A stretch of 64,000 nucleotides of DNA, from contig OZ244821.1 of NCBI GenBank assembly GCA_965220325.1, positions 1,179,428-1,243,427 of the forward strand, read 5' to 3'. Both the position numbers and the translations under genes were made by a program. Below the pieces are notes generated by a model, which did no database searches, was not told where the DNA came from, and saw nothing but the letters and a program-made list of their open reading frames with translations. Positions 1 to 64,000 of the stretch are shown piece after piece. Source of the stretch: Candidatus Poribacteria bacterium. Its GTDB lineage: Bacteria > Poribacteria > WGA-4E > WGA-3G. Within the stretch, counting starts at the first letter, position 1; each line of letters opens with the position of its first letter.

Positions 1-267
1 GGCTATCCCACGCAAAAACCGCTCGGAATCCTTAATCGTATTGTCAAAGTGCATTCAGCACCAGGCGATAGCCTTTTAGATTTTTTTGCGGGCAGTGGGA
101 CGCTTGGTGAAGCCGCAGCACTACATGGCCGTTCCTCAATTTTGGTCGATGATAATATCCCCGCAATCAAAATTATTATGGAAAGGTTGGCATCTTATGA
201 CATTCAACTTACTAACACTGACTATGATGCATTGATGGAGGTAACCAATGGAAAATCCTCAGCGTGA
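1..267 (+). CDS. DNA methyltransferase (N4/N6 DNA_methylase family, beta-class), C-terminal fragment; 5' end lies outside the window
   Basis: Frame 1 from base 1 reads GYPTQKPLGILNRIV...DFFAGSGTLGEAA. The PTxKP and DPF/DFFxGSGT motifs are characteristic of the C-terminal half of PF01555 amino-methyltransferases. Confidence 0.7.
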   Translation, partial: GYPTQKPLGILNRIVKVHSAPGDSLLDFFAGSGTLGEAAALHGRSSILVDDNIPAIKIIMERLASYDIQLTNTDYDALMEVTNGKSSA

Positions 268-814
268 CTCGGCTGTGAGGGAAATAATCTCTATTGCTGA
301 AGACCTACGCAACGAATACAAAAATTATAATTCAGACTGGGTAGAAAGCCCATTCGCGTGGATTAAAGATCTACCATCCAGAACAAGAGGAAAAGTTGGC
401 GAACAACTTATAGAGTACTGGTGTACGGGGCAAAATTTTGAGGTCAGACCTTCGCCAGATTCTGAGGCTGACCGTATCATTAGCGGGCTGCGTGTGGAAA
501 TAAAATCTTCGACCCTATGGAAAAGTGGTATTTATAAGTTTCAGCAATTAAGAGATCAGGCTTACGATGTTGTTGTTTGTTTAGGTCTTAGTCCGCACAA
601 TGTCCACTGTTGGGTACTATCCAAAGAGGTGATACTGGAGCAATGGAGATCTGGTGGAATAGGTTCACAACATGGAGGAAGCCAGGGCGTAGATACCGCG
701 TGGTTGGAGGTTAATCCGAATACCCCTCAGACTTGGTTAATACCGCAGAGTGGTAAACCTGCTGATGCCATCAAAATACTTCGCCAATTTGCAGAGGCGA
801 GACATTGTGAATAA
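248..814 (+). CDS. putative type II restriction endonuclease partner (PD-(D/E)XK fold)
   Basis: Overlaps the methyltransferase stop by 20 nt, suggesting coupling. RPSPDSEAD...GLRVEIKSS provides a PD...(E)IK catalytic signature. No other recognisable family. Confidence 0.45.
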   Translation: MENPQRDSAVREIISIAEDLRNEYKNYNSDWVESPFAWIKDLPSRTRGKVGEQLIEYWCTGQNFEVRPSPDSEADRIISGLRVEIKSSTLWKSGIYKFQQLRDQAYDVVVCLGLSPHNVHCWVLSKEVILEQWRSGGIGSQHGGSQGVDTAWLEVNPNTPQTWLIPQSGKPADAIKILRQFAEARHCE

Positions 815-904
815 GTAGGTATTTGATAACGCAAGTTGCCAGGGCGATTTAGTTTTCGGTTTTGGCTTGGGTTTTCGTTTACATAAGTTGATGTTTTCTT
901 ATGA

Positions 905-986
905 AAGATCGCGAGCACAGCTCGCTCCTACAAGGGAGAAATATTTACATAGATAAAGTAAATATGTAAAACTAAGTACCCCTGCG
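905..986 (+). repeat. REP element copy (GATCGCGAGCACAGCTCGCTCCTAC hairpin followed by TTTACATAGATAAAGTAAATATGTAAA hairpin)
   Basis: The same roughly 80 bp unit recurs at about 14415, 21497, 26310 and 61180. It has a GTAG/CTAC tetranucleotide next to an imperfect palindrome, the classic REP architecture. It is preceded by a CAGGGCGATTTAGTTTTCGGTTTT module that is also seen at 6821 and 61113. Confidence 0.6.
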
Positions 987-1004
987 CAAGTTGCCACCTT
1001 TTAT

Positions 1005-1080
1005 TGACATAGCACTCCTACGGAGTGTAAGACGTTGGATATACTGTTTTCTATAGATATATCACCCCTACGGGGTGAGG
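1005..1080. repeat. paired-hairpin repeat (CACTCC-TAC-GGAGTG ... CACCCC-TAC-GGGGTG), core-only copy
   Basis: Homologous to the cores at about 21650-21740 and 23775-23860 (GCCCC-GCT/TAC-GGGGC pairs separated by ...CGTTTCTATAGACATA...). The stem sequence differs here but pairing is preserved. Confidence 0.5.
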
Positions 1081-1490
1081 AAAATACTTGAAACCCTCAT
1101 TGAAGGACGCAGAAATACCCGAGCAAAACACGAAAATCTGTTAGTAGCAACTTGGGTTATTTGATAGCAGGACTTACGCACTTTTGACGATATGATGCTC
1201 CGTTAGCGGGTAAACTCTCAAAAAACAGAGGCGTTCTCAGTGCACAGGAGACCAACGGTTTCCTATGGTACAAAAGACCCACAGGCTAACAGCCTATGGT
1301 ACAAAAGAGCAACTTGGGTTATTTGATAGTATAAAACCTGTCAATACCAATTACGCAGTTTTTCTGAAAGAAACGGGAAGTTACTTTTGGACTATCTTTT
1401 ATCGGGGTAGACGTTTCTAATAGATAAGGGAAAATGGCCCGCTTATTTTTTATGGAACGGTTCGTCAGATAGACAAGGGAGGGATATACA

Positions 1491-2156
1491 ATGAAAGGAA
1501 TTAAAGAAATTTCGGAACAGATTCGAGAAGGGATAACCCGATTTATAGAAGCAGTAGACGACACCGAATCCGCGCTTGATAAAACTATCGTCGATATGAA
1601 GGAGCGGCTCGCCGAGGCAAAAGACCTCGTCGCTACAGCAATCGCAGAGGAACAGAGACTTAAACGCGCCTATCAAGAGGCTATGGATGCCGCTGAAATC
1701 TGCCGTAAAAAAGCACACGCTGCTTCTCAATCGGAGGACCTTGAGTTTGCAAGGGACGCACGCCAACGCCGGCAACAACATCTATTACGCGCAGACGACT
1801 ATAAACGTCAGATAGATACCCAAGCGGCAGTTGTTGACCGTCTCAAAACTGAGATCCACGACTTTTATCACCGGTTCCGAGATGCAGTGAAACGCGCGGA
1901 GACCCTCTGTTATCATCAGAGACAGACAGAAACGCGCGCAAAACTCTATAAATTGCTGTCCGATGAGGTAGACAACGACGTGTCTAAAGCCTTTGAACAA
2001 GCGGAGCAGAAATTAAAAGCGACAGAAGCCGAAGCGGAGGTTTGGGAGCGAAAGCGTCTGCACACTACGACCGAAGCAGAAACGACAGAAGACGCTACTA
2101 ACTTGGACCAAGCACTCACGAAACTTAAAGAAGAGGTCTTGGGCAGTCGTGATTAA
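1491..2156 (+). CDS. pspA: PspA/IM30 (phage shock protein A / Vipp1) family protein
   Basis: 221 aa coiled-coil protein. The N-terminus MKGIKEISEQIREGITRFIEAVDDTESALDKTIVDMKERLAEAKDLVATAIAEEQRLKR is typical of PspA/IM30. Confidence 0.75.
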   Translation: MKGIKEISEQIREGITRFIEAVDDTESALDKTIVDMKERLAEAKDLVATAIAEEQRLKRAYQEAMDAAEICRKKAHAASQSEDLEFARDARQRRQQHLLRADDYKRQIDTQAAVVDRLKTEIHDFYHRFRDAVKRAETLCYHQRQTETRAKLYKLLSDEVDNDVSKAFEQAEQKLKATEAEAEVWERKRLHTTTEAETTEDATNLDQALTKLKEEVLGSRD

Positions 2157-2907
2157 CCTCTTGGCGTTGACAAAATACTTTGGTAAGTTATGTGCCGTTG
2201 ATGCGCTCACGTTGCAAGTAGCGGCAGGTGAGATATTCGGGTTTCTTGGACCCAATGGTGCAGGAAAGACAACAACCATCAATATGCTCACAGGCTTGCT
2301 CCGTCCGACATCTGGCACAGCGACCCTCGCCGGATACGACATTCAGAAACAAGGGCTCCAGGCAAAGGCGATTCTTGGGCTGATGCCGGATACCCCGCAG
2401 CTGTATGAAGCGTTGACGGGTAGGCAGTTTGTCCGTATGATCGCCGATCTATATGAGGTACCACCGAAACAAGCCGAAAATGAGATGGATAGCCTACTTG
2501 CACAACTTGAGCTTAACGATGCCGCGGATGATCAGATTAAAGGATATTCCTACGGTATGCAGAAGAAGATATTGCTTATCTCACTCCTCGTGCATCACCC
2601 GAAGATACTCTTTCTTGATGAACCTACCAGCGGTCTGGACCCGAGAAGTGCGCGTACCGTCCGCGAGATCTTGCGTCAACGTTGTGAACACGGATGCACG
2701 GTCTTCATGACAACACATATCCTCGAAATCGCGGAACGGATATGCGACCGCGTCGGTATCATTAGTAAGGGACGACTTATCGCTGTCGGGACGATAGCGG
2801 ACCTACAGCAGAGAAAGCGCGAAACCCATGCAGACCCTACCAGCGATAACCCGCAGCAGACCGAAACGTTGGAGGATATTTTCCTGGATCTAACGGCGGA
2901 TGCCTAA
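2149..2907 (+). CDS. ABC transporter ATP-binding protein
   Basis: Walker A GPNGAGKTTT, signature-like YSYGMQKK, Walker B ILFLDEPTSGLD. The GTG start overlaps the pspA stop by 8 nt. Confidence 0.85.
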   Translation: MINLLALTKYFGKLCAVDALTLQVAAGEIFGFLGPNGAGKTTTINMLTGLLRPTSGTATLAGYDIQKQGLQAKAILGLMPDTPQLYEALTGRQFVRMIADLYEVPPKQAENEMDSLLAQLELNDAADDQIKGYSYGMQKKILLISLLVHHPKILFLDEPTSGLDPRSARTVREILRQRCEHGCTVFMTTHILEIAERICDRVGIISKGRLIAVGTIADLQQRKRETHADPTSDNPQQTETLEDIFLDLTADA

Positions 2908-2966
2908 AACTCAGCAGTTAACTACGAACCGGTCTTGCTGATAGGCGAAAGCCGACGCCATTTCCC

Positions 2967-4595
2967 ATGTTAAAAAATATCCGGATCCTATTAAAAGCCG
3001 ATTATCAAGGATGGGTGAATAACCTTAAACACAGCGGAGAGACGTGGCGGAAAGGTGCTTTAAAGGGTGTCGCTTATCTCGTTCTCATCATCGCTCTGGC
3101 GGTGTTAGGCAACTCCCTTTTCAGCCATTTGCGTCTCACCGAAGCAGAACCGACGCTTCTATTAGGCGTAATCAATGGGTTCATAGCATTTGGCGTTATT
3201 GTCGTCGCAAAGGAGTTGATGGAAGGTTCCCTGAAGATTCTATATGAGGCACCAGACACCGCACGCTTACACGCTACACCGATGCGTTCGGTGGCGATTT
3301 TCGGATATAAGTTCCTCCACCTCACCATCACACGCTTTCTGAGCATTCTCTGTTTCCTCGGACCCCCGTGGGTGATGTTCGGGGTAATCTTTGAACTGCC
3401 GTGGTATTTTTATATAGGACTATTTCCAACGTGCCTGGGTCTGCTCATCGTCATCGCGAGTTATGTCACCATCAGTATGATGCTCATTGCCCGCTTCTTC
3501 TCATCTGGCGGACTCATTACCACACTCAAGGTGCTCGGTACAGCCGTCAGCGTGATGGTCGGTTTTCTTTTGCCGTTGACACTGTTTACCTCGTTTGATG
3601 CAATACCGGTGAAACAGATTTTGCTCGATTGGGCAGCCCCAGAAACGACAGACGCAGGCACTAAATGGTATCCACACGAATGGATTGGGCAACTCTTATT
3701 AATCTGGACGACTGAATCCACAATACAAGACCGATGGCGATGGGTACTCGGAGGTATCGGCGGAAGTGTTGCCTCTATGGCGGTGGCAATTCTCGTTGCA
3801 CAACTGATCTATCAGCGCGGTTGGGAAAATATCCGTCTGTTGAAAACGAAGCGTAAATCTATACGCCACAACGGTGATTCTAAAGCATCGTCGCTAAAAG
3901 GTATTACCGTGGCACTCGGACGGGGACCAATAAAAGCCATGATGCTAAAAGATTTTCTAATCTATGTCAGGCACAGTGGGCGACTCATTGCGATACTAAT
4001 GCTTACGCTTTTTCTTGCACTTCACATCGGTGTCCTATTTATACACGGCGGTGGGATGAACGCTGCCGAAAGTCTTACGGTACAAATTGTACTTTACAGC
4101 CTTCTGATTACCTTCGGTATTAGTTGTAACGGTTTTCGGGATGAAGGAAAAACGTGGTGGATGCTGAAATCTGCACCTGTCACACCAAGATTGGTATTTA
4201 TCGGAAAATTCCTGACTGCCCTCCTCTGTGCGTTGGTTTATGCTGAATTCTGGTCGTTGGTCGCCGTTTATCTACTTCCGATTCCGAGGCACAATTGGAT
4301 GCCGTTGCTGCTGATGCCTATAATAACGCTGCCAGCGGGATGCGCATTAAATACTGCGATCGGAACGTTGCCGTGGATGGCGGAATTAACACAACAACCC
4401 AAACCCGTTTTACGGGTTATAACCTTCACAGGAATACTCATTGTTGATGTGGGACTTATCATTGTGCCGGTGATAGCTTGGTACACAGAAAGTTTCGTTC
4501 TCTTTACAGGGTTAATGCTCGTCCTCGTCGTTGTGTTTATAGTGTGCTATAGATGGGGCATAAATAACCTTCGCAAGTTGTTAGTCGCACAATGA
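2967..4595 (+). CDS. polytopic membrane protein, probable ABC-2-type permease partner
   Basis: 542 aa with many hydrophobic helices. Lies immediately downstream of the ABC ATPase in the same orientation. Confidence 0.5.
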   Translation: MLKNIRILLKADYQGWVNNLKHSGETWRKGALKGVAYLVLIIALAVLGNSLFSHLRLTEAEPTLLLGVINGFIAFGVIVVAKELMEGSLKILYEAPDTARLHATPMRSVAIFGYKFLHLTITRFLSILCFLGPPWVMFGVIFELPWYFYIGLFPTCLGLLIVIASYVTISMMLIARFFSSGGLITTLKVLGTAVSVMVGFLLPLTLFTSFDAIPVKQILLDWAAPETTDAGTKWYPHEWIGQLLLIWTTESTIQDRWRWVLGGIGGSVASMAVAILVAQLIYQRGWENIRLLKTKRKSIRHNGDSKASSLKGITVALGRGPIKAMMLKDFLIYVRHSGRLIAILMLTLFLALHIGVLFIHGGGMNAAESLTVQIVLYSLLITFGISCNGFRDEGKTWWMLKSAPVTPRLVFIGKFLTALLCALVYAEFWSLVAVYLLPIPRHNWMPLLLMPIITLPAGCALNTAIGTLPWMAELTQQPKPVLRVITFTGILIVDVGLIIVPVIAWYTESFVLFTGLMLVLVVVFIVCYRWGINNLRKLLVAQ

Positions 4596-4650
4596 TCCAG
4601 TCCCTACGACTTGACAAAATATTTACACACCCATGAGAAAGAAGGAAAAA

Positions 4651-5175
4651 ATGTTAATAGAATATGAGGGTATAACACCAAAAATACACGCCTCTGTCTT
4701 CGTCGCACCGGGTGCGATGATTATTGGCGATGTAACCGTTGGTGAAGAATCGAGCATCTGGTTTAACTGTGTGCTCCGCGGGGATTTAGAACCCATCCGC
4801 ATCGGGTGCCGCACGAACGTACAGGACGGTTCCGTTATACACATGGACAAAGAAATCCCATGCCTTATCGGAGATGATGTCACGATCGGACACGGCGCGA
4901 TTCTCCACAGCTGCACCATCGGCAACGAAGCACTGATCGGTATGGGCGCGATCCTCTTAACCGGTTCAGTCATCGGTGAACGTGCTATTGTCGCAGCGGG
5001 GACACTTGTCCGGGAAGGGCAAGAAATCCCCGCAGGAACGCTCGCAATGGGGGTACCCGCAGTTGTGCGCCGTGAGGCTACCGAAGCGGAACTTGAACGC
5101 GTCCAACGCGGCAAGGACGATTATGTCTTACGTGGCAAACTGATGCAAGAAGCAGGTGTTAGCCAGAGCACGTGA
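4651..5175 (+). CDS. gamma-carbonic anhydrase family / hexapeptide-repeat (LbH) protein
   Basis: MLIEYEGITPKIHASVFVAPGAMIIGDVTVGEESSIWFNCVLRGD... is a typical gamma-CA/YrdA family sequence. GAAGGA Shine-Dalgarno lies 6 nt upstream of the ATG at 4651. The track ORF begins at 4633. Confidence 0.8.
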   Translation: MLIEYEGITPKIHASVFVAPGAMIIGDVTVGEESSIWFNCVLRGDLEPIRIGCRTNVQDGSVIHMDKEIPCLIGDDVTIGHGAILHSCTIGNEALIGMGAILLTGSVIGERAIVAAGTLVREGQEIPAGTLAMGVPAVVRREATEAELERVQRGKDDYVLRGKLMQEAGVSQST

Positions 5176-5263
5176 ACCCAAGCATCGCGCCGGGAAACCG
5201 GATATACGGAGAAGGATATTCTTCGCAAAACTAACCTGAACGAACCGCAAGGAAATTAAAAAT

Positions 5264-6307
5264 ATGGCAAAACGAACATGTTTGATGATTGGTGGCAGTG
5301 GTATGGCAGGCGGCTGGATCCACAACTTCACGACTAATTTCAGGGACCGGATTCAGATCATCGGTCTCGCGGACGTGAATACCGATGTTCTCGCAACACA
5401 AGGCGAGGCGTTAGGACTCAGCACCTCACAACTATTCACAGACTTTAACGAGGCGTGTGCAGAGGTCAAAGCAGACTTTTGTGGCGTTGCGACCCCACCC
5501 CAATTTCACAGTCCGGCAGCAATCGCTGCTATGGAAAACGGGATGCCTGTTATCTGCGAAAAACCGATCGCGGATACCTTGGACGCAGCGAAGGCGATGG
5601 TACACACCGCACAGAAAACCGGATTACCGTGTGCAATTATCCAAAACTATCGTTACGCCAATAACAAACAGGAATTAATCCGTATCCGTGATGAAGGCAG
5701 ATTGGGACGACTTCAGCATATCGTGGGCAGATACGCGTGCGACTATCGGCGCTATCTCTCTTGGGGAAAAGAGTGGCGACACGATATGGATTTTTCACTC
5801 CTCTTTGAAGCCTCCGTTCATCATTTAGACATGCTACGGTTCCTATCCGGCGGCGATTGTGAAACGTTGATCGGATTTGGCTGGAACCCCGAATGGTCGA
5901 GCTTCCAGCACTACTCCAGCGGCCTCTATATGATGCGGATGGATAACGGCGTTCATACCGCTTATGAAGGGAATAGCTCCGCGGCCGGTATCATCAACTG
6001 CTGGAACCATGAACACTATCGCGCAGAGTTTGAGCAGGGTGCCGTCGAGATCGCAGGCGGAAACCAGATGACGATCCACCGCGTCGGCGGTGAAAGAGAG
6101 GTCTATGAGGCACCACCGATCCCCTATCACGCACATACCCATCTGTTCGATGAATTCTTGAATTGGCTTGATGGCGGCGAACCGTCTGATACTCGGATTG
6201 AGGACAACATCAAAAGCTTTGTGCTGGTCATCGCCGCAATGGAAACGAGCGTTGATGGGCAACCGAAACACATTGCTGACTATCTCAGCGACTTGAACCT
6301 TAATTAA
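5264..6307 (+). CDS. Gfo/Idh/MocA family NAD(P)-dependent oxidoreductase
   Basis: N-terminal Rossmann fold GGSGMAGGW and the EKP motif (VICEKPIADTLDAAKAM). Confidence 0.8.
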   Translation: MAKRTCLMIGGSGMAGGWIHNFTTNFRDRIQIIGLADVNTDVLATQGEALGLSTSQLFTDFNEACAEVKADFCGVATPPQFHSPAAIAAMENGMPVICEKPIADTLDAAKAMVHTAQKTGLPCAIIQNYRYANNKQELIRIRDEGRLGRLQHIVGRYACDYRRYLSWGKEWRHDMDFSLLFEASVHHLDMLRFLSGGDCETLIGFGWNPEWSSFQHYSSGLYMMRMDNGVHTAYEGNSSAAGIINCWNHEHYRAEFEQGAVEIAGGNQMTIHRVGGEREVYEAPPIPYHAHTHLFDEFLNWLDGGEPSDTRIEDNIKSFVLVIAAMETSVDGQPKHIADYLSDLNLN

Positions 6308-6412
6308 GTAGGACTTACGCATGGTAGAGATATTGATGGACGGAAGGATGGAAGGAACGGAAGGATGGCGGGACACCCCCAATCTTCCAATCTTCCAATC
6401 TTGCGTAAGTCC
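6308..6412. repeat. hairpin microsatellite element: GGACTTACGCA inverted repeats enclosing a (GGAAGGATGG)n / (CCAATCTTCC)n palindromic core
   Basis: AGGACTTACGCATGG at 6311 and CGTAAGTCC at about 6402. The interior is GGAAGG-type repeats followed by their reverse complement. The same family occurs at 33205-33335, with single arms at 25192, 29938 and 38805. Confidence 0.55.
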
Positions 6413-6427
6413 TGTTAAGTGTAAACT

Positions 6428-6736
6428 ATGCTCAATCCAAACGACGAACTGAACAACGAAATACCGACTGTCCTTGAGGATATTCCAGAATCGGAACAGC
6501 GCGCCTTACTTGAAAAAGCAGCGACCTGGATTGTCCGGCGGGGTCTCACCGCGCCGGCAATTATCGCCTTAGAGACTTGCAAGCCTCTCAATTTTTTGGG
6601 CAGTCAATTTCTGATCGCCTTCAGTCCTTTTGTTCAAGCGATTTTCAAAGGCGAAGAATACCACAAATTCGCACTCGTCATAGAAAAAGATGCGAATGTT
6701 GAACTCCTAATTGAATTGATTGAGGCACAATCATAG
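6428..6736 (+). CDS. hypothetical protein (102 aa)
   Basis: ORF bracketed by GGACTTACGCA motifs at 6311 and 6764. No recognisable domain. Confidence 0.35.
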   Translation: MLNPNDELNNEIPTVLEDIPESEQRALLEKAATWIVRRGLTAPAIIALETCKPLNFLGSQFLIAFSPFVQAIFKGEEYHKFALVIEKDANVELLIELIEAQS

Positions 6737-6987
6737 GGTGTGTCAATATTTCGTCAATTGTTTAGGACTTACGCATCCGGAAACCCTTTTGTAGCAAGTG
6801 GTTGTTGGTTGTTGGTAAGACAGGGCGATTTAGTTTTAAGAAATTATTGGGTTTCAGGTCTTTCTTTACAGATCCGGTTCGGTTAGGAAACCGAACCTAC
6901 CGTGCCTGGGTGGACGGTGTATTGTTAATGCGATATAAACTTTTAGAAATGGTATAACCTTACCGAACCGCAAGGAAAATTAAAAAT

Positions 6988-8328
6988 ATGGCAGTAGAAC
7001 TAAAAATGCTTCAGATGGATCAGACCATGACCAAAGGCAAAATCGGGAAATGGCTCGTTAAAGAAGGCGATACCGTCACCGAGGGACAACCCTTATTAGA
7101 GATTGAGACCGATAAGGTCGTCCATGAACAGGAGTCCCCTACCGACGGGATTATTGCCCAGATCCTTGCTGAAGAGGGCACCAATGTTCCCGTCAACGCT
7201 ATACTAGCTGTTATCGGTGCCCAAGGGGAAGAGGTTGCGCGCATTGAAGCGGACACCGCACCAGAGCAAGAGGTACAAGCGAAACCTGAACAACCGACAC
7301 CATCGCCTACCGGTGATGCACCGAAAGCCTCCCCAGCCGCGCGTCAACTTGCAGAGAAACTCGCTATCAACCTCACCGAAGTCAAACCATCCGGACCCGG
7401 TGGCCGTATCCTTGAAAGCGATGTCCAACGGTATATCGACTTGAGGGAACCGGTGCCTTCAGTTGAAACCCCGCGCCTTAAGGCATCTCCGCTCGCAAGG
7501 CGACTCGCGAAAGAGCAGGGTGTTAATCTCACTTCAATTGCCGGTTCTGGCCCCGAGGGTAGAATCGTCCGAGACGATGTGTTACAAGCCGCCAGTGCAG
7601 CCCCTGAAGTGCCTGTTGTAGAGACACCAGCGATTCAACAAGCAGCAGAAGTTATCGCTATGGACGGTATCCGCGGAATTATTGCGGAACGGATGACCCT
7701 CAGCGTTCAGACGAACGCCAGCGTCACGCTCCATACCGAGACTGACGCAACGGCACTTGTTGAATTGCGGGGGATGCTCAATGAGAAACTACAAGCAAGA
7801 GAGGTGAACATCACTTACACGGATCTGCTTGTGAAGGTCGTCGCAAACGCTTTACGGGAACATCCGCGACTCAATGCGACACTCACGGATGAAGGCATCC
7901 ATCTATTACCAGAAATTAACATCGGGGTTGCCGTCGCACTGGCGGATGGACTCGTGGTGCCGGTGGTTCGGAATGCTGATAAGGAGCGGTTATCGGAGAT
8001 TTCAGGACAGGTGAAAAATTTCGCTGAACGGGCACGGCGTAATCAACTAACACCTGGAGAACTTCAAGGTGGGACCTTTACGATTACGAATCTCGGAAAC
8101 TTCGGGATTGATGCGTTCACGCCGATCATCAATCCGCCGGAGAGTGCTATTCTTGGCGTAGGGCGGATTCTGAAGAAGCCAGTCGTCGATAACGATGAGA
8201 TTGTTATCCGAAGCATGTTGACGCTAAGTCTGACATTTGACCATCGTGTTGTAGATGGTGCACCTGCAGCGCAGTTCCTGCAAACAGTTTCTAACTATAT
8301 TCAGGATCCGTATCTGTTGTTGGTGTAG
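6988..8328 (+). CDS. dihydrolipoamide acyltransferase (E2 component of a 2-oxo-acid dehydrogenase complex)
   Basis: Lipoyl domain (LEIETDKV), two peripheral-subunit-binding domains (SPLARRLAKEQGVNLTSIAGSGPEGRI), and catalytic domain DHRVVDG. Confidence 0.85.
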   Translation: MAVELKMLQMDQTMTKGKIGKWLVKEGDTVTEGQPLLEIETDKVVHEQESPTDGIIAQILAEEGTNVPVNAILAVIGAQGEEVARIEADTAPEQEVQAKPEQPTPSPTGDAPKASPAARQLAEKLAINLTEVKPSGPGGRILESDVQRYIDLREPVPSVETPRLKASPLARRLAKEQGVNLTSIAGSGPEGRIVRDDVLQAASAAPEVPVVETPAIQQAAEVIAMDGIRGIIAERMTLSVQTNASVTLHTETDATALVELRGMLNEKLQAREVNITYTDLLVKVVANALREHPRLNATLTDEGIHLLPEINIGVAVALADGLVVPVVRNADKERLSEISGQVKNFAERARRNQLTPGELQGGTFTITNLGNFGIDAFTPIINPPESAILGVGRILKKPVVDNDEIVIRSMLTLSLTFDHRVVDGAPAAQFLQTVSNYIQDPYLLLV

Positions 8329-8331
8329 TGT

Positions 8332-8751
8332 CTACCAACATTCTGTCTGTAGCGATTCGACTTCATCGAAATGTGTGTCTCGTGTGACGAGGATTAAATC
8401 GTGTTGCATAGCAATTGCAGCGATCCAAATATCATTATTCGGGATAGGTCTACCTTTCCTTCGCAGCCGTTCTTTGATGATTCCGTACCACTGTGCCGTT
8501 TCCAAATCACAAGAAAGAAAAATATATTCTTCTACGAATACATTGATTCTGTGAAGATTTTCTGTAACCTTATTCGATTTCTGTGCGCCGTAGTAGAGTT
8601 CACCAACTGTCGGAGAAGCTAAGAACAAGTTATTACCATTTTGCATTTTTTCTTCGATCGCCGTGTCACCGGTAAGCATTCCGATAACGATGTTGGTGTC
8701 CAAAAGATAGTTACCATTCTGATTCATCGACCTGTCCGCAGTCCTCTTCAA
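8332..8751 (-). CDS. vapC: type II toxin-antitoxin system VapC family toxin (PIN domain)
   Basis: N-terminal YLLDTNIVIGML is a PIN signature. Convergent with the E2 gene and overlaps the upstream antitoxin ORF. Confidence 0.7.
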   Translation of the reverse strand: MKRTADRSMNQNGNYLLDTNIVIGMLTGDTAIEEKMQNGNNLFLASPTVGELYYGAQKSNKVTENLHRINVFVEEYIFLSCDLETAQWYGIIKERLRRKGRPIPNNDIWIAAIAMQHDLILVTRDTHFDEVESLQTECW

Positions 8752-8941
8752 TTGCGCGCTTTATTTCTTCAAGATCCTCAGGTGGGAACAATCCGACAAA
8801 TTTAAGCAGTTCCTTACCTGGGATGCCTCTTATGGGTTCGCCTAAAAAAGAGAGGATAGAATTCAAAATCTGTTTCTGTTGCACAGGCGTAAGTTTGTCT
8901 AATCGCTGGACAATCTCTTGGATAGTTGTTGGGTTTTCCAT
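8711..8941 (-). CDS. putative antitoxin (DUF2281-like) of the VapC pair
   Basis: Start placed at MENPTTIQEIVQRLDKL, 9 nt downstream of a perfect AAGGAGGT Shine-Dalgarno. The longer track ORF to 9031 lacks an RBS. Sequence is similar to ORF 10540-10761. Confidence 0.5.
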   Translation of the reverse strand: MENPTTIQEIVQRLDKLTPVQQKQILNSILSFLGEPIRGIPGKELLKFVGLFPPEDLEEIKRAIEEDCGQVDESEW

Positions 8942-9099
8942 CGTTTTACCTCCTTTTTGCGTAAAACCAGAAACGTGATAGTAGGGGTTGGGTAACCCAA
9001 CCTCTCCTATTATACAACGAGAAAATGGCAATTTTCAAGGTTAAAAGGAGATTATATACAAGTTGAAAAACGAAAACGGTTTATGATATAATAAGAATC

Positions 9100-10503
9100 A
9101 TGAAAACACAAACGATGTATGAAAAAATATGGGAGGCGCATCTCGTGCGCGCTTCCGCTGATGAGGTGCCGATTCTTTATATCGACACGCATCTCGTCCA
9201 CGAAGTCACATCCCCGCAAGCGTTTGAGGGGCTGCGACTCAACAACCGAAAGGTACGCCGACCTGATCTGACCTTCGCAACGATGGATCACAACGTGCCG
9301 ACGACAGATAGATCGCTACCGATCACCGACCTGATCGCAGCGAAACAGATGGAGACGCTGGCAGAAAATTGCACTGAGTTTGACATCCCGCTCTACGACA
9401 TTGATAGTCCTGATCAAGGGATCGTCCATGTCATCGGACCGGAACTCGGTATCACACAACCCGGTAAGACCATCGTCTGCGGTGATAGCCATACCTCAAC
9501 GCACGGTGCACTCGGTGCACTCGCCTTCGGGATCGGCACGAGTGAGATTGAACATGTCCTCGCGACGCAGTGCCTCTTGCAACAGAAATCAGAGACATTC
9601 GAGATTCGGATTGATGGCACACTCCCCTACGGCGTGACCGCAAAAGACATTATCCTCTCGATTATCGGGCATATCGGTATCGACGGCGGCAACGGCGCTG
9701 TCGTCGAGTATACCGGTTCTGCGATCCGCGCTCTTAGTATTGAGGAGCGGATGACAGTTTGCAATATGTCGATTGAGGCAGGCGCACGCGCCGGTATGAT
9801 CGCACCCGACGATACGACCTATGAATATATCGCTGGCAAACGTTTCGCACCGAAAGGTGAAGATTTTGAGGCAGCGGTTGAACGTTGGAAGCAGCTACCG
9901 ACTGACGAAGGCGCGACTTATGACCGAACGCTACAACTCGATGCAGCTGACATCGCGCCGCAGGTGACATGGGGGACAAACCCCGGTATGGTCACCGATG
10001 TGACAGGACGTGTCCCGGACCCAGCAGCCATGACGACAACCGACGACAAGCGCGCCGCAGAACACGCTTTAGAATATATGGACCTCCAACCCGGCACCCC
10101 GATAACAGATATTCCTGTCGATAGGGTTTTCATCGGTAGCTGCACGAACTCTCGTATCAGCGATTTACGGGCTGCTGCGGAAGTCGCTAAAGGAAGGAAA
10201 GTCGCAGAGAACGTCAGCGCGATGGTCGTCCCGGGTTCGCAGGCGGTTAAACGTCAAGCGGAGGTGGAAGGGCTTGACAAGGTTTTTCAAGAAGCCGGCT
10301 TTGAATGGCGTGAAGCGGGTTGTAGTATGTGCCTCGGTATGAATCCTGATACCCTGATGCCGGGTCAACGTTGTGCCAGCACATCGAACCGGAATTTTGA
10401 AGGTAGACAGGGCAAAGGTGGACGCACGCATCTCGTCAGTCCACAGATGGCGGCTGCGACGGCGGTTACAGGCCGTTTCGTGGACATCCGAAAGTTTCAA
10501 TAG
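9100..10503 (+). CDS. leuC: 3-isopropylmalate dehydratase large subunit
   Basis: [10 protein letters not shown]...[21 protein letters not shown]...[10 protein letters not shown] closely matches LeuC. Confidence 0.9.
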
Positions 10504-10539
10504 GAAGGCTCAAAGGTTGGAAGATACTGGAAAGGAAAT

Positions 10540-10761
10540 GTGGAGGTAATAATGGAATCTACCATCATTGAAAAAATCAGGGAGCTTCCTCCAGAGCTCC
10601 AAGAAGAAGTCATTAATTTCATTGATTTCTTGCGAACAAAAGAGAGTTCAAAACGAAAAAAGAAGAAACCAAACTTGGAATGGATTGGCGGATTAAAAGC
10701 GTATCGCGACCAGTTTACGGCTCTCGAACTTCAGAAAAAAGCATCAGATTGGAGGGATTAG
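10540..10761 (+). CDS. orphan DUF2281-like antitoxin
   Basis: TIIEKIRELPPELQEEVINFIDFL parallels TIQEIVQRLDKLTPVQQKQILNSILSFL in the antitoxin at 8711-8941. Sits between leuC and leuD. Confidence 0.5.
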   Translation: MEVIMESTIIEKIRELPPELQEEVINFIDFLRTKESSKRKKKKPNLEWIGGLKAYRDQFTALELQKKASDWRD

Positions 10762-10856
10762 TGTACCTCGCGGATACCAATATTTTCCTTGAAGCCTTGT
10801 TGGAACAAGACCAAAACGAAAAGAACCCATTGAGGTGTTATAATGGAAGCGTTTAA
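10761..10856 (+). pseudogene. decayed VapC (PIN) toxin remnant, about 31 codons
   Basis: GTG-initiated [31 protein letters not shown] then a stop, which is only the PIN N-terminal strand. It overlaps the leuD start. Confidence 0.4.
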
Positions 10857-11433
10857 AGAACACGTTGGACGTGTTGTCCCACTTGACCGGATTAATGTTG
10901 ATACAGACCAGATCATCCCGAAGCAATTCTTGAAACGGATTGAACGGACAGGCTTCGGTGAATTTCTTTTTAACGATTGGCGTTACCTTGAAAATGGTGA
11001 TCCGAACCCAGAATTCGTGCTGAACTTCCCGCGCTATGCAGGTGCCAGTATTCTTGTTGCTGGTGCGAATTTCGGTTGCGGTAGCTCGCGTGAGCATGCC
11101 CCGTGGGCACTTCAGCAGTACGGGTTCAAAGCGATCCTCGCGCCATCGTTTGCGGACATTTTCCGCAATAACTGCTATAAGAACGGTATCCTTCCGATAA
11201 CGCTGCCTGCGGACGTTATCGCATCGCTCAGCCAAGAGGTACACGACACTGAGGGCTATCAATTGATGGTAGATTTGGAGGAGCAATCGGTGATCTGCGC
11301 TGACGGCACTGTACACACTTTTGAGATCGGGGATTTTGAGAAGCACTGCTTGCTGAATGGACTCGATGAAATCGGTTGGACTTTGCAATATGAAGCGGAC
11401 ATCGCAGCGTTTGAAAACCGAGGCAGCGCGTAA
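10843..11433 (+). CDS. leuD: 3-isopropylmalate dehydratase small subunit
   Basis: [49 protein letters not shown] closely matches LeuD. Confidence 0.9.
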
Positions 11434-11513
11434 AAAGTTCTGTGGAAACTGCAGATTTCTGAATCGCAGATATGCGTTGAAAAAGAAAAACGGCTTATAG
11501 TATAATAAAAATC

Positions 11514-12590
11514 ATGAACGTTTCAAACATAGATCTCTACCGTTTTTTTCCATCGCCGCTGGCACACTTTCCGGACAGAAGCGCGCGGTGGTTGTTTATA
11601 GACCCAGAGAACGTTAAAGGTTTAGTAGAACTCGTCGCGGGGCGTATCGCTACCCTATTGGATTTTAGCCAACTCACAGCCCTCAACCGGGACTTTCTGT
11701 CCGACACGCTCCGTGAACAGGAAGCCGACCTCGTTTTTAGTGTCCCGTTTCGCGATACCTCAGCAGACCAAGAACTGATCATCCACATCCTCATAGAGCA
11801 TCAATCTGGGGTGGACAAAGAGATGTGGTTTCGGTTTTTAGGATATATGTATAATCTCTGGGTTGCAGAACGTCAACGGTGGACAGCGGAGGAGGTTCCG
11901 AAAGAGGAACGCCGGTTGCTTCCGATTCTCCCGATCCTCTTTTACACCGGCGATCAGTCTTGGAGCCTCCCGCTGGCTCCAACTTCACTGATGGAAATCC
12001 CAGAGATACTTGCGCCGTTTGTTCCGACGTTTAACGTACTTTTGTTGGATGTCAAACAGACTGAACCAATCGAACTGACCAAAACAGGACATCCCCTCGG
12101 GTGGTTGCTTACGGTGCTCCAAAAGGAATTATCTTCAAAAGAAGAACTTACTGAGGCCTTAGTGACAGCACTCGATAGTTTAGATACGGTGCAAACCGAG
12201 CAGCATAGACGTGCGATGATATACTTGGCATCGCTCGTATATCATCGACGCCCCCCTGAAGAACGCGATACTTTGATAAAGGTCATAGACGCGCATTCGC
12301 GTGGAATGGAGGTAAAAACCATGTTTCAATCAATGGCAGAAGTCACATTTCAAAAAGGGATAGAGCAAGGGATAGAGCAAGGGATAGAGCAAGGGATAGA
12401 GCAAGGGGAAGCCCGCGCAAAACAGGTGGCACTCCTGAAACTCTTACACCACCAATTTCAGAGCATTCCCGAAACGTTAACAACATGGATTCAGACCCTC
12501 CACGATCCTGTTCATCTTGATAGGCTCTTTGAGAAGGTTCTGAACGCGGAAAACCTTCAAGATATTGACTGGGAGACCGATGACGCGTAA
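11514..12590 (+). CDS. Rpn family recombination-promoting nuclease / putative transposase (PD-(D/E)XK, YhgA-like)
   Basis: IIHILIEHQSGVDKEMWFRFLGYMYNLW core motif. C-terminal tandem (GIEQ)x4 encoded by 12-bp repeats at 12359-12406. Confidence 0.75.
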   Translation: MNVSNIDLYRFFPSPLAHFPDRSARWLFIDPENVKGLVELVAGRIATLLDFSQLTALNRDFLSDTLREQEADLVFSVPFRDTSADQELIIHILIEHQSGVDKEMWFRFLGYMYNLWVAERQRWTAEEVPKEERRLLPILPILFYTGDQSWSLPLAPTSLMEIPEILAPFVPTFNVLLLDVKQTEPIELTKTGHPLGWLLTVLQKELSSKEELTEALVTALDSLDTVQTEQHRRAMIYLASLVYHRRPPEERDTLIKVIDAHSRGMEVKTMFQSMAEVTFQKGIEQGIEQGIEQGIEQGEARAKQVALLKLLHHQFQSIPETLTTWIQTLHDPVHLDRLFEKVLNAENLQDIDWETDDA

Positions 12591-12749
12591 CAACCTCCGC
12601 CTGGTCCCAGGACCCGAGACGGTTATTGGGTTCATTACAGGCACCGATGATGGATTTCTTTAGCATCGGCGCAGTCGCGGCATTATAGCGATGTAGATTG
12701 TTGGTTCATTTGGTACTTGCAGCTCCTTGAAAATCTGTTTGAACTCAGT

Positions 12750-12872
12750 CCTATAGTCGCTGGAAAATAGGATGTTGTGGTGTGCTAACGCTGGGTGCTT
12801 GGGCTTGCATTTTTTCTGCTGTGCCGATCTCTCTTCCGTTAGGGTCGACGAGTATTACGTGTTCTTGGGTCA
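12750..12872 (-). pseudogene. isopentenyl-diphosphate delta-isomerase (idi) 5' fragment, 40 codons
   Basis: Minus-strand translation MTQEHVILVDPNGREIGTAEKMQAQAPSVSTPQH... resembles the Idi N-terminus ([25 protein letters not shown]...) and then terminates. It lies between the Rpn gene and Uma2 gene amid repeats. Confidence 0.4.
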
Positions 12873-12892
12873 TTTATATTTTTTCCTTCTGG

Positions 12893-13095
12893 CACAGGTT
12901 AAGAGATTATGCTACAAAGTGAACAGGAGACCAACAGACTATTCTACAAAAGAACGAACTGGCGATAATAACAGATTATGCTACAAAGAGAACAGGCTAA
13001 CAGCCTATTCTACAAAGAGAACACACGATAACAGCGAACAGGCTAACAGCCTATTCTACAAAAGAGGGAACTGGAGACCAACAGCCTATTTTACT
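12893..13095. repeat. tandem/dispersed AGGCTAACAGCCT-type palindromic repeats (ACAGGCTAACAGCCTATTCTACAAAAGAG units)
   Basis: Four or more units here. Related copies at 1262-1312 and 20207-20338. Confidence 0.5.
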
Positions 13096-13153
13096 GTTGA
13101 ACGGGTGTCACCGAAATTGGGAAAGCCTGTCTATTCGGATGACCGGAATATCT

Positions 13154-13981
13154 CTATTCTTCTGAAGGGCGTGTTTGGAAGCGTGCAAGTTGTTCTCGGA
13201 GACGTTCGACTTCTGCTTCGGCGTTTTCTGCTCGGTCGTGCTGCTGCTGACGTGCAATCGCTTCCCGCTCTGCTTGGGCTTCGGCTGTTTCTGCTCGGGC
13301 TTCGGCTGTTTCTGCTCGGGCTTCGGCTGTTTCTGCTCGGGCAGCCTGCATCTCCTCCGGCGTTTGCAACCACTTGCCACCCATCGGATCGTAAACCCGC
13401 AAACGCCCCTCTTGTATAACGAAATCTAAACTCAGAACATCTGAATGGATACGTCCATCAGCATCCGGTTCTATCGGCACATACACACCCGCTACAAGCC
13501 GAAAACCCATGAGCGGTGGAGACAGATAAAGTGACTCGGCATCATAGAGCAGATAGTTCGATATGCCGAGTGCAGCGTAGAGTGCTTTCTTGTCGGTGAG
13601 GTCGTTCCGATACGTCGTCTTACTTGAGAATTCCATCACAAAATCTGGAACTTTGCCCTCTTCCCAGACTTTGTATGTGTGTCGCCGTTTTTGACCGATG
13701 TCGAAAGCGACGAGAACATCAGGGGCAACGACATCACGAGGGTTGCCCTCGGTGTAATAAGTGAGAATATCACCGGAGACGTAAGTATCGGGCATAGCGG
13801 CGAAATGTTCCCGCAGTGCTTGTATAAGCCAGATAAGGATTTCCAAGTGGAGGTCGCTTGCTGCCATCGGTTTACCGTCCGTATCAGGGTAGAGGTCTGC
13901 TGTATCTGTGGGTGCGTAAGATATATTGCGTCTATTTGTGTGCGTCCGCATCGGTGTTTCTCCTCTGCCGTGAGGCATCAA
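13154..13981 (-). CDS. Uma2 family (DUF820) endonuclease with C-terminal AETAEAR repeat extension
   Basis: YPDTDGKPMAASDLH...VVAPDVLVAFDIGQKRRHTYKVWEEGKVPDFVMEFSSKTT...YAALGISNYLLYD are Uma2 motifs. The C-terminus carries (AETAEARA)x3 from 24-bp tandem repeats at 13255-13330. The start may be M11 (13951). Confidence 0.75.
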   Translation of the reverse strand: MMPHGRGETPMRTHTNRRNISYAPTDTADLYPDTDGKPMAASDLHLEILIWLIQALREHFAAMPDTYVSGDILTYYTEGNPRDVVAPDVLVAFDIGQKRRHTYKVWEEGKVPDFVMEFSSKTTYRNDLTDKKALYAALGISNYLLYDAESLYLSPPLMGFRLVAGVYVPIEPDADGRIHSDVLSLDFVIQEGRLRVYDPMGGKWLQTPEEMQAARAETAEARAETAEARAETAEAQAEREAIARQQQHDRAENAEAEVERLREQLARFQTRPSEE

Positions 13982-14101
13982 AAACGTATCTTAAGGTTCT
14001 GAAGCGTATTATACCTTTTTCGGTAGCAGGATGTCAATCTTTTTATCACGACTGAATCCGTCGGTTTGCTATGTAGCGTTCGATTACCGCACATGAACCG
14101 C

Positions 14102-14407
14102 CTACACATCAGAACCGTTTTGTGGTACGCCGGGGGGCGGTTCTGTAAATTCCTCACTCCGCGCCGCCGCTTCTTTTCTTCGGCGATCCCATTCCACGAT
14201 TTCTTGATAAACTGCGGCCTTGCCTTCAGCAATGCCCTCGGCCTTGCCTTCAGCAATGCCCTCGGCTTTGGCAGCCTGAATCCGTTTTTCTCGCCTGTCA
14301 AGATACCAATCTGACAATAACATAATTACGTCAATGCCTCCTACTATCATTCCAGGATCATTCAATTCTCGATTTGGATATTGGTTTTGCTTTACGTAAG
14401 TGAACAC
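14102..14407 (-). CDS. hypothetical small protein with (AEGIAEGK) tandem repeats
   Basis: GTG start. C-terminal W..RRKEAA...E.F.EP.P tail is shared with 20812-21351. The N-terminal 16 codons are also found as a remnant at 21440-21497 next to a REP copy. Confidence 0.35.
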   Translation of the reverse strand: MFTYVKQNQYPNRELNDPGMIVGGIDVIMLLSDWYLDRREKRIQAAKAEGIAEGKAEGIAEGKAAVYQEIVEWDRRRKEAAARSEEFTEPPPGVPQNGSDV

Positions 14408-14414
14408 CCTTAGG

Positions 14415-14496
14415 AAAGATCGCGAGCGCAGCTCGCTCCTACAGGGGAGGAGTATTTACATAAACAAAGTGAATATGTAAAATTGAATGGTCCTGC
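14415..14496 (+). repeat. REP element copy
   Basis: AAAGATCGCGAGCGCAGCTCGCTCCTACAGGGGAGG...TTTACATAAACAAAGTGAATATGTAAA. Same family as 905-986. Confidence 0.6.
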
Positions 14497-14647
14497 TATG
14501 ATTCCGACTAAAACGCCACCAATAGGAATAAATGCCGAAATATCTTTTACGACATTCTGAACAGAGGGGTGTCCCTTCCAACCTTCTGCTATTTCATAAT
14601 CCACAGCGATGAAACCGTAGATGCTAACAAAAAACGAAATAAGGAAA

Positions 14648-14775
14648 AGTGCTCGCGATAAATATAACGACTCTTTTGTAGGAGCGAGCTGCGCTCGCGA
14701 TCTTCCTCATGCCATCGCGATCTTCCTCATGCCATCGCGATCTTCCTCATGCCATCGCGATCTTCCTCATTCCAT
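14648..14775 (-). repeat. inverted REP copy (TGTAGGAGCGAGCTGCGCTCGCGATC) plus a x4 tandem 20-mer (CATCGCGATCTTCCTCATGC) flanking the RAYT 3' end
   Basis: Reverse complement of the REP core, oriented opposite to the REP array on the other side of the RAYT gene. Confidence 0.55.
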
Positions 14776-15240
14776 CTCATATTTACATCGCCAAAATGGA
14801 TAATCCCGCGCAGCCTTTACCAATCCTGCTCTCACCGGGTTATGATAACAATATTCGATAATAGCGTTCAACGATTCATCCCGTCGAATACCGTGATCAT
14901 GGTAAGCAGGTTGCCAAATCGAACCGCTACGATCCAAACACGCATTAATCTGTTTCGCTGTGTGGCTTTTGAAGGACTGTATGAGTCTTGATAATGTTTG
15001 TTTACTGCCGAGTTGGATAACGGTGTGGATATGATCTGGCATCACACAGATACAAAACCATCTGAGTCGATCATTGGTTTCGAGCCAATCAAATGACTGA
15101 AAAATGATGTCAGCGATTTTGGGAGTTGCAAGCAGCGGTTTTTTCTTAAGTGTCGTAAGCGTGAGATAATAGTAGGTACCGGGTATGGAGTATCTGCCTT
15201 TACGGAGTTGTCGGTGTCCGCGGGTGGGTGTTCGTTGCAT
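14767..15240 (-). CDS. REP-associated tyrosine transposase (RAYT, IS200/IS605-like HuH transposase)
   Basis: 157 aa. HuH motif VMPDHIHTVIQL, SIWQPAYHDHGIR, and catalytic-Tyr region EYCYHNPVRAGLVKAARDYPFW, collinear with E. coli TnpA_REP. Flanked by inverted REPs. Confidence 0.9.
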   Translation of the reverse strand: MQRTPTRGHRQLRKGRYSIPGTYYYLTLTTLKKKPLLATPKIADIIFQSFDWLETNDRLRWFCICVMPDHIHTVIQLGSKQTLSRLIQSFKSHTAKQINACLDRSGSIWQPAYHDHGIRRDESLNAIIEYCYHNPVRAGLVKAARDYPFWRCKYEME

Positions 15241-15274
15241 TTCATATTCCTATAAGTTAGAGATTGTTTTTAGT

Positions 15275-15608
15275 GCCAAGATCGCGAGCACAGGGTCAAG
15301 ATCGCGAGCATAGTGCCAAGATCGCGAGCGACAAGAAACACCGTTTTTGCTTGGGCGTTTCTTGTAAGCAAAAACACTCGCTCCTACACAAGAGACGTTA
15401 GAATAATCGCGAGCACAGCTCGCTCCTACACAAGAGACGTTAGAATAATCGCGAGCACAGCTCGCTCCTACACAAGAGACGTTAGAATAATCGCGAGCAC
15501 AGCTCGCTCCTACACAAGAGACGTTAGAATAATCGCGAGCACAGCTCGCTCCTACACAAGAGACGTTAGAATAATCGCGAGCACAGCTCGCTCCTACACA
15601 AGAGGTGT
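15275..15608 (+). repeat. REP tandem array (about 7 units; five near-identical 42-bp units AATCGCGAGCACAGCTCGCTCCTACACAAGAGACGTTAGAAT)
   Basis: Direct tandem repeats with no spacers, so not CRISPR. The first units carry a 45-bp insertion in the hairpin loop identical to that in copy 21497. Confidence 0.65.
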
Positions 15609-15743
15609 TGAAGCATGTAAAAATGGTATAAGGCGCGAGTTGTTGGTCGAAACCGAAAGATTTTTTCGGAGAAAAAATCGTACCAACAACCAACAACCAA
15701 CAACCAACAACCAACAACCAATAACCCTTAAAAAAGCAAATAG

Positions 15744-15775
15744 CGGTGGACAGGGGATCCACCGCTATTTTTTCG
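15744..15775 (-). terminator. stem-loop AGCGGTGGACAGGGGATCCACCGCT with flanking T/A runs, probable bidirectional terminator downstream of the LTD-protein gene
   Basis: 9-bp perfect stem. TTTTTT follows on the plus strand and ATTTGCTTTTTT on the minus strand. Confidence 0.45.
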
Positions 15776-15821
15776 GTTAGTTCTTCGGTTATAATTCATC
15801 CCTGAATAACCGAGTTGTTGC

Positions 15822-18800
15822 TTATTGCAACGATTTTAGTTCACCCCATGTCGTTGTCGCTTTACCAGTAGGGGAGACATGACCACGAAGGTGTGTGACC
15901 TTTAGAACCTGGATATCACCATCAATGGAGACATCTTGGATCTGGTAGTAGTAGACGACATTGGGTTTCGCGGTCTTGTCAACGAACTCGTAAGCCGTAC
16001 GTTCGCTCGTTGTACCTTGACCTGCGATTAACTGCGTATTAAGTTTCGTGAATTGACCGTCTCGGGTGTCACTCCGGAGGATGTTGAATCCTGCGTTGTC
16101 CAACTCAGATTCGGTGATCCAACGGATAGCGACAGAACCGTCGTCAAGACGTGTCGGACGGAACGTTGATAGTTCAACAGGAAGGACACCACCAGCGTTA
16201 TGGCCAGGGCTGCCTTGATCACTCGTGTGCCCGTAAGAGGTCGCATCAAGCGTCCGACCTAACTGTTGACTCATATCGAAGAACTTCCAAGCATTCTTGT
16301 CCATTCCGTCAATCGGTCCCATAGTATCCGATACACGAACCAGAGAGATACGGTTGCTATTAGCGCCTATAGTGTTAGGCAGCATCCAACTGATTGGCAC
16401 GAAGGACTGACCGTTTGAACGACGATCATTTTCCGGTGCTGGACCGAGGTTACCAATCGTATCAACAGCGTGATAGACGCTATCCTTTTCCCACGCTTCA
16501 ACCTTTATCTGGAACCCGTAAGTATTCAGTAGCAACTGACTACCTCTCCTATTGACCGAATGGATACGTTCCTTAGGAAGCATGGTATTGTTGCGAGCCG
16601 AACGGGCAACAATCAGATACGACTGTCTCGGTGGGATAACATGATTCGGGAGCCTGAAGGATATAGTCAGATCACCATCGAATGAACCAACGCCACCATC
16701 GGCACTATCCATGTCGTGGTTCGTGACAGTGATTCTCCAACCCTGGACACTGACAGCCTCCGTACGAGATGTATTGAAGAGCTCAATCCACTCTGGCAGA
16801 TTTCGAGGTCCCTGGTCTATCATTATTTCGCTAACGATCACCGAGCTACGTGTGGTCGCATCGAATCTGTTATGTCTGGCATGTGCGCTATGCGGATGTC
16901 CCGGTGTGCCACCGTTCTGTGCATTCGGCTTGGCTTTCCGTTTATAACCAATACCCGACCAACCGTTATCATCATCACGGAAAGCAACCTTATCGCTGTT
17001 GTTGTTATTCTCTTTCGACTTGGTGCCATCAATATCCGCGTGTTGACGACGTTGAACCGTTCCCACTGTCAATTTGTTGTTCTCACGGTTAGGTGCTGGG
17101 AAGTTACTCAAAGGCCAGAGATTCGTGAACCGGGTGCCATCATCAACTTTCAGATTAGGGTGATAACCCGCGATGTCTCGGATGTTGTTATCGCCGGTAG
17201 AACCGTTCCGATCCTGGCGATTTCGCAGGACTAAGACGAAGTTACTATGGTCGTCCGGCAGTTCGTTGAAGGTGTGCGCAACCATATAACGTGCCGAATT
17301 CTCGTTAACACCAGGCACATAGTTGGCTTCACCGGGTTTCGCAACTGTCCACGTATTTCTGACACCGAAATTCCAACCCGCGGCTAACGGATGGTTCGGA
17401 TCGCCTGTCGGATCCTTCTTAACAACGAGCAGAATACCACCCGCAGGGACGTTCCGATCTGCAGTCGTGAAATCAATCAAGTCATCATCCTTATCTAAAC
17501 CGGTTATCATCGTGACTTCATAGTTCTTGAGGTTAACGTTACCACCAGAGACGTTACGCAGTTCAATCCATTCGTAATCTGGATTGTCGTGGTTAGCGAT
17601 CTCATTGAAGATGATTGGACCACGATTGGCGTTGGTTGTTCCGACGAGTTGAACGCCAGCACGTTCTTTTTGACCCGGTGTGCCTCTATGGTTCGTTGCA
17701 TAGAGCTCCGTCGATTTCGTCCAATGACCGGATTGATGTCCTGGTCCACCTCCATTGCTCCGGTACATAGAGATGAACTCTACCATACCAGTGACCATAC
17801 CACTGCCATCAGTGGCACCACTGTTACCGTTCTGACCTTTACCAAGCACCCAGTCATCACCAGCACCAACGACGTTACTGATACGGTCAGTCTCTTCGGC
17901 AAGTGCCGGACGCCTTGCTTGACTACTAATTTTTATAGCAGAAATCGCGAAGTTTTTATCAGATGTACGGTTGTGGAGTTCAATCCACTGTTCACCGAGG
18001 TACGCAGCTCTGTTATCAATCTGACCTTGGTCAACAGCCCACATAACTTCGCTGAAGACGACTTGCAGACGGGTCGCACCCGTAACTTTCACATTGATCG
18101 TACCGCCAATGTCAAACAACTCTTCCAGGTCCGGCATCTCTTCTTCATCTGATACCTCTGACCAACTCACCACATCAGGTGAGAGATTACCGAAAGATGG
18201 CGGACTGTCTTTATCACGGACGACGACGAGGTATTTACCGGCAGCAAGCATCGCTGCTGCTGGTGGTGTTTTTGCTGTGACTGTTTCCTTCATACCGGTT
18301 GCTTTCATTGCTGAAACACTAACTTCTACACTTGTCGCACCAGCAGTAGGCGTAATTTCTACAGTCCACATCGTGTCCATTGTGGCATCTGCCGTAGCTG
18401 GCATAGGTGTGCCAGCGGTACCGCCCATAACCATAATATCAGCCATTGCTAACTCGACTTTTTCAGAAAAGTTCAAGGTGACGGTAAACTTTTTATCAAC
18501 CGTGGCAGTAGAATCTGCCAAGATCGTTACAGTCGGTGGTGACTCGGCTGTGACTTCTAGCTCAGCACCAGTTGCTTCCTTTTCTGCGACATCAACTACT
18601 ACACTTGCCGCATCAAGAACAGGGCTAATTTCTACAGTCCACATCGTGTCCATTGTGGCATCTGCCGTAGCTGGCATAGGTGTGCCAGCTTCACCGCCCG
18701 TAACGATAATATCAGCCTTTTCTAACATAACTGGCTTATTGAATGTCAAGGTAGCAGTAAACTTTTTATCAACCGTGGCATCGGGAGCAGTGATTGTCAC

Positions 18801-19550
18801 TGTCGGTAGGGTTACCGGATCAAACATATCAACGATGGTGAACTTCTCTCTCATTGACGCGGAATTAGCTGTACCGTAGGTGGTCGTTCCATCAACAAGC
18901 CCGGTTGGGACAAACCCTGCCTCCGCATCCACGGTAACCCAGACATCTATCGGAAGATCAGAATCCTCACCAGTCTGATTACCAAAGAGGCTTAGACCTA
19001 CTCTAAATGTAGCGAAGAAAACCTTGCTTTGCACAGATTCGTCAACACCAGTAGTAGCGGTATCATCTGCTACGCCTGTAATCGCAACACTGACTGCACC
19101 GTCACCAGAAGTATCAGCATATAAATCCTTAGAAGGAGCTGATTGTGCTGCGGCAGTAACTGTAAGGTCAATGTCATCAGATTCTATACGAGAACCACCA
19201 CTTACAGCATCATATAGATGATCACTAAATGTGATCTTCGCTGTAAACACCCCAGCAACAGTACCATCCGCCGCAAATGCAATAGGAGTCGCGTCGGGAT
19301 CAACCACAAGCCTCACATTATTACCGTCTACGGTAGAACCCATAATATGATCCACCAATTCAATAGATTCGACGGTTGGTGCAGGCAGGTGCTGTGCATC
19401 GTGCGCAGCTTTAGTGAGCGTAGCACCACCAGTAGCGGCATGTTGAAGTCCAGCAGTCGTGCCATCAAGATCATGCGCCATGGCAGGTATCGCTGCAAGT
19501 GCGAAAATTAAAATTAAACTTGCTAAGGAAAATGTCAATCGATTTGACAT
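15822..19550 (-). CDS. large secreted protein with three lamin-tail (LTD) domains and duplicated Ig-like modules
   Basis: Signal peptide MSNRLTFSLASLILIFALAAIPAMA. LTD motifs (...EWIELRN..., ...EWIELFN..., ...EQWIELHN...). Duplicated roughly 100 aa module TATLTFNKPVMLEKADIIVTGGEAGTPMPATADATMDTMWTVEI. C-terminus is ...GKATTTWGELKSLQ. Confidence 0.75.
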   Translation of the reverse strand: MSNRLTFSLASLILIFALAAIPAMAHDLDGTTAGLQHAATGGATLTKAAHDAQHLPAPTVESIELVDHIMGSTVDGNNVRLVVDPDATPIAFAADGTVAGVFTAKITFSDHLYDAVSGGSRIESDDIDLTVTAAAQSAPSKDLYADTSGDGAVSVAITGVADDTATTGVDESVQSKVFFATFRVGLSLFGNQTGEDSDLPIDVWVTVDAEAGFVPTGLVDGTTTYGTANSASMREKFTIVDMFDPVTLPTVTITAPDATVDKKFTATLTFNKPVMLEKADIIVTGGEAGTPMPATADATMDTMWTVEISPVLDAASVVVDVAEKEATGAELEVTAESPPTVTILADSTATVDKKFTVTLNFSEKVELAMADIMVMGGTAGTPMPATADATMDTMWTVEITPTAGATSVEVSVSAMKATGMKETVTAKTPPAAAMLAAGKYLVVVRDKDSPPSFGNLSPDVVSWSEVSDEEEMPDLEELFDIGGTINVKVTGATRLQVVFSEVMWAVDQGQIDNRAAYLGEQWIELHNRTSDKNFAISAIKISSQARRPALAEETDRISNVVGAGDDWVLGKGQNGNSGATDGSGMVTGMVEFISMYRSNGGGPGHQSGHWTKSTELYATNHRGTPGQKERAGVQLVGTTNANRGPIIFNEIANHDNPDYEWIELRNVSGGNVNLKNYEVTMITGLDKDDDLIDFTTADRNVPAGGILLVVKKDPTGDPNHPLAAGWNFGVRNTWTVAKPGEANYVPGVNENSARYMVAHTFNELPDDHSNFVLVLRNRQDRNGSTGDNNIRDIAGYHPNLKVDDGTRFTNLWPLSNFPAPNRENNKLTVGTVQRRQHADIDGTKSKENNNNSDKVAFRDDDNGWSGIGYKRKAKPNAQNGGTPGHPHSAHARHNRFDATTRSSVIVSEIMIDQGPRNLPEWIELFNTSRTEAVSVQGWRITVTNHDMDSADGGVGSFDGDLTISFRLPNHVIPPRQSYLIVARSARNNTMLPKERIHSVNRRGSQLLLNTYGFQIKVEAWEKDSVYHAVDTIGNLGPAPENDRRSNGQSFVPISWMLPNTIGANSNRISLVRVSDTMGPIDGMDKNAWKFFDMSQQLGRTLDATSYGHTSDQGSPGHNAGGVLPVELSTFRPTRLDDGSVAIRWITESELDNAGFNILRSDTRDGQFTKLNTQLIAGQGTTSERTAYEFVDKTAKPNVVYYYQIQDVSIDGDIQVLKVTHLRGHVSPTGKATTTWGELKSLQ

Positions 19551-19867
19551 AGATTATTTTCCTCCAAAATGTAAAAAGAAAAAACAGTGTTAAGTCTCGC
19601 TTCTTTAAAGTGAGCGAAAACTTCCATTCAACAGTCGAATGGATTCAGGGAAGTAAACCCATTCTGAAACAATAAACTAACCTTTTTGGTGCGTAGGTGC
19701 GTTGTCCGCAACGCTACGCTTTTGTGTCAAATTTTACGGAGGTAATGACGACTCATCCGAGAGACTGTTTTTGGCGAGAGGCTGTTTCAAGCGAATCTCC
19801 CGAATTAAACCTCAAATATACATTAAGACGTTTTATTTTATCGAAAGTTACAACAATTTTGCCTTAA

Positions 19868-20650
19868 TTTACTAATATTATACAAAATTAATTGTATTAA
19901 GTCAAATTTATTTGCGTTTTTTTGAATAAAAAACCATTTTTATCGGCAATTACACAAAATATTATCAATTTAATTAACAGTTAGCCGAAATTTACGAAAC
20001 TATATGCGTAGTAAACCCATTTATATTTTGTTTAATCGTGAATTATGTTTATTTTTTACCAAATACATTAATATTATACGAAATAAATTGTATTAAGTCA
20101 AATTTATTTGTGTTTTTTTTGAATATAATCGGATATTTCTCGGTTTTTTGGGGGCGTTTGGGGGATTTGTATTGCGTTTGGGTGGTATTTTGGAGGTGGT
20201 ACAAATACAAAGACCACAGGCTAACGGTCTCCTATGCTACAAAGATTCGGAATTTTTTATTGTTGTTTAGAGAGATGGTACAAATACAAAGACCACAGGC
20301 TAACGGTCTCCTATGCTACAAAGATAGCGTATCGTAGGTTGGGTTGAACGGATGCGACCAAACCGCTGGGAAGCTATAGGTTTGCACGTAGAAGCCGGTT
20401 CGGTTGGGAAACCGAACCTACCAGGACGGGGTCGGACCAGGACGGGATCGGAAGTGTGGGTAGGTTTTTAACCCGAAACACGCGCTGGATGCACACTCTT
20501 TTCAGGGTTCCCTAGGCCTTGAAACGTGATGCACGGCGCGTGTTGGCGGGTGTTTTTGTTTTCTTTGGAGGAGAATAACATCTTCCTCACACTTTAATTA
20601 TACGCTAAAATTTAAAATTAAGTCAAATTTATTTTGTTTTTTGAAAAGAT
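19868..20650. repeat. three copies of an AT-rich repeat (ATTATACRAAATNAATTGTATTAAGTCAAATTTATTTGYGTTTTTTTGAATA) in a non-coding AT-rich tract
   Basis: Copies at about 19868-19935, 20066-20135 and 20590-20650. No credible ORF in 19560-20800. Confidence 0.5.
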
Positions 20651-20811
20651 CGGCATAGGAATAGGAGATAGGTTTGTAGCATAGAAGACTGTTGGCAGGC
20701 ATTTCCGAAGCCCTGAAAAGCCATGATTCAAACAGTAATTGATAAAGTATCTATCCATTCCACTCAAACCGAGGTAATTGGCGAAGGTATTGGTCTAGTA
20801 TACGCATATAG

Positions 20812-21351
20812 TTAATTCGGCTGCTGCTCAGCAGGAGATGGTTCGTCAAAGGGTTCACCCGCAGCTTCAGCTGCTTCTTTTCGCTTGAACCATTCAATCC
20901 ATGCTTGATTTGCCATCTGGAACCCCTCGGCTTTGCCCTCGGCTTTGCCTTCCGCTTTGCCCTCGGCTTTGCCCTCGGCTTTGCCCTCGGCTATACCTTC
21001 CGCTATACCTTCCGCTTTACCCTCGGCATAAACTCGGTCTCTAAATAACTTTGCATACCCAAACATGATTTCCTCCAGTATATGTGAAAAAATGAAAAAG
21101 AAGCCAACAATCAACGCCATCAGAACAGACGTTCGCGTTAATAACGTTCCACCTAATGCCTCCAACCTCCAACCAAAGAGAACTTCAAGTAATAGATTCA
21201 GTATTACAAGACTTGAAAAAATCCGAGCGAATACATAGAACCATTTTCGCGGGATCCGGACTAACGATACATAGTCCTTATCATTTGATGCCATCAACTG
21301 AAACATCCTTTCAAAATAGGGCGTGATAAAAGGTGCAATACACAGGACCAT
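20812..21351 (-). CDS. small membrane protein with C-terminal (AEGK)n repeat tract
   Basis: Three predicted TM helices, then AEGKAEGIAEGIAEGKAEGKAEGKAEGKAEGKAEG from 12-bp tandem repeats, then a W..KRKEAAEAAGEPFDEP tail paralogous to 14102-14407. Confidence 0.5.
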   Translation of the reverse strand: MVLCIAPFITPYFERMFQLMASNDKDYVSLVRIPRKWFYVFARIFSSLVILNLLLEVLFGWRLEALGGTLLTRTSVLMALIVGFFFIFSHILEEIMFGYAKLFRDRVYAEGKAEGIAEGIAEGKAEGKAEGKAEGKAEGKAEGFQMANQAWIEWFKRKEAAEAAGEPFDEPSPAEQQPN

Positions 21352-21377
21352 CGCTTTACTTTCATGTTGATATGTTA

Positions 21378-21407
21378 ATTATAATTCAGCGTGGATAGAG
21401 ATGTCAA
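21378..21407 (-). promoter_or_regulatory. sigma70-type promoter (TTGACA-N18-TATAAT) for 20812-21351
   Basis: Minus-strand TTGACATCTCTATCCACGCTGAATTATAAT, about 27 nt upstream of the start codon. Confidence 0.45.
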
Positions 21408-21496
21408 GGATTTTTTTATCAAGATTTTGATGCAGGGCCATTCAATTCTCGATTTGGATATTGGTTTTGCTTTACAGAGGTGAACATTCTTACGGA

Positions 21497-21621
21497 AAAT
21501 CGCGAGCGTGAAGAAACACCGTTTTTGCTTGGGCGTTTCTTAAGCAAAAACACTCGCTCCTACCGGGGAATCATATTCACAGATATAAAGTGAATAGGTA
21601 CAATTGAATGGCCCTGATAGT
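21497..21621 (+). repeat. REP copy with 45-bp hairpin-loop insertion
   Basis: CGCGAGCG[TGAAGAAACACCGTTTTTGCTTGGGCGTTTCTTAAGCAAAAACAC]TCGCTCCTAC...TTCACAGATATAAAGTGAATAGGTACA. The insert is itself a hairpin (GTTTTTGCTT/AAGCAAAAAC). Confidence 0.6.
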
Positions 21622-21866
21622 ATATTACTAAACTTTGGACAATTTTAGGTGCGATACACATGTCGCCCCGCTGGGGCTTAGACCTTGGGAGACCTGACGT
21701 TTCTATAAACATACCGCCCCGCTGGGGCTGCTCTTTAGTTCATTCGTGTTTATTTTCTTGTGAGTTGGGTTTGCATGAAAAACTTTTAGAAAAATCGGAA
21801 ATACTTCGGAAATAGGTCATGAACTCAACAGAAATTGTCCAAACTATAGTAGTATATTATCAAAAA
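21618..21866 (+). mobile_element. MITE-like element (about 250 bp) with terminal inverted repeats ACTAAACTTTGGACAATTTT / AAATTGTCCAAACTATAG and a paired-hairpin core
   Basis: Homologous over its whole length to 23735-23972 in the same orientation. The core is GCCCC-GCT-GGGGC x2. Confidence 0.55.
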
Positions 21867-21885
21867 TGTCCGAAAATGACAATGC

Positions 21886-21912
21886 AAAATTCTATATTGT
21901 CAAAATTGCGTA
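21886..21912 (+). promoter_or_regulatory. palindrome TGACAAT-N13-ATTGTCA plus direct repeats AATTCTATATTRTCAAAA upstream of fic, a possible operator
   Basis: Located 40-60 nt upstream of the Fic start in an AT-rich leader. Confidence 0.3.
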
Positions 21913-21948
21913 AAAATGATAATATAGAATTCTATATTATCAAAAACA

Positions 21949-23091
21949 GTGAAAAATAATAATATGAAAAAGTTTATAGCAGGCGAATACAGACAACAGA
22001 GAGAATATAAGAGTTTTACACCGTCCCTCGTAAACCGCTATTTTGTTTGGGAAGACCCACAGATAAATATTCTAATGGCAAGGGCAATGCAGCTCTTAGG
22101 AGAGTTAAATGCTTATGCCGAACTCATACCAGATGTAGATTTCTTCATTCAAATGACAATTACGAAAGAAGCTCGAGATTCAAATCTGCTTGAAGGGACG
22201 AGAACCGAACTTGATGAAGTTGTTCTTCCGCACACGGAAATTCCGCCGACCAGACGCGGTGATAGACAAGAGGTTCAAAATTATATTGAAGCGATGAATT
22301 TCGCAATAGCCGAACTTCCAAAAATTCCGATTTCGATGCGACTTCTCAAGGATGTACATAAAATACTACTTTCCGGTGTTCGCGGAAAACACAAGGCACC
22401 CGGTGAAATTCGCAGAAGTCAAAACTGGATTGGCGGTTCCTCGGTTTCTGATGCTTTTTTCGTTCCACCTTCTCCAGAAGAAGTCCCAGATCTTTTAAGT
22501 GATTTGGAGAAATTTTGGCACAACCGATCCCTGCAAATTCCGGAACTGATTAAAATCGCTATCACACATTATCAGTTTGAGACCATTCACCCCTTCCTTG
22601 ATGGAAACGGTAGGTGCGGGAGACTGTTAATCGTCTTGCAACTCATTGATGCAAAGATACTTGAGAAGCCGGGGCTTTATGTATCTACTTTTTTTCAGAG
22701 ACATAAAGATGCGTACTATGATTCACTTACTACGGTCCGTAAATTGAATAAATTAGATCAATGGATATTGTTTTTCTTAGAAGGAATCGCTGATGCTGCC
22801 AAGGATACAAGAGAAACGTTCAAGTCGATTACTGCGCTTCGTCAAGAATATGATACAGCGATTTTTACCTTGGGTTCTCGGGCAAAGAACGCTCAAAAAT
22901 TACTACTTTTTATGTACTCCCAACCGATTGTTAACGTAAATTGGGTTGCAACGGAATTAAACATAAACTATCCAACCGCGAACCGTCTCCTAAAATGTTT
23001 GACAGAACTTGACATACTAAAGGAAATTACGGGATACTCGCGTAATCGCTTTTTTGTCTTGGAGAAATACCTGAACCTCTTCAGAAGTTAG
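21949..23091 (+). CDS. fic: Fic family protein (class II, intramolecular inhibitory helix), probable AMP-transferase
   Basis: Canonical HPFLDGNGRCGRLL (HPFx[DE]GNGR) motif. The inhibitory motif SNLLEG ([ST]xxxE[GN]) lies N-terminal to the core. C-terminal wHTH-like region. Confidence 0.85.
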   Translation: MKNNNMKKFIAGEYRQQREYKSFTPSLVNRYFVWEDPQINILMARAMQLLGELNAYAELIPDVDFFIQMTITKEARDSNLLEGTRTELDEVVLPHTEIPPTRRGDRQEVQNYIEAMNFAIAELPKIPISMRLLKDVHKILLSGVRGKHKAPGEIRRSQNWIGGSSVSDAFFVPPSPEEVPDLLSDLEKFWHNRSLQIPELIKIAITHYQFETIHPFLDGNGRCGRLLIVLQLIDAKILEKPGLYVSTFFQRHKDAYYDSLTTVRKLNKLDQWILFFLEGIADAAKDTRETFKSITALRQEYDTAIFTLGSRAKNAQKLLLFMYSQPIVNVNWVATELNINYPTANRLLKCLTELDILKEITGYSRNRFFVLEKYLNLFRS

Positions 23092-23233
23092 CGGATTTCA
23101 GGCAAGCACTTTGATATCCTTGTACAGTACAGCCCGTTGATGCGTCGCACGCATTTCCGAAGCCGTGAAAAGCCATGATTCAAACAACAATTGACAAAAT
23201 ATTTACGCCCCGCTATGGATAACAGATATAAAT

Positions 23234-23262
23234 TTGACAAACTTACACATCTTTTGTATAAT
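23234..23262 (+). promoter_or_regulatory. consensus sigma70 promoter TTGACA-N17-TATAAT
   Basis: TTGACAAACTTACACATCTTTTGTATAAT, about 45 nt upstream of ORF 23308. Confidence 0.5.
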
Positions 23263-23307
23263 TACAATACACAAATAATAGATGCTCATAGAAAGGAGTG
23301 TTAAACT

Positions 23308-23508
23308 GTGAATGAAAATTTGGATTTCTCCGAGAAGCAGAAGGAATTTTTAAGAGATTTGCTCGGAGAAACTTTTTTACCTCTCGAAAGAAGGGTGAAT
23401 AGAGCACTCAATCGTTATGACCTTGTATCCGAGCATGTATTAAATCTTGACCGTGTTATCACTGAGGCAATTACAAGACTTGAGAATAACCTTAATGATA
23501 GCCATTGA
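23308..23508 (+). CDS. small hypothetical protein (66 aa, helical), possible Fic-associated partner
   Basis: GTG start 10 nt after GAAAGGAG Shine-Dalgarno, with a perfect upstream promoter. No homology recognised. Confidence 0.35.
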   Translation: MNENLDFSEKQKEFLRDLLGETFLPLERRVNRALNRYDLVSEHVLNLDRVITEAITRLENNLNDSH

Positions 23509-23734
23509 CTACTTCAGTCGATGGCTATTGTCTTTTCTAAACCTCTATACTATCTTTGATAAAGCGAATATGTAAAACTATAACGGATTTCAAAATTAAT
23601 GAGACCCTTTACAAGCGGACGAGGGAACCTCGCCCCTACAAGGGGTGGTCTCGGCAATCACTGAAATGTCTCTTTAATTATTGACTTTACTATAAATGCC
23701 CCTGATGGCCATGCTTTTTTTCGCTTGACTTTAC

Positions 23735-23972
23735 ATTATACTATAGTTTGGACAATTTTTGCGCAATAAACATGCCGCCCCTACGGGGCTTAGATTCGTG
23801 GCGGATGCCGTTTCTATAGACATATCGCCCCTACGGGGCTGCGTATCGGTGCATCGGCATTTATTTTTCTACGAGTTGCGTTTGTATCTGTAACACTCAG
23901 AAAATCCGAGAATGTGGTGGAAACAATGCCTGATCTGGATAGAAACTGTCCAAACTTTAGTACATTATATAT
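23735..23972 (+). mobile_element. second copy of the MITE-like element (TIRs TATAGTTTGGACAATTTTT / AAACTGTCCAAACTTTAG)
   Basis: Direct-orientation homolog of 21618-21866. Hairpins GCCCC-TAC-GGGGC x2. Confidence 0.55.
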
Positions 23973-24093
23973 AAGGCATGATTTATAGTAGGTGTTTTCA
24001 ATTTTGTAGATGCGTTTAAACACATCTATTTCTCCATAATATCATGTCGTTCAAATAGAATCAACGCTCTTTCAAGTTATACCCTTTTGATTT

Positions 24094-25191
24094 ATGAAAA
24101 TTCGAGATATTAAAGTCTATCAAGTGGATCTGCCGCTTTATGAAGGCAGCTACAACTGGTCCGGCGGAAAATCTGTTTCCGTTTTCGACAGTACGATTGT
24201 CTCCGTTGAAACAGACGAAGGTATTACCGGCTACGGTGAAGTCTGTCCGTTGGGACCGTTCTATCTGCCTGCTTACGCCACCGGTGCACGTACCGGTATC
24301 GCTGAACTTGCACAGCACCTCATCGGTGAAGACCCGACGCAACTCCTCCCGCTCAACCGACAGATGGACATCGCACTCAAGGGGCATCCGTACGTGAAAT
24401 CTGCAATCGACATGGCGTGCTGGGATATCCTCGGGAAAGCTTCAAACGCATCTATCTGCACGCTTCTCGGTGGGCGGTATGGCGAGGACTTCATGCTCTA
24501 TCGCGCGATCTCACAGGAATCGCCTGACGAGATGGCGGCGAAGGTTGCAACTTACCGGGCGGAGGGGTACCGTAAATTCCAGTTGAAAGTCGGCGGGGAT
24601 CCAAATACCGATATCGAACGTATCCACGCTGTCGCCGAGTTGATGGAATCGGGAGATGTGCTGATCGCGGATGCAAACACGGGGTGGTTGATGCACCAAG
24701 CTGCTCGCGTCGTCCGAGGTGTGAGCGATGTGGATGTCTATATCGAGCAGCCCTGTCTCTCATACGAAGAGTGCCTCGCCATCCGTCAGCGGACCGACCA
24801 CCCCTTTGTTCTCGATGAGACCATCGACGGCATCCACGCCTTATTACGCGGTCATGCCGACCGGGCGATGGATGTTGTGAATATCAAGATTAGCAAATTC
24901 GGCGGATTGACCAAAGCGAAACTCGCCAGAGACCTCTGCGTTGAACTCGGCGTAGCGATGACGATTGAAGACAGCTGGGGCGGCGATATTACAACCGCCG
25001 CGATTGCGCATCTGGCACACAGCACACCGCCAGAATTCCTTTTCACAGCGACGGATTTCAACAGTTATGTCACTGTCAGCACGGCGGAAGGCGCGCCGCA
25101 ACGGGTTAACGGCAGGATGGCAGCGTCAACGCAACCAGGTTTGGGGATTACACCGAAGATGGGGGTGTTGGGTGAAGAGCGGAAGAGGTGA
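24094..25191 (+). CDS. mandelate racemase/muconate lactonizing enzyme family (enolase superfamily) protein
   Basis: MR/MLE N-terminal capping domain plus barrel with metal-ligand region. 365 aa. Confidence 0.8.
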
Positions 25192-25270
25192 AGAGGGAAG
25201 GATGGAAGGCGGAAAGATGGAAGAGGGGAGGATGGAAGACCGGAGGATGGAAGAGGGGAGGCGGGAAGTT

Positions 25271-26236
25271 ATGTCTATTCGGATTCTCTCTGCGTCTGAT
25301 GTCCGGGCGGCATTACCGATGCCGAAAGCAGTTGATGCGATGCGGTACGCCTACGGTCAACTGTCGGCAGGTAAGGCGATCGCACCGCCCCGGCAACATA
25401 TCTCCACCGATAAAGGCGTTACGCTCATCATGCCTGCCTATCTCCCCGAACAGAACGAGTTTGGCATCAAAGTCGTCTCCGTTTACGACGATAACCCGAA
25501 CCTCGACCTACCGCGTATCACCGCGACAGTCTTAGTGCTTGACCCGACGACAGGGGCACCAAAAGCGTTCATTGACGGCGGCAGTCTGACGGCTATCCGT
25601 ACAGGTGCTGGTGGCGGTGTAGCGGCGGACCTGCTCGCGCGGCAGGACGCGAAAACGGTCGGACTCTTCGGCGCGGGTGTACAAGCGAGATCACAGTTAC
25701 AGGCGGTGATGGCAGTCAGAGACATCACGCGCGTGAACCTGATCAGTCGGACGGAAGCCTCTGCCGAACGACTGTCCGCTGAGATTTCGGCGTGGCGGAA
25801 TGCACCGCGGGTCCATCTTGCCCGTCATCCGAAAGCGGTCGTCACCGACGCTGACATCGTTATCTGCGCGACGACATCGGCAACCCCGCTTTTTGATGGA
25901 AACGCCTTACAACCTGGGACGCATATCACAGCCGTCGGTACGTTCGTACCTGAGAAACGGGAGGTCGATACCACAACAATAAGACGGGCAGACCGGATTG
26001 TTGTTGACTCGCGTGAAGCCTGTTTAGAGGAAGCCGGGGATTTGATTATCCCAAATGCCAAAATTGACGCAGAAATCGGTGAGATCGTCAACGGCGATAA
26101 ACAGGGTCGCGAGTCGGACGCGGAAATCACGTTTTTCAAATCGGTCGGTGTAGCGGTGCAAGATGCGGTCGCCGGTGCAGCCGTGCTTGCAGCAGCAGAA
26201 GCAGCAGGGTTAGGCACCGTCATTGAAATGGATTGA
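25271..26236 (+). CDS. ornithine cyclodeaminase / mu-crystallin family protein
   Basis: MSIRILSASDVRAALPM...GSLTAIRTGAGGGVAADLLARQDAKTVGLFGAGVQARSQ is typical OCD. The track ORF from 24965 starts in GGAAGG repeats that lack coding character, so the start is placed at the ATG at 25271, preceded by GGAGG. Confidence 0.8.
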   Translation: MSIRILSASDVRAALPMPKAVDAMRYAYGQLSAGKAIAPPRQHISTDKGVTLIMPAYLPEQNEFGIKVVSVYDDNPNLDLPRITATVLVLDPTTGAPKAFIDGGSLTAIRTGAGGGVAADLLARQDAKTVGLFGAGVQARSQLQAVMAVRDITRVNLISRTEASAERLSAEISAWRNAPRVHLARHPKAVVTDADIVICATTSATPLFDGNALQPGTHITAVGTFVPEKREVDTTTIRRADRIVVDSREACLEEAGDLIIPNAKIDAEIGEIVNGDKQGRESDAEITFFKSVGVAVQDAVAGAAVLAAAEAAGLGTVIEMD

Positions 26237-26309
26237 TTAGGACTTACGCATGCGGCTCTTTCGTACCACAAACTTTATGAAGATTAAATAAATATTTGGG
26301 TAATCGTTA

Positions 26310-26388
26310 AAGATCGCGAGCGCAGCTCGCTCCTACAGGGAAGAAGTATTTACATAGATAAAGTGAATATGTAAACTAAATACCCCTA
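26310..26388 (+). repeat. REP element copy
   Basis: AAAGATCGCGAGCGCAGCTCGCTCCTACAGGGAAGAAGTATTTACATAGATAAAGTGAATATGTAAA, immediately 3' of the LamG-protein gene. Confidence 0.6.
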
Positions 26389-26390
26389 GT

Positions 26391-27251
26391 CTATTCTGCT
26401 GATTTGAGTTTACCCCAGGTGGTAGCTGTTTTTCCTGCGGCATCAACTGCTAAAACACCTTCAATGCCACTGCCGAGTGCCTTAATTTCATCTGCGGAGA
26501 GCGGCACATTAAAGATGACAATTTCATCAATGATTCCGCTCCAATGACACCTTCCCTTACCGTTATTACAGCCTTCATCCGCGCCGATGTAGACGGCTTC
26601 AAAAGAATCCCAAGGTTGTCCGACTGCGTCTGCACTGTTCTGTAGTTCACCATCAACGTAGATATGGATTTTCGTTCCGTCCCACACGCCGACAAGGTGA
26701 ACCCACTCATTTACGGGAAGCGGGTCTCCGAGTGCTTCAAATCTTTCGGGTGCACTGTTGATACGATAATGGAACGAAGCTTGGTTAATTCTGCCGCCGA
26801 CGTTTTCATGGGCACCCGTGCCGAGTAGATACTGTGACCAACTCGAACAGCCTTGCCCTTTCCATATAACACATTTTCCGTTGGGCGGTGCCGTTGCCAA
26901 TACCCATGCGTGGATCGAGAACCCATTGGAGTCCTTGAAATTCAAGGCTGCCAAACTATCGGTATCCCTTTGCGTTCCGATACGCACATGGTTTTGTGCC
27001 GCAACGCCGCTGAACTCTATGCCGCCGCCGAATTTGGCTTTCGTCCATTTGACATCGCCAACAAACACACCGTCGCTACCGTTTCCAGAAAGATCTGTAA
27101 CGGTTTCACCTTTGCCTTCCTCAAATGTCCACATACCTTGAATCGTATTTTGAGCAATTTTTGCGTCACTTGTCGCTATCATTGCGAAACCGAGCACGGT
27201 AATAGTGCTAAGCGTGAGCATATAATTCAGATACCGTTTTGCGAAAAACAT
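26391..27251 (-). CDS. secreted LamG / concanavalin A-like lectin domain protein
   Basis: Signal peptide. LamG-like jelly-roll (WVHLVGVWDGTKIHIYVDGEL). C-terminal ...AAGKTATTWGKLKSAE matches the tail of the LTD protein. Confidence 0.6.
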   Translation of the reverse strand: MFFAKRYLNYMLTLSTITVLGFAMIATSDAKIAQNTIQGMWTFEEGKGETVTDLSGNGSDGVFVGDVKWTKAKFGGGIEFSGVAAQNHVRIGTQRDTDSLAALNFKDSNGFSIHAWVLATAPPNGKCVIWKGQGCSSWSQYLLGTGAHENVGGRINQASFHYRINSAPERFEALGDPLPVNEWVHLVGVWDGTKIHIYVDGELQNSADAVGQPWDSFEAVYIGADEGCNNGKGRCHWSGIIDEIVIFNVPLSADEIKALGSGIEGVLAVDAAGKTATTWGKLKSAE

Positions 27252-27961
27252 AATTTACCCTCCTGTATACTACTAAACTTTAATTTCACCCCAAACTCTC
27301 TGGCGACTTCTTCAAGTGTAACCATTTCCGCTTCTCCTGCCTCGTGATCGGCTACACGTTGCTCCAACTCTTCAGCAAACTCTGGGCGGAATTCTAACCC
27401 TTCGTCGGGATCGTAGTGGTAGTCCTCAAAGGCGACCTCCAAAAGCTCATAAGCGACGTAAAGTTCTCGAAACGCTAGATCTAACGCCCGATCTGTTGGG
27501 TTCTGCTTAAGCAGCGCGACGAGCCGCTCACGTACGGGGAAGAGCTCTTGAGCAACGAGGGAACGGAGCAGCGTCCGGTATTCGTCCGGTGGCAATTCGG
27601 TGATTTTTTTTTCTGGCATTGGATCGCTGTTTAAGTAAAGTCCCATCCTTCTGAAGTTCCGCTCTTTGAGCGTTGTTTTCCGGTTAGCGAGAACATATTC
27701 GCGTTGCCGTTTTAGTTTCTTGGTGAGCGGTGTATCCGGTGTGAGTCCATCAAGTGGGTCTTCCTCGTAACTCTCCAGCCAAAAGGCGAAATCCACATAG
27801 TCGCCGTGAAAATGAAAGAACTCCGCTTCCAATGCCTCTTGAGGACTATTTTTTCTTAGCAACGCCGCAAGCCGTTCCCGTGATTTAAACAGCTCCTCGT
27901 TGGCGAGGGTGTGAAGCAACTCTCGGAATTCAGTAGCGTTCATCTGTGTAATGTTTGGCAT
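27227..27961 (-). CDS. hypothetical protein with internal duplication (two ELF..RERL.ALL+.N modules)
   Basis: Start at MPNITQ with AGGGAG Shine-Dalgarno 7 nt upstream. The track ORF extends to 28105 without an RBS. Confidence 0.45.
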   Translation of the reverse strand: MPNITQMNATEFRELLHTLANEELFKSRERLAALLRKNSPQEALEAEFFHFHGDYVDFAFWLESYEEDPLDGLTPDTPLTKKLKRQREYVLANRKTTLKERNFRRMGLYLNSDPMPEKKITELPPDEYRTLLRSLVAQELFPVRERLVALLKQNPTDRALDLAFRELYVAYELLEVAFEDYHYDPDEGLEFRPEFAEELEQRVADHEAGEAEMVTLEEVAREFGVKLKFSSIQEGKLCFSQNGI

Positions 27962-28046
27962 GATTTTCTCCCTATGTTTTACAACCCTGGCGTTAAGTAT
28001 AACATAAAACCGAATGGATGTCCAATACCGGTGTATAACTATTTTG

Positions 28047-29144
28047 TCAATTGTCTTTTCGCAGCAGCATTGGAGACGTGAGGTCCCATAGGCGGACGGT
28101 GCCATCTTTACTGCCGCTCGCGAGCGTTACGCCATCCGGACTGAAAGCGACACTCTTAACAGGTGCCGTGTGCCCTGCAAGGGTCGCAATGTGCTTGCCG
28201 GCGGCAATATTCCAGAGTCGGATTGTCTTGTCCTCGCCACCACTTGCCAGCGTTAATCCATCCGGACTGAAGGCAACACTCCACACAACGGATGTATGCC
28301 CTATAAAGATTTTCAGTTGCTGCCCTGTGGTCGTATCCCAAAGTCGGATTGTCTTGTCCCAACTCCCACTCGCGAGTGTCCGTCCATCTGGACTGAAAGC
28401 GACACTAAAGACCCAATTCGTGTGCCCAATAAGCGTTTTCAATTTCTCACCGGTATCAATATCCCACAAACAGACGCTGTTTCCTGCATCGCCACTCGCT
28501 AACGTTTTGCCGTCGCTACTGAATGCGACGCTGAAGATGTTCTCGGTATCCTCAATCAGTGCTTTCAACCGTTTACCTGTTTCTACGTCCCATAGATAGA
28601 GATTCCCATCCTCGCTGCCACTTGCGAGTATCTTGCTATCCGTGCTGAATGCGACAGTATTGACCCAATGCAAACCATTCGGGGCATTTTCTTTCATTGA
28701 CCTGAGCAGCTCGCCGGTAGCAGCGTCCCAGAGGCAAATTACCTCACTTTCATCAATGCCACCTGCGATCATCTGTCCATCCGGACTAAAAGCGACGCTG
28801 TTAATATTCGCAGTGAAGTTCCGTTGAAAAGCCACCCAGAAATTTGCCGCCAATTTGATCTCTTCTCCCGTGACAGCATCCGAGAGTCGGACGGTGTTCT
28901 CCTTGTCACTGGCAACTATTGAACCATCCGGGCTAAACACAACGCTGTGGATGCCTCTCTTGACGGCTAAATCAATCGTGATATGAGACAGATCGGGCAC
29001 GAAAGTTGGTTCCATAGTGGATTTCTCCTTTTGGGTTGCGTCTTCAGATTCCACGGGTGCCACCCCAGTCAATATCAAAAATGTTATGATCATCGTAAAG
29101 ATGATGCCCCAAAAATTAGCTCTGCTGATAGTTGTATAAATCAT
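28047..29144 (-). CDS. WD40-repeat protein with N-terminal signal/TM segment
   Basis: At least 7 WD repeats (LASGSWDKTIRLWD, LASGGEDKTIRLWN, LASGSKDGTVRLWD). ATGA start/stop overlap with anmK. Confidence 0.75.
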   Translation of the reverse strand: MIYTTISRANFWGIIFTMIITFLILTGVAPVESEDATQKEKSTMEPTFVPDLSHITIDLAVKRGIHSVVFSPDGSIVASDKENTVRLSDAVTGEEIKLAANFWVAFQRNFTANINSVAFSPDGQMIAGGIDESEVICLWDAATGELLRSMKENAPNGLHWVNTVAFSTDSKILASGSEDGNLYLWDVETGKRLKALIEDTENIFSVAFSSDGKTLASGDAGNSVCLWDIDTGEKLKTLIGHTNWVFSVAFSPDGRTLASGSWDKTIRLWDTTTGQQLKIFIGHTSVVWSVAFSPDGLTLASGGEDKTIRLWNIAAGKHIATLAGHTAPVKSVAFSPDGVTLASGSKDGTVRLWDLTSPMLLRKDN

Positions 29145-30511
29145 GGCAGTACAAACTTTCCGAGGATTTTCCGAACAGATGCCCCTGTCGCTGAAGGCAG
29201 GTTCCCCGCATTTCCGTGGAGCGTCTCATTCGCCAGAATCGCGAACGCGATCGCCTCCTTCGCATCCGCTGAGATACCAGAGGTGTTCACAGGTTCAACT
29301 GTCGTGTTTTCCAATACTTCGCTCAACCGTTGCATGAGGGTCTGATTGTGGACACCGCCGCCACTCACATAAAGCACGTCTATCGGATTTTGTCCCGCTA
29401 TAAATTGTGCGATGTAGCCGGTAATCGTTTGGACCGTCAACTCGGTCAGTGTCGCGATGCAGTCGTTATCTGAAAGTGTGCGCTTCCGGCAAGCTGTGAG
29501 ACATTCCATCGCATAATTGCGTCCAAACATCTCACGTCCAGTCGTTTTTGGCGGTGGCAGATGGAAAAACGGGTGCTTCAACCATTCGTCAATGATCGGT
29601 TGGTGCGGCGTACCCTGCGCGGCACGCTGCCCCGCTGCGTCATACCGTTCTGTCCCTTCCGTGATCTCTGTTATGACAGCGTCAATACACATATTGCCGG
29701 GCCCCGTATCCGCGGCACAGACAGTATCGAATGCGCCATTTGCCGGAAGCACCGTGAGATTCGCAATCCCGCCGATATTCAAGAGTCCGACTGTTTCAGT
29801 GCTGTTGTGGAACAGCAGATAATCTGGGTATGATACCAACGGTGCACCTTGTCCGCCTGCTGCCATATCCGCGACGCGGAAATCCGCTATCGTTGGAATC
29901 CCTGTTTCGTGTGCAATGACTGCAGGCTCCCCAATCTGCAATGTCGATGACAGGGTGGAAGGGTGGAAGGGTGGAAGGGTGGAAGGGATTGGAAGGGATT
30001 GGAAGGATGGAAGGGCGGAAGGATGGGGGGGATTGGAAGGGTGGATGGGTGGAAGGGTGGAAGGGATTGGAAGGGATTGGAAGGATGGAAGGGCGGAAGG
30101 ATGGAGGGGATTGGAAGGATGGAAGGGTGGAAGGGTGGAAGGGATGTTTGGGTCTTTCGGGAGGTGATGGATCGTTTGGCCGTGTGAACCGATGAGGTCA
30201 ATATCGCTGGTAGACATTTCGCTTTTTTGTAGGATGTGTTTAACTGCCTCAGCGAAGAGGTATCCGATATAGAAATTCATTTCACAGATGTCGTCAACAC
30301 GACCCGTATCGGGTTGACAGAGCGCAAGGATACGTTGTGGCACGCCAGATGGAAACGGAACAGTCTCAAAAGCGATCAGGTCTACTTTAGTTTCCAAACC
30401 GTGTCCGACAATTTCGACAATAGCAGCATCAATGCCGTCAACTGAGGTACCGGACATTAACCCGATAACCAATTTTTTATCTTTCTTGAGAAGTTCAAAA
30501 AAATGTTTCAT
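29141..30511 (-). CDS. anmK: anhydro-N-acetylmuramic acid kinase with an in-frame roughly 65 aa Pro-rich repeat insertion
   Basis: GLMSGTSVDGIDAAIVEI..., GSHGQTIHH..., TLQIGEPAVIAHETGIPTIADFRVADMAAGGQGAPLV are collinear with E. coli AnmK. The insert TLPPFHPSNPLHPSALPSFQSLPIPS... is encoded by CCTTCC repeats. Confidence 0.85.
   Translation of the reverse strand: MKHFFELLKKDKKLVIGLMSGTSVDGIDAAIVEIVGHGLETKVDLIAFETVPFPSGVPQRILALCQPDTGRVDDICEMNFYIGYLFAEAVKHILQKSEMSTSDIDLIGSHGQTIHHLPKDPNIPSTLPPFHPSNPLHPSALPSFQSLPIPSTLPPIHPSNPPHPSALPSFQSLPIPSTLPPFHPSTLSSTLQIGEPAVIAHETGIPTIADFRVADMAAGGQGAPLVSYPDYLLFHNSTETVGLLNIGGIANLTVLPANGAFDTVCAADTGPGNMCIDAVITEITEGTERYDAAGQRAAQGTPHQPIIDEWLKHPFFHLPPPKTTGREMFGRNYAMECLTACRKRTLSDNDCIATLTELTVQTITGYIAQFIAGQNPIDVLYVSGGGVHNQTLMQRLSEVLENTTVEPVNTSGISADAKEAIAFAILANETLHGNAGNLPSATGASVRKILGKFVLP
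29938..30172. repeat. (GGAAGG[GA]TGG)n microsatellite block lying inside the anmK reading frame
   Basis: GGGTGGAAGGGTGGAAGGGTGGAAGGGATTGGAAGG... on the plus strand. Same repeat family as 6337-6400, 25192-25268, 33215-33300 and 38805-38850. Confidence 0.6.
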
Positions 30512-30765
30512 CTGCTAAAAGTTGTCAGTTGTCAGTACGATTTTTTTCTGCGAAAAAAATCTTTCAGTTGTCAGTAGTTTTCAGTTTTCAGTACGGTTTT
30601 TCTGCGAAAAACCTTTCAGTCGTCAGAAAGAGACTTGTGGAACTATCACAACCCTCTTTTAACTGATAACCGATAACCGAAAGGAATCGTACCCGATTCC
30701 GTACTGATAACCATTCCCTCTGATAACTGACAACTGATAACTGACAACTATTTCCTCTGATAACT
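30510..30765. repeat. CAGTTGTCAGT / CTGATAACTGACAA simple repeats in the anmK-namZ intergenic region
   Basis: Multiple direct and inverted copies. A similar tract is at 39296-39340. Confidence 0.4.
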
Positions 30766-30769
30766 ATTT

Positions 30770-31969
30770 TTACTGGTAAACGTGATACTGTGTTGCGCGG
30801 TCTTGCCACTTTTGAAGGTCTGGCATCCACTGTCCCTGAATGGAATCCACTGAATTCCGGTTTGATAGTGCTTCTCGGAGCCACGTGTTGCCTGCCAATC
30901 TATCGAAATGTGATGCTTTGAACGCGAACTGGTCGCTGTATTCGGTGGTTAGGGTAGATAGCATCTGAACGGCTGTCTCTATCGGACGGAAACGTTCTCT
31001 GTCGGTAATATGGATTGCGACACCGTGGCAGGTCTGTTTCGCGTATTTTGTGGTCTCGGACACAGGGGCGGGTGTAAAGACAACGGAACGAAAGCGAACC
31101 CCCGGCAGTCGGCAGTCGTTGAGGTGTCCTGCCCATTTTTCGCCGTTGCACCAAGGCGCGCCGATATATTCAAACGGCTTTGTCGTGCCGCGTCCTTCGC
31201 TCATATTCGTCCCTTCAAATAGACATAAACCGGGATAGAGTGTCGCGGTCGTCAGCGTCGGCATATTCGGTGAGGGCGGCACCCACGGCAAGCCGGTATC
31301 ATCGAACCCCATCGCCCGCTTGTACCCGTGCATCCACGCAACTTTTAACTGACAAGACGGCACGCGCTCCGCTTTTAATAGCCTCGCCAATTCGCCGATT
31401 GTCAACCCGTAACGGATCGGTATCTGGTGTATTCCAACAAATGATTCAGACCCACTTTCCAATACCGGTCCCTCTACAGCATTACACGCAATCGGATTCG
31501 GTCGGTCGGCAACGATGAACGCAATCCCACAGTCCGCGGCGGCTTCCATCGCATACAGCATCGTCGAAATATAGGTGTAATAACGCGCCCCGACATCTTG
31601 CATATCGTAGACCAATACGTCTATGCCTTCAAGTTGATTCGCTGTCGGACGCATCGATTGCCCATATAGACTCAAAACCGGCACATTTATTGAATTTTTG
31701 TCATTGACACCGATACCGTTCGGATTTTTGTTGATAGCAATGCCATCTTGTACTGCACCCCAGAGTCCATGCTCTGGCGTGAAAATCGCGGAGAGTCGGC
31801 ACCCCGGCACTTCTGCGAAAAGCCGATAGTTGTTTTGTAAGGTGGCATCGACACCGGTGTGATTTGTAATAAGTCCGATGGATTTCCCGTGAATCCAGTC
31901 GCGTTTCTCAGTGCGTAGGACGCTTAACCCTAATTCGACGAGTGTTTGAGAATGTGTTGTAGTAGACAT
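30770..31969 (-). CDS. DUF1343 family exo-beta-N-acetylmuramidase (NamZ-like)
   Basis: IGLITNHTGVDATLQNNYRLF...LSAIFTPEHGLWGAVQDG is typical DUF1343/YbbC. Confidence 0.7.
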   Translation of the reverse strand: MSTTTHSQTLVELGLSVLRTEKRDWIHGKSIGLITNHTGVDATLQNNYRLFAEVPGCRLSAIFTPEHGLWGAVQDGIAINKNPNGIGVNDKNSINVPVLSLYGQSMRPTANQLEGIDVLVYDMQDVGARYYTYISTMLYAMEAAADCGIAFIVADRPNPIACNAVEGPVLESGSESFVGIHQIPIRYGLTIGELARLLKAERVPSCQLKVAWMHGYKRAMGFDDTGLPWVPPSPNMPTLTTATLYPGLCLFEGTNMSEGRGTTKPFEYIGAPWCNGEKWAGHLNDCRLPGVRFRSVVFTPAPVSETTKYAKQTCHGVAIHITDRERFRPIETAVQMLSTLTTEYSDQFAFKASHFDRLAGNTWLREALSNRNSVDSIQGQWMPDLQKWQDRATQYHVYQ

Positions 31970-31971
31970 AT

Positions 31972-33264
31972 CTATATAGTGTACACGATGTTGTGGAACA
32001 TCCTCCGAAAGTCGATGATACCGCGCCGGTCAGCATCAGGGTGCACCCGATTTGTCAGCAGGATAGCCGCGAGTTTCCTTTTCAGGCATATCCGTATTGA
32101 GGTACCGGTGAATCCTGTATGATAGAGACACCCATCGTCTGTTACGATCCAACCGATACAACGGCGTTCTCCTTCCGCTGAAACGACTTGACGCATCGTG
32201 TTAAGACTCTCCGGCCGCAATAAACCGTTTCCGCCGCTATCCATCAACGCTTTACAAAACTTTCCGAGGTCTGTTGACGTAGAAAAGAGACCTGCGTTTC
32301 CTGAAATCCCGCCGAGGAAATGTGCGTTTTCGTCGTGTACCTGTCCGATAATCACGCCTTCGCGCCAGTCGTAGCGTTCGTAGTTGACCATCCGACGTTC
32401 AAAACTGTTTGAATCCTCAGTCGCTGCACAATTCTTATGCCATTCCTGCGGTGGATTGAACCGCGTCCACTCCATACCGAGCGGCGCGAAAATCCGCTCT
32501 TCTGATAGTTCGTCAAGCGACTGTCCTGTTACCCTTTCAAGCAATTTACCGAGTACGATATACCCTAAGCAGCTATACACCGTCTTTTCTCCGGGTTGAG
32601 ATGCCAAAGCGATCTGACCGAGGTAAGAGACAACCCGCTCACGAGATTCCGCCCGTAGATAGAGCGGTATCCATGCCGGGAGTCCAGAGGTATGCGCCAG
32701 CAGGTGTGTGAGCGTTACGCCCTTCTGTCGGAATTCCGGCAGATATTCCTGCACCGGTCTACGCAGTGAAAGTTCACCGCTTTCAACGAGTTGCATGCAA
32801 AGTGTTCCGACAACAATAGGTTTTGTCAGCGATGCTAAGTCAAAGAGTGTCCTGCGAAGCATCGGGAGGCGTTTCGGTTTTACGCATCGGAAGCCGAACG
32901 CTTCATGGTAAATCACTCGCTCGCTAGTGAGAATGTATGCAACAGCTCCGGGGAACACCTTTTCCGAAATGCTATTTTGAATAAGTGTCGAAATCGTATT
33001 TTTAATTATTGGCCTCCGTACATCGTTCCACTTCGTTTCACGATGGTTTCTGATCAAGGACGCAACACAAGTAGAAACAAACACATCGGAAATAACCAAA
33101 AACCTGCTCGAAATGTAATGGAGAGCAGAAAAAGTACCTCTAATTATTGGCCTCCGTACATCGTTCCACTTCGTTTCACGGCAGAAAAAGAGCCAATATC
33201 TTAAATAGGACTTAGGCAAAAGTGGAAGAGTGGAAGAGTGGAAGAGTGGAAGGTGTCCTTCCAT
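31972..33264 (-). CDS. beta-lactamase-fold serine hydrolase (AmiE/YbbE-like, probable MurNAc-peptide amidase); start uncertain
   Basis: SxxK motif LASLTKP. N-terminal FPGAVAYILTSERVIYHEAFG. Coupled to namZ with a 2 nt gap. The first 90 or so codons of the track ORF are repeat-derived (GGAAGG block plus a 40-bp direct repeat). Confidence 0.55.
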   Translation of the reverse strand: MEGHLPLFHSSTLPLLPKSYLRYWLFFCRETKWNDVRRPIIRGTFSALHYISSRFLVISDVFVSTCVASLIRNHRETKWNDVRRPIIKNTISTLIQNSISEKVFPGAVAYILTSERVIYHEAFGFRCVKPKRLPMLRRTLFDLASLTKPIVVGTLCMQLVESGELSLRRPVQEYLPEFRQKGVTLTHLLAHTSGLPAWIPLYLRAESRERVVSYLGQIALASQPGEKTVYSCLGYIVLGKLLERVTGQSLDELSEERIFAPLGMEWTRFNPPQEWHKNCAATEDSNSFERRMVNYERYDWREGVIIGQVHDENAHFLGGISGNAGLFSTSTDLGKFCKALMDSGGNGLLRPESLNTMRQVVSAEGERRCIGWIVTDDGCLYHTGFTGTSIRICLKRKLAAILLTNRVHPDADRRGIIDFRRMFHNIVYTI

Positions 33265-33335
33265 CCTTCCGTTCCTTCCATCCTTCCGTTCCTTCCATCC
33301 TTCCGTCCATCAATATCTCTACCATGCGTAAGCCC
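33205..33335. repeat. hairpin microsatellite element (GTGGAAGA)n-(TTCCATCCTTCCG)n bounded by AGGACTTAGGCA / TGCGTAAGCCCT
   Basis: Reverse-complement arrangement of the 6308-6412 element, including TAGAGATATTGATGGACGGAAGG. Confidence 0.55.
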
Positions 33336-33438
33336 TGTTAAAATTAGTTGACTGAGATACTACCTATATGATACACTATTTCTCGTATTTTTGTCAGCAA
33401 CTTTTGATACATGCAAGCCGCCGCCCAGGGAATCAATC

Positions 33439-33804
33439 ATGCAATCACTACCAAAAGAACTTCAAGAAATAACAACAACCGAAAAACCGTGGGGGCACTT
33501 TATACAGTATGTGTTGAATCAACCGGTTACGGTCAAAATTTTAGAAATTCGGGCAGGCGAGCAAGTCAGTTATCAGTATCACCACCACCGAAGCGAATTA
33601 TGGATCCCACTCGATGAGGGTGCCTGTTTGAAACTTGACGGCACCATTCAACGTCCTGAACCGATGGAACCTGTGTTTATCCCCCAAGGTGCAAAACATC
33701 AACTTATCGGTGAATCGAAAGACTACCGGATACTCGAAATTGCGTTTGGACACTTTGACGAAGCAGATATCGTCCGGCTTTCAGACAAATATGGAAGAGT
33801 CTAA
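33439..33804 (+). CDS. cupin domain protein (phosphomannose-isomerase-type cupin)
   Basis: VKILEIRAGEQVSYQYHHHRSELWIPLDEGACLKLDG is a cupin two-His motif. Confidence 0.55.
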   Translation: MQSLPKELQEITTTEKPWGHFIQYVLNQPVTVKILEIRAGEQVSYQYHHHRSELWIPLDEGACLKLDGTIQRPEPMEPVFIPQGAKHQLIGESKDYRILEIAFGHFDEADIVRLSDKYGRV

Positions 33805-35272
33805 AAAAGAGGAGGATTTTTTGGATAGGGAACTTAAGCTATGGATTGATGGCCAGACAATTGAGAGTCAGACACCAGATTCAGCCCCGGCGTCTGCATC
33901 CGTTACTGCGGAGGCGCAAGCGGTACAACAGAGCGTTGATGCCGATTTGCAAGCGATTCACGGACGTTTTCAGGCGGAGCGATCGGTATCCCCTGCTGAA
34001 TTGGCGGCTACACTGCGTGCTTGGACCCGTAGCCATCTCCAAAACGAGGATATTGCTCAGGTCGGAATGTTAGCCGCGCGGGCACGTGCGGAATTTTCGG
34101 TGCTGGTCACCATCGGTATAGGCGGCTCTGATCTCAGTGCTCGCGTCTTTCACGATTCCTTTAATCACCCGTACCATAATTTAGTATCGCCTGAAGAGCG
34201 CGGCGACGCGCCGGAAGTCTATTTCACCGGCGATACTTTCGATCCCCGTAAACTCACCGGCTTAATTGAGATGCTCAAAGCACGGAACCGCCTTCAGAAG
34301 ACACTTTTCAACGTTATCAGCAAATCCGGTACCACAACTGAGACGATGGCAACGCTGATGGTTATCCGTGAAGTGCTTGGTGACGCGAATTGGCAGCGGC
34401 AGGTACTTGTGACGACCGGTCTAACCGATGAGAGTGTGCTGTTCCGCATGCATGCCGAATGCCCATTTTATGGTGAGACACTACTTCCTGTTCCAGAGGG
34501 TGTCGGTGGACGCTTCTCAGCTTTTTCTCCGGTGGGGCTATTCTTTCTGGCGATGACAGCCGGAAAAGATGAAACGCCAGAGACGCGCATCCGCAGTGCA
34601 GTGGAAGGTGTACAGCAGGCACACGAAGATTTTTTCTCTGAGCGTGAATATCAGGACAAGATCGCTTATCAACTCGCTCGATGGATTCATCTTGCTGGAG
34701 AAGTCAAAGGTCGTAAACCGCCAAGCAAAAACACTATTGTCTTCTATAACTATGCCGACAACAGCTGCCTCGGTGAGTGGTTCGTTCAACTCTGTACGGA
34801 GTCTATTCAAGAGCGCGGTACCGGTCCTAACGTCATAAATGCAAAGGGACCTACCAGTAACCACTCAATACTCAACGGTATCATCGCTGGCCCGAGAGAT
34901 AAAATTGTACTTTTTATCCATTGGGAAGACCTTAGTCCCGATTTAGTCCTGCCGACGGACACTGGAATGGATGAGAAATTGGTGGATATTGAAGGACTCT
35001 CCATGACGCACATGCAGACGGCTTCCTATCGCGGCACCGCCTTAGATTTTTCTCAAAACAGTGTTCCTAACGCAACGCTGGTACTCCCGAAACGTGATGT
35101 TCAGTCTGTTTGTCGATTGATGCGGACGTTAATGGATACTATCGCCGTGAAAGGCAGGCTCCAAGGGTTACATCTTGACAACAAGGGCAGAAATGAGTTA
35201 ACATATCTCCAAGATGGCGTTGAAGGTTATAAACAGAATTTCCGATCTTTTGCCAAGGTGTGCCGAGAATGA
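33791..35272 (+). CDS. pgi: glucose-6-phosphate isomerase
   Basis: ISKSGTTTETMA and PEGVGGRFSAFSPVGL are PGI signature motifs. Start at ATG 33791 (MEESKKEED), overlapping the cupin gene end. Confidence 0.75.
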   Translation: MEESKKEEDFLDRELKLWIDGQTIESQTPDSAPASASVTAEAQAVQQSVDADLQAIHGRFQAERSVSPAELAATLRAWTRSHLQNEDIAQVGMLAARARAEFSVLVTIGIGGSDLSARVFHDSFNHPYHNLVSPEERGDAPEVYFTGDTFDPRKLTGLIEMLKARNRLQKTLFNVISKSGTTTETMATLMVIREVLGDANWQRQVLVTTGLTDESVLFRMHAECPFYGETLLPVPEGVGGRFSAFSPVGLFFLAMTAGKDETPETRIRSAVEGVQQAHEDFFSEREYQDKIAYQLARWIHLAGEVKGRKPPSKNTIVFYNYADNSCLGEWFVQLCTESIQERGTGPNVINAKGPTSNHSILNGIIAGPRDKIVLFIHWEDLSPDLVLPTDTGMDEKLVDIEGLSMTHMQTASYRGTALDFSQNSVPNATLVLPKRDVQSVCRLMRTLMDTIAVKGRLQGLHLDNKGRNELTYLQDGVEGYKQNFRSFAKVCRE

Positions 35273-37341
35273 GGAATAGACTCTCTGCTCTCCATTTTCA
35301 GGATAAAATATTTATCGCTTACGGTTTTGTGTTCCTCGTTATGTTTGGTGCTGTTTTTGGGAGCACCCGTTTTTTGATCCATCTCGCTTTTAAAAGGGAA
35401 ATTGACGACTATGTCGAGACGCGACAAGCTCGGATTTCAAACAATTACCAAGCCTTCCTTAACCAGGTTCAGAAGGATGTTCACGCCGCAGCTGCTGATG
35501 AAAGGTTACACAGCGCCATTGAGATAAAACAGTCCTACCCTTATCAGCCGACATCAGAGTTCGATCTATTCGAGTATGGCACTCCAGACGGAAAGCTTCT
35601 ATATCCGGATCCGCAGCTGCGAAGAAACGCGCCTGTATACCGTTCTTTAGACAACAGAGAAGCACATATAGAGTTCAGGCGTATTCCACAACGGAGCGAT
35701 CTCGGTCAACAGTTTGTCGTTCAAGGAACGGCAGCCGGTGAATGGGGGTTTGTTACAGGCGGCTATAACTTACAGACATGGCTTGAGGAGAAAGAGACGA
35801 TTATCCAGTCGGATGAGCATCCGGTTTTCCTGGTCAGGAAACCACCGATCCCTGAACCGCCGGTCTTTGATGCCGAATTGAGCGAGATGACAGCAGAGGA
35901 TTGGCTACCGTTGAACAATGCAGCCCGAGGCGTGCCTTTTGACGGTTGGCTTCAATCGTTCTCTGGTACACAACCCCAACAAAAGGTCGTTATACCTGGA
36001 TCCGAAGAGACCGATGGGAGCCCTTTTACGGCTTCCCTGATAAATCCGTTCCACTCAGCTTTCGCGACGCCCCGCGGGGCAGCACCGGTCGGACTGATTG
36101 TCGCCTATTCACACGCGCGCCAGATCCAGTGGCAGCGGCAGTTGACACTCACACTCCTTTTAAGTGGGGTCGGCGGATTGGTGTTGGTTTACCTCATTAG
36201 TTACATCGTCAGTCGGAGCATTGCGCGTCCGATCGCAGTGCTACGCGAAGGCGTCAATCATATTGCTGCTGGCGATCTTAATCATCGTGTTAACATCCGA
36301 TCCGGCAACGAGATGCGCCAACTCGCGGAAGGGTTCAACCAGATGGCGCGGGACCTCAAGCGGAGTTTAGATGCGCGCATGGCAGCAGAACGGGCAGCGA
36401 CATGGCGGGACGTCGCACGGCAGGTGGCACATGAAATCAAAAACCCGCTTTTTCCGATTCGGTTGTCTGTTGAAAACTTGCAACAGGCGAAATCTAAACC
36501 TGAAGTCTTTGAGAAAATATTTAGTGAATGTACCGACACCGTCATCGAAGAAGTCGATCGTATCGGGAAACTCATAGATGAATTCCATCAATTCGCACGG
36601 ATGCCGAGCGCTCAGCGGAAACCGAACCATTTAAATGATATTGTCAAGTCTGTTCTGACGTTATATACCGGTGGACGGGTGCCGGATTCCGGTCAAGCCG
36701 ATGGCGCCACAGCAGTCGGTTCGGAACACAAGGACTTAATACCCAAGGATTCTATCGAAGGTATCTGGCTCGAAAATATTTCTAAGGTGAAAGTCGAAAC
36801 CGAGTTAGGAGAGACACCGAAACTGTTGCTGGATCCTGAGCAGATCGCACAAGCACTCGGCAATCTTCTAAAGAATGCGATTGAAGCGATGCCGGACGGC
36901 GGCACCCTTAAGGTGACAACCTATTTCACACCAAGCACACCATACGGAAATTCTGAAGACCTACAAAACGGCGACAACAAAGCGCAAGAAAATAGAGACA
37001 CGGACCCCAACGGCATCGTTTCACTCGAAATCCAAGATACCGGTTGTGGTATGTCCGATGAAACGATGGCGAATCTCTTTGTCCCTTACTACACCACCAA
37101 GTCTGATACGGACGGGACAGGGCTCGGTATACCGATTGTTAAAAGAATTGTTGAGGAACACGGCGCCGAGATCGAATTTGAGAGTACCGAAGCTGTCGGC
37201 ACAACAGTCCGCATCTATTTTTCGTACAACCGAAATGAACGCGCCGAAGAATTAGCCCTCGGACCGGAAGGATTAATACCGCTCACAGGTTTGACACCGA
37301 AATTAGAGATAAAAGATCGGTCAGTAGACTCGACAGATTAA
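35260..37341 (+). CDS. sensor histidine kinase (TM-HAMP-HisKA-HATPase)
   Basis: HAMP region. H-box HEIKNPLFPIRLSVENL. G-boxes DTGCGM and GTGLGIPIVKRIVEEHG. Confidence 0.8.
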   Translation: MPRMRNRLSALHFQDKIFIAYGFVFLVMFGAVFGSTRFLIHLAFKREIDDYVETRQARISNNYQAFLNQVQKDVHAAAADERLHSAIEIKQSYPYQPTSEFDLFEYGTPDGKLLYPDPQLRRNAPVYRSLDNREAHIEFRRIPQRSDLGQQFVVQGTAAGEWGFVTGGYNLQTWLEEKETIIQSDEHPVFLVRKPPIPEPPVFDAELSEMTAEDWLPLNNAARGVPFDGWLQSFSGTQPQQKVVIPGSEETDGSPFTASLINPFHSAFATPRGAAPVGLIVAYSHARQIQWQRQLTLTLLLSGVGGLVLVYLISYIVSRSIARPIAVLREGVNHIAAGDLNHRVNIRSGNEMRQLAEGFNQMARDLKRSLDARMAAERAATWRDVARQVAHEIKNPLFPIRLSVENLQQAKSKPEVFEKIFSECTDTVIEEVDRIGKLIDEFHQFARMPSAQRKPNHLNDIVKSVLTLYTGGRVPDSGQADGATAVGSEHKDLIPKDSIEGIWLENISKVKVETELGETPKLLLDPEQIAQALGNLLKNAIEAMPDGGTLKVTTYFTPSTPYGNSEDLQNGDNKAQENRDTDPNGIVSLEIQDTGCGMSDETMANLFVPYYTTKSDTDGTGLGIPIVKRIVEEHGAEIEFESTEAVGTTVRIYFSYNRNERAEELALGPEGLIPLTGLTPKLEIKDRSVDSTD

Positions 37342-37372
37342 AACCGAAACACACTGCGATAGGACAAACGAA

Positions 37373-38803
37373 ATGGAAACTTTTTTGATTGTAGACGACG
37401 AAAAAAATATACTTAAGATGTTATCCCTAGGGCTCGAAATGCGGGGGTATCAAACCTTGACAGCTGCGAGCGGTGAGGAAGCTTTGCAGCAAGCGATGAA
37501 ATCTGATGTTGACCTCGTTCTGTTGGATATCCGTATGGAGGATGGTATGGACGGCGTCCAGACGCTCGTCAAACTCCGTGAACGTTATCCTGAATTGAAC
37601 GTCGTGATGATGTCCGCGCAGCAAGATATTGAAATCGCTGTTAAAACGATGGAACTCGGCGCGAAACGGTACATCACGAAGCCGATCGATATTGATAAGA
37701 TTTTGTCGAGTGTCCAACCGTTTTTGGAGATATCGCGCTTATCGCAAGAGAATGAGATCCTGAAGTCTCAAATTGTCCGTATTGATGAGATGGTCGGAGA
37801 AAGTACGGCTATCAAGCACCTCCGTTCACAGATTAATCGGGTCGCTGGTAGTAGGCTCGGTGTCCTTATCTCTGGCGAGAACGGTACCGGCAAGCAGCTT
37901 GTCGCCAATGCTATCCATGAAAAAAGCGAACGTGCAGCGAAAACCTTTATTCCGCTCAATTGTGCTGCTTTGCCAGATGAACTCATTGAGAGCGAACTCT
38001 TCGGACATGAGCGCGGCGCATTCACAGGGGCGGATTCCCGTAGGCAGGGACGTTTTGAACTCGCGGACGGTGGCACCCTTTTTCTTGATGAGATCGGCGA
38101 TATGAGTTTAAAGGCACAAGCGAAGGTCCTTCGCGTGATTGAAACCGGTGAAGTCGAACGTCTCGGCGGCAATCAGATTCGCACTGTAGATGTACGGATT
38201 ATCGCTGCGACGAACAAAAATCTGCCGGAAGAGATTGAGAACGGACGGTTCCGACGGGACCTCTTCTATCGGTTGAATGTTGTCCCTATTGCGGTGCCGC
38301 CGCTTCGCGAACGCACGGAGGATGTTCCATCATTAGTCAAGTACTTCGCCGAGCGCCTGCAGCTCAATATGGCATCTACGCCGAAGGCTATTGATCCGGG
38401 TGCTTACGCCGTGTTTCAAAGTTACCATTGGCCCGGGAACATCCGAGAGTTAAAGAACATCGTTGAACGCCTCCTTATTATGGTGAACCGAGATGTTGTG
38501 ATGGCACCCGATGTTGCAGAGGCTTTGTCTCTGGTGCCGCAAGTGCCTTCTTCACCGAATTTTGACGGTGATACGACGGAGTATCACGGTTCGCAGGCTC
38601 TACCGAACTCGGTACTTTACAAACCCGGAACCCCGTTGAGTCAGATGATGGATACCGCCGAGGCGCAGTGTATTCTCACGGCTTTGGAAGAATTTAACTG
38701 GAATATCCGACGGACAGCGGAAGCATTAGAGGTTGAACGGAGCAACTTGTACAAAAAAATGAACAAGTACGGTATCTCCCGACCAAATTCCGAGGAAGGA
38801 TAG
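37373..38803 (+). CDS. sigma-54-dependent Fis-family response regulator (NtrC-like)
   Basis: Receiver domain (LLDIRMEDGMDG). AAA+ region GENGTGKQLVA, GAFTGA-type ERGAFTGADSRRQGRFELADGGTLFLDEIGDM. C-terminal HTH. Confidence 0.85.
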   Translation: METFLIVDDEKNILKMLSLGLEMRGYQTLTAASGEEALQQAMKSDVDLVLLDIRMEDGMDGVQTLVKLRERYPELNVVMMSAQQDIEIAVKTMELGAKRYITKPIDIDKILSSVQPFLEISRLSQENEILKSQIVRIDEMVGESTAIKHLRSQINRVAGSRLGVLISGENGTGKQLVANAIHEKSERAAKTFIPLNCAALPDELIESELFGHERGAFTGADSRRQGRFELADGGTLFLDEIGDMSLKAQAKVLRVIETGEVERLGGNQIRTVDVRIIAATNKNLPEEIENGRFRRDLFYRLNVVPIAVPPLRERTEDVPSLVKYFAERLQLNMASTPKAIDPGAYAVFQSYHWPGNIRELKNIVERLLIMVNRDVVMAPDVAEALSLVPQVPSSPNFDGDTTEYHGSQALPNSVLYKPGTPLSQMMDTAEAQCILTALEEFNWNIRRTAEALEVERSNLYKKMNKYGISRPNSEEG

Positions 38804-38862
38804 AGATTGGAAGATTGGAAGATTGGAAGGGTGGAAGAGGGGAAGAAAGGTAGATCGGAACG

Positions 38863-39297
38863 ATGCTAAGGAAGCACATTAGTGAAAATGGTGGGATGAC
38901 TCGCCTTCAATTGCTTATTCTGGTTGTTTTAACAGCTGTGATTGGTGGGCTCTCGTTTCCACCATGGCTAGAGTATCGTAAGGTCGGGACAGCGGATGTC
39001 GATGTGGAAACGATTGCCGTTGCTATCAAGAAATACCATAGGCATACCGGCAGTTATCCGACGCGTCTGGACGCACTCGTGACGGACCCCGGCCTCGAAG
39101 GATGGCGTGGGAATTATCTCGAATCTATCCCTGAAACACCGTGGGGTGGCAGCTACGTCCTGTTTCAAGACAGGTATAAAGTCGGGATAGCGAAAGATCA
39201 CCGGCGTGTCCCCGAAAAATATCGAGTCGGCGGCGTTGCGGAGATCAGTCGAGTCTATCATGTCGACGCGCCCCTCGGTGAGAAATATTGGTGGTAA
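38863..39297 (+). CDS. type II secretion pseudopilin GspG-like protein
   Basis: Short leader ending ...ENGG, then hydrophobic MTRLQLLILVVLTAVIGG. GspG-like core (YPTRLDALVTDP...TPWGGSY). Position +5 is Q rather than E. Confidence 0.55.
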   Translation: MLRKHISENGGMTRLQLLILVVLTAVIGGLSFPPWLEYRKVGTADVDVETIAVAIKKYHRHTGSYPTRLDALVTDPGLEGWRGNYLESIPETPWGGSYVLFQDRYKVGIAKDHRRVPEKYRVGGVAEISRVYHVDAPLGEKYWW

Positions 39298-39429
39298 TTA
39301 GTTATTAGTTGTCAGTACGTTACGTTTTCAGTACTCAGTTAAAGAGGTATCTTGTGGTAGTAGCCTGAAAGTAACCGCCACAATGTGCTAACTGAAAACG
39401 GCACTGACACCTGAAAACCGAAAAAAAAT

Positions 39430-40236
39430 ATGTGGGTCTTTATTTTTCTCCTCGGTTTAGCAATCGGTAGTTTCCTTAATGTCTGTATCTACCGTATCTC
39501 TTACCGTATCCTTCATCCTGATTCAAACGTGTCCATCCATTCTCCGCGTCGCTCTTTTTGTCCGGCATGCAACGCAACAATAAGTATTTATGACAACATC
39601 CCGGTTTTGAGTTATCTGCTTTTACGTGGCAAATGTCGGCATTGCAGCGCGTCGATTTCCGTACTTTATCCGTTGGTTGAGCTTGCCACGGCGGGGTTGT
39701 TCCTCGTGATGTACTATCGCTTTGGACTCACCCTCGAATTTCTGCTTGCACTTGTTTTCGTTGCGGTATTAGTACCAATTTTTGTCATCGATGCACAGCA
39801 CTATATCATTCCAAATGTCCTCATTGTCACTGGACTGATTCTCGGTTTCGGCATTGTCTGTGCAATCGCGTATCAACGCAGCGATGTCTGGTATCTGCTT
39901 ATCCGTCTCATCGGTGCTGTTGCGGGTGGGTCGGCGTTGTGGTTGGTCGCTGTTATCGGGAGCGCGGTCTTACGCAAAAAAGCGATGGGGGGCGGCGACA
40001 TCAAGTTGATGGCACTCATCGGATTGTTCCTCGGTGCCTGGCCCGAACTCGCGATGGTGATAGGTTTTTCTGCCTTCAGTGGCGCGATTGTCGGGACGAC
40101 ACTCATCGTCTCAGGCGTGAAAAGCCGTGAGAGTCCTATCCCTTACGGTCCGTTTCTTGCCGGTGCTGCGGTGCTTGTCCTCTTGTGGGGAGATAGCCTC
40201 TGGCGTTTGTACTTGCAATCTGTGGGGTGGCATTAA
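39430..40236 (+). CDS. prepilin peptidase (A24 family, PilD/GspO-like)
   Basis: GSFLNVCIYRI...SFCPACNATISIYDNIPVLSYLLLRGKCRHCS zinc motif plus multiple TM helices. Confidence 0.8.
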   Translation: MWVFIFLLGLAIGSFLNVCIYRISYRILHPDSNVSIHSPRRSFCPACNATISIYDNIPVLSYLLLRGKCRHCSASISVLYPLVELATAGLFLVMYYRFGLTLEFLLALVFVAVLVPIFVIDAQHYIIPNVLIVTGLILGFGIVCAIAYQRSDVWYLLIRLIGAVAGGSALWLVAVIGSAVLRKKAMGGGDIKLMALIGLFLGAWPELAMVIGFSAFSGAIVGTTLIVSGVKSRESPIPYGPFLAGAAVLVLLWGDSLWRLYLQSVGWH

Positions 40237-40312
40237 TCGTAGGCGGGATTTGTAATCCCGATCAGGCACATTCTGTGTGCTGTTAGCCATCATCTAATGC
40301 AATGGAGGAACT

Positions 40313-41656
40313 ATGAAAACCTTTTGCCTAATCATCTGCCTTTTGATGTTAGCCTTGAGCCAACAGGTTGCGTCCGCACAGCAGCAGCAAATTAAGGAAG
40401 AATCTGCTGAGGACTTTGTTAAATTAGGAATACCGCTCGAAGAAGCACTCACCAAAGCTACGTTTGTCGTTGAGTGGTTAAGCGGAGACGGAAGTACTGA
40501 AGTAAATTTTCAAGGTGAGAACGTAATCCGCACCCCTGATTACATAGAGCTCCGCTCTGATGAAGATGAACGGGGCAGGTCCAGTTATTATAGGGTCCTA
40601 CCTCAGCATACTGTTGAAGGAAATCGGTATATTTTTGTGCCGTTAGCCCAAAGTGGTGGCGGTTCTGGGGTCCTTTGGAATCTCCATATAGTAGATAAAA
40701 AAACGCTCCGAACTGTTGATACAGCCGGTCTCGGAGATCGCGCGAGGATTGAAAAGGTTGGCTTGGCTGTTCCTAATAGTGATACTGTCTCTATCACCTA
40801 TATTAAGCGGGAGGTTATTAAAGGTAAAGCCGTACATGACCTGAAAAAAGCAATAACGAAACACTTTCGGATGATACAAGGAACCCTTCAGGAGGTGGAA
40901 ACCCCTATGGGGAGCAACGCCGAGGCAATTACACCGAAAATATCCGAGGAGCCCGACGTTATTTTTCAATTGGTTGAGCGTCTACAATTCGCTGATGGCA
41001 CGGCAGTAAAATCCATCGCTAAAGACGATATTGACGCACTTCGGGACCGACCTATTCGCCTTGGTCCGAACGATCATATTGACGGTGTAACGCTAACAAA
41101 CGAGAAAGGCGAAGATATCCAAGTGCGAACGTGTAGAGAATATGACGATGCGCTTAAGCGTGGTTACTATGCCAACACGAATTTTGATGCACAAATGTCT
41201 ATGTGGTTTATGCATCAGTGTGGATTGTTGAACGCGTTAGAGGGGGCAGCTGCTCCTCGGCAAAGTTATATCTCAAATCCTAAAGTGGGAATAACGAATT
41301 TAGAGTTGATGCCTTTTTCCGTTTTTCCTTACGCGTCGGACGAGGAGATAAAATCAGGAGCGACATTTCAGACAAAGATCAAGAATGGGGAACTCAGAGT
41401 TGTAGAAAAAAATCAAAACACTCTGACGACTGAGGAAATCGATACGGGACAATTTTTACAGGAAGTGGTACGTGCTGACTTTAACGATGACGGTATTGAA
41501 GATATTTTTCTATTTGAGTATCATTATTCAATACGAGGCACATTCGGCTCTGGTGGAATTATTGTCTTGACCCGTAAATCGGTGGATGGGAAGTTTGAAG
41601 TTGTGCGTCCCTCCAACCCAGCCCAATCTTCCGGACATCCATATTGGTTTGATTGA
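40313..41656 (+). CDS. secreted hypothetical protein (447 aa)
   Basis: Signal peptide MKTFCLIICLLMLALSQQVASAQQ. GGAGG RBS. No recognisable domain. Confidence 0.5.
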   Translation: MKTFCLIICLLMLALSQQVASAQQQQIKEESAEDFVKLGIPLEEALTKATFVVEWLSGDGSTEVNFQGENVIRTPDYIELRSDEDERGRSSYYRVLPQHTVEGNRYIFVPLAQSGGGSGVLWNLHIVDKKTLRTVDTAGLGDRARIEKVGLAVPNSDTVSITYIKREVIKGKAVHDLKKAITKHFRMIQGTLQEVETPMGSNAEAITPKISEEPDVIFQLVERLQFADGTAVKSIAKDDIDALRDRPIRLGPNDHIDGVTLTNEKGEDIQVRTCREYDDALKRGYYANTNFDAQMSMWFMHQCGLLNALEGAAAPRQSYISNPKVGITNLELMPFSVFPYASDEEIKSGATFQTKIKNGELRVVEKNQNTLTTEEIDTGQFLQEVVRADFNDDGIEDIFLFEYHYSIRGTFGSGGIIVLTRKSVDGKFEVVRPSNPAQSSGHPYWFD

Positions 41657-41879
41657 AAACTTGTATTATAGGGAATCCTAAAAATAAATAGACATCTTTG
41701 TAGCATAACCTGTTAGGTTGTGCCAGTCTGATTGCCTGTTATAGGCATTCAGACTGTTTGAGTGTGCCCAATTAATTATAGATTTTACTATAATCTGAAC
41801 GAAAACATCTATTTTTTTTGAACTCACATTATGTTATCATTTCCACATTAATGGACAATCCGTGTTTTGGAGAAAATCA

Positions 41880-43706
41880 ATGAGAACAGTACCATATCCA
41901 CGGGATCATATTTTCTATAATAATCGCGGTATTGATTACGGTGAAAAGGGTGAGCATGATCTTGCCATCAAAGATTTTACCAAAGCAATTGAACTTAATC
42001 CGGACTATGCGATCGCCTATAACAATCGCGGTGCTGTCTATCGTGATAAAGGTGAGCACGACCAAGCCATTGAAGACTGCAGCAAAGCCATACAACTGCA
42101 ACCCAATTATGCCGAACCCTATAACAATCGCGGTGCTGCTTATGGCAACAAAGGCGATTATGACCTTGCGATTAAAGACTATAACATAGCGATAAAACTG
42201 CAGCCGGATTTTGTTCAGGCTTATTACAACCGTGGTCTTGCCTACCACGAGAAACGTGAATTTGATCGCGCTATTAAGGATTATAGCAAAGCGACAAAAC
42301 TGAATCCGAAACTTTTTCATCCGTATTACAATCGTGGCAATGTTTACCTCCAAAAAGGTAATTTTGATAGAGCTATTGAAGACTATAGTAAGGCAATAGA
42401 ATTGAATCCAACACTTGGTCCTGCATATTGCAATCGCGGTGAAGTTTGGTTACATTTAAAAGAATGGGATAAGGCAAAAGCCGATTTGACCACTGCCAAA
42501 GATAAAGGGGTTGATATCATCGCTGCGTTTCATAACTCTTATAGAGACGTTGCGACTTTTGAGCGGAGAAATAGTGTTAAACTGCCGAAAGACATCGTGG
42601 CAATGTTGAGGCAATATCCAGTCAACAATTTTACAACAACGCAAAGAACCTTGACTGCTGATGGCGAAACACAAGAATCTTATGCGGTGTTAGAACTGTT
42701 GGAGAAATTTCGCAATACTGGCAAGCCACTGAGCGAATATCTCCACGGGCAACCCTCTCGTGGTATTACGACAGGGTGCAACGAAGTATTTATAGTAAAG
42801 CGTGAAACGTATGATGCCCTCATTGCGGAACACCCGTCGTCTGCTGATATTTTAAAACCGTTTCTGATGGCGCGCGACATCCAACGTTGGCGGGTGAAGC
42901 CAACAGACGAGTCGCGGAGAGAACTACAAGACAAATGGCTGATCTTTACGCATCAAGGCATAGACATTGATGCATATCCGGCAATCGAGAAACACTTAGG
43001 AAAACACCGTGATGCGCTGGAAAAACGATCAGGGAAACAGGAGTGGTACGAACTGCAAACGGCTCCAACGGATACGACGCGGTTTACGCAACCGAAGTGT
43101 ATCTATGCAGATATGGCAAGTGAAACTGCGTTTGCTTTTGATGATGAAGGCTACTATGTAGGCAGCCCCGCATCTCTGTTGCCTACAAGTGAACTGTGGC
43201 TTCTCGGTGTGTTGAACACCAGAGCGGTTTCCTGGTTTTATGCGCGGACAGCTCCACAGGTTCGAGGTCCGTTTTTAAAATTCGTGCCTCAGTATGTCTC
43301 ACAAATCCCAATCCCTGATATGGAACCGGAGCAGAAGGCACTCATCCACAAACTCGTTGAATATATCCTTTATCTCAAGAAACAGTCCACGGTAAAAAGT
43401 AGAGATTTAAAATACGCCCGTGCCCGCGTGATGGTTGGATATTTTAATCAAATTATTGATGGTCTGGTTTATGAATTATATTTGCCGGACGAGCTTCATA
43501 AAAGCCGCAAACACCTTTTTCAACCGTTGTTCGATGAACAGTTGCCACCCCTTGAGGAGATTCAAGGTGATAAAATGTCCGCGTGCCGAGACATTTTTGA
43601 GCGGTTATATGAAAAAACGCATCCGGTTGCGGTCAATCTATTCTTTTTGGATAGTGTCAAACCTATCTGTATCGTTGAGAGTAAGGCGTCAATAACCCCC
43701 CGCTAA
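41880..43706 (+). CDS. TPR-repeat protein fused to a type IIG / TaqI-like C-terminal target-recognition domain, with no methyltransferase catalytic domain
   Basis: N-terminal roughly 220 aa is 6-7 TPRs (AIELNPDYAIAYNNRGAVY...). The C-terminal roughly 380 aa has GITTGCNEVFIV, FLMARDIQRW, LWLLGVLNTRAVSWFYART...SQIPIP, IDGLVYELYLPDEL, matching the TRD and C-terminal helical region of Eco57I/MmeI/PglX-type enzymes. No (D/N/S)PP(Y/F/W) motif. Confidence 0.6.
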   Translation: MRTVPYPRDHIFYNNRGIDYGEKGEHDLAIKDFTKAIELNPDYAIAYNNRGAVYRDKGEHDQAIEDCSKAIQLQPNYAEPYNNRGAAYGNKGDYDLAIKDYNIAIKLQPDFVQAYYNRGLAYHEKREFDRAIKDYSKATKLNPKLFHPYYNRGNVYLQKGNFDRAIEDYSKAIELNPTLGPAYCNRGEVWLHLKEWDKAKADLTTAKDKGVDIIAAFHNSYRDVATFERRNSVKLPKDIVAMLRQYPVNNFTTTQRTLTADGETQESYAVLELLEKFRNTGKPLSEYLHGQPSRGITTGCNEVFIVKRETYDALIAEHPSSADILKPFLMARDIQRWRVKPTDESRRELQDKWLIFTHQGIDIDAYPAIEKHLGKHRDALEKRSGKQEWYELQTAPTDTTRFTQPKCIYADMASETAFAFDDEGYYVGSPASLLPTSELWLLGVLNTRAVSWFYARTAPQVRGPFLKFVPQYVSQIPIPDMEPEQKALIHKLVEYILYLKKQSTVKSRDLKYARARVMVGYFNQIIDGLVYELYLPDELHKSRKHLFQPLFDEQLPPLEEIQGDKMSACRDIFERLYEKTHPVAVNLFFLDSVKPICIVESKASITPR

Positions 43707-44118
43707 AGCATGGGGCTTGTGCGAAGCGTAGCCAGCGTTCACTCCACAAGTTAAACTATTGACTACAGTAAAATATCACGGTATCGTGGCATGGCAGTCA
43801 CAAAGTCTGTCTTAAAACGATATGTTGAACTGGTAGTAGGCATATCTAAGGATGCTCCCCAAGTCTGACGTAAAGGCTGATACCTGTGATCTGGATGGGG
43901 CAACATACAACCCGAAAGGGATTTTACCTGTTTTCTCAAAGATACCGTGTCAGGTCGGATTGGAGATGGTGACAGCACTTCCAAAAAGAAGCAGCACAGT
44001 CAGAGAGAAACGGAGACCCCGAAACCGTGCCGAAAAAAACGGAACGCTTATATTCTAAACTAAAAATTGTATCTTCTATTCAACTTACACTGATACTCGA
44101 GACTACGTTGGTGCAACT

Positions 44119-44406
44119 GTGGATACTATAGCGCAAGTGCTTCAACAGCACGTGCCAAATACAGGAACACACGGGATAATAGTTGTAATTGATGGACTGG
44201 ATAAGCAAGAAAAACAACAGATCGCCAAACGATTAAAGCGGGCAGGGGTGATGTATAAAAAGGTACGTGGAGCCAAAGATGAAGGGAGCGCGTGGATAAG
44301 ATTAGCCGATGCCATTGCGGGATTTAGTTGGGATGTTTACAAAAACAAACCATATACGCAAAGCCTACATGCTGACATGCCATCGGGACCTTTTATTCAA
44401 ATATAA
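44119..44406 (+). CDS. hypothetical small protein, possibly a gene remnant
   Basis: GTG-initiated 95 aa ORF in a 1.2 kb low-coding tract. A weak NYN/LabA-like pattern (GIIVVIDGLD) is unconfirmed. Confidence 0.2.
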   Translation: MDTIAQVLQQHVPNTGTHGIIVVIDGLDKQEKQQIAKRLKRAGVMYKKVRGAKDEGSAWIRLADAIAGFSWDVYKNKPYTQSLHADMPSGPFIQI

Positions 44407-44854
44407 AAAAAAGCTAGAGTGTCTGGCTCTAGCAACCCAACATAGACATACCACAGCGGCAGAGGTCACGGTTGGCTGGCCCTAGTTTTCCCGGGGAAAA
44501 CACCGTCCATACGGCACGTATTCGGGCAAAGTACACATTCGACATATATTATAACGAAAAAAAAACAGATTGTCAAGTTTTTTGTCTAATTTTCAATTAT
44601 GGTAAAATCTATCGTTATTCAGGCACCGTGGTAGGCGCGGTTTTGCGGCGTATTCGCCCAAATGCGACCGGCATTCAAACTGCGCCTACTAGGAAATTGT
44701 GTAAGTCCCACTTCATACAGTTTGCGTGATGGTTATCTGTCAACATTTCTAATCCTGCAAATCCTGATTCGGGTAATTAACGCGTTCCGCTTCCATCCTT
44801 CCGATCCAAATTTTTGATGGAATATGGATACGTGCCCCAAAACATAATCCTTTG

Positions 44855-44883
44855 CAATTAACACCCTTATACGCTATAATTCA
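44855..44883 (+). promoter_or_regulatory. sigma70-type promoter TTGCAA-N17-TATAAT for the nitroreductase gene
   Basis: TTGCAATTAACACCCTTATACGCTATAAT, followed by AAGGAGGA RBS and ATG 44908. Confidence 0.45.
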
Positions 44884-44907
44884 ATTTCATAAGGAGGATG
44901 CAACATA

Positions 44908-45477
44908 ATGGATGTTAAAGACGCGATTCTTACACGACGTACGATTTTTAAATTCAAACAGGAACCCGTGCCAAACGATGTCATCGAACAGGTTTTCAGT
45001 TACGGGATATGGGCACCGAATCACCATGTCACGGAGCCTTGGCGTTTTACTGTGATTGGCAAGGAGACAAAGCTAATCCTGGCAGACCGCTACCGCGAAA
45101 TCAAGATGGAGGATACACCCGACCACGTTGATGCCGAAAATCTCGCCAAAATCGGTGAACTCGCTTACGATAAATTCATGTCCAAGCCGACGATTATTGC
45201 CGTTTCGTGCTTACAGGAAGGCGATGAACAACGTCGACGTGAAGACTACGCCGCTGCGTGTTGTGCAATGCAAAACGTCCAACTCGCTGCATGGGATGCG
45301 GGGGTCGGTATGCAATGGAGCACCGGCAGGATCACGATGGAAGAACAGACGTATCAGTTGTTAGGGATTGATTCGTCACAGGAGTATATCATCGGTTTCT
45401 TCTATACCGGTTACCCCGCCGACATCGGGCAACCGAAAAGGCAACCTGCAGGTGAGTTTATTCGGTGGGTAGCGTAA
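44908..45477 (+). CDS. nitroreductase family protein
   Basis: AILTRRTIFKFKQEPVPNDVIEQVFSYGIWAPNHHVTEPWRFTVI is a typical NADH/FMN nitroreductase fold signature. Confidence 0.8.
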   Translation: MDVKDAILTRRTIFKFKQEPVPNDVIEQVFSYGIWAPNHHVTEPWRFTVIGKETKLILADRYREIKMEDTPDHVDAENLAKIGELAYDKFMSKPTIIAVSCLQEGDEQRRREDYAAACCAMQNVQLAAWDAGVGMQWSTGRITMEEQTYQLLGIDSSQEYIIGFFYTGYPADIGQPKRQPAGEFIRWVA

Positions 45478-45614
45478 AAGCCGTCAGCAATCAGCCATCG
45501 GCTTTCAGCAAAGAGTTGTTTGTAGCAGGCGAGAATTAACTTAACACATGCTCTACTAATGGTTGAAAGCCGACTGCTGACAGTGAGCGTAGCGAATGCC
45601 CTGACTGCTGACAA

Positions 45615-46448
45615 CTATTGAAGTTTGTACGCTGCCTTGGCGTTCTGCCAGAAAAACTTCGCCTTGACGGCATCGCCTTTCGCGCTGAAATAGCCGTCCA
45701 CGATCTGTTGCACGACTTTGTACGGTGCGAAACGTTCCGACACGGGCCAGTTGCTCCCGTAGATAAGCCGATCCTCGCCAAACGCATCCCATAGGACATC
45801 AATCGTTGGCGTGTAATAGGCGACATCCGTCGGTGCAGGCGTTTGCCCGGTGTGTTCTGCCAATCCGGAAACCTTACAATAGATATTCGGATAGCGTGCC
45901 ACTTCATTGATAGCAGAAACCCACGCCGGATCCGGCGGATCTTCTGATATGCGCGCACCGGCAATATGATTGATAACGATACGCATCTCCGGTGTATGTT
46001 CAACCAGTGTCGGTAGAATCGATAACGCGTCAGGGTTAATCAGGAGGTCTAAGGTGAGTTCTTTCGCCGCCAGTCTTTCGATATTTGCCATGAAGGTCGT
46101 GTTGCCGATGGCGCGTAGATGTCCGCTGCCGAGGCGTATCCCGCAGAAGAGTGGATTCGCGGCGAAACGGTTCAGGTGCTTTCCAAAATCCACGTCGTCG
46201 GGTTCTAAATGTCCAACGAACCCGACAATAAACGGTTCGTCTGCGGCGAGGTCGAGAATCCACTGGTTATCTTCAAGCCACTTGCTCGCTTCAACGACGA
46301 CAGTACCCGTCGCGCCTTCAGGGACCGCGAGAGCCTTGTAGTCATCCGGCATAACCCGTCGATAGAGCACCTCATCATTAGGGTTCGGCCACGGAACACC
46401 TTCCGGGCGCGTGGGATCGTAGAAATGCGTATGTGTATCAATAATCAT
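45615..46448 (-). CDS. amidohydrolase-2 family metal-dependent hydrolase (TIM barrel)
   Basis: MIIDTHTHFYDP... N-terminal metal-binding HxH and conserved C-terminal Asp region. Confidence 0.75.
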   Translation of the reverse strand: MIIDTHTHFYDPTRPEGVPWPNPNDEVLYRRVMPDDYKALAVPEGATGTVVVEASKWLEDNQWILDLAADEPFIVGFVGHLEPDDVDFGKHLNRFAANPLFCGIRLGSGHLRAIGNTTFMANIERLAAKELTLDLLINPDALSILPTLVEHTPEMRIVINHIAGARISEDPPDPAWVSAINEVARYPNIYCKVSGLAEHTGQTPAPTDVAYYTPTIDVLWDAFGEDRLIYGSNWPVSERFAPYKVVQQIVDGYFSAKGDAVKAKFFWQNAKAAYKLQ

Positions 46449-46521
46449 TTTTCTCTATGCCTCTTGCTATGCTCAGCATGTTGTGCTGAGCATCGGTTTC
46501 TGATTAAGTTGGAATGTATCC

Positions 46522-47367
46522 ATGAATAAGTACGTTCTCTCTCTTTTTAAATTCAGGCATTTTACCATAATGCTAACAGTGCTTTTAGCAAGCAGTCTGT
46601 TTGGATGTCCGTCTCCTGACTCGGTACAGCAGGAGAAGCGTGAGCTGCAACGTGATGCGTTAAAACTGAGGATGGGACAGGCACTCAACCCGACGGATGC
46701 GGAAGGACATCTTCAACTCGGAAAAACCTATCGCGAATTAGGTGAACATGAGAAAGCGATAGAATCTTTTCAACATGCCCTCGCACTTGATGCCGAAAAT
46801 GCGCATGTCTATAACAATTTCGGTCTCGTTTACATGGATACCCGTCTGTTTATCCTCGCGATTGAAATGTTCCAAGCTGCGTTGGAGTTGTCCCCCGAAA
46901 ATCCTGCGTTCCTGAACAATCTCGGTTATGCGTACAATATGACCGACCGGTTTGAAGAAGCACTCACTGCTTACCGCAGCGCCATTGCGTCGGATCCGAC
47001 TTTCATTGACGCCTATTACAACCTCGCCGATACCTACCTCAACCGCGAGATGTATCCAGAGGCTGTTCAGTATTATGAGGCAGCCCTCGAGATGGAAGAA
47101 GGCGATGCCGACGCTGATGTCTATTTTAACGCCGGACTCGCTTATGAGAAAAACGGACAGTTCCTGCCCGCCATCCAATCCTACGAAAAAGGGGTATCAA
47201 TTGATGATGGCGATGCGGAGGCGTATTACCGTCTCGCCCAGACGTACAAGAAAAACGGCGATCCGCTTATGATGCGTCGCTATCTGGAGACGTTTTTAGA
47301 TCGGGCGCGGGGAGCTCCGCATCTTGAAAAAGAGATCCACGAGGCGGAGCAGCTGTTCGACAAATAG
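46522..47367 (+). CDS. TPR-repeat lipoprotein
   Basis: Lipobox LFGC after the signal peptide. At least 6 TPRs (AHVYNNFGLVY, PAFLNNLGYAY, IDAYYNLADTY...). Confidence 0.65.
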   Translation: MNKYVLSLFKFRHFTIMLTVLLASSLFGCPSPDSVQQEKRELQRDALKLRMGQALNPTDAEGHLQLGKTYRELGEHEKAIESFQHALALDAENAHVYNNFGLVYMDTRLFILAIEMFQAALELSPENPAFLNNLGYAYNMTDRFEEALTAYRSAIASDPTFIDAYYNLADTYLNREMYPEAVQYYEAALEMEEGDADADVYFNAGLAYEKNGQFLPAIQSYEKGVSIDDGDAEAYYRLAQTYKKNGDPLMMRRYLETFLDRARGAPHLEKEIHEAEQLFDK

Positions 47368-47385
47368 CGTGCTATTGTCACTGGC

Positions 47386-48696
47386 TCAAGGCTGTCTTAA
47401 GATCAGCAGAAATTCTGATTTCATCCCGTCCGGATTCTTATTCCTCCGAGCACCGAATAGTTTCCTTGTTTTAATCCTATCCTCATAGACTTTTTCAAAC
47501 GTCCATCCGCGTTCCGTGAAATACTCCGCCAGTATCCGCCACAATTCGACCGTTATACCGTCAATTCGAGGGTTACCAACGAAGATACACGCTGCAGCGT
47601 TCGGTTTCAGTTGCTTCATTGCGTTCTCAAGTGCGTTGACCGTATGACAAAAATAGGAATCGAGCCGTTTTCGGAGGTCGTCTCGGGTGAGCATCTCTCG
47701 GACGTTAGCCAACGTTTGGGTCTGAACGATCCGATCTGTCTTCCGATACGGGATTTCAAGCCGTGATAGTTCTCGGATCTCTTCCTCCGTGTGTCCTAAC
47801 CAGAACAGTTCCATTTTCGTTGAACGGATATACTCCTGCGCTTGGAGGTATGGTGGTGATGTTATGAGCGCGTCGCATTCTCTCGGCACCGTAATATAAG
47901 ACGAATCCACACCCCCTTGCCACTGTATTTCAGGCGTCCGATCGTTGTGATGCGCCTGTGTGTACACAACGAAATCGTTAAGACTTCTTAACGTCTTGAG
48001 CGAGAGCGTGTCAACCATCTCATCTAACTGCGCTCTCCAATTCTCCTTAAGCAGTTCCGCTATGGCACTCAACTTCCGTTTCGATCTCGCAAGTTTAGGG
48101 GTCCTATCTTCTGTGTTAGAGAAACGTTTGCTTGCCTTCAACAGTGCAGCCTTAATAATGGAAGAAAAGACATCGTCGTCCGCCTGATGGATAAATCCCC
48201 AGTAGTATGATAAGACCTCTAACATTTCCGGTGCGTACCAATAATCAACGTTTGACCAATCGGGTATGAACCGGTGTTTACTCGCTCGCATGCCCTCCAA
48301 AAGTTTATGCAAATCTGCTTCGTGCAGTCTCCCTTTACCGCGGTAAACCTTGAGCGGCATAATGTGATTCAGGAGAAGGTTAAGATCAAGTAACACAGCA
48401 TTGCGTTTGCACAAATACGCCTCAACACCAACCGTTCCTGAACCTGCAAACGGATCTATAATCCAATCCCGTTCCTTTGTGTAGGTATTAATCGCGTAGC
48501 GGACGATTTGTGGGATGAATTTCGCAGGATAGGCATAGATAGCGTGTGTCAAGTAGCCAGTATCGTCGATTTCAGGAACGAGATCGCGAAAGGAGACCCA
48601 TTCGACCCCATCAGATGCCGTTTTCTCTGCCGGTGTTTCAAACTCGGTGTCTATCGAAAAAAGCGTGAACTGTTCTTCCAGATTTCGGTTTTGCAT
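47386..48696 (-). CDS. DNA N6-adenine/N4-cytosine methyltransferase, motif order I then IV (alpha-class), apparently orphan
   Basis: YPAKFIPQIVRYAI...WIIDPFAGSGTVGVEAY (AdoMet motif I) at about residue 90, and ALITSPPYLQ (catalytic motif IV) at about residue 275. No adjacent nuclease gene. Confidence 0.65.
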   Translation of the reverse strand: MQNRNLEEQFTLFSIDTEFETPAEKTASDGVEWVSFRDLVPEIDDTGYLTHAIYAYPAKFIPQIVRYAINTYTKERDWIIDPFAGSGTVGVEAYLCKRNAVLLDLNLLLNHIMPLKVYRGKGRLHEADLHKLLEGMRASKHRFIPDWSNVDYWYAPEMLEVLSYYWGFIHQADDDVFSSIIKAALLKASKRFSNTEDRTPKLARSKRKLSAIAELLKENWRAQLDEMVDTLSLKTLRSLNDFVVYTQAHHNDRTPEIQWQGGVDSSYITVPRECDALITSPPYLQAQEYIRSTKMELFWLGHTEEEIRELSRLEIPYRKTDRIVQTQTLANVREMLTRDDLRKRLDSYFCHTVNALENAMKQLKPNAAACIFVGNPRIDGITVELWRILAEYFTERGWTFEKVYEDRIKTRKLFGARRNKNPDGMKSEFLLILRQP

Positions 48697-48735
48697 AGAT
48701 CTCTACGAGGTTTGTAGAGCAAGTTTGACCAAAGG

Positions 48736-49944
48736 TTATTGTTGTTCCTCTTCAACTTCTACTGCGTTTTCTATCTCTTCCTCTGTGAGTTGGAAGTCAA
48801 ACACCGCTTCTCCTTCATCGACCTGTTCTGTTTCCGGTGTAGCAGCCCCTTGGCGTTGCTCTGTGGGTTGTGTAGTCTCCTGTACGGCGACATCTGTCGT
48901 TTCAAGTTTCTTTGAAGTGCCACCGAGGATCGTCAAAGCCACAATCCCGACGACGCAGACACTCGTGACCGTCAGCGCGATAGGACGTTTCCAGAGGACA
49001 GTGCGTTCGCTTCTGTCTAAGAACGGGAGGAAGAGGAGTAGCAACATGCCAACCGTCGGAATCACAAACGTCCCGAGGATTTCAAAGGGACCTTGGAAAT
49101 ATTTCAGCAGCTGGAACAGGAACAGGAAATACCATTCCGGGCGCGGATCGTAGTCGGCGTTCGTCGGATCGGCGACATCTTCGAGCGGGACAGGAACGAA
49201 CAGTGCAACCGCAGCGAGGGCAACGAACAGGATGAGCATACCGACGACATCTTCAAATACCTGATCCGGATAGAACGGTTTGCCGGTTTTCATCTCCTCT
49301 GGTGTGTTCTGTGGTTTACCTGAAGACCCGTAATATCGGACGAAGAAGAGGTGCACACCGACCAGTCCGAAGGCTAACCACGGCAACCAGATGGTGTGGA
49401 GCGCATAAAACCGCGACAGCGTCACCGCACCGATCTCTGTACCGCCGCGCATCACCTTCGCCACGAAGTCGCCTAATCCGGGCGCGGTGCTGGCGATTTC
49501 TACACCGACAACCGTTGCCCAATACGCCTTCTCATCCCACGGAAGCAGATAGCCTGTAAACCCGAAACCCAGGACAACCAATAGGAGAAGAACGCCGAAT
49601 ATCCACGTCAGTTCCCGCGGTGCTTTGTATGAGCTGTAGAGGACGACGCGCAGCAGATGCAGGACAACGATGATGACCATCGCACTCGCACCCCAGTGGT
49701 GTAAACCGCGCACAAACGCACCGAACGGGACCTCTGTGCTAATGTAGGTTACCGCGTTATGCGCGTGTTCTGGGGAAGGCGAATAGTAGAATGCCAGAAA
49801 CGCACCTGTTACGGCTTGTAATATAAGCAGAAACATCGCTAAGCTGCCGAGTGAGAAAAGCAAGTTGATGTGTTTCGGCAGTGGTTTGCGTAAATGCGCG
49901 GAAAACTCCGTTAATGGGAGACGTTCGTTGAGAAATTGTCGCAT
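48736..49944 (-). CDS. cytochrome b subunit of a cytochrome bc-type complex
   Basis: HHWGASAMVIIVVLHLLRV...YKAPRELTWIFGV...GYLLPWDEKAYWATVV is a cytochrome b heme-ligand pattern. Confidence 0.8.
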   Translation of the reverse strand: MRQFLNERLPLTEFSAHLRKPLPKHINLLFSLGSLAMFLLILQAVTGAFLAFYYSPSPEHAHNAVTYISTEVPFGAFVRGLHHWGASAMVIIVVLHLLRVVLYSSYKAPRELTWIFGVLLLLVVLGFGFTGYLLPWDEKAYWATVVGVEIASTAPGLGDFVAKVMRGGTEIGAVTLSRFYALHTIWLPWLAFGLVGVHLFFVRYYGSSGKPQNTPEEMKTGKPFYPDQVFEDVVGMLILFVALAAVALFVPVPLEDVADPTNADYDPRPEWYFLFLFQLLKYFQGPFEILGTFVIPTVGMLLLLFLPFLDRSERTVLWKRPIALTVTSVCVVGIVALTILGGTSKKLETTDVAVQETTQPTEQRQGAATPETEQVDEGEAVFDFQLTEEEIENAVEVEEEQQ

Positions 49945-50412
49945 CTACGTCTCCTTTACGTATAGGATACCTGCTTCGACTTTAGTTTCCAGTTTCTGCA
50001 AGGGTTCCGGCGGTGGACCGGCAATAACGGCACCCGTCTTATCGAATATCGCACCGTGGCACGGGCAGAGGAACGATTCCTGTTTTTCATCCCACCGGAC
50101 GAGGCAGCCGAGGTGTGAACATATCCGAGAAAAGACACTCCATTCCCCGTTACCGACATCGGTTACGTAAACGGAACGTTTTTTTCTCGCCTGAACCCAA
50201 CCGTCTTTAGCGGTGAAGGTATAATCCACTTTTTTAAATCGACTGTTTTTAAGCCGGTCTGCAAGCCCCAAATCGACCCATTTCGATTCCGCTTTTTTGA
50301 AGGCGGGTGAAATTGCGAAGCCGATCAGCGGAATACCGGCAGCGAGACTTATAATCCCACCAATAAACGCCGTTATAATTTCCAAAAATGAGCGTCTACC
50401 CCTCTTTTCCAT
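49945..50412 (-). CDS. Rieske [2Fe-2S] protein
   Basis: CSHLGCLV...CPCHGAIF Rieske boxes. N-terminal TM anchor. Abuts the cytochrome b gene. Confidence 0.8.
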   Translation of the reverse strand: MEKRGRRSFLEIITAFIGGIISLAAGIPLIGFAISPAFKKAESKWVDLGLADRLKNSRFKKVDYTFTAKDGWVQARKKRSVYVTDVGNGEWSVFSRICSHLGCLVRWDEKQESFLCPCHGAIFDKTGAVIAGPPPEPLQKLETKVEAGILYVKET

Positions 50413-50429
50413 CCGTTCCCTCCTTTAAA

Positions 50430-51494
50430 TCATCTCTTCCGTGTCTGCCCTTCAAAGGGTGTGCGGAGGTCGTAACGTCCCTCTTCCAGAACCGGTAGCG
50501 TGCCGTCATTGACCATGAGTTCGAGCGGCAATTCTTTGGTTTCCATCGGCATCGTGACGACGTTCTTGATCCGCAGAGACTCATAGATAGCCAGCATAAT
50601 TTCGAGGGTGTAGCGGGCTTGAACGCCACTGCCGCGGTGATCGGAGATGTCGCCTTCAATCCACTCGATTAACTCTTGGAATTGGTTCTTCGGCTCTGGT
50701 GGCGGTGTGATGGTTTGCCATCCCTGCGCGTCTCCGTTTTGAAGGAGAAGTGTTCCATCGGGTCCGTTGCGAATTTGCCCTTCTGTGCCAGCGATTTTCG
50801 GCATTGAGACGGGTGGTTCGGGGAGATCACCTTCGTAGATGCCGCGGGCGCCACCTTCAAAGCAGACTAACCCCATACAGAGGTCTTCACAGATCGTGCG
50901 GCGCTCCCAGCGGTCAGTCGTACGCGATGTCTGTCCAATCACCCACAAAGTTTCCGGATCAGACAACGTGAAACGCCATCCGTCAATTGCGTGTGTGCCT
51001 GTATTCAACAGTCCAGCGTGCTGTTTTGCTCTGTGGTGGAGCGTTGTCGGTTCCCCGATCGCTCCTGCAGCGACGAGTCTACGTGCCTCTATATTTGCCG
51101 CGGAATACCTACCTTGGTGACCGATGATAAGTTTGACATCGTTCGCTTCGCAAGCCTCAAGCATAGCGTCGGCTTGTCCGAGTGAGGCAGCCATCGGTTT
51201 CTCACCGATAATCCCTTTCACACCTGCCTTCGCCGCTGCGACGGTGGCTTCCGCCCGCGGTCCCTGCCATGTTGTGATACTGACGATGTCCAAATCCTCT
51301 TTTGCCAACATGTCTTCAACATCGGTGTAGGTAGCGGGGACATCGTACTCGTCCGAGACCCGTTTCGCCGCTTCTTCGTAGATGTCCATCGCTGCGACGA
51401 CTTCTGCCCTGGCGTTATTTCCCCACGCTCTGGAGTGGGACCTACCCATCCCACCGCAACCGATGATCCCGACGCGATATGTCTGATTTGCCAT
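50430..51494 (-). CDS. Gfo/Idh/MocA family oxidoreductase
   Basis: GIIGCGGMGRSH Rossmann fold and GEKPMAASLGQADAML motif. Confidence 0.8.
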   Translation of the reverse strand: MANQTYRVGIIGCGGMGRSHSRAWGNNARAEVVAAMDIYEEAAKRVSDEYDVPATYTDVEDMLAKEDLDIVSITTWQGPRAEATVAAAKAGVKGIIGEKPMAASLGQADAMLEACEANDVKLIIGHQGRYSAANIEARRLVAAGAIGEPTTLHHRAKQHAGLLNTGTHAIDGWRFTLSDPETLWVIGQTSRTTDRWERRTICEDLCMGLVCFEGGARGIYEGDLPEPPVSMPKIAGTEGQIRNGPDGTLLLQNGDAQGWQTITPPPEPKNQFQELIEWIEGDISDHRGSGVQARYTLEIMLAIYESLRIKNVVTMPMETKELPLELMVNDGTLPVLEEGRYDLRTPFEGQTRKR

Positions 51495-51685
51495 CTGTGT
51501 GCCTCCTTATTTTTGCATCCAAGAAACTCCTAAAACCGTGTTGACCATTTTATCATCTCACCGTATTTTTGTCAAATTTTCTCGCAATGCTTTATATCGT
51601 TTTCCTTGACAAACCTTCAAAAACATTGCAAACTATAGAAAGCAGTATAAACTTGTAGACTACATCAAAAGAGAGGCATTTTAAG

Positions 51686-52783
51686 ATGGCTGGTTATGAA
51701 GATAAAGGTTCACAGATTCGGGTAACAAACCTTGAGGCTTACCCGATGGGTGTGAAGGCGTACGTCAAAATTGAAACGAACATGGACGTTACGGGTTGGG
51801 GCGAGATCAACAATATGGAGACCACTGTCACCTGTGCGTTGGCGCGTTCCTTATCCGAGATGATCATCGGAGAAAACCCGACACGGATTGAGCATCACTG
51901 GCAGCGACTGTTCCGGGCACATCGCAATATCCGAGGCGGCGGATTGATGGTGCATACCATCTCCGCAATTGATATGGCACTCTGGGATATTACGGGGAAA
52001 CTCTGGGGTGTACCGGTGTACCGGCTCCTCGGGGGTCCTTGTCGCGATAAAATCTGGAAATATCCGAGTCCAAAGGCGATAAAAACGGGACCCGGCGGTT
52101 CTAAACCGTTTGCGGGTACCCCTGATGAGATCGCTGACATGGTTAAACGTGTGCATGATGCGCGAGAGAAGGTCGGTTCCGATGGTGCCGTGATGTTTGA
52201 TGCACATAGTTGTTTACCACCGCCTATCGTCAAACAATTTGCGAGTTACTTGAAGCCTGATGATTTACTTTTCCTTGAGGAGGCGTGGGTGCCGGGCAAT
52301 ATTGAGGTGATGCGGAAAATCCGAGAATCCGTCCCTGTCCCGCTGGCGACAGGAGAACGCGATCGTACAATATGGGAAGTCCGCGAAATCCTTGAGGCGC
52401 AGGTAATTGACATCCTGCAACCCGATGTTGGACACGGTGGCGGTATTACACAGGTCAAGAAAGTCGCAGCACTCGCGGAAGCGCATCACGTCCCGATCGC
52501 ACCGCACTGTACGATGTCCTACCTCGGTCTCACTGCGAGTTTTCATTTATCGGCTGCCGTGCCGTTTTTCCTTATCCATGAGGGCTATGAGAACGTCCTT
52601 CCGGCAGGTGTTGCCCGCAAGGCGTGGGAGATGGACGAAGAAGGGTACGTTTCACTACCTGAGGGACCCGGTTTAGGTGTTGAGGTGGATGAGGCAAAAG
52701 TTATTGAAGTTGGACAGGATGAGCGGAGACGCTTCACCTGGCCGAATAGCCGATTGGTAGACGGTTCTATTGCTGATTATTAG
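51686..52783 (+). CDS. enolase-superfamily MR/MLE sugar-acid dehydratase (D-galactonate/L-fuconate dehydratase-like)
   Basis: MR/MLE N-terminal domain. DILQPDVGHGGGITQVKKVAALAEAHHVPIAPHC at the C-terminus. Divergent from the Gfo gene. Confidence 0.8.
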   Translation: MAGYEDKGSQIRVTNLEAYPMGVKAYVKIETNMDVTGWGEINNMETTVTCALARSLSEMIIGENPTRIEHHWQRLFRAHRNIRGGGLMVHTISAIDMALWDITGKLWGVPVYRLLGGPCRDKIWKYPSPKAIKTGPGGSKPFAGTPDEIADMVKRVHDAREKVGSDGAVMFDAHSCLPPPIVKQFASYLKPDDLLFLEEAWVPGNIEVMRKIRESVPVPLATGERDRTIWEVREILEAQVIDILQPDVGHGGGITQVKKVAALAEAHHVPIAPHCTMSYLGLTASFHLSAAVPFFLIHEGYENVLPAGVARKAWEMDEEGYVSLPEGPGLGVEVDEAKVIEVGQDERRRFTWPNSRLVDGSIADY

Positions 52784-52954
52784 TCCAACACATCAGTATG
52801 AGCATTATATAGGCGCGCCTTAGCAGCGCGCCTAAATCTGAAGTTAGACTGGATCTCGTTAGCAGCACTGTAATAAGGCACTAACGATTTCTTCTTTCTC
52901 AGATACAGTGATTTTCACAGTATGTCCCACCAATGCTGCTGATCCTGTGCGTCA

Positions 52955-54166
52955 CTAAAGTGATTCAAGGAAGGCAATAACGGCTTGTTGTTTCTCTACA
53001 GACAGGTTGAAGAACTTTTCCTTAGCATTCTGTGCCTCGCCACCGTGGGCTCGAATCGCACCTTCAAGTGTTGTTGCGCGACCGTCATGAAGGAAAAACG
53101 GTGTACCCCCGAGAAATTCCGCAACCAAACGTGTGCCCCAAAGTGGAGCAGTCCGCCATTCTGTTCCTGTCGCTTCACCATCAGGACGGTTATCTGCTAA
53201 TTCTTCACCCATATCATGCAAAAGGAAATCGGAGTAAACGTGGACATCTACCCTGTTCAAAGCATCAATAGGAGACGGTCCCGTCTGCATCGTCGGGACG
53301 TGGCAGGAGGCACACCCAATCCGGTTGAAAATCGCATCGCCCCTTTTGACTTCCCCCGTTATCTCACCACGTGGCGGCGGAGAAAGCAACCGCATGAAAA
53401 CGACGATATCCATAACCGTTGATCTTTCAATCTCTGGGTCAGGAACAGTGTCCCCAGTATTGGAAGGTTCCTCTTGTAGAAAACTGCTGGTAACACCCAT
53501 ATCTTGTTGGAATGCCATTGCGGTCTGTTGTACCAACGATGAAACGGATGCCTTGCGTCCAAACCTTCCAAGCTGCTCACCCGGTCCGCCGCCAATCTCC
53601 GTAGTTGGTACAAAATCGGCGGCAGCGACCCAGTGCGGTCTGCCAGAAATACCGTCGCCATCGGCATCGTCTTCATCGGCGTAGGATAATATGGTTTCAA
53701 CCGATATATTTTCGATAAGTCCCATTCCGAAAACGGGGGGCGGGAGTCGTGTGGATTTATCCACACCCACCGGAAGTGTCTCGTAAGACACACCTGGGAT
53801 GACTTTGTCTTGAAGCTGGGGACCTCCCATATCAAGCATCAGATTATGTCCCATACTAAATCGGATGAGCGATAGGTCCGGCATACCACGCCCATTTCCA
53901 GGGTGGCAACTTACACACGCCGCCTGATTAAAAATGGGACCTAAACCTTCTTCTACTGTGAAGACTTTCATGAATGCTTCCTCACCTCGTGTGAATGTGG
54001 CACTCAGGTCAGAAGGCAACATTTCAAAAGGGGTCTCAAAATTACCAAGCGCAGGTTCAACATTATCGGCTTTGGGTATTATTAATTTAGTCCTGCCGTC
54101 ACAACCATTCATAGATACGAGAACAATCAAAACAATAAAAAAAATGCAAGATATTTCCAATTTCAA
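52955..54166 (-). CDS. di-heme c-type cytochrome, DUF1111 family (putative thiol oxidoreductase/peroxidase)
   Basis: Two CxxCH motifs (AACVSCH, GCASCH). C-terminal FLHDGRATTLEGAIRAHGGEA is typical of DUF1111. Confidence 0.6.
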   Translation of the reverse strand: MKLEISCIFFIVLIVLVSMNGCDGRTKLIIPKADNVEPALGNFETPFEMLPSDLSATFTRGEEAFMKVFTVEEGLGPIFNQAACVSCHPGNGRGMPDLSLIRFSMGHNLMLDMGGPQLQDKVIPGVSYETLPVGVDKSTRLPPPVFGMGLIENISVETILSYADEDDADGDGISGRPHWVAAADFVPTTEIGGGPGEQLGRFGRKASVSSLVQQTAMAFQQDMGVTSSFLQEEPSNTGDTVPDPEIERSTVMDIVVFMRLLSPPPRGEITGEVKRGDAIFNRIGCASCHVPTMQTGPSPIDALNRVDVHVYSDFLLHDMGEELADNRPDGEATGTEWRTAPLWGTRLVAEFLGGTPFFLHDGRATTLEGAIRAHGGEAQNAKEKFFNLSVEKQQAVIAFLESL

Positions 54167-54504
54167 CTCCTTGTAGATGCAGTTAGATCAATATATCGTA
54201 GATTTTAGAATGATTTAGACACTCTCAACGCACAAGCAACCGCCTAAACCCTCACCCTATATCTTCCATTACCTAAGGAGTAGCGAATTAACCCCTAAAT
54301 CCGCCACTCCTTATCCCCAACGTCCCATCCCCTATCACGGGTTAGGCGACTTTGGAGGCTTCACGAAGAGACAGAACGACCCGGAAGGAACTGCTTAATG
54401 TAATTCACCATATTTGATACTGAAGATCGCCTACAGAAAACAAGTCTATTGAGAAAGCGACCCTCCGAGTGTCTAATTTCTACAATAAATCTAAAATTTT
54501 GGGG

Positions 54505-55842
54505 TCATTTGTCATTGACATTCAGCGGTATCGGCTCCGTTTGTTTCATCGGTTTTGATAGCAGATGTGCCGGTGGCGATTCGCCCGTCAAAGTCTTGAG
54601 AAATTCGACCAAATCGTTTTGCTCCGCTTCACTGAGATTCAGCGGTGCTATCGGCAACGCAGCCATCCTAGGAAACGCCACAGTAGAACCTCCAGCATTC
54701 TTGAACGCAATCACAGACAAAAGCGTCGGAAACTCTCCCGTATGAAAATACGGTGCCGTCACGGCAACGTTGCGGAGGGGCGGTGTCCGGAACGCACCCT
54801 GGTCTTCAGACTTCGCTGCCATAACACCTAACATCTCTTCGGACCCCGACCGCCAATCGCTATAGATACCCGCACTGTTAAACATATTATTGAGAAGTTT
54901 CGGAATACCTTGGAAACGCCCCTTATCCTCTACAGGCCCCGATGGCACGCCGATATTATGGAAACCGTTGTCCGTAAACCTCGGTGTATTGTGGCAATCA
55001 ACGCATCCACCTTTGCCAATGAATAGCTTTAAGCCCCGCTTGGCTTCCGGGGAAATCGCAGACGCATCGCCTGCGACATACCTGTCAAACGGCGCATCCC
55101 GACTAATCAGAAGCCGTTGGTAGGCTTCAAAGGCTTTACCGATATTCGAGAAGATGGTGTTTATAGCAATCTGGTCTGCTTCGGACATGCCATCAAATGC
55201 CGGATCTCCGGGTTTGCCGTCATCGGGGAAGCGGGCTGTATCTTCGAGTTCAGGGAGCGGAGCAAAAACTGCTTCATATTCCGTTTTATAGTGTTGATGG
55301 ATAACATAGGCATACTGTGCACGGGTTCCCGCCATTTCATCTTCACCTTCAAGCGCAAATAACGCTTGGGCCCACATCGTTTCTGCCCTGCCGTCCCAAA
55401 GCTGCCATTCGTTATACGCAGCATTGAGCACAGTCGGTGTGTTTCTTGTCCCTCGTCCGGTCGCTAATGACGTTGATTCTATATCCGCAAAGGCATAAAA
55501 CGGCGAGTGGCAGGTCGAACATGCTATTGTGCTATGTTTGGAGAATCGAAAATCAAAGAAAAACGCCTGTCCCAACAGTGCCGCAGCTGGGTCATCAGCA
55601 AGACGATTCGTCGGATTTGCCGGCGGGACGGCAGGTAAAGGTGATAACCCCATGATAATGTCCCACTCAGCTTCGCTAAAGAAGTCGGGCGTTTCTGTCG
55701 GATGTTCAAGCGTAGTAAGTGTTTCCCCGACGCGTTCCCTATCACATCCTATGAAAAATAGGACAACATTACATAGAAAAAACATGAAAACCATTGAAAA
55801 TCTGTTGAAATCAGATACCATATATTTATTTCCTCCGCTCAC
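54505..55842 (-). CDS. di-heme cytochrome c peroxidase (CCP/MauG family)
   Basis: CSTCHSP and CVDCHNTPRFTDNGFHNIGVP heme motifs. RTPPLRNVAVTAPYFHTGEFPTL conserved CCP region. Confidence 0.8.
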   Translation of the reverse strand: MSGGNKYMVSDFNRFSMVFMFFLCNVVLFFIGCDRERVGETLTTLEHPTETPDFFSEAEWDIIMGLSPLPAVPPANPTNRLADDPAAALLGQAFFFDFRFSKHSTIACSTCHSPFYAFADIESTSLATGRGTRNTPTVLNAAYNEWQLWDGRAETMWAQALFALEGEDEMAGTRAQYAYVIHQHYKTEYEAVFAPLPELEDTARFPDDGKPGDPAFDGMSEADQIAINTIFSNIGKAFEAYQRLLISRDAPFDRYVAGDASAISPEAKRGLKLFIGKGGCVDCHNTPRFTDNGFHNIGVPSGPVEDKGRFQGIPKLLNNMFNSAGIYSDWRSGSEEMLGVMAAKSEDQGAFRTPPLRNVAVTAPYFHTGEFPTLLSVIAFKNAGGSTVAFPRMAALPIAPLNLSEAEQNDLVEFLKTLTGESPPAHLLSKPMKQTEPIPLNVNDK

Positions 55843-56139
55843 ATAATTTATTATTGAGCACTGTGTATCGTTGCCTTTAAGGTAACTGTAACAGATAACG
55901 GTAACTGTAACAGATAACGTGAATTTGATAAATACTTAGGGCAGCCGCATTTGCGCTTAAAGTCCTCCTGATAAGGGGATTTAGGGGGTGTTTTTGCTGG
56001 GGTGTTTCTTAAATCACTAAAACTGCCCTTCTTTTGCCCAATTTGCGCCTGTTCTGAATTCTAAGTTCGCGTTAACAGGTAAATGGGTTTTATGATGATA
56101 GAAGGTTTCCATCACAGCAAAAACACAATTCAGTTAATA

Positions 56140-56262
56140 TAATGATGTTAGGACAATTTTAAAAATTTATGTATTTTACAATAAATTGTCCCAACATCAG
56201 TAAATTATACTCTGCTTCAATTGATAAGTCAAATTAAATTTTCAGAAAATTACTTAACTTGT
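56140..56262 (-). promoter_or_regulatory. duplicated promoter-operator module: consensus sigma70 promoter (TTGACT-N17-TATAAT, minus strand) immediately followed by a 55-bp palindrome GATGTTGGGACAAT-N-ATTGTCCTAACATC
   Basis: Minus-strand reading TTGACTTATCAATTGAAGCAGAGTATAAT, with -10 at about 56204-56209 and -35 at about 56227-56232. About 90% identical to 60893-61022. Upstream of the CCP gene. Confidence 0.55.
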
Positions 56263-56283
56263 TAGGCTGTGAGCTTGGAAAGC

Positions 56284-59200
56284 CTATTTCCGTATCAACA
56301 GTTTCCGGGTCGCAAAATAATTGCCCGCTTTGAGGGTGTAGAAATACACGCCTGTCGCAACCTTTTCACCGAGCTGATTCCGTCCATCCCAATGCGCCGC
56401 CTTGCTCCGACTTTGGTAGATACCCGCAGGCTGGTGCCCCAATCGCAACTTCCGCACGATCCGCCCCCGCACATCGTAGATCGTTAGCGTAACTTCTGCC
56501 GGTTTGGCGAGCTGATACGGTATCCACGTTTCAGGGTTGAACGGGTTCGGGAAGTTAGTCAAGAGTGCAGTATTATCAGGAATCACAAGAGATGTTTCAA
56601 GGGATGGCGCAGCACCTACGACATCCGTGACATTGATGGTAACGGTAATACTATCAGTCCCACCCTTCCCATCAGAGACAGCGACTTTGACCGTATAAGT
56701 GCTCTTCGTTTCAGCATCAAGTTCAGCGTTAGTTTGGAGTTGACCGGATGATTTAACAATACGAAACGAATCCGCATCCGTGCCACCGAGATGATAAGTG
56801 AGTGTATCCCCGGTATCCTCATCTGTGGCAGCGACCACACTGCCGATGTTTGTACCGGAAGCGGTGTTTTCTGCTACAGAACGGGTTGTGCTATCACCAT
56901 CGCTAAACACAGGGGCGTTATTATTTGCTACTGCAGGAATTGTAATATCTAAGGTTAAACCTGGATGACCTTCAATTACCTCAATTGCTGCCTTGAGTCG
57001 ACGGAGGGGACCATAATCCAAAATCTGATTCCCCGACAGACCAAGTTCTGTGAGTGCGGTCAAGTTTTCAAGCGCAGAAACATCGCTTATGGAATTGTTA
57101 TTCAGAGCGAGTTCTGTGAGTGCGGTCAAGTTTTCAAGGGCGGATATATCACTGATCCAATTGTTAGACAGAATGAGTCGTTTCAGTGAAGTCAAGTTTT
57201 CAAGGGCGGATATATCGCTTATGGGATTCCAATGCAGATTGAGGTCTGTGAGTGCGGTCAAGTTTTTAAGGGCGGATATATCGCTTATGGAATTCCAATC
57301 CATCTTGAGGTTTGTGAGTGCGGTCAAGTTTTTAAGGGCGGATATACTGCTTATGGAATTACGAGACAGATCGATCCAATTCAGTGCGGTCAAGTTTTTA
57401 AGGGCGGATATATCGCTTATGGAATTGTAACTCAGAAAGAGCTGTTTCAGTGAAGTCAAGTTTTTAAGTGTGGATATATCGCTTATGGAATTATTATGCA
57501 GATATAACCATTCCAGTGCGGTCAAGTTTTTAAGGGCGGATATATCGCTTATGGGATTGAAACCCAGAAAGAGCCATTTCAGTGAAGTCAAGTTTTTAAG
57601 GGCGGATATATCGCTTATGGAATTGTGTTTCAGAACGAGGTTTGTCAGTGAAGTAAATCCATCAAAATCACCAACCTTTAGTGCCGTTATTCTTCTGTAG
57701 TCAATGCTAAGGGAAGTTATTGCAGCAAGATGGGCTGCAGTCACATCGGCGGCATTATTAACATTCGGTACCGCAGCAACAATTGCATCTCGCACCTGTC
57801 GTGTGCGTTCATTGACCGGAGTAAATTCGGATACATCCGTCACATTTATGGTAACGGCGATGCTATCACTCCCGCCGCTGCCATCAGAGACAGACACTGA
57901 CACGGAATAAGACGACTTGCTTTCATAATCCAAGGCGGCACTCGTCTGCAGTTGCCCAGAGGTCGAAACAATACGAAACGAACTTGCATCCGTGCCCCCC
58001 AAAGTATACGTGAGTGTATCGCCGCTATCCGTATCTGTCGCAGCAATAGCACTGCCGATGTTTCTGCCGGAGGGAGTGTTCTCTGCGATGGAGCGCGTCG
58101 TCTCGGTGCCATCGTTGAAGACAGGTGCGTTGTTAGGAGCCGCACTCACTTGAATTGAGAACGTCAGCGTGGCTGAAAGTGTTCCATCACTCGCCGTATA
58201 GGTATAGGTCGCTGAAGCTGTCTCAGTTGTAGGTGTTCCAGAAAGCGTGCGCGTTGAAGCCGTAAAGGTCAACCCGGCAGGGAGTGCTGGTGTCACCGTG
58301 TATGTGATCGTATTGCCAGCATCAACATCGGTTGCTTCAGGCAAGGCCACCGACGTGATTGCTGTTCCTGCGGTGGCAGAAATATTACTGATGCTTGCTC
58401 CCGCACTGAACGCTGGTGCCTCGTTGACGTTCGTGACATTAATCGTGACGGCGATGCTATCACTCCCGCCGTTTTTATCAGAAACAGATACTGACACAGA
58501 ATAAGACGACTTGCTTTCGTAGTTTAGGGCAGCACTAGTTCGGAGTTGCCCGGATGTGCCGACAATACTGAACAAGGAGGCATCTGCGCCACCTAAAGTA
58601 TAGGTGAGTGTGTCGCTGGTATCCGCATCTGTCGCAGCAACGGGACTTCCGATGTTTGTACCTGAACGGGTGTTCTCAGCAACAGACCGAGTAGTGCTGG
58701 TGCCATCGTTGAATGCGGGGGCGCGGTTCTCATTCACATCTGTAATATTGATGGTGACGAGGACGCTATTGACAAGACCCCCGCTATCCGTCGCGCGGAC
58801 AGCCAGATTGTTGTAAGTGCGCTTCGTTTCATAGTCAAGAGCCGCGCGGGTTTGCAGCTGCCCTGTCCTTGCGTCAATACGAAATACGTTTTTATCGCCC
58901 CGCTGAAGCGAATAGGTCAGTGTATCGCCACTATCGGGGTCTGTGGCCTGGAAGGGCCTGCCGATGTTTCTGCCGGAAGCCGTGTTCTCTGGGACGGAGA
59001 GTGTGACCCTTCCAAAAGTGCTGAAACTCGGTTTCTCATTGACATCTGTAACACTGATCGTGACGGCGATGCTATCTGTGCCGCCATTGCCGTCGGAGAC
59101 AGAAACCGTGACAGCGTAGGAGTTGTCTGCTTCATGGTTCAGGGCAACATTGGTTTGCAGCTGCCCGGAGGTGGAAACAATGCGAAACGAGGACGCATCC

Positions 59201-60672
59201 GTGCCACCAAGCGTATACGTTAGTGTGTCGCCGGTATCCACATCTGTCGCAGCAATAGCACTCCCTATGTTTGTACCTAAAGCGGTGTTCTCAGCAACAG
59301 ACCGCGTCGTGCTAGTGCCTTCACTGAATGCGGGAGCACGATTCTCATTGACATCTGCAACGTTGACGGTGACGGCGATACTATCACTCCCACCATTACC
59401 ATCAGAAACAGACACCGTCACGGAATAAGATGATTTCGTTTCATAATCTAACGCAGCACTCGTCTGCAGCTGTCCTGATGTAGAAACAATGCTAAATGAA
59501 GACGCATCCGTACCACCAAGCGTATACGTTAGTGTGTCGCCGGTATCCGCATCTGTCGCAGCAATAGCACTCCCGATGTTTGTGCCAGATGCCGCGTTCT
59601 CCGCAACAGACCGCGTCGTGCTGGTGCCGCTTGTGAACACGGGTGCGCGGTTCTCACTGACATCCGTGACCTTGATGGTGACGAGGACGCTATTGACAAG
59701 ACCCCCGCTATCCGTCGCGCGGACGGCCAGATTGTTGTAAGTGCGCTTCGTTTCATAGTCAAGTGCCGCGTGGGTTCGCAGCTGCCCTGTATTTGCGTCA
59801 ATACGAAACGCTTTCTTATCGCCCCGCTGCAGCGAATAGGTCAGTGTATCCCCGCTATCGGGGTCTGTTGCTTGGAAGGGAGCACCGATATTTGTGCCGG
59901 AAGCCGTGTCCTCTTCGACGGAGAGTGTGACCCTACCCGAAATGTTGAAACTCGGTTTCTCATTGACATCTGTAACATTGATCGTGACGGCGATGCTATC
60001 TGTGGCGCCATTACTATCGGAGACAGAAATCGATACCGAGTAGGACGACTTGCTTTCATAGTTTAGGGCAGCACTGGTTCGGAGTTGGCCCGATGTGCTG
60101 ACAATACTGAACGATGCCGCATCCGTGCCACCCAAAGTATAGGTGAGTGTGTCGCCGGTATCCGCATCTGTTGCAGCAATAGGATTCCCGATGTTTCTGC
60201 CAGAAGCCGTGTTCTCAGCAACAGATCGCGTGGCACTGTCGCCATCGGTGAAGGTCGGAGCGTTGTTTCCAGCCGTTTCATCAACATCCGTGACATTGAT
60301 TGTGACGCTAATGACACGTCTACCCCCATTGCCATCGTCGACAAAAATGGCAAACGAGTAGACGCTCTTCGTTTCATAGTCCAAGGGTGCTTTGGTGCGG
60401 ATTTGACCGGTATTGCTGTCGAGAGTAAATGCTGTTCCATCCAGCCACCCCTTAGTATAGGTGAGTGTATCGTTATCTGCATCCGTTGCAGCGACCGGTG
60501 CGCCGATGTTTACCCCGGCCGGTGTGTTCTCTGCAATAGAGCGTATTGTGCGGTTACCGTCTATGAATACAGGTGCACTGTTCTCATCGGCATAACCTAA
60601 TATATGTGTGCAAAAAATTATAAAAGCGGTTAGGAAAATTGATACGATATACTTTTTGTTTTTAAATAGCAA
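56284..60672 (-). CDS. giant secreted adhesin: about 12 cadherin-like repeats, a central leucine-rich-repeat block, and a T9SS-type C-terminal sorting domain
   Basis: Signal peptide. Repeated APVF.DG..TTRSVAEN...NIG..IAATD.D.GDTLTY.LGG.D...F.I....GQL.T..ALDYE modules. LRRs (LTSLK.LFL..N.ISDISALKNLTAL...). The C-terminus NFPNPFNPETWIPYQLAKPAEVTLTIYDVRGRIVRKL...WDGRNQLGEKVATGVYFYTLKAGNYFATRKLLIRK matches the Por/T9SS CTD. Confidence 0.8.
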   Translation of the reverse strand: MLFKNKKYIVSIFLTAFIIFCTHILGYADENSAPVFIDGNRTIRSIAENTPAGVNIGAPVAATDADNDTLTYTKGWLDGTAFTLDSNTGQIRTKAPLDYETKSVYSFAIFVDDGNGGRRVISVTINVTDVDETAGNNAPTFTDGDSATRSVAENTASGRNIGNPIAATDADTGDTLTYTLGGTDAASFSIVSTSGQLRTSAALNYESKSSYSVSISVSDSNGATDSIAVTINVTDVNEKPSFNISGRVTLSVEEDTASGTNIGAPFQATDPDSGDTLTYSLQRGDKKAFRIDANTGQLRTHAALDYETKRTYNNLAVRATDSGGLVNSVLVTIKVTDVSENRAPVFTSGTSTTRSVAENAASGTNIGSAIAATDADTGDTLTYTLGGTDASSFSIVSTSGQLQTSAALDYETKSSYSVTVSVSDGNGGSDSIAVTVNVADVNENRAPAFSEGTSTTRSVAENTALGTNIGSAIAATDVDTGDTLTYTLGGTDASSFRIVSTSGQLQTNVALNHEADNSYAVTVSVSDGNGGTDSIAVTISVTDVNEKPSFSTFGRVTLSVPENTASGRNIGRPFQATDPDSGDTLTYSLQRGDKNVFRIDARTGQLQTRAALDYETKRTYNNLAVRATDSGGLVNSVLVTINITDVNENRAPAFNDGTSTTRSVAENTRSGTNIGSPVAATDADTSDTLTYTLGGADASLFSIVGTSGQLRTSAALNYESKSSYSVSVSVSDKNGGSDSIAVTINVTNVNEAPAFSAGASISNISATAGTAITSVALPEATDVDAGNTITYTVTPALPAGLTFTASTRTLSGTPTTETASATYTYTASDGTLSATLTFSIQVSAAPNNAPVFNDGTETTRSIAENTPSGRNIGSAIAATDTDSGDTLTYTLGGTDASSFRIVSTSGQLQTSAALDYESKSSYSVSVSVSDGSGGSDSIAVTINVTDVSEFTPVNERTRQVRDAIVAAVPNVNNAADVTAAHLAAITSLSIDYRRITALKVGDFDGFTSLTNLVLKHNSISDISALKNLTSLKWLFLGFNPISDISALKNLTALEWLYLHNNSISDISTLKNLTSLKQLFLSYNSISDISALKNLTALNWIDLSRNSISSISALKNLTALTNLKMDWNSISDISALKNLTALTDLNLHWNPISDISALENLTSLKRLILSNNWISDISALENLTALTELALNNNSISDVSALENLTALTELGLSGNQILDYGPLRRLKAAIEVIEGHPGLTLDITIPAVANNNAPVFSDGDSTTRSVAENTASGTNIGSVVAATDEDTGDTLTYHLGGTDADSFRIVKSSGQLQTNAELDAETKSTYTVKVAVSDGKGGTDSITVTINVTDVVGAAPSLETSLVIPDNTALLTNFPNPFNPETWIPYQLAKPAEVTLTIYDVRGRIVRKLRLGHQPAGIYQSRSKAAHWDGRNQLGEKVATGVYFYTLKAGNYFATRKLLIRK

Positions 60673-60892
60673 TATCTAAGCTCCTTTATCGGTATTCAAT
60701 GAAGGTTAGCAATCCCAGTCCTTATCTGCTTTCAAGAGCGGTTAAATTGACATTCAGCGGTATCCGATCCGGTTGTTTTGATTGAAATCAGATACTATAG
60801 ATATACTTATATCCTTTTTTAGATAAAAATGAATATAGTACTTTATGATGCGATAAATAGAGGATATCTATCACAGGAAAAGGACACAACTT

Positions 60893-61022
60893 AGTTAACG
60901 TAAATGATGTTGGGACAGTTTCAAAAATTTATGTATTTTACAACAAATTGACCCAACATCAGTAAATTATACTTTGCTTCAATTGATAAGTCAAATTAAA
61001 TTTTTAGAAAACTACCTAATTC
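60893..61022 (-). promoter_or_regulatory. second copy of the promoter-operator module, upstream of the giant adhesin gene
   Basis: Minus-strand TTGACTTATCAATTGAAGCAAAGTATAAT, then GATGTTGGGTCAAT...ACTGTCCCAACATC. The predicted TSS is about 285 nt upstream of the start codon. Confidence 0.55.
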
Positions 61023-61179
61023 GCCTAAGAAACGTCTAGTAAATTCAGAACGTCATATCAGACTTCACAACAAAAAATTTCTACCAAAATAGGTATACGT
61101 CTCTATCTTTTCTCAGGACAATTTAGTTTTCGGTTTCGATCTTGGTTTTGGTTGACAGATGTTAACGTTTAGATGCCAG

Positions 61180-61326
61180 GTCGCGAGCGTGAAGAAATCC
61201 GCAGAAATACCCAGGCAATACGCAGAAATACCCAAGCAAATACACCCCAAGCAAATACACTCGCTCCTACCGGGGAAGCGTATTCACATAGATAAAGTGA
61301 ATATGTAAAACTAAACACCCCTGCTA
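61180..61326 (+). repeat. REP copy with a 70-bp loop insertion made of CAGAAATACCCARGCAAATAC repeats
   Basis: GTCGCGAGCG[insert]CACTCGCTCCTACCGGGGAAGCGTATTCACATAGATAAAGTGAATATGTAAAACTAAACACCCCTG. Confidence 0.6.
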
Positions 61327-61446
61327 TCTTTTCTCTGAAAACCTTGAATTAGAGAGAGATTTTTGATATAATAATAAATTAACAGTAGTCGTGTTCGTTC
61401 GTATAAGAATAGATTCTACAATCCAGTTTAGGAGGCTCCGAATAGC

Positions 61447-64000
61447 AATGAATTCTCTGAAAGACCTTATTCAACGCTGTCATGAACGGCATGAAAAGCC
61501 TCTTCGACAACGCAAGACAGTGTCAACACCTGCGATGTATATAAAGGATCGCCCACGCCAGTACGCGGTTTACTGTGCACACCGCTTCCCTGTCATGCTT
61601 CATGATTTAGAACAAGCGGATATCTCTCTCATGCCTATGGGACGCGCACCTTGGCATGATCGGGGGCCCGGGGATTTTAGGGGCAAGCGGTTCTTGAAAC
61701 GCCAAGGCATAACGGATTGGAGCGCTAAACGATGGGATGCTTCGTGGGGTATTCAATTGTATACTGGTATCCCTTCGGAACGTAATGGTGCGAGATGGCA
61801 CGATCTACACTTCAAGTATGAGGCGATCTGTGCTGCACCAGAGGCAGTTGTCGCTTGTATTGAGGCACTTGTTAATATTGTTAATAACCCGCTTTTAACA
61901 TTAGGGAAGTCCGGCGGCATCCGCTTCTCCTGTAGAGTCCAAGATTATCTCCATCCCAATACCGAAGCAGCGAAATTATATATCTATAAAGACACCCTGA
62001 TACCGGAAAATGTGTATCAACGCGATGTATATCTCGAAATATTTGGTCAAGAAGGGCACACACGCTGGGATGCCCGCTATGAGATACTCATCGGGAATCT
62101 GTTAACGCCACCGGTCATCGCCAAAGAAGTCCTTTTCGCGCCTATTGACGCCCTCCGTGTGAAACTCCATGAACCTGCGCCTGATAGCACAGAAGCGAAG
62201 CAGATTGTCACCCCTGTACCGCTATCGCTCGGTTCAGAGAGCCTTGATCTCGCAAGAGAGGCGTTCTTGCAACGTGGATTCTCTTATGTCAGACAAGAGG
62301 ACGGCCTTTACTACTGGACGCTCCCTGAAGGCACTATTGGCAGCGAAGATGTCCTACTCTCGGAAAGCGATGGGGTGGTGTGGGTCAGCGCAGCTACGCC
62401 TGACATGGGGCTGCCAACGCAATCCACGCCAATCACAGAGGTTTGGGATGATACAGGTATTCTGTCCCCACTATCTGCAACAAGTACCTCTACACCTGTG
62501 AAAGTGAAACAGGTACGAAAAGATGAACTCAGCCCGTTGGCGATAAAACGTCCACCACCGGTATTAGGACAACACGGTAACACCGAAGAGGATGAAATAC
62601 TCCAAAGGGATGTGTTTCGGATAGAAAGCATCTTTGACGGAGGCGTACGTATTCTTGGGGTTATTACAGGGATAGGTCCTTGGGATAAAGAGTCAGAAGA
62701 CTCATATTTCCTTAGTGGCGGTGTAATTTCCGTAAATACGCCGGAAATCAAATTCGCTGAAAGCACTGAAAAATACTTTCGAGAGCAGAATATACCATCG
62801 GTGGCTTACTGGAAGCCTCGAACACACCGATGGGAACACGTGAAAGACATACCCACTAATGTCCGGATGAAAACACCTTTTCAACATGGAAATGTCTGTG
62901 AAGACTCAGAACGATGTTCAGCACTTGAGGAAAAAGGTGGAAATCCGAATGAAAGTATCTGTCCACAGTGCTCCGTCTATTCAGAGTGTCAGCAGCGTGG
63001 ATACTTATCCCAATTTGCCGCATTTCGACAGGCAAAAGTCCAAATGTTGACGATTCCGCAACTGTTTTTTGATCCCCAATATACTGAATTGGTGGAACAG
63101 ATCCTCGAAAGAGACGATGAAACCGAACGACTTTGTGTGCTCAACCAACAGCGCACACATAAACTATTCCTCGAATGTAAACTCTCAAAAAACATTATGG
63201 AGGAATGGGCTGCGAACTGGCAGAACTGTGCCTTAGGAAACTTCGCAAAAACATTGCTGAGTGCTTTGGAAATTGAAGGCAAATCTTACGACGATGCCGT
63301 CAAAGGCGTACGCGCAGTGATGCAGACTTTTGAATGGCAAGAGGACACACTTATCCAGCAGATGTGTCAAGTTAGAGTGCGGGGTAGGACGGTGGCGAGC
63401 GAGATCGTTGACACTGATACCGGAAAGACGTTGGCACGCTTTAGCATCAAATTTGAAGGTGGTGCCTCCGCTTACATCCCCTTAAACAAAAACGCAGCGG
63501 ATAAACTCAACGCAAAAGGACTTCCTGTCTTTCTGCAATCCGTTCCGCTTAATGAAGACATAAAAGTTGTAATGTCGATGGCGCAAGCGATTTCATTAGG
63601 GATATTGGATACAAAATCAGTTGAAAGCATTCAAGCGTTTCCAACCGTCTGTCGCGAGCAAAGTTGGACATTTTGGCATCAACTTAAGCGTTTCTTTGCA
63701 CATTACACGCGAGACTCAGACGCACCTATTCGATGGGATGGTGAAGTCCTGCAGTTTTGGGTGCCCCCTGTGCTCCATACAAGCGTCAAACGCCTTTTGT
63801 TGGTATCGTCAGTATTCTCAGAGCAACATCTCCACAGAGTGTTTCCCAATGAAAACCTTGAGACCTACTGGACCGAACCCATACCGTGGAGTCAGGGAAA
63901 CCGCGTCTTTCAGGTTCGCACAGGGGTCTATCCATCAGAAGCCATTCTCGACTACTACAACTGGAGTAATGTAAGTGTCTCTGAAACAGGTCAACGTTTT
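61447..64000 (+). CDS. large uncharacterised protein (>850 aa, 3' end outside the window) with a Cys-cluster zinc-ribbon-like motif
   Basis: ATG 61447, preceded by AGGAGG. Open to the window end. Contains C-x6-C...C-x2-C-x5-C (CEDSERCSALEEKGGNPNESICPQCSVYSEC). The N-terminal 170 aa has a weak primase-polymerase-like pattern (GIQLYTGIPSE...HDLHFKYE...LGKSGGIRFSCRV) lacking catalytic DxD/H. No Walker motifs. Confidence 0.5.

What the first reader, a model, noticed from the sequence alone, without database searches (positions are those of the whole stretch)
21650..21740. Paired-hairpin element core shows compensatory stem changes across copies
- **Three copies.** They lie at 1005-1080, 21650-21740 and 23775-23860. 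All share the layout hairpin, about 35 nt containing CGTTTCTATAGACATA, hairpin.
- **Stem variation.** Stems differ between copies yet pairing is maintained: CACTCC...GGAGTG and CACCCC...GGGGTG in copy 1 against GCCCC...GGGGC in copies 2 and 3. The loops switch coordinately in both hairpins, GCT in copy 2 and TAC in copies 1 and 3.
- **Interpretation.** Covariation that preserves structure argues for selection on a folded nucleic acid. That could be a transposase or strand-transfer recognition hairpin, or an RNA, rather than neutral repeat decay.
Basis: seen in the sequence. Interest (0 to 1): 0.5.

Follow-up and report, generated by a model that had tools for sequence, protein, structure and literature searches.

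The report
REP-like hairpin doublets inside MITEs
The paired hairpins are real: they are copies of a short repeated DNA unit (a conserved 10-base box plus a GC-rich hairpin) that in related genomes flanks a small IS200-like tyrosine (Y1/HUH) transposase gene, so they are most likely that enzyme's recognition hairpins, here carried inside miniature transposons of a sponge-symbiont (Poribacteria-like) genome.

Summary
**Observation: confirmed.** All three copies exist as described. Each is a direct doublet of one unit: a box (T)TCTATA(G/A)ACATA(T/C)C, then a 5-6 bp GC stem with a 3-nt loop. The two units lie about 50 nt apart.

**Pairing holds in other copies.**
- In 76 non-identical doublets from other genomes, the hairpin that was not used for retrieval covaries: A-T 46, G-C 29, broken 1; and C-G 42, T-A 33, broken 1.
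- In 80 metagenome loci fetched only by protein similarity, 102 of 131 boxes are followed by a perfect hairpin. There are 19 different stems. The reversed control gave none.

**What the copies are.**
- The unit flanks an IS200-like Y1 transposase gene (motifs DH[I/M/T]H, WQ, Y---Q--HH; TnpA-Y1 subclass 1.2 by motif) in inverted, REPtron-like orientation.
- This holds in at least 42 of 80 metagenome loci and in seven of the eight distinct close-homologue (Poribacteria-type) places examined.
- In the window, each doublet sits inside a miniature transposon with terminal inverted repeats and target-site duplications.
- Orientation relative to neighbouring genes is random, no Rfam family reaches threshold, and G-T wobble is not favoured. 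An RNA role is therefore not supported.

**Novelty.** New variant of a known kind. The only classification found lists subclass 1.2 as having no REP. Binding, cleavage and mobilisation by the enzyme are inferred, not shown.

The parts
820..828 (.). Left target-site duplication TATTTGATA of the family A element (copy 1)
   Evidence: Identical 9-mer at 1158-1166, read.
829..1157 (+). Family A miniature transposon carrying copy 1. Its left inverted repeat ACGCAAGTTGC(CAC) is split by a nested insertion. Native length is about 174 bp.
   Evidence: Inverted-repeat hits at 827-840 (+) and 1146-1159 (-). 22 full-length relatives, mostly about 153 bp, have 7-9 bp duplications.
840..984 (+). Nested, unrelated miniature transposon ('MITE-1', inverted repeat CAGGGC.ATT.A.TT) inserted into the left end of the family A element. 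It duplicated CGCAAGTTGC (830-839 and 985-994).
1000..1027 (+). Copy 1, unit 1: box TTTATTGACATAG plus hairpin CACTCC-TAC-GGAGTG (1013-1027)
   Evidence: Local hairpin predicted by DNA folding.
1047..1077 (+). Copy 1, unit 2: box TTTTCTATAGATATAT plus hairpin CACCCC-TAC-GGGGTG (1063-1077)
1158..1166 (.). Right target-site duplication TATTTGATA (copy 1)
21618..21627 (.). Left target-site duplication TAGTATATTA of the family B element (copy 2)
   Evidence: Identical 10-mer at 21850-21859.
21628..21849 (+). Family B miniature transposon (222 bp) carrying copy 2. Inverted repeats CTAAACTTTGGACAATTT at 21628-21645 and 21832-21849.
21654..21677 (+). Copy 2, unit 1: box ATACACATGTC plus hairpin GCCCC-GCT-GGGGC (21665-21677)
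21700..21729 (+). Copy 2, unit 2: box TTTCTATAAACATACC, hairpin GCCCC-GCT-GGGGC (21716-21728), then the conserved 3' T
   Evidence: It matches the consensus derived independently.
21850..21859 (.). Right target-site duplication TAGTATATTA (copy 2)
23732..23740 (.). Left target-site duplication TACATTATA (copy 3)
   Evidence: Identical 9-mer at 23961-23969.
23741..23960 (+). Family B miniature transposon (220 bp) carrying copy 3. Inverted repeats at 23741-23758 and 23943-23960.
   Evidence: 90-95% identical to elements in other Poribacteria MAGs.
23765..23789 (+). Copy 3, unit 1: box AATAAACATGCC plus hairpin GCCCC-TAC-GGGGC (23777-23789)
23811..23840 (+). Copy 3, unit 2: box TTTCTATAGACATATC, hairpin GCCCC-TAC-GGGGC (23827-23839), then the 3' T
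23961..23969 (.). Right target-site duplication TACATTATA (copy 3)

Best explanation
**What it is.**
- Each copy is a direct doublet of a REP-like DNA unit.
- The unit is a conserved box, a 3-nt offset ending in C, a 5-6 bp GC-rich stem of free sequence, a 3-4 nt loop, the complementary arm, and usually a T. Consensus: tTtCTATAAACATntC-stem-loop-stem'-T.
- The unit is the cognate repeat of a small IS200-like Y1/HUH tyrosine transposase homologue carrying HuH = DH[I/M/T]H, WQ and Y---Q--HH. Those motifs match TnpA-Y1 subclass 1.2.

**Shown here.**
- The unit is dispersed in intergenic DNA of Poribacteria. It also occurs in MAGs or isolates labelled Bacteroidota, Blastocatellia (Acidobacteriota), Clostridia and Candidatus Onstottus.
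- It flanks the Y1 gene on both sides in inverted orientation, with the box nearest the gene.
- Stem sequence varies freely but stays paired, while the box is conserved.
- Same-strand neighbouring units are phased at 49-52 nt.
- In the window, the doublets are the internal cargo of two families of miniature transposons with terminal inverted repeats and 7-10 bp target duplications.

**Inferred, by analogy with IS608 TnpA and E. coli TnpA-REP.**
- The Y1 protein binds the hairpin by shape on single-stranded DNA.
- It reads the box as a guide or cleavage sequence.
- That requirement is what keeps the stems paired.
- The two stem subfamilies in the window (C-A...T-G in copy 1, G...C in copies 2 and 3) probably match different Y1 paralogues.

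**More speculative.** A dimer bound to two phased hairpins could excise or insert about 50 nt cassettes. That would account for solo units, doublets and tandem arrays.

**Likely route of the window copies.** They probably reached their present sites as whole miniature transposons moved by an unidentified DDE-type transposase, not by the Y1 enzyme.
For: **(1) Pairing, on a hairpin not used for retrieval (alignment A2, 76 distinct doublets).**
- Pair 34-47: A-U 46, G-C 29, other 1.
- Pair 36-45: C-G 42, U-A 33, other 1.
- 91% of cells are paired, against 38-54% when partners are slid.
- All four stem combinations occur (CACCCC, CACTCC, GCCCC, GCTCC), and also GCCTC/GAGGC.

**(2) Independent sample: 80 metagenome loci fetched only by Y1 protein similarity.**
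- The box CTATARANAK occurs 131 times, against 17 in reversed-sequence controls.
- 102 of the 131 are followed by a perfect 5-bp hairpin, against 0 in controls.
- There are 19 distinct inner stems.
- Positions my filter did not require are conserved: C(-13) 97/110, C(-1) 89/110, T(+1) 86/110.

**(3) Gene association.**
- Among 117 loci retrieved only for containing a unit, three carry a Y1 gene within about 300 nt of units: L076, L109 and L070. My estimate of the chance expectation is about 0.2.
- Pfam Y1_Tnp gives E = 1e-24 to 7e-27. NCBIfam transpos_IS200 gives 67-74 bits against a cut-off of 55.
- 42 of 80 metagenome loci have a unit within 150 nt of the gene.
- Orientation near the gene: upstream 24 on the minus strand and 5 on the plus; downstream 25 on the plus and 7 on the minus.
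- L076, and six of the seven distinct close-homologue (66-93% identity) places fetched afterwards, show minus-strand units upstream and units or doublets on the plus strand just downstream. L205 is the exception.
- Those flanking stems and loops (CACTCC/CACCCC with TAC or GCT) are the same as in window copy 1.
- Two more distant paralogues carry G-type stems: P0101 (L203) and P0046 (L206, L207).

**(4) Specificity.** The window's own class-2 RAYT (14767-15240) is flanked by a different, GTAG-type REP, not by this unit.

**(5) Phasing.** Same-strand neighbour spacing peaks at 49-52 nt in both samples.

**(6) Miniature-transposon shell.** Inverted repeats plus perfect 7-10 bp direct duplications surround all three window copies and most of the 24 full-length family A elements listed.

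**(7) Constraint within family A.** Boxes, stems and inverted repeats are conserved. Loops and linker vary.
Against: - No Y1 gene of this type lies in the 64-kb window, and the source genome is not among the fetched loci. The link to the window copies is by homology of the repeat, not by adjacency.
- No biochemical data exist. Binding, the cleavage site and mobilisation are inferred.
- The target duplications and inverted repeats around the window copies point to a DDE-type mechanism, which Y1 enzymes do not produce. The hairpins may therefore be passive cargo in these particular copies.
- 31 of 80 metagenome Y1 loci showed no unit under my strict filter, and one close homologue (L205) has no clear flanking units.
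- Quentin et al. 2018 list subclass 1.2 as having no REP. Either they missed this unit or my motif-based assignment is imperfect.
- Counts are per sequence, not per evolutionary event.
- Part of the enrichment near the gene could reflect those flanks being intergenic. The orientation bias does not have this problem.
Confidence: 0.72

Rival explanations
1. The doublet is a structured RNA: a small RNA or cis-regulatory element resembling the Rfam motif Acido-Lenti-1. Its hairpins are conserved for RNA function.
For: - Structure-preserving stem variation is what an RNA would also show.
- Single units match the second half of Acido-Lenti-1 (RF01687, model positions 24-45 of 46) at 13-15 bits, both in the window and in a Blastocatellia locus.
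- All three window copies lie upstream of, and in the same direction as, a gene.
Against: - Across 124 element clusters, orientation relative to the downstream gene is random: family A 16 same and 17 opposite; others 30 and 37.
- No Rfam family reaches its gathering score in the window or in 18 loci. The Acido-Lenti-1 matches are far below the 37-bit cut-off and absent at E <= 0.5 in 20 further loci.
- Among single broken pairs, G-T and T-G are not favoured over A-C and C-A.
- The units occur on both strands as inverted clusters, in tandem arrays and inside TSD-bounded transposons.
Confidence: 0.07
2. The hairpins are passive internal sequence of DDE-type miniature transposons. They look conserved only because the copies are young and all descend from one master. 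Their position next to Y1 genes reflects where such elements like to insert.
For: - All three window copies, and most family A and B copies, have terminal inverted repeats and perfect target duplications.
- Some copies are 90-96% identical between genomes.
- A complete family A element lies upstream of the Y1 gene in L076.
Against: - The same box-plus-hairpin occurs without these inverted repeats in other phyla, with 19 different stems and a conserved box.
- Two transposon families with unrelated ends carry the same doublet.
- Orientation relative to Y1 genes is fixed at 49 to 12, but random relative to other genes.
- Within family A (mean pairwise identity 78%), loops and linker vary while boxes and stems do not.
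Confidence: 0.12
3. The units are host-serving elements, as proposed for enterobacterial REPs: mRNA 3'-end stabilisers, terminators, or binding sites for gyrase or nucleoid proteins. On this reading they are maintained by host selection rather than by a transposase. This is not exclusive of the main explanation.
For: - Almost exclusively intergenic: only 8 of 124 clusters fall inside crude ORFs.
- GC-rich stable hairpins.
- Canonical REPs are known to acquire such roles (general knowledge; summarised in the abstracts listed).
Against: - No T-tract follows the hairpin (one search shows only one conserved T).
- There is no preference for gene 3' ends or for a strand.
- The 10-nt conserved box has no role in such functions, but fits sequence-specific recognition.
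Confidence: 0.06
4. The direct repeats with variable linkers are miniature CRISPR-like arrays.
For: Repeats of about 28-32 nt are separated by about 20-nt variable linkers. Arrays of up to about 10 units exist in some Poribacteria loci.
Against: - Linkers are too short and recur: two linker types alternate in L084 and L091.
- Linkers are partly conserved between dispersed copies.
- No cas genes lie next to the window copies.
- The arrays sit inside transposons with target duplications.
Confidence: 0.01

Closest known systems
REP / BIME / REPIN sequences with their RAYT (TnpA-REP) genes, arranged as REPtrons (E. coli, Pseudomonas, Stenotrophomonas; Quentin et al. 2018, PMC6006769; Bertels et al. 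2017, PMC5581495)
   Same: - A short GC-rich hairpin with a conserved 5' sequence.
- Many dispersed intergenic copies.
- The repeats flank a low-copy Y1/HUH gene in inverted orientation.
- Each paralogue appears to have its own repeat subfamily.
- Stem sequence is free but pairing is kept.
   Different: - No GT[AG]G foot. Instead there is a 10-nt box, CTATAAACAT, set 3 nt from the stem.
- The stem is only 5-6 bp.
- The basic multimer is a direct doublet phased at about 50 nt, not an inverted REPIN pair.
- The associated enzyme is class 1 (Y---Q--HH, scoring as IS200 in NCBIfam), not class 2 (Y---NP).
- In Poribacteria the doublets are packaged inside TIR/TSD miniature transposons.
Subterminal hairpins of IS200/IS605 insertion sequences and their non-autonomous derivatives (PATEs)
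   Same: - The enzyme is closest by sequence (NCBIfam transpos_IS200 above cut-off).
- Two similar hairpins lie on the same strand in direct orientation within a doublet, like a left and a right end.
   Different: - The Y1 gene's own flanks are inverted, not direct.
- No tnpB gene is present.
- Quentin et al. report subclass 1.2 genes as low-copy and divergent within genomes (their Table 1, read).
- The window copies are bounded by target duplications, which IS200/IS605 transposition does not make.
TnpA-Y1 subclass 1.2 (Quentin et al. 2018)
   Same: The protein motifs DH[IV]H, WQ and Y---Q--HH, a length of about 150-160 aa, and presence in Bacteroidetes all match.
   Different: - That paper lists the subclass as not associated with REP and lacking IS200-type hairpins.
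- Here its relatives are flanked by a specific hairpin unit.
- The host range extends to Poribacteria, Acidobacteriota and others.
Acido-Lenti-1 RNA motif (Rfam RF01687; Weinberg et al. 2010, PMC2864571)
   Same: The second half of the model (..UAUgcC plus a 5-bp GC stem with a 3-nt loop) aligns to single units. One host locus is from Acidobacteriota.
   Different: - Scores are 13-15 bits against a gathering score of 37.
- Only half the model matches.
- The two hairpins in that 46-nt model must lie much closer together than 50 nt.
Modular miniature transposons such as pneumococcal BOX elements (recalled from memory, not tested here)
   Same: Inverted ends enclose a variable number of repeated internal modules of about 45-50 nt that can fold.
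   Different: - No sequence relationship was tested.
- BOX modules are not known to be linked to a Y1 transposase.

Membership tests
Canonical REP (as defined in Quentin et al. 2018) | 5' GT[AG]G tetranucleotide at, or 1-2 nt from, the foot of the hairpin | tested here: not met
   The units have ..ACAT-N-N-C before the stem and no GTAG or GTGG. A true GTAG-type REP does exist elsewhere in the window, at 14677-14702 and 15335-15651.
Canonical REP | Hairpin-forming palindrome present in many dispersed intergenic copies | tested here: met
116 of 124 clusters lie outside crude ORFs.
REPtron (RAYT gene flanked by its repeats in inverted orientation) | A Y1/HUH gene within about 1 kb, flanked on both sides by the repeat in opposite orientations | tested here: met
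   Met in related loci, not in the window. Orientation counts are 24 to 5 upstream and 25 to 7 downstream. Individual loci: L076, L198-L204, L206 and L207.
RAYT / TnpA-REP protein (class 2) | Y---NP tyrosine motif; NCBIfam REP_Tyr_transpos above its cut-off | tested here: not met
   The associated proteins have Y---Q--HH. They score 31-38 bits against a cut-off of 80.
IS200/IS605 family transposase (protein) | Pfam Y1_Tnp and NCBIfam transpos_IS200 above cut-off | tested here: met
   Y1_Tnp 87-94 bits (cut-off 23). transpos_IS200 67-74 bits (cut-off 55).
IS200/IS605 insertion sequence or PATE (element) | Left and right hairpins in direct orientation around the gene or element, no target duplication, insertion 3' of a fixed tetra- or pentanucleotide | tested here: not met
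   The gene flanks are inverted. The window elements carry 9-10 bp duplications. A fixed target sequence for the doublet itself was not tested.
TnpA-Y1 subclass 1.2 | HuH DH[IV]H, W motif WQ, Y motif Y---Q--HH, about 148 aa with a conserved C-terminal tail | tested here: met
   PDH(I/M/T)HIL, WQEGFG and YI(E/Q/T)NQE.HH, at 154-166 aa, compared with Table 1 of PMC6006769. The assignment is by motif only. The authors' HMMs were not available.
MITE (miniature inverted-repeat transposable element) | Small, non-coding, terminal inverted repeats, flanking direct target duplication, multiple copies | tested here: met
   - Family A: about 153-194 bp, inverted repeat ACNCAAGTTGCCAC, 7-9 bp duplication, 22 full-length copies aligned.
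- Family B: about 220 bp, inverted repeat CTAWAGTTTGGACAATTT, 9-10 bp duplication.
- No matching transposase gene was found in the loci.
Rfam Acido-Lenti-1 (RF01687) | Covariance-model score at or above the gathering score of 37 bits | tested here: not met
   13.4-15.0 bits, half-model only. No hits at gathering thresholds.
Intrinsic terminator | GC hairpin followed by a T-run; located at gene 3' ends in the gene's orientation | tested here: not met
   Only a single conserved T follows the stem. There is no positional or orientation preference.
CRISPR array | Unique spacers of at least about 25 nt between identical repeats; cas genes nearby | tested here: not met
   Linkers of about 20 nt recur within arrays and between loci. 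Neighbouring genes are Fic, an enolase-superfamily gene and PspA.

The most novel reading that the evidence does not exclude
- The 'orphan' TnpA-Y1 subclass 1.2 enzymes are in fact the centre of a previously unrecognised, phylum-spanning REPtron type. It is seen here in Poribacteria, Acidobacteriota, Bacteroidota and MAGs labelled Clostridia and Candidatus Onstottus.
- Its repeat is a box-plus-hairpin unit that multiplies as direct, 50-nt-phased cassettes by single-strand 'peel and paste'.
- In Poribacteria these cassettes have additionally been captured by DDE-type miniature transposons, giving a two-layer mobile element.
- The Rfam 'Acido-Lenti-1 RNA' may be the same DNA element misread as an RNA.
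Probability: 0.4. Interest if true: 0.6.

Novelty: new variant of a known kind. Interest (0 to 1): 0.5.

Why it matters
- **A testable substrate for an unassigned enzyme clade.** REP/RAYT systems are the best example of a domesticated bacterial transposase maintaining a population of short repeats, but they are described mainly for class-2 enzymes in Proteobacteria. The held literature lists this class-1, IS200-like subclass as having neither IS features nor REPs. I found at least 7,799 homologues of it at E <= 1e-30. A cognate hairpin unit would give it a concrete substrate to test in vitro.
- **An intermediate form.** It would link IS200 ends and REPs: an IS200-like protein, a REPtron-like gene arrangement, and direct rather than inverted doublets.
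- **Practical consequences.**
  - The unit is a useful marker when annotating Poribacteria and soil MAGs.
  - It explains a class of assembly-breaking repeats.
  - It warns that hairpin covariation in multi-copy intergenic repeats should not be read as evidence for an RNA.

Tried and rejected
- **Rfam.** Gathering threshold on the whole window and on 18 loci gave nothing but two tRNAs. E-value mode gave only weak half-model matches to Acido-Lenti-1 and chance hits.
- **Cis-regulatory or promoter idea.** All three window copies lie upstream of co-oriented genes (PspA-like, Fic, enolase superfamily). I rejected the idea because orientation is random over 124 clusters.
- **Source contig.** Exact-protein look-up of two window proteins found nothing on record.
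- **Autonomous parent.** I looked for long elements between family A or B inverted repeats. The only candidate (L091, 1363 nt) is a membrane-protein gene, not a transposase.
- **Single-sequence thermodynamics.** Not significant for copies 2 and 3. For copy 2 the minimum-energy fold pairs the 5' arm of hairpin 1 with the 3' arm of hairpin 2.
- **G-T against A-C asymmetry, to pick the folded strand or an RNA.** Numbers were too small and showed no asymmetry.
- **The 50-nt cassette model.** The one-unit family B copy in L017 lacks 37 nt, not one full period, so it does not support precise cassette excision.
- **Other readings.** Retron msr/msd, a type III antitoxin array, an integron attC site and a mini-CRISPR were considered from the architecture. 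I dropped them for lack of the required neighbouring genes and because the linkers repeat.
- **Literature.** Nothing links Poribacteria with MITEs, and the single paper holding 'Poribacteria' together with 'repetitive extragenic palindromic' is an unrelated review. 'Poribacteria-1' is absent from the library.
Full report
**1. The observation**

The three copies are present as described.
- Copy 1: CACTCC-TAC-GGAGTG at 1013-1027 and CACCCC-TAC-GGGGTG at 1063-1077.
- Copy 2: GCCCC-GCT-GGGGC at 21665-21677 and 21716-21728.
- Copy 3: GCCCC-TAC-GGGGC at 23777-23789 and 23827-23839.

All are on the + strand. Each copy is therefore a direct repeat of one unit, box plus hairpin, with a period of about 50 nt.

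Evidence that this is more than chance:
- CCCCNNNGGGG occurs 6 times against 0.43 expected, with 0 of 100 shuffles reaching 6.
- A 19-base pattern built on unit 2 should give about 4 chance matches in 596 Gb (my calculation). 96 of them come from MAGs labelled Candidatus Poribacteria.
- Window genes are about 80% identical to Poribacteria genes. The window is therefore from a Poribacteria-like genome that is not among the fetched loci.

Folding single copies as DNA is significant only for copy 1 (z = -3.5, against -0.6 and +0.2 for copies 2 and 3).

**2. Does pairing survive in more copies?**

I aligned 76 distinct doublets (A2) and counted pairs for the stated structure. Hairpin 2 was partly fixed by the search pattern, so hairpin 1 is the fair test.

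| Pair (columns) | Commonest | Compensated | Other |
|---|---|---|---|
| 34-47 | A-U 46 | G-C 29 | 1 |
| 36-45 | C-G 42 | U-A 33 | 1 |
| 37-44 | C-G 72 | U-A 1, U-G 1 | 2 |

- 91% of cells pair, against 38-54% when the 3' partners are slid by 1-3 columns.
- All four combinations occur (CACCCC, CACTCC, GCCCC, GCTCC), and also GCCTC/GAGGC. More than two events are therefore involved.
- These are per-sequence counts, not independent events.
- Loops of the two hairpins are identical in 39 of 76 doublets, against 17.4 expected. Stem class agrees in 70 of 76.

**3. Anatomy around the window copies**

Each doublet lies inside a larger element with terminal inverted repeats and a perfect direct duplication of the target.

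| Copy | Family | Span | Inverted repeat | Target duplication |
|---|---|---|---|---|
| 1 | A | 829-1157 | ACGCAAGTTGCCAC | TATTTGATA, 820-828 and 1158-1166 |
| 2 | B | 21628-21849 | CTAWAGTTTGGACAATTT | TAGTATATTA |
| 3 | B | 23741-23960 | CTAWAGTTTGGACAATTT | TACATTATA |

- Copy 1 is itself interrupted at 840-984 by a third, unrelated miniature transposon that duplicated CGCAAGTTGC.
- Of the 24 full-length family A elements listed in other genomes, most are about 153 bp and carry a perfect 7-9 bp AT-rich duplication.
- These are bona fide MITEs. I found no transposase gene with matching ends in the loci.
- Across 22 family A copies (mean pairwise identity 78%), the inverted repeats, both boxes and the stems are conserved. 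The loops and the linker vary.

**4. The unit exists outside these transposons**

- In Poribacteria it also occurs as solo units and as tandem arrays of up to about 10 units. These have a period of about 50 nt and two alternating linkers (L084, L091, L112).
- It also occurs in a variant with a 24-27 nt insert, itself a hairpin, in the loop.
- It occurs with the same box in Flavobacterium, Saprospiraceae and other Bacteroidota. It is also found in MAGs labelled Clostridia, Blastocatellia and Candidatus Onstottus.
- In Bacteroidota, units form inverted clusters of two forward plus two reverse.
- Over 124 element clusters, orientation relative to the downstream gene is random: family A 16 same and 17 opposite; others 30 and 37. 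Only 8 clusters fall inside crude ORFs.
- That argues against a promoter, leader or terminator. The co-orientation of the three window copies with PspA-like, Fic and enolase-superfamily genes is best read as chance.

**5. The associated gene**

A tblastn scan of the unit-containing loci found a Y1/HUH gene right beside units in three of them: L076 (Poribacteria), L109 (Blastocatellia) and L070 (Bacteroidota). I used an IS200 transposase sequence recalled from memory for that scan. It served only as a lead. All later steps use proteins read from the loci.
- If there is one such gene per 5-7 Mb genome, about 0.2 would be expected by chance in 117 loci of 8 kb (my estimate).
- The proteins match Pfam Y1_Tnp (E = 1e-24 to 7e-27) and NCBIfam transpos_IS200 (67-74 bits, cut-off 55). 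They do not reach REP_Tyr_transpos (31-38 bits, cut-off 80).
- Their motifs are PDH(I/M/T)HIL, WQEGFG and YI.NQE.HH. These are the signature of TnpA-Y1 subclass 1.2 in Quentin et al. 2018. Table 1 of that paper lists the subclass as 'REP: no', low copy, Cyanobacteria and Bacteroidetes.
- In L076 the gene is preceded by a complete family A element in reverse orientation and followed by a forward doublet.
- In L109 it is preceded by three forward and two reverse units.

**6. Independent test of the association**

I fetched 80 metagenome loci purely by similarity to this protein (54-67% identity).
- The box CTATARANAK occurs 131 times, against 17 in reversed-sequence controls.
- 102 of those (78%) are followed by a perfect 5-bp hairpin, against 0 in controls.
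- 42 of 80 loci have a unit within 150 nt of the gene.
- Orientation near the gene: upstream 24 minus and 5 plus; downstream 25 plus and 7 minus. The box is therefore gene-proximal on both sides, an inverted, REPtron-like arrangement.
- The consensus is tTtCTATAAACATntC-stem-loop-stem'-T. Positions I did not select are strongly conserved: C(-13) 97/110, C(-1) 89/110, T(+1) 86/110.
- There are 19 different inner stems. The same stem recurs within a locus in 52% of pairs and between loci in 13%.
- The window units match this consensus at every informative position.
- Same-strand neighbours are spaced 49-52 nt apart in both the metagenome sample and the Poribacteria sample.

A protein search found at least 7,799 homologues at E <= 1e-30. 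I then looked up seven close homologues, which gave seven distinct places.
- Six of the seven show units on the minus strand upstream and a unit or doublet on the plus strand just downstream. One of them lies in OY764073.1, a genome rich in family A elements. L205 is the exception.
- Next to the 77-93% identity proteins, the stems and loops (CACTCC/CACCCC with TAC or GCT) are those of window copy 1.
- Next to more distant paralogues, the stems are G-type, like copies 2 and 3: P0101 (70% identity, L203) and P0046 (72%, L206 and L207).

**7. Specificity control inside the window**

- The window contains a class-2 RAYT at 14767-15240 on the minus strand (NCBIfam REP_Tyr_transpos 136.8 bits).
- It is flanked by a different, canonical REP, GTAGGAGCGAGCTG(C/T)GCTCGCG. 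One copy is on the + strand at 14677-14702. Five complete copies lie on the minus strand within the array of six 42-nt repeats at 15335-15651.
- Each Y1 type therefore has its own repeat.

**8. How it most likely works**

Shown:
- the unit's anatomy and dispersal;
- conservation of the box with free but paired stems;
- the fixed inverted arrangement around subclass-1.2-like Y1 genes;
- the 50-nt phasing;
- the MITE shells in the window.

Inferred, from the established mechanism of IS608 TnpA and E. coli TnpA-REP (hairpin recognised by shape on single-stranded DNA, adjacent bases acting as guide or cleavage sequence):
- the Y1 protein binds the hairpin and reads the box;
- this requirement maintains pairing;
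- stem subfamilies co-evolve with paralogues.

Speculative: a dimer on two phased hairpins excises or inserts one about 50 nt cassette, giving solo units, doublets and arrays. The single one-unit family B copy I examined lacks 37 nt, not one full period. That does not support the idea.

The window copies themselves carry target duplications. They were therefore most likely placed by a DDE-type transposase acting on the MITE ends. Whether the internal hairpins still matter in these copies is open.

**9. Comparison with what is known**

- It works like a REP/RAYT system, but it fails the REP definition on the GT[AG]G foot and the RAYT definition on the Y---NP motif.
- The protein is a member of the IS200 family by profile, but the element is not an IS200/IS605 insertion sequence. 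The flanks are inverted, there is no tnpB, and the gene is low-copy.
- No Rfam family covers it. Single units match half of Acido-Lenti-1 at 13-15 bits against a threshold of 37, which is a lead only.
- I found no paper describing repeats of this kind in Poribacteria, or a repeat for subclass 1.2. This holds within the limits of the held library.

**10. Verdict**

- The 'transposase recognition hairpin' reading is supported by association and comparative evidence.
- The RNA reading is not supported.
- This is a new variant of a known kind, of moderate interest.

Noticed in passing
window 14660-15651: A canonical REPtron. A class-2 RAYT gene lies at 14767-15240 on the minus strand (NCBIfam REP_Tyr_transpos 136.8 bits; HuH MPDHIHTVI; YCYHNPVRAGLV). 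It is flanked by GTAG-type REPs, GTAGGAGCGAGCTG(C/T)GCTCGCG. One copy is on the + strand at 14677-14702. Five complete copies are on the minus strand within the array of six 42-nt repeats at 15335-15651.
   Followed up: partly
window 840-984, 14353-14495, 21433-21616, 61114-61313; partial copies near 23547-23580 and 26284-26375: A separate miniature transposon family ('MITE-1') with inverted repeat CAGG(G/A)(C/T)CATT(C/T)A(A/G)TT and about 9-10 bp target duplication. Its interior carries the GTAG-type REP of the window's RAYT, so a second REP type is also packaged in a TIR element. It also carries repeats of CAGAAATACCCAAGCAAA, which reappear in the tail of family A copy 1 (1110-1135).
   Followed up: partly
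window 1147-1167 and 1309-1329: The right end of the family A element plus its flank (GCAACTTGGGTTATTTGATAG) occurs twice, with 141 nt of unrelated sequence between the two copies (start-to-start 162 nt). This could be a local duplication or an insertion with an unusually long duplication.
   Followed up: no
L012, L057, L094, L001, L062, L073 (Poribacteria loci): Some units carry a 24-27 nt insert, CCCCGATAA(A/G)ATCGGGATTCAAA(GCA)A, which itself contains the palindrome CCCGAT..ATCGGG. It sits exactly between loop positions 1 and 2 of the hairpin, and the stem arms are intact. Either another tiny element targets the loop or this is a structural expansion.
   Followed up: no
L084 about 3935-4440, L091 4520-4970, L112 3498-3600 (contigs CAXXLX010000001.1 and CAXXLX010000002.1 of one assembly): Tandem arrays of up to about 10 units with a period of 49-52 nt. 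Two linker types (..TGTGTTGTGTTGTTGTGTTT and ..TGTCTGGCACT(C/T)G(C/T)GC) alternate.
   Followed up: partly
window 14690-14789: Four tandem 20-nt repeats, TGCCATCGCGATCTTCCTCA, abut and overlap the 3' end of the RAYT gene.
   Followed up: no
window 21877-21942: Two adjacent AT-rich palindromes (TGACAATGCAAAATTCTATATTGTCA and TGATAATATAGAATTCTATATTATCA) lie just upstream of the Fic-domain gene (21949-23091). They look like operators.
   Followed up: no
window 25166-25266, 29948-30197, 38794-38834: Purine-rich GGAAGG-type short tandem repeats recur at three places. The first overlaps the junction of the enolase-superfamily and ornithine cyclodeaminase-like ORFs.
   Followed up: no
L012 1050-1703 (minus strand): A third, longer (217 aa) RAYT-like protein in a Poribacteria genome (REP_Tyr_transpos 53 bits, below the cut-off). 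Yet another repeat lies next to it (about 660-950). Poribacteria therefore seem to carry several Y1 and repeat systems per genome.
   Followed up: no
window 23768-23789; L109 649-670, 786-807, 835-856: Single units align to model positions 24-45 of Rfam Acido-Lenti-1 (13-15 bits against a gathering score of 37). That 'RNA' motif might be a related DNA repeat.
   Followed up: partly

What the first reader, a model, noticed from the sequence alone, without database searches (positions are those of the whole stretch)
29938..30172. In-frame roughly 65-residue proline-rich insertion in AnmK, generated by the GGAAGG repeat
- **Collinearity.** AnmK is collinear with characterised enzymes except between ...HGQTIHHLPKDPNIPS and TLQIGEPAVIAHETG...
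- **Insert.** There the CCTTCC-type repeat encodes TLPPFHPSNPLHPSALPSFQSLPIPS x roughly 2.5. The reading frame is preserved and the downstream catalytic regions are intact.
- **Interpretation.** Either the enzyme tolerates a large surface-loop insertion, and possibly gained a PPII-type interaction module, or this is a very recent insertion on its way to pseudogenisation.
Basis: partly seen in the sequence, partly recalled or inferred. Interest (0 to 1): 0.5.

Follow-up and report, generated by a model that had tools for sequence, protein, structure and literature searches.

The report
Variable repeat insert in AnmK gate loop
A sponge-symbiont (Poribacteria) cell-wall recycling enzyme, AnmK, carries a real, in-frame, about 60-residue proline-rich loop encoded by a short DNA repeat that also litters the genome's intergenic regions. 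The loop differs in length between strains but the enzyme looks functional, so this is a tolerated piece of selfish or slippery DNA rather than a dying gene.

Summary
**Observation: confirmed.**
- ORF 29141-30511 (-) is an AnmK, with the catalytic Asp, the Glu shown in the P. aeruginosa active site and the ATP motifs all kept.
- Residues I123-S189 (29945-30145) are encoded by an array of 8-10-bp CCTTCC-type units.
- The array is organised as a 78-bp (26-codon) unit x2.4.

**Where it sits.** It lies in the turn of the beta5-beta6 hairpin. In P. aeruginosa AnmK that hairpin helps gate the anhMurNAc site. AlphaFold2 models the insert as disordered on an intact AnmK fold.

**Not an isolated or dying gene.**
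- Two strains with 97-98% identical anmK have the same array 60 and 96 bp shorter. All length differences are multiples of 3.
- dN/dS outside the array is 0.09-0.17.

**The loop is a hotspot.**
- Across 57 Poribacteria genomes it is always in frame but ranges from 7 to 67 residues.
- It holds several unrelated inserts. One is a MITE-like element with 19-nt terminal inverted repeats that also occurs upstream of genes.
- The window's array looks like one arm of a GGAAGG/CCTTCC hairpin element, expanded by tandem duplication.
- Similar arrays lie in at least four intergenic spots of the window.

**Verdict.** This is an RPE-like in-frame repeat insertion that also varies in copy number between strains. 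There is no support for a selected PPII module or for pseudogenisation. Interest is moderate.

The parts
29141..30511 (-). anmK coding sequence (456 aa), anhydro-N-acetylmuramic acid kinase family
   Evidence: ORF list. Pfam PF03702 at E 8.5e-103. PDB AnmK and levoglucosan kinase hits. AlphaFold2 model matches 8bre and 3cqy at target-normalised TM 0.81-0.83.
29945..30145 (-). In-frame repeat-encoded insert, residues I123-S189. On the coding strand it is a pyrimidine-rich array of CCTTCC-type 8- and 10-bp units.
   Evidence: Stop-free in all six frames. No hairpin potential: dG 0.0.
29956..30033 (+). 78-bp higher-order repeat, copy 1
   Evidence: Tandem Repeats Finder period 78. 76/78 identical to copy 2.
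30034..30111 (+). 78-bp higher-order repeat, copy 2
   Evidence: A 60-bp gap spanning parts of copies 1 and 2 separates the window from strain L081.
30112..30145 (+). Partial third copy (34 bp)
   Evidence: 32/34 identical to the start of copy 2.
30158..30187 (-). Codons for S109-P118 (SHGQTIHHLP). This is the conserved beta5 side of the gate hairpin, just upstream of the variable turn.
   Evidence: Invariant S109, H110, G111, Q112, T113 in the family alignment. Aligns to P. aeruginosa residues 93-102.
29927..29944 (-). Codons for T190-E195 (TLQIGE). This is the conserved beta6 side of the gate hairpin.
   Evidence: Invariant T190, Q192, G194. Aligns to P. aeruginosa T107-N112.
33224..33304 (.). 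Intergenic copy of the same repeat as a hairpin, at the 5' end of the beta-lactamase-fold/namZ/anmK gene string. GGAAG x4 is followed by CCTTCC x6.
   Evidence: The same arrangement is present in strain L081.
25181..25254 (+). Intergenic GGAAG-type array ending about 17 nt before the ATG at 25272
   Evidence: The syntenic array in L081 is shorter, 47 bp.
38794..38846 (+). Intergenic GGAAG-type array ending 16 nt before the ATG at 38863
6310..6413 (.). Intergenic element. A GGAAGG arm (6342-6364) and a CTTCCAAT arm are bracketed by the inverted pair AGGACTTACGCA / TGCGTAAGTCCT.
6962..6987 (+). Copy of the right terminal repeat (ACCGAACCGCAAGGAAAATTAAAAAT) of the MITE-like element that fills the same AnmK loop in other Poribacteria. 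Here it directly abuts the ATG of ORF 6988-8328.
   Evidence: Blastn of loop DNA against the window. Sequence. Terminal inverted repeats shown in L031, L038 and L019.
5239..5263 (+). Second copy of that terminal repeat, abutting the ATG of ORF 5264-6307
30770..31969 (-). namZ (exo-beta-N-acetylmuramidase), immediately upstream of anmK. It gives the peptidoglycan-recycling context.
   Evidence: Pfam NamZ_N and NamZ_C. Same order in L081-L086.

Best explanation
The insert is an in-frame stretch of repeat DNA inside a working anmK gene of a Candidatus Poribacteria sponge symbiont.

**Origin (inferred).** A dispersed repeat element entered the turn of the beta5-beta6 hairpin of AnmK in an ancestor. 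The element was normally intergenic and consisted of a GGAAGG/CCTTCC hairpin core plus an RBS-like terminal repeat. In the window's lineage only the CCTTCC arm is left.

**Growth (shown as allele differences; mechanism inferred).** The arm then grew by slippage or unequal recombination, most recently by duplication of a 78-bp (26-codon) block. Strains now differ in array length, so this is a copy-number-variable repeat inside a coding sequence.

**Why it survives.**
- The array has no stop codon in any frame.
- Selection removes variants that shift the frame.
- The host site is a naturally length-variable, mobile, solvent-exposed turn.
- The encoded Pro/Ser-rich 67 residues are predicted to be a disordered extension of that hairpin.

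**Function.** Catalytic residues, fold and purifying selection are intact, so the enzyme most likely still phosphorylates anhMurNAc next to NamZ. The peptide itself is most likely a passenger without a selected function. Its position at the sugar-site gate means it could alter substrate access.
For: **Identity and integrity of the gene**
- Pfam AnmK match and PDB alignments.
- D268 aligns to the catalytic Asp182 of P. aeruginosa AnmK. E419 aligns to Glu326, shown in that enzyme's active site. Both are invariant in the family alignment.
- The phosphate-1 motif and the GGG motif are kept.
- The AlphaFold2 model has pTM 0.69. The core is mostly at pLDDT 75-95, while residues 115-191 are at pLDDT 30-41 with no secondary structure.
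- Foldseek gives target-normalised TM 0.81-0.83 to the AnmK structures 8bre and 3cqy.
- Conserved order beta-lactamase-fold / namZ / anmK.

**Site of the insert**
- The P. aeruginosa beta5-beta6 hairpin (residues 96-110) gates the anhNAM subsite together with loop 229-241 (PMC10570956).
- The alignment places the insert in the turn of that hairpin.
- The turn varies from 7 to 30 aa even outside the insert-bearing clades.

**Variation between strains and selection**
- The window, L081 and L082 are 97-98% identical in anmK.
- Their loop segments (SHGQTI to TLQIGE) measure 225, 165 and 129 bp. The gaps are 60, 18 and 18 bp, all multiples of 3, although the units are 8-10 bp.
- dN/dS outside the array is 0.09-0.17.
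- All 57 loci of the Poribacteria clade from a frame-agnostic genome scan read through the loop in frame.

**Origin as a dispersed repeat**
- GGAAGG arrays lie at four or five other sites in the window, intergenic or at gene starts.
- There is a graded series among the closest relatives:
  - P0004: full hairpin plus tail, dG -54.9, from a 6.35-Mb contig.
  - P0014: a shorter hairpin plus tail.
  - P0006: CCTTCC arm plus tail.
  - P0003: tail only.
  - Window, P0001 and P0002: arm only, expanded.
- The 'tail' is the right terminal inverted repeat of a MITE-like element. That element has 18-19-nt terminal repeats, intergenic copies and in-loop copies.
- The same tail DNA is read in two frames in different lineages, as HRTARNIK or TEPQGKIK. 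This points to conservation of the DNA, not of the peptide.

**Tolerance**
- The array is stop-free in all six frames.
Against: - Descent of the window's array from the hairpin-plus-tail element is inferred from a series among relatives. The window copy has neither the GGAAGG arm nor the tail, so an independent in-situ origin is not excluded. The native ...CCNTCNACNCTG (PSTL) codons resemble a repeat unit.
- The neighbour-joining tree of a highly conserved protein does not resolve whether loop states arose by repeated insertion, by loss, or by recombination between alleles.
- Only three alleles of this array are available. Two of them were retrieved through intact proteins, which biases against seeing frameshifted alleles.
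- No reads, expression data or enzymology are available.
- AlphaFold2 confidence is moderate because the alignment is shallow.
- No target-site duplication was identified.
Confidence: 0.75

Rival explanations
1. Contingency locus. The 8-10-bp units make the array a slipped-strand switch that turns AnmK on and off by frameshifting within the population.
For: - The units are not multiples of 3.
- Array length differs between 97-98% identical strains.
- Syntenic intergenic arrays also differ in length.
Against: - All three alleles are in frame, and every gap is a multiple of 3.
- The dominant recent event is a 78-bp, 26-codon duplication.
- AnmK is a cytoplasmic housekeeping enzyme, not the surface or restriction-modification type of gene that is usually phase-variable (my own knowledge).
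- dN/dS of 0.09-0.17 shows sustained selection on the full-length product.
Confidence: 0.07
2. Adaptive module. The Pro-rich segment was selected as a polyproline-II or eukaryote-like interaction peptide, or as a lid that changes substrate gating of AnmK.
For: - The insert sits at the tip of the hairpin that gates the sugar subsite.
- The frame is maintained.
- Poribacteria are known for eukaryote-like repeat proteins (PMC3909097, title and abstract only).
Against: - The same loop in relatives holds unrelated peptides: basic, acidic or hydrophobic, from 7 to 67 aa.
- The same DNA occurs in intergenic regions.
- In other bacteria the same array is translated in-frame in either orientation inside GlyQS and HypF linkers.
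- The tail DNA is read in two frames.
- The array is stop-free in all frames, so in-frame survival needs no peptide-level selection.
- A search with the insert peptide found no conserved protein motif.
Confidence: 0.1
3. Assembly artefact. The array, or its length, was created by mis-assembly of a low-complexity repeat.
For: - A 190-bp array of 8-bp units with 97% identical 78-bp copies is hard to assemble from short reads.
- The exact window protein is not on record elsewhere.
Against: - The same array sits at the same codon in two independent assemblies, an ENA metagenome scaffold (L081) and NCBI GCA_022820105.1 (L082), with shared internal landmarks.
- Related element inserts at this site occur in megabase-scale contigs, one of whose names ends in '_c', which I take to mean circular.
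- The window's array is in frame.
Confidence: 0.05
4. Nascent pseudogene. The insertion has already inactivated AnmK and the frame is intact only because too little time has passed.
For: - A 67-residue disordered segment at a functional gate could impair catalysis.
- The last duplication is very recent: the copies are 76/78 identical.
Against: - dN/dS is 0.09-0.17 among three array-bearing strains.
- All catalytic and nucleotide-binding motifs are intact.
- Long inserts at this site persist across lineages down to about 87% core identity.
- 57 of 57 Poribacterial loci are in frame.
Confidence: 0.03

Closest known systems
Rickettsia palindromic elements (RPEs) inserted in-frame in protein-coding genes (Ogata et al. 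2000; summarised in PMC10969869)
   Same: - Short dispersed repeat elements occur both between genes and in-frame inside unrelated housekeeping genes.
- They insert at sites compatible with the protein fold.
- The encoded peptide is a passenger.
- Relatives of the window carry hairpin-forming or inverted-repeat-bearing copies in the AnmK loop.
   Different: - The window copy is not palindromic (dG 0). It is a one-armed tandem array of 8-10-bp units that changes copy number between strains.
- Several unrelated element types occupy one and the same loop of one protein across a phylum.
- The host is Poribacteria, not Rickettsia.
- There is no sequence similarity to RPEs (my own knowledge; not tested).
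[quoted passage not shown] ERIC, Correia, cyanobacterial MITEs (review PMC10969869)
   Same: - The class E inserts in the same AnmK loop (L038, L019) have 19-nt terminal inverted repeats: TTTTAATGATTCCTCGCGG / CCGCAAGGTAAAATTAAAA.
- They are 86-179 bp long.
- Intergenic copies occur in related genomes.
- The window has two right-terminal-repeat copies abutting start codons.
   Different: - In the window's anmK no terminal inverted repeats and no target-site duplication are present.
- No transposase partner was identified.
- The right terminal repeat regularly ends exactly at start codons like an RBS module. This is not a general MITE property.
Intragenic tandem repeats (VNTRs) and contingency loci in bacterial genes (my own knowledge; see also PMC2996958 on repeat-coding sequences, seen only in the search listing)
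   Same: - A tandem array inside a coding sequence.
- Copy number differs between near-identical strains.
- The higher-order unit (78 bp) is a multiple of 3.
   Different: - The host is a cytoplasmic enzyme rather than a surface protein.
- The basic unit is 8-10 bp, yet no out-of-frame allele was seen.
- The array belongs to a dispersed intergenic repeat family rather than arising from the gene's own sequence.
STRR (short tandemly repeated repetitive) heptamer sequences of heterocystous cyanobacteria (my own knowledge)
   Same: - Very short (7-8 bp) units in tandem.
- Dispersed over many intergenic sites of one genome.
- The window also has heptamer arrays (AGTTGTC, CTGACAA, ACCAACA) in its spacers.
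   Different: - Different phylum and different unit sequences.
- STRRs are not, to my knowledge, described as in-frame inserts in enzymes.
AnmK of P. aeruginosa and E. coli, and levoglucosan kinase of Lipomyces (PDB 8bre, 3qbw, 3cqy, 4zxz)
   Same: - Same fold and motifs, same catalytic Asp, and the Glu that aligns to Glu326.
- Same beta5-beta6 hairpin framework.
   Different: The hairpin turn is 5 residues in P. aeruginosa, about 12 in levoglucosan kinase, 14-18 in most Poribacteria and 71 in the window.

Membership tests
AnmK / levoglucosan kinase family (Pfam PF03702, ASKHA fold) | Profile match above the curated threshold over the whole domain | tested here: met
   344.7 bits against a cut-off of 24. 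The two stretches together cover the profile on both sides of the insert.
AnmK / levoglucosan kinase family (Pfam PF03702, ASKHA fold) | Catalytic Asp (P. aeruginosa Asp182), the Glu326 shown in that active site, the phosphate-binding GxMSGTSxDG loop and the GGG adenosine motif | tested here: met
   D268, E419, G17-D28 and G384-G386 are invariant in the family alignment and align to the P. aeruginosa residues.
AnmK / levoglucosan kinase family (Pfam PF03702, ASKHA fold) | Two-domain ASKHA fold | tested here: met
   The AlphaFold2 model (pTM 0.69) matches 8bre and 3cqy at target-normalised TM 0.81-0.83.
AnmK / levoglucosan kinase family (Pfam PF03702, ASKHA fold) | anhMurNAc kinase activity | not testable with these tools
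   Only context is available: namZ lies immediately upstream.
RPE-like in-frame dispersed repeat | Copies of the same repeat dispersed at other, mostly intergenic, sites of the genome | tested here: met
   Arrays at 6342-6364, 25181-25254, 33224-33304 and 38794-38846. 24 matches of the 15-mer against 0.13 expected.
RPE-like in-frame dispersed repeat | In-frame insertion in a housekeeping gene at a structurally permissive site, with the gene still under selection | tested here: met
RPE-like in-frame dispersed repeat | Palindromic (hairpin-forming) element | tested here: not met
   The window copy has dG 0.0 and no inverted repeat. The feature is met only in relatives: P0004 -54.9 and P0014 -35.1 kcal/mol.
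MITE | Terminal inverted repeats flanking the inserted copy | tested here: not met
   None around 29945-30145. Present in class E loop inserts of L038 and L019 and in intergenic copies in L031.
MITE | Target-site duplication | tested here: inconclusive
   The flanks of L038, L019 and L031 copies were inspected by eye. No clear duplication was seen, and no systematic analysis was done.
Phase-variable contingency locus | Repeat unit not a multiple of 3, with length polymorphism between strains | tested here: met
   Units of 8 and 10 bp. Loop segments of 225, 165 and 129 bp.
Phase-variable contingency locus | Existence of out-of-frame (OFF) alleles | tested here: not met
   3 of 3 alleles are in frame, with gaps of 60, 18 and 18 bp. 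The sample is small and partly biased.
Intragenic VNTR | Tandem unit that keeps the frame, with copy number varying between close strains | tested here: met
   78-bp unit x2.4. The window has 60 bp more than L081 and 96 bp more than L082.

The most novel reading that the evidence does not exclude
**Proposal.** The beta5-beta6 gate hairpin of Poribacterial AnmK is a genuine 'landing pad' where mobile or slippery intergenic DNA repeatedly creates strain-specific lids over the anhMurNAc site. This would diversify substrate access or regulation of cell-wall recycling in the sponge host.

**RNA-level variant.** Alternatively, or in addition, the repeats act in RNA. The anmK mRNA carries about 20 CCUUCC (anti-Shine-Dalgarno-like) units. 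These could pair with the GGAAGG arrays that sit just upstream of start codons elsewhere, including at the 5' end of its own beta-lactamase-fold/namZ/anmK gene string. That would form a repeat-based translational control network.

**A further observation.** The G-rich template strand also holds the only three canonical G-quadruplex motifs in the 64-kb window.
Probability: 0.07. Interest if true: 0.75.

Novelty: new member of a known kind. Interest (0 to 1): 0.4.

Why it matters
**If correct, it shows three things.**
- An uncultivated sponge-symbiont phylum carries families of short intergenic repeats: octamer arrays, and MITE-like elements whose end doubles as a ribosome-binding module.
- These repeats repeatedly end up translated inside a conserved enzyme, as Rickettsia palindromic elements do.
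- One particular turn, the substrate-gate hairpin of AnmK, absorbs 7 to 75 residues without loss of selection on the gene.

**Practical consequences.**
- It is a natural experiment on loop tolerance in the ASKHA fold.
- It warns annotators that such inserts are neither frameshifts nor assembly errors.
- It offers a possible strain marker, because the array length varies between strains of Poribacteria.

It does not by itself reveal a new biochemical function.

Tried and rejected
- **First AlphaFold2 run.** With 30 near-identical sequences it gave mean pLDDT 48, too poor to use. A 55-sequence alignment gave a usable model.
- **Profile search for alignment diversity.** A second search of the 5.8-billion-protein set returned almost only Poribacteria again.
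- **Insert peptide alone.** Searching the 66-aa insert peptide found nothing at E <= 1e-3. I could therefore not census other proteins carrying it that way.
- **Exact window protein.** It is not on record.
- **Left-junction DNA pattern.** It had no match in JGI metagenomes, so there is no population sample of alleles.
- **Generic array pattern.**
  - It hit at least 120 contigs from many habitats.
  - This shows the octamer array is not lineage-specific, but the hits were too heterogeneous to analyse fully.
  - Only two clear in-frame cases, GlyQS and HypF, were verified.
- **Rfam.** No match anywhere in the window at gathering thresholds.
- **Promoter and terminator scan.** Nothing above chance around the locus.
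- **Literature.** A search for the repeat sequence found no paper.
- **Loop history.**
  - A neighbour-joining tree of loop-deleted AnmK did not resolve whether loop states reflect repeated insertion, loss or recombination.
  - I make no claim on the number of insertion events.
- **Intein or intron readings.** I considered these but did not pursue them. Pfam finds only the AnmK domain, and the segment is a simple repeat.
Full report
**1.

- The window carries a 456-codon ORF on the minus strand, 29141-30511.
- It matches Pfam AnmK (PF03702) at E 8.5e-103, in two stretches separated by the region in question.
- Against solved levoglucosan kinase and AnmK structures the protein aligns on both sides of a segment of about 60 residues that has no counterpart. 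Query 15-125 and query 187-453 abut at chain residues 128-130 of 4zxz.
- On the plus strand that segment is a G/A-rich array. Tandem Repeats Finder reports 29956-30145 as a 78-bp unit x2.4 at 96% identity, built of about 22 units of 8 bp.
- The two full 78-bp copies are 76/78 identical.
- The motif is far above chance: 24 matches against 0.13 expected.
- On the coding strand the array reads CCTTCC-type units of 8 and 10 bp. It encodes I123-S189 (29945-30145), which is 67 residues with 31% Pro and 21% Ser.

**2. Organism and context**

- The best homologues are AnmK proteins of Candidatus Poribacteria, sponge symbionts.
- The gene follows a beta-lactamase-fold gene and namZ (exo-beta-N-acetylmuramidase). 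This order is conserved in relatives, so the context is peptidoglycan recycling.

**3. Where the insert sits in the protein**

- A short-loop Poribacterial AnmK (P0012) aligns continuously to P. aeruginosa AnmK (8bre; chain index equals native numbering plus 5).
- That alignment places the variable segment between ...SHGQTI(R/H)H and T(V/L)QIG. This is the turn of the beta5-beta6 hairpin, residues 96-110 in P. aeruginosa.
- A 2023 structural and molecular-dynamics study describes this hairpin, together with loop 229-241, as the mobile gate of the anhMurNAc subsite (PMC10570956).
- The insertion is therefore in a loop and not in the core. It is at a functionally relevant, highly mobile tip.
- The family alignment shows the turn is length-variable everywhere, from 7 to 30 residues in 80 genomes.
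- An AlphaFold2 model from a 55-sequence alignment has pTM 0.69.
  - It gives a confident core.
  - Residues 115-191 have pLDDT 30-41 and no secondary structure.
  - The model superposes on AnmK structures at target-normalised TM 0.81-0.83.
- D268 aligns to the catalytic Asp182 and E419 to Glu326, which the P. aeruginosa study displays in the active site. The phosphate loop and the GGG motif are also conserved.

**4. The gene is alive and the array varies between strains**

- Two independent assemblies carry anmK at 97-98% nucleotide identity with the same array at the same codon. They are L081 (ENA metagenome scaffold) and L082 (GCA_022820105.1).
- Their loop segments are shorter: 165 and 129 bp, against 225 bp in the window.
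- The gaps are 60, 18 and 18 bp. All are multiples of three, although the units are 8-10 bp.
- Outside the array, pairwise dN/dS is 0.09-0.17.
- This rejects pseudogenisation. It also shows the array exists independently of this assembly, although the window's own copy number cannot be checked without reads.

**5. The loop is a phylum-wide hotspot**

In 120 homologues and in 57 genome loci of the Poribacteria clade, the loop is always open and in frame but ranges from 7 to 67-68 residues. The genome loci came from a tblastn-based, frame-agnostic scan. The loop states fall into several classes:

- A common short form, KD(T/A)NTD.N.SRYPS.
- A 'tail-only' form, ..PHRTARNIKKPS.
- A basic 45-51-residue form, ..KTRSLERSGKRVYGNGHET...RTARNIKKPS.
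- An AT-rich hairpin form, ..ETIFCHRQKMSKNPIFKKS, with dG -34 kcal/mol.
- A heptamer-array hairpin form in L007, with dG -40 kcal/mol.
- A form with LFTEPQGKIKIPS, with or without long inserts.
- GGAAGG/CCTTCC hairpin forms, such as KGIGMEAWKHGRVGPQPSRLPPLQPLPTARNIKKPS.

The DNA CACCGAACCGCAAGG.A..ATTAAAA is read as HRTARNIK in some lineages and as TEPQGKIK in others. What is conserved is therefore the DNA, not the peptide.

**6. These inserts are copies of intergenic elements**

- Blastn of loop DNA against all held sequence found copies outside anmK.
- The long inserts in L038 and L019 are bounded by 19-nt terminal inverted repeats, TTTTAATGATTCCTCGCGG / CCGCAAGGTAAAATTAAAA.
- Elements with the same terminal inverted repeats lie in intergenic regions of L031. 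One ends 2 nt before the anmK start codon.
- The shared 'tail' of the loop inserts is therefore the right terminal repeat of a MITE-like element.
- In the window the same repeat abuts the ATG of two genes, at 5239-5263 and 6962-6987.
- The octamer arrays themselves are dispersed in the window:
  - 25181-25254 lies just upstream of a start codon.
  - 38794-38846 also lies just upstream of a start codon.
  - 33224-33304 is a GGAAG/CCTTCC hairpin at the head of the beta-lactamase-fold/namZ/anmK string.
  - 6342-6364 sits inside a pair of AGGACTTACGCA inverted repeats.

**7. Likely history of the window's insert (inference)**

By identity of the loop-deleted protein, the nearest relatives form a series:

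| Relative | Core identity to window | Loop content |
|---|---|---|
| P0001 / P0002 | 97.9% / 97.1% | CCTTCC arm only; 55 / 43-aa loop |
| P0003 | 95.8% | tail only |
| P0004 | 92.9% | full GGAAG arm + CCTTCC arm + tail; dG -54.9; on a 6.35-Mb contig |
| P0006 | 90.0% | CCTTCC arm + tail; on a 6.24-Mb contig whose name ends in '_c' (which I take to mean circular) |

- P0004 and the window translate the arm in the same frame (..PPFHPSTLPP..).
- The simplest reading is one ancestral insertion of a hairpin-plus-terminal-repeat element.
- The G-rich arm and the tail were then lost in the window's lineage.
- The remaining arm expanded in tandem, and the 78-bp duplication is the latest step.
- An in-situ origin from the native PSTL codons cannot be excluded.

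**8. Why it is tolerated**

- The array is free of stop codons in all six frames, so it can only harm by shifting the frame.
- The site is a mobile, exposed turn.
- The encoded Pro/Ser-rich peptide is predicted to be disordered.
- The same octamer array is not restricted to this lineage. An exact 23-mer hit at least 120 metagenome contigs.
- In two of those contigs it is translated in-frame in bona fide proteins.
  - One is at the GlyQ/GlyS junction of a fused glycyl-tRNA synthetase.
  - The other is HypF, where a GGAAGG/CCTTCC hairpin occurs twice: between the HypF zinc-finger region and the Sua5/YrdC domain, and within the HypF_C region.
- This supports the passenger-peptide reading and argues against a selected PPII module.

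**9. Comparison with known systems**

- The behaviour matches Rickettsia palindromic elements, which are dispersed repeats found in-frame in housekeeping genes at permissive sites (PMC10969869).
- It also matches intragenic tandem repeats whose copy number varies between strains.
- The window copy fails the palindrome and terminal-inverted-repeat tests. I therefore do not file it as a MITE or an RPE copy, but as a tandem-array remnant of such an element.
- It has the unit length and the polymorphism of a contingency locus, but no out-of-frame allele was seen.
- I found no paper describing these repeats in Poribacteria.

**10. Verdict**

- The 'tolerated loop' reading is supported. The refinement is that the loop is the substrate-gate hairpin.
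- The 'PPII module' and 'pseudogenisation' readings are not supported.
- It is a new example of a known phenomenon.
- The more interesting wider pattern is a phylum-wide insertion hotspot, plus element ends that double as RBS-like sequences.
- Interest is moderate, 0.4.

Noticed in passing
L031:636-939 and 3804-3998; L038:4357-4535; L019:4357-4442; window 5239-5263 and 6962-6987: A MITE-like element with 18-19-nt terminal inverted repeats (TTTTAATTATNCCTTGCGG / CCGCAAGGTAAAATTAAAA). Its right end regularly stops at or within 2 nt of a start codon, giving AAGG plus a 9-11-nt AT-rich spacer plus ATG. It looks like a mobile ribosome-binding module. In L011 the in-loop copy even supplies an in-frame ATG.
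   Followed up: partly
L056:4955-5082 (also L053): A second in-frame repeat insert in anmK of other Poribacteria, at a different loop just before the xIDxLYVSGGG strand. It is a 33-bp unit x3.9 containing a GAGACC..GGTCTC palindrome, and it encodes VGETSRSRCNT repeats.
   Followed up: partly
L173 (array near 1117-1205) and L128 (arrays near 2879-2944): In unrelated metagenome contigs (GC 0.58-0.62) the same octamer array is translated in-frame in two proteins. One is at the GlyQ/GlyS junction of a fused glycyl-tRNA synthetase (..LLPSTLPPFHPSTLPPFHPSTLL..). The other is HypF, where a hairpin occurs twice (..EWKGGRVEGWNDDAIQSSNLPVFQ..).
   Followed up: partly
window 29953-29997, 30025-30075, 30125-30161 (+ strand): The only three canonical G-quadruplex motifs (G3+N1-7, four runs) in the whole 64-kb window lie inside the insert. 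They are on the template strand of anmK.
   Followed up: no
window 30512-30770: The anmK-namZ spacer is packed with heptamer arrays (AGTTGTC, AGTTTTC, TAACCGA, CTGACAA/CTGATAA). They are arranged as mutually complementary blocks, including a 52-bp unit x2. This is a second family of short-unit repeats, reminiscent of cyanobacterial STRRs.
   Followed up: no
window 33224-33304 / ORF 31972-33264 (-): The listed start codon of the beta-lactamase-fold ORF lies inside the GGAAGG/CCTTCC hairpin (MEGHLPLFHSSTLP...), and the Pfam domain starts only at residue 94. Either the true start is further downstream or this N-terminus is also repeat-encoded. L081 has the same arrangement.
   Followed up: partly
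window 6310-6413; also 1169, 6764, 26239, 33207, 33325: The 12-mer AGGACTTACGCA recurs: five exact copies and two one-mismatch copies. At 6310-6413 (exact) and at 33207-33336 (one mismatch per arm) it forms an inverted pair bracketing a GGAAGG/CTTCC core. This may be another small element family.
   Followed up: partly
window 15377-15604; 57047-57650; 12355-12407; 14695-14776: Other strong tandem repeats were not examined. They are a perfect 42-bp unit x5.4, a 66/132/198-bp periodic array x9 inside the 1462-codon ORF 56284-60672, and 12- and 20-bp perfect arrays.
   Followed up: no
window 29141-29144: The anmK stop overlaps the start of the downstream WD40 beta-propeller gene (28047-29144, -) by 4 nt. 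That suggests translational coupling. In strains L081 and L082 a different gene follows anmK: 322 aa, with no Pfam match.
   Followed up: no

What the first reader, a model, noticed from the sequence alone, without database searches (positions are those of the whole stretch)
41880..43706. TPR domain fused to a type IIG/BREX-PglX-like target-recognition and C-terminal helical region, with no methyltransferase core
- **C-terminal half.** Residues in the roughly 380 aa C-terminal half match hallmark segments of Eco57I/MmeI/PglX-type enzymes. These are GITTGCNEVFIV, the LLGVLNTRAVSWFYART...IPIP box, and the terminal IDGLVYELY helix.
- **No catalytic core.** These segments normally sit C-terminal to an N6-adenine methyltransferase catalytic core. 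Here there is no NPPY/DPPY motif and no AdoMet-binding motif.
- **N-terminal half.** The N-terminal 220 aa are 6-7 TPRs.
- **Interpretation.** A sequence-reading TRD uncoupled from catalysis and joined to a protein-interaction scaffold is an undescribed architecture. It could be a DNA-sequence-specific recruiter in a defence or regulatory system, or an exapted RM remnant.
- **Context.** The downstream 1.2 kb is gene-poor and may carry a degraded partner.
Basis: partly seen in the sequence, partly recalled or inferred. Interest (0 to 1): 0.7.

Follow-up and report, generated by a model that had tools for sequence, protein, structure and literature searches.

The report
Orphaned TPR–TRD sensor lacking methylase
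This gene fuses protein-binding TPR repeats to the DNA-reading module of a restriction-type methylase that has lost its enzyme core; in related sponge-symbiont bacteria it is almost always paired with an ATPase–RNase gene in what looks like a new variant of an anti-phage suicide system, but here that partner has been replaced by unrelated DNA that starts with a possible insertion-sequence RNA, leaving an orphan.

The parts
41880..43706 (+). TPR-TRD-CTD ORF, 608 aa (alternative GTG start at 41862, 614 aa). No MTase core and no N-terminal effector head.
41907..42509 (+). TPR array: six TPR_1 repeats, residues ~10-210.
   Evidence: TPR_1 E 3.4e-61, 6 stretches
42633..43388 (+). TaqI_C-type target-recognition domain, residues ~252-503. 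Homologous to the TRD of Eco57I-type/type IIG enzymes and of M.BseCI.
43389..43688 (+). C-terminal helical region (CTD), residues ~504-603. It is shared only with those MTase relatives that also carry the ABC-HEPN gene, so it is inferred to be the partner-docking element.
   Evidence: The helices are the only moderately confident part of the AF2 model.
43689..43706 (+). Aberrant tail SITPR plus stop. It replaces the family's normal ...ESKA* end, which overlaps the ATPase start codon. It is encoded by the first bases of the replacement DNA.
43688..44857 (.). 1.17 kb of DNA unrelated to the intact locus, in the position of the ABC-HEPN ATPase gene. This is the 'gene-poor 1.2 kb' of the finding.
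   Evidence: identity to L001 ends ~43687 and resumes ~44858; no tblastn trace of the ATPase. (part of it is shared with L024).
43688..43908 (+). HEARO-like (IscB-type omega RNA, IS200/IS605) sub-threshold match. It covers the full model length and starts exactly at the breakpoint.
   Evidence: (26.5 bits vs gathering 83; E 0.0014-0.0096)
44119..44406 (+). 95-aa ORF inside the replacement DNA. No family match. Conserved at 79% aa identity in L024.
44908..45477 (+). Nitroreductase gene: the conserved downstream backbone flank of the slot. Not part of the system.
39430..40236 (+). Prepilin peptidase (PilD-like) gene: the conserved upstream backbone flank of the slot. Not part of the system.

Best explanation
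What the gene is. It belongs to a Poribacteria-restricted family built as [variable head: none, TIR, FRG or HNH-like] - TPR array - TaqI_C TRD - C-terminal helices. Normally it is translationally coupled to a downstream ABC-ATPase-HEPN gene.

Origin. The pair derives from R-M-like cassettes (PLD-SNF2 helicase + Eco57I-type MTase-TRD-CTD + the same ABC-HEPN protein). In those, the ABC-HEPN protein is an accessory of the PrrC type.

Proposed mechanism (inferred).
1. The TRD-CTD is the platform that binds the ABC-HEPN partner and keeps it latent, as the EcoprrI R-M enzyme does for PrrC.
2. In Poribacteria the methylase core and the helicase-nuclease were dropped. They were replaced by a TPR array acting as a protein or peptide sensor, and by swappable toxic heads.
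3. A phage-derived cue is engaged by the TPRs or the TRD. It releases or activates the ATPase, the HEPN domains dimerise, and RNA cleavage arrests growth. TIR, HNH or FRG heads add further outputs.

This window. The copy has no head. Its ABC-HEPN gene has been replaced by unrelated DNA that begins with a possible IS200/IS605-type RNA. Only the sensor/scaffold remains, so it is most likely a recently orphaned and functionally inert relic, or at most a ligand sink.

Shown: domain composition, absence of the MTase core, the conserved gene pair, ancestry, the HEPN fold, purifying selection, and partner loss here.
Inferred: physical docking, RNase activity, the trigger, and a defence role.
For: - Architecture and missing core.
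- Family conservation without an MTase.
- Gene pair: the ABC ATPase follows with a 4-nt overlap in L001 and L002. It lies directly downstream in ~22 of 30 loci.
- Ancestry: L030, L036, L037 and the P0262 contig all read PLD-SNF2 + Eco57I MTase-TaqI_C + orthologous ATPase, 34-50% identical end to end.
- CTD tracks the ATPase: 4 of 4 relatives that align through the CTD have it, and 0 of 2 informative relatives that align only over the TRD have it.
- Conflict-system hallmarks: polymorphic heads TIR, FRG (PADLOC PDC-S15) and HNH-like on a constant body. Defence-gene neighbours: NERD+UvrD, GmrSD.
- Selection: dN/dS 0.10-0.17.
- Loss here.
- Precedent for R-M-docked ABC-HEPN (PrrC/EcoprrI) and for HEPN genes embedded in R-M operons: PMC3710099.
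- A TIR-TPR gene embedded in a conventional Poribacteria MTase/PLD-SNF2 cassette.
Against: - No experiment or complex model shows that the TRD-CTD binds the ATPase. The AF2 model of the TRD half failed (pLDDT 44).
- The HEPN motif is atypical. The conserved basic residue gives R-x8-H. The canonical-spacing R437 (Rx6H) is not conserved in MTase-linked orthologs, so RNase activity is uncertain.
- The cassette is vertically inherited in one chromosomal slot across many species. That is unusual for defence islands and could indicate a housekeeping or regulatory role.
- In 7 of 8 loci with a lost or degraded ATPase, the TPR-TRD ORF is still intact. The protein may therefore have an ATPase-independent function, which would weaken the 'inert relic' reading of this copy.
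- The CTD-ATPase correlation rests on 6 loci.
- Only 64 kb of this genome was seen, so a second ATPase copy elsewhere cannot be excluded.
Confidence: 0.6

Rival explanations
1. The TPR-TRD protein is a stand-alone, sequence-specific DNA-binding protein (a regulator or recruiter). It works without the ATPase: the TRD reads a fixed DNA motif and the TPRs recruit other proteins. On this reading the window copy is fully functional.
For: - The TRD is unusually conserved for an R-M specificity domain: 64-90% identity across species, many invariant columns, dN/dS ~0.1. This fits one fixed ligand.
- The ORF stays intact in 7 of 8 loci where the ATPase is degraded or gone.
- The gene sits in a stable chromosomal slot, inherited vertically.
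Against: - The strong, translationally coupled association with an ABC-HEPN gene across two phyla, together with toxic-type heads (TIR, HNH, FRG), is not what a regulator looks like.
- In gamma-class MTases the catalytic domain also contributes to DNA recognition, so an isolated TRD may bind DNA poorly (established knowledge of M.TaqI-type enzymes; not tested here).
- L024, which shares the replacement DNA, has a broken TRD gene.
Confidence: 0.15
2. The TRD-CTD is a decoy of an R-M/BREX-type methylase. It traps phage anti-restriction proteins (DNA mimics, Stp-like peptides). Binding triggers the ABC-HEPN and head effectors. This is a dedicated anti-anti-restriction guard, comparable in logic to PARIS or PrrC.
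For: - The catalytic core has been lost while the surface-exposed TRD-CTD is retained under selection.
- The partner has the PrrC-like plan, and PrrC is activated when phage Stp hits the R-M enzyme (PMC3710099).
- The ATPase N-terminus resembles AriA, PtuA and GajA-type sensor ATPases.
Against: - No evidence for any phage ligand.
- The TPR array would be an equally good or better ligand sensor.
- This is a refinement of the main explanation rather than an alternative, and is untestable with these tools.
Confidence: 0.12
3. It is one of the 'eukaryote-like' TPR repeat proteins that sponge symbionts use to interact with their host. The TRD-like part is an incidental, non-functional fusion.
For: - The family is restricted to Candidatus Poribacteria, which are sponge symbionts.
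- TPR proteins are abundant in such genomes. Another TPR protein lies at 46522-47367. Sponge-symbiont literature on this came up.
Against: - The TRD-CTD half is at least as conserved as the TPR half and is under purifying selection.
- The conserved ABC-HEPN partner and the TIR/HNH/FRG heads point to intracellular nucleic-acid conflict.
- I noticed no obvious N-terminal signal-peptide-like stretch in the sequence; no predictor was run.
Confidence: 0.05

Closest known systems
PrrC/EcoprrI and related R-M-embedded ABC-ATPase-HEPN modules (PrrC/RloC/APECO1_4465 group; Anantharaman et al. 2013, PMC3710099)
   Same: - The family's partner protein has the same two-domain plan: an N-terminal Rad50/SMC-like ABC ATPase and a C-terminal HEPN.
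- It is encoded immediately after the specificity-bearing gene of an R-M-type system.
- The proposed logic is the same: the R-M-type protein holds the RNase latent.
   Different: - The R-M partner here is not a type I enzyme. It is an Eco57I-type MTase-TRD, and in Poribacteria only its TRD-CTD remains, fused to TPRs and effector heads.
- The ATPase is not a sequence member of the PrrC family: the AAA_13 match covers the P-loop only.
- The HEPN motif spacing is atypical.
- In this window the ABC-HEPN gene is missing altogether.
Eco57I-family / type IIG-like N6-adenine MTases with a TaqI_C TRD, coupled to PLD-SNF2 helicase-nucleases (PADLOC 'REase_MTase_IIG', 'HKD+Snf2' C3a139, DrmD/DrmMI-like)
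   Same: - The TRD and C-terminal helices are homologous over ~350 aa at 34-45% identity.
- The same downstream ATPase is present.
   Different: No AdoMet-binding or NPPY motifs, no MTase fold, no helicase-nuclease gene. TPRs are there instead.
M.BseCI (PDB 7qw5) and M.TaqI-type gamma-class methyltransferases
   Same: Only the TRD is detectably homologous: E 1.7e-15 over BseCI residues 336-573.
   Different: The catalytic domain is absent. An extra C-terminal helical region has no solved counterpart.
MADS (mad2 MTase + mad3 ATPase; Maestri et al., bioRxiv 10.1101/2023.03.30.534895)
   Same: - An ABC-type ATPase is encoded next to the N6-MTase, and it is needed for defence but not for methylation.
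- mad3 is the best full-length PADLOC match to the ATPase core (E 6e-11).
   Different: - The similarity is distant and limited to the ATPase core.
- mad3 (374-position profile) does not cover the HEPN domain.
- The mandatory MADS genes mad6-8 are absent.
Effector-TPR conflict proteins (Avs/STAND-type TPR sensors; TIR-TPR proteins)
   Same: An N-terminal swappable effector (TIR, nuclease) followed by a TPR sensor array.
   Different: No STAND NTPase. The C-terminus is an R-M-derived TRD, and the NTPase is a separate ABC-HEPN protein.

Membership tests
Type IIG / gamma-class N6-adenine DNA methyltransferase (Eco57I, MmeI, PglX type) | AdoMet-binding motif I (xDPxCGxG / FxGxG) | tested here: not met
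   Regex found none. No Eco57I, N6_Mtase or MmeI_Mtase Pfam hit, although these hit the relatives L030, P0249, P0251, P0253 and P0257.
Type IIG / gamma-class N6-adenine DNA methyltransferase (Eco57I, MmeI, PglX type) | Catalytic motif IV (N/D/S)PP(Y/F/W) | tested here: not met
   Absent from all 608 residues. Present as GNPPY in the Saprospiraceae relative.
Type IIG / gamma-class N6-adenine DNA methyltransferase (Eco57I, MmeI, PglX type) | C-terminal TaqI_C-type target-recognition domain | tested here: met
   PF12950 E 1.8e-11, above gathering. PADLOC IIG models E 1e-21. M.BseCI TRD E 1.7e-15.
Type IIG / gamma-class N6-adenine DNA methyltransferase (Eco57I, MmeI, PglX type) | Nuclease domain, fused or on an associated subunit | tested here: not met
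   No nuclease domain in the ORF. No PLD-SNF2 gene in the neighbourhood, in contrast to L030, L036 and L037.
BREX (PglX-containing systems) | Co-located PglZ and BrxC/PglY genes | tested here: not met
   None in the window flanks or in the annotated neighbourhoods of L001, L002, L036, L037. PADLOC PglX models do not match the window protein.
PrrC/RloC-type R-M-coupled ABC-ATPase-HEPN module (applies to the gene pair, not to the ORF alone) | ABC (Rad50/SMC-like) ATPase fused to a C-terminal HEPN domain | tested here: met
PrrC/RloC-type R-M-coupled ABC-ATPase-HEPN module (applies to the gene pair, not to the ORF alone) | Canonical HEPN Rx4-6H catalytic motif | tested here: inconclusive
   Poribacteria have R437-x6-H444, but R437 is not conserved in MTase-linked orthologs. 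The conserved pattern is (R/K)435-x4-N440-P-x2-H444.
PrrC/RloC-type R-M-coupled ABC-ATPase-HEPN module (applies to the gene pair, not to the ORF alone) | Genetic embedding in or next to an R-M-type operon | tested here: met
   It directly follows the MTase-TRD gene in L030, L036, L037 and the P0262 contig, and the TPR-TRD gene in ~22 Poribacteria loci.
PrrC/RloC-type R-M-coupled ABC-ATPase-HEPN module (applies to the gene pair, not to the ORF alone) | Sequence membership in the PrrC/RloC family (Pfam AAA_13) | tested here: not met
   AAA_13 E 5.6e-4, below its cut-off, P-loop residues 14-51 only.
PrrC/RloC-type R-M-coupled ABC-ATPase-HEPN module (applies to the gene pair, not to the ORF alone) | Latent anticodon or other RNase activity, unmasked on phage attack | not testable with these tools
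   Needs biochemistry and phage assays.
TPR repeat proteins | Tandem 34-residue TPR motifs | tested here: met
   TPR_1 E 3.4e-61, six repeats.
Avs / STAND-NTPase TPR sensors | Central STAND NTPase domain | tested here: not met
   No NTPase domain in the ORF.
MADS | Mandatory mad6, mad7, mad8 genes | tested here: not met
   No such PADLOC hits in the proteins scanned. Only a distant mad3-like ATPase core and mad2-like MTase appear in relatives.

The most novel reading that the evidence does not exclude
An R-M specificity module (TRD plus C-terminal helices) has been freed from methylation and restriction. It has been re-used, across a whole bacterial phylum, as the sensing and docking core of a modular abortive-infection system. 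It reads a fixed DNA sequence or captures phage anti-restriction factors, and it licenses an ABC-HEPN RNase plus interchangeable TIR, HNH or FRG heads. That would be methylation-independent immunity built on R-M recognition hardware. The repeated loss of the ATPase with retention of the sensor, as in this window, would then reflect an additional ATPase-independent role.
Probability: 0.25. Interest if true: 0.75.

Novelty: new variant of a known kind. Interest (0 to 1): 0.5.

Why it matters
- **How a new immune module may arise.** R-M systems are known to host abortive-infection accessories such as PrrC. This family appears to show the next step. The accessory (ABC-HEPN) keeps only the piece of the R-M enzyme it is linked to (TRD-CTD). 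The enzymatic parts are discarded and new sensors (TPR) and effectors (TIR, HNH, FRG) are bolted on.
- **A natural minimal construct.** If the docking idea holds, the family defines the minimal ATPase-binding interface of Eco57I-type MTases.
- **A possible example of a TRD acting without its methylase.**
- **Natural knock-outs.** ABC-HEPN loss is recurrent: 8 of 30 species-level loci, this window included. These loci can be used to ask whether the sensor has an independent role.
- **Annotation.** These proteins are currently labelled only 'tetratricopeptide repeat protein' and 'ATP-binding protein'.

Tried and rejected
- **Degraded partner in the 1.2 kb.** tblastn with two ATPase orthologs found nothing better than E 0.5 anywhere in the window. 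The region is replacement DNA, not a pseudogene.
- **Beta-class MTase 47386-48696 as a trans-acting partner.** Rejected. It is present in only 11 of ~27 same-slot loci and in none of the TIR-type loci.
- **Structure of the TRD half.** The AF2 model with a 14-sequence alignment had pLDDT 43.7. It is unusable, so no fold search was run on it, and comparison with MmeI or PglX structures could not be made. A profile search of PDB sequences found only M.BseCI.
- **BREX, DISARM, MADS, Avs, Thoeris membership.** Considered and rejected on missing defining genes or domains.
- **Literature.** 'TaqI_C' + 'defense' gave 0 papers. Poribacteria/R-M/TPR papers do not describe the family.
- **The 95-aa ORF 44119-44406.** No hit in Pfam, PADLOC or NCBIfam. 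It is unassigned.
- **HNH-like head.** Only weak Pfam support (HNH_5 E 6e-4, below cut-off), so it is called 'HNH-like'.
- **Relaxed selection after partner loss.** Window versus sibling L038 differ by 4 synonymous and 3 nonsynonymous changes, too few to decide.
- **P0290 context.** Uninformative, because the contig ends at the gene.
Full report
**1. The observation**

- The ORF runs from 41880 (ATG; an in-frame GTG lies at 41862) to 43706 on the + strand and encodes 608 aa.
- Pfam finds six TPR_1 repeats across residues ~10-210 (E 3.4e-61). It also finds a TaqI_C specificity domain (PF12950, E 1.8e-11, above its gathering score) at residues 357-478.
- PADLOC aligns residues 252-535 to the extreme C-termini of several type IIG REase-MTase models (best E 1.3e-21, profile positions 849-1112 of 1148) and of type II MTase models. 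It never aligns to their catalytic parts.
- The only solved relative by sequence is the TRD of M.BseCI (7qw5 residues 335-554): E 7e-12 with the single sequence and 1.7e-15 with a family profile.
- There is no (N/D/S)PP(Y/F/W), no motif-I-like xDPxCGxG and no GxGxG.

**2. It is not a truncation artefact**

- A search with the C-terminal half alone (residues 221-608) returned 286 homologs. The top 120 are 61-99% identical, mostly 547-650 aa. They carry TPR + TaqI_C, or TaqI_C alone when short, and none has an MTase domain. The few that are named are 'tetratricopeptide repeat protein [Candidatus Poribacteria]'.
- An exhaustive scan of 1.8 billion 50%-cluster representatives gave 5,351 hits with a sharp divide.
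  - Every representative I scanned at >=48% identity is TPR-TaqI_C, with a TIR head, an FRG head or none.
  - Every one I scanned at <=45% identity is a complete Eco57I-type MTase (Eco57I + N6_Mtase + TaqI_C, 959-1295 aa). Their last ~350 residues align to nearly the whole query.
- In species-representative genomes the family is confined to Candidatus Poribacteria, apart from one 34%-identical Saprospiraceae protein.
- That protein (L030, 1285 aa) has intact ILDPACGSGAY and GNPPY motifs upstream of the homologous TRD-CTD.
- The window protein therefore belongs to a clade that lost the MTase core and gained TPRs.

**3. The conserved partner**

- In the 89%-identical, fully syntenic locus L001, the TPR-TRD gene overlaps by 4 nt with a 470-aa gene carrying SMC_N/AAA_15/AAA_23 domains. 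The same holds for the TIR-headed member P0115 at an unrelated locus (L002), where the gene is 478 aa.
- Across 30 loci with a full TRD match the ATPase has three states.
  - It lies directly downstream in about 22: 20 intact, 1 cut by a contig end, 1 lacking the first 26 residues in the alignment.
  - It is internally deleted or fragmentary in 5 (L003, L004, L005, L007, L023).
  - It is absent in 3 (window, L024, L029).
- PADLOC, Pfam and NCBIfam place only its N-terminal P-loop region, alongside PbeC/DndD, AriA, mad3, LmuB, PtuA, GajA, RecF and Rad50. No model covers its full length.
- Its last ~145 residues had only marginal sequence hits: Pfam HEPN E 0.037, DUF4145 E 0.013.
- R435, N440 and H444 are invariant in the family.
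- The partner is thus an ABC-ATPase-HEPN fusion, the domain plan of PrrC and RloC (PMC3710099).

**4. Ancestry of the pair**

- The full-length MTase relatives sit in a recurrent cassette: PLD(HKD)-SNF2 helicase, then Eco57I-type MTase-TRD-CTD, then an ABC ATPase. Small TA modules are sometimes inserted. This is seen in L030, L036, L037 and the P0262 contig.
- Those ATPases are end-to-end orthologs of the Poribacteria one (34-50% identity). They keep the signature (R/K)-x4-N-P-x2-H.
- The canonical-spacing arginine (R437, giving Rx6H) is Poribacteria-specific. Whether the HEPN domain is catalytic therefore remains open.
- A small discriminating test was run.
  - Four of four relatives that align through the window's C-terminal helices carry the ATPase.
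  - Of relatives that align only over the TRD, two were informative and neither has it. One has a KAP NTPase in that position and one has nothing. A third was uninformative.
  - This fits the idea that the C-terminal helices track the ATPase, but it rests on only six loci.
- A conventional Poribacteria cassette (L032) reads: Eco57I MTase core, TaqI_C ORF, a 705-aa TIR-TPR protein, PLD-SNF2 helicase. TIR-TPR accessories and these R-M-like systems are therefore already neighbours in this phylum, which makes the chimera plausible.

**5. Family anatomy and evolution in Poribacteria**

- The constant body (TPR-TRD-CTD) carries different N-terminal heads.
  - None: 13 loci, including the window.
  - FRG: 8 loci. 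Pfam E 4.5e-15; matches PADLOC candidate PDC-S15.
  - An HNH-like module followed by ~400 unassigned residues: 5 loci. Only weak HNH_5 support.
  - TIR: 3 loci plus several database proteins. TIR_2 E 3.5e-18; ThsB-like in PADLOC.
- Almost all copies occupy the same chromosomal slot between a PilD-type peptidase and a nitroreductase-amidohydrolase pair, whatever their head. The cassette is therefore inherited vertically, and heads were exchanged in place.
- Only the TIR forms L002, L026 and L027 lie elsewhere. L002 sits beside GmrSD and an ADP-ribosylglycohydrolase. L001 has a NERD+UvrD gene upstream (PADLOC C3a187, E 8e-110).
- The TRD-CTD half is under purifying selection in all comparisons (dN/dS 0.10-0.17; 0.28 for one pair).
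- Such conservation is unusual for an R-M specificity domain. It suggests a constant ligand: the partner protein or one fixed DNA motif.

**6. What happened in this window**

- DNA identity to L001 (88.7%) stops at about 43687, 19 nt before the stop codon. It resumes at about 44858, just before the nitroreductase gene.
- The 1,170 bp in between are unrelated. No trace of the ATPase is detectable anywhere in the 64 kb.
- The family's normal C-terminus is ...IRIIESKA*, with the stop overlapping the ATPase start. Here it is ...ICIVESKASITPR*.
- The replacement DNA begins at 43688 with a sub-threshold match to Rfam HEARO, the IscB-type omega RNA of IS200/IS605 elements. The match covers the full model length (26.5 bits against a gathering score of 83; E 0.0014-0.0096).
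- The match keeps the 5' hairpin and the two enclosing helices. Its first bases (G|TCA ATA ACC CCC CGC TAA) encode the aberrant tail.
- The element is unique in the window. It recurs only in the 99%-identical sibling contig L038, which additionally has an IS605 OrfB/TnpB gene inserted just upstream of the TPR-TRD gene.
- L024 shares the central part of the replacement DNA, including the 95-aa ORF at 79% aa identity. There the TRD gene itself is split by a frameshift.
- L029 has an independent clean deletion joining the TPR-TRD gene to the nitroreductase.
- Window versus L038 differ by 4 synonymous and 3 nonsynonymous substitutions. That is too few to judge constraint after the loss.

**7. Best explanation**

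- Shown: the family is an R-M-derived two-gene module. The TRD-CTD of an Eco57I-type methylase stays linked to its ABC-HEPN accessory, while the methylase core and the helicase-nuclease are replaced by TPRs and swappable toxic heads.
- Inferred, by analogy with PrrC/EcoprrI and with the general R-M/HEPN coupling described in PMC3710099:
  1. The TRD-CTD docks the ABC-HEPN protein and keeps it latent.
  2. A phage cue sensed through the TPRs or the TRD activates the ATPase.
  3. The HEPN RNase, and the TIR, HNH or FRG head where present, then arrest the cell.
- The window's copy has no head and no ABC-HEPN gene. Only the sensor/scaffold is left.
- I consider it most likely a recently orphaned, functionally inert relic. 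The caveat is that 7 of 8 partner-less loci still keep an intact TPR-TRD ORF, which leaves room for an ATPase-independent role.
- My confidence is 0.6.

**8. Rivals**

- A stand-alone sequence-specific DNA-binding regulator or recruiter. The conserved TRD, the stable locus and ORF retention speak for it. The toxic heads and the coupled ABC-HEPN gene speak against it.
- A decoy for phage anti-restriction proteins. This is a refinement of the main model and is untested.
- A host-interaction 'eukaryote-like' TPR protein. The conservation and context of the TRD half argue against it.

**9. Comparison with what is known, and novelty**

- The gene is not a type IIG enzyme or an MTase: motifs I and IV were tested and are absent.
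- It is not BREX, DISARM, MADS, Avs or Thoeris, because their defining components are missing.
- The gene pair works like, but is not a sequence member of, the PrrC-type R-M-coupled ABC-HEPN modules.
- MADS offers a distant experimental parallel. Its mad3 ATPase lies next to the mad2 MTase and is required for defence but not for methylation.
- I found no description of an MTase-less TaqI_C TRD fused to TPRs or paired with an ABC-HEPN protein. The literature tool covers open-access papers only.
- I classify it as a new variant of a known kind.
- Interest is moderate. The family is a neat case of an immune module built from R-M recognition hardware. However, domain reshuffling of this sort is common in conflict systems, the organisms are uncultivated, and the copy in this window is broken.

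Noticed in passing
window 43688-43908 (+): Sub-threshold match to Rfam HEARO (IscB-type omega RNA of IS200/IS605) that covers the full model length. It starts exactly at the deletion or replacement breakpoint and encodes the aberrant SITPR* tail of the protein. No IscB or TnpA ORF follows it.
   Followed up: partly
window 44119-44406 (+); L024 4045-4329: A 95-aa ORF inside the replacement DNA, conserved at 79% aa identity in another Poribacteria species. It has no match in Pfam, PADLOC or NCBIfam, and its origin is unknown.
   Followed up: partly
L038 4651-5808 (-), sibling of the window: The 99%-identical sibling contig has an IS605 OrfB/TnpB (Cas12f1-like_TNB) gene inserted between the 447-aa gene and the TPR-TRD gene. 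It is absent from the window, so IS200/IS605-family elements seem recently active at this slot.
   Followed up: no
window 47386-48696 (-): A 436-aa beta-class N6/N4 DNA methyltransferase (PF01555; PADLOC MTase_II E 5e-27) with no adjacent restriction gene. It is a backbone gene in 11 related loci and is not linked to the TPR-TRD family.
   Followed up: partly
window 40313-41656 (+): A 447-aa ORF with no Pfam match, directly upstream of the TPR-TRD gene. Homologs or fragments recur upstream of the cassette in many Poribacteria loci, while L001, L009, L010 and L016 carry a NERD+UvrD gene (PADLOC C3a187) in that region.
   Followed up: partly
window ~19000-24000; gene 21949-23091 (+): A low-GC stretch (0.375-0.43 against ~0.49 elsewhere) that contains a Fic/DOC family gene (Fic E 4e-19). 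It may be a horizontally acquired islet.
   Followed up: no
window 15822-19550 (-): A 1,242-aa protein with Lamin Tail Domain and bacterial Ig-like domains, probably a large surface or adhesion-type protein.
   Followed up: no
L013 11339-12502; L016 10674-11749: Two loci carry a second, tandem TRD-CTD copy after the ATPase gene (order TRD-ATPase-TRD). The L016 copy is in two pieces.
   Followed up: no
L032 5191-15475 (Poribacteria): A conventional cassette with the Eco57I MTase core and the TaqI_C TRD in adjacent ORFs 18 nt apart, then a 705-aa TIR-TPR protein, then a PLD-SNF2 helicase. It may resemble the precursor arrangement of the chimera.
   Followed up: partly
L039 6020-7816: An MTase relative that lacks the CTD homology has a KAP-family NTPase in the position where the ABC-HEPN gene sits in the other cassettes. 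Accessory NTPases at this position may be interchangeable.
   Followed up: no
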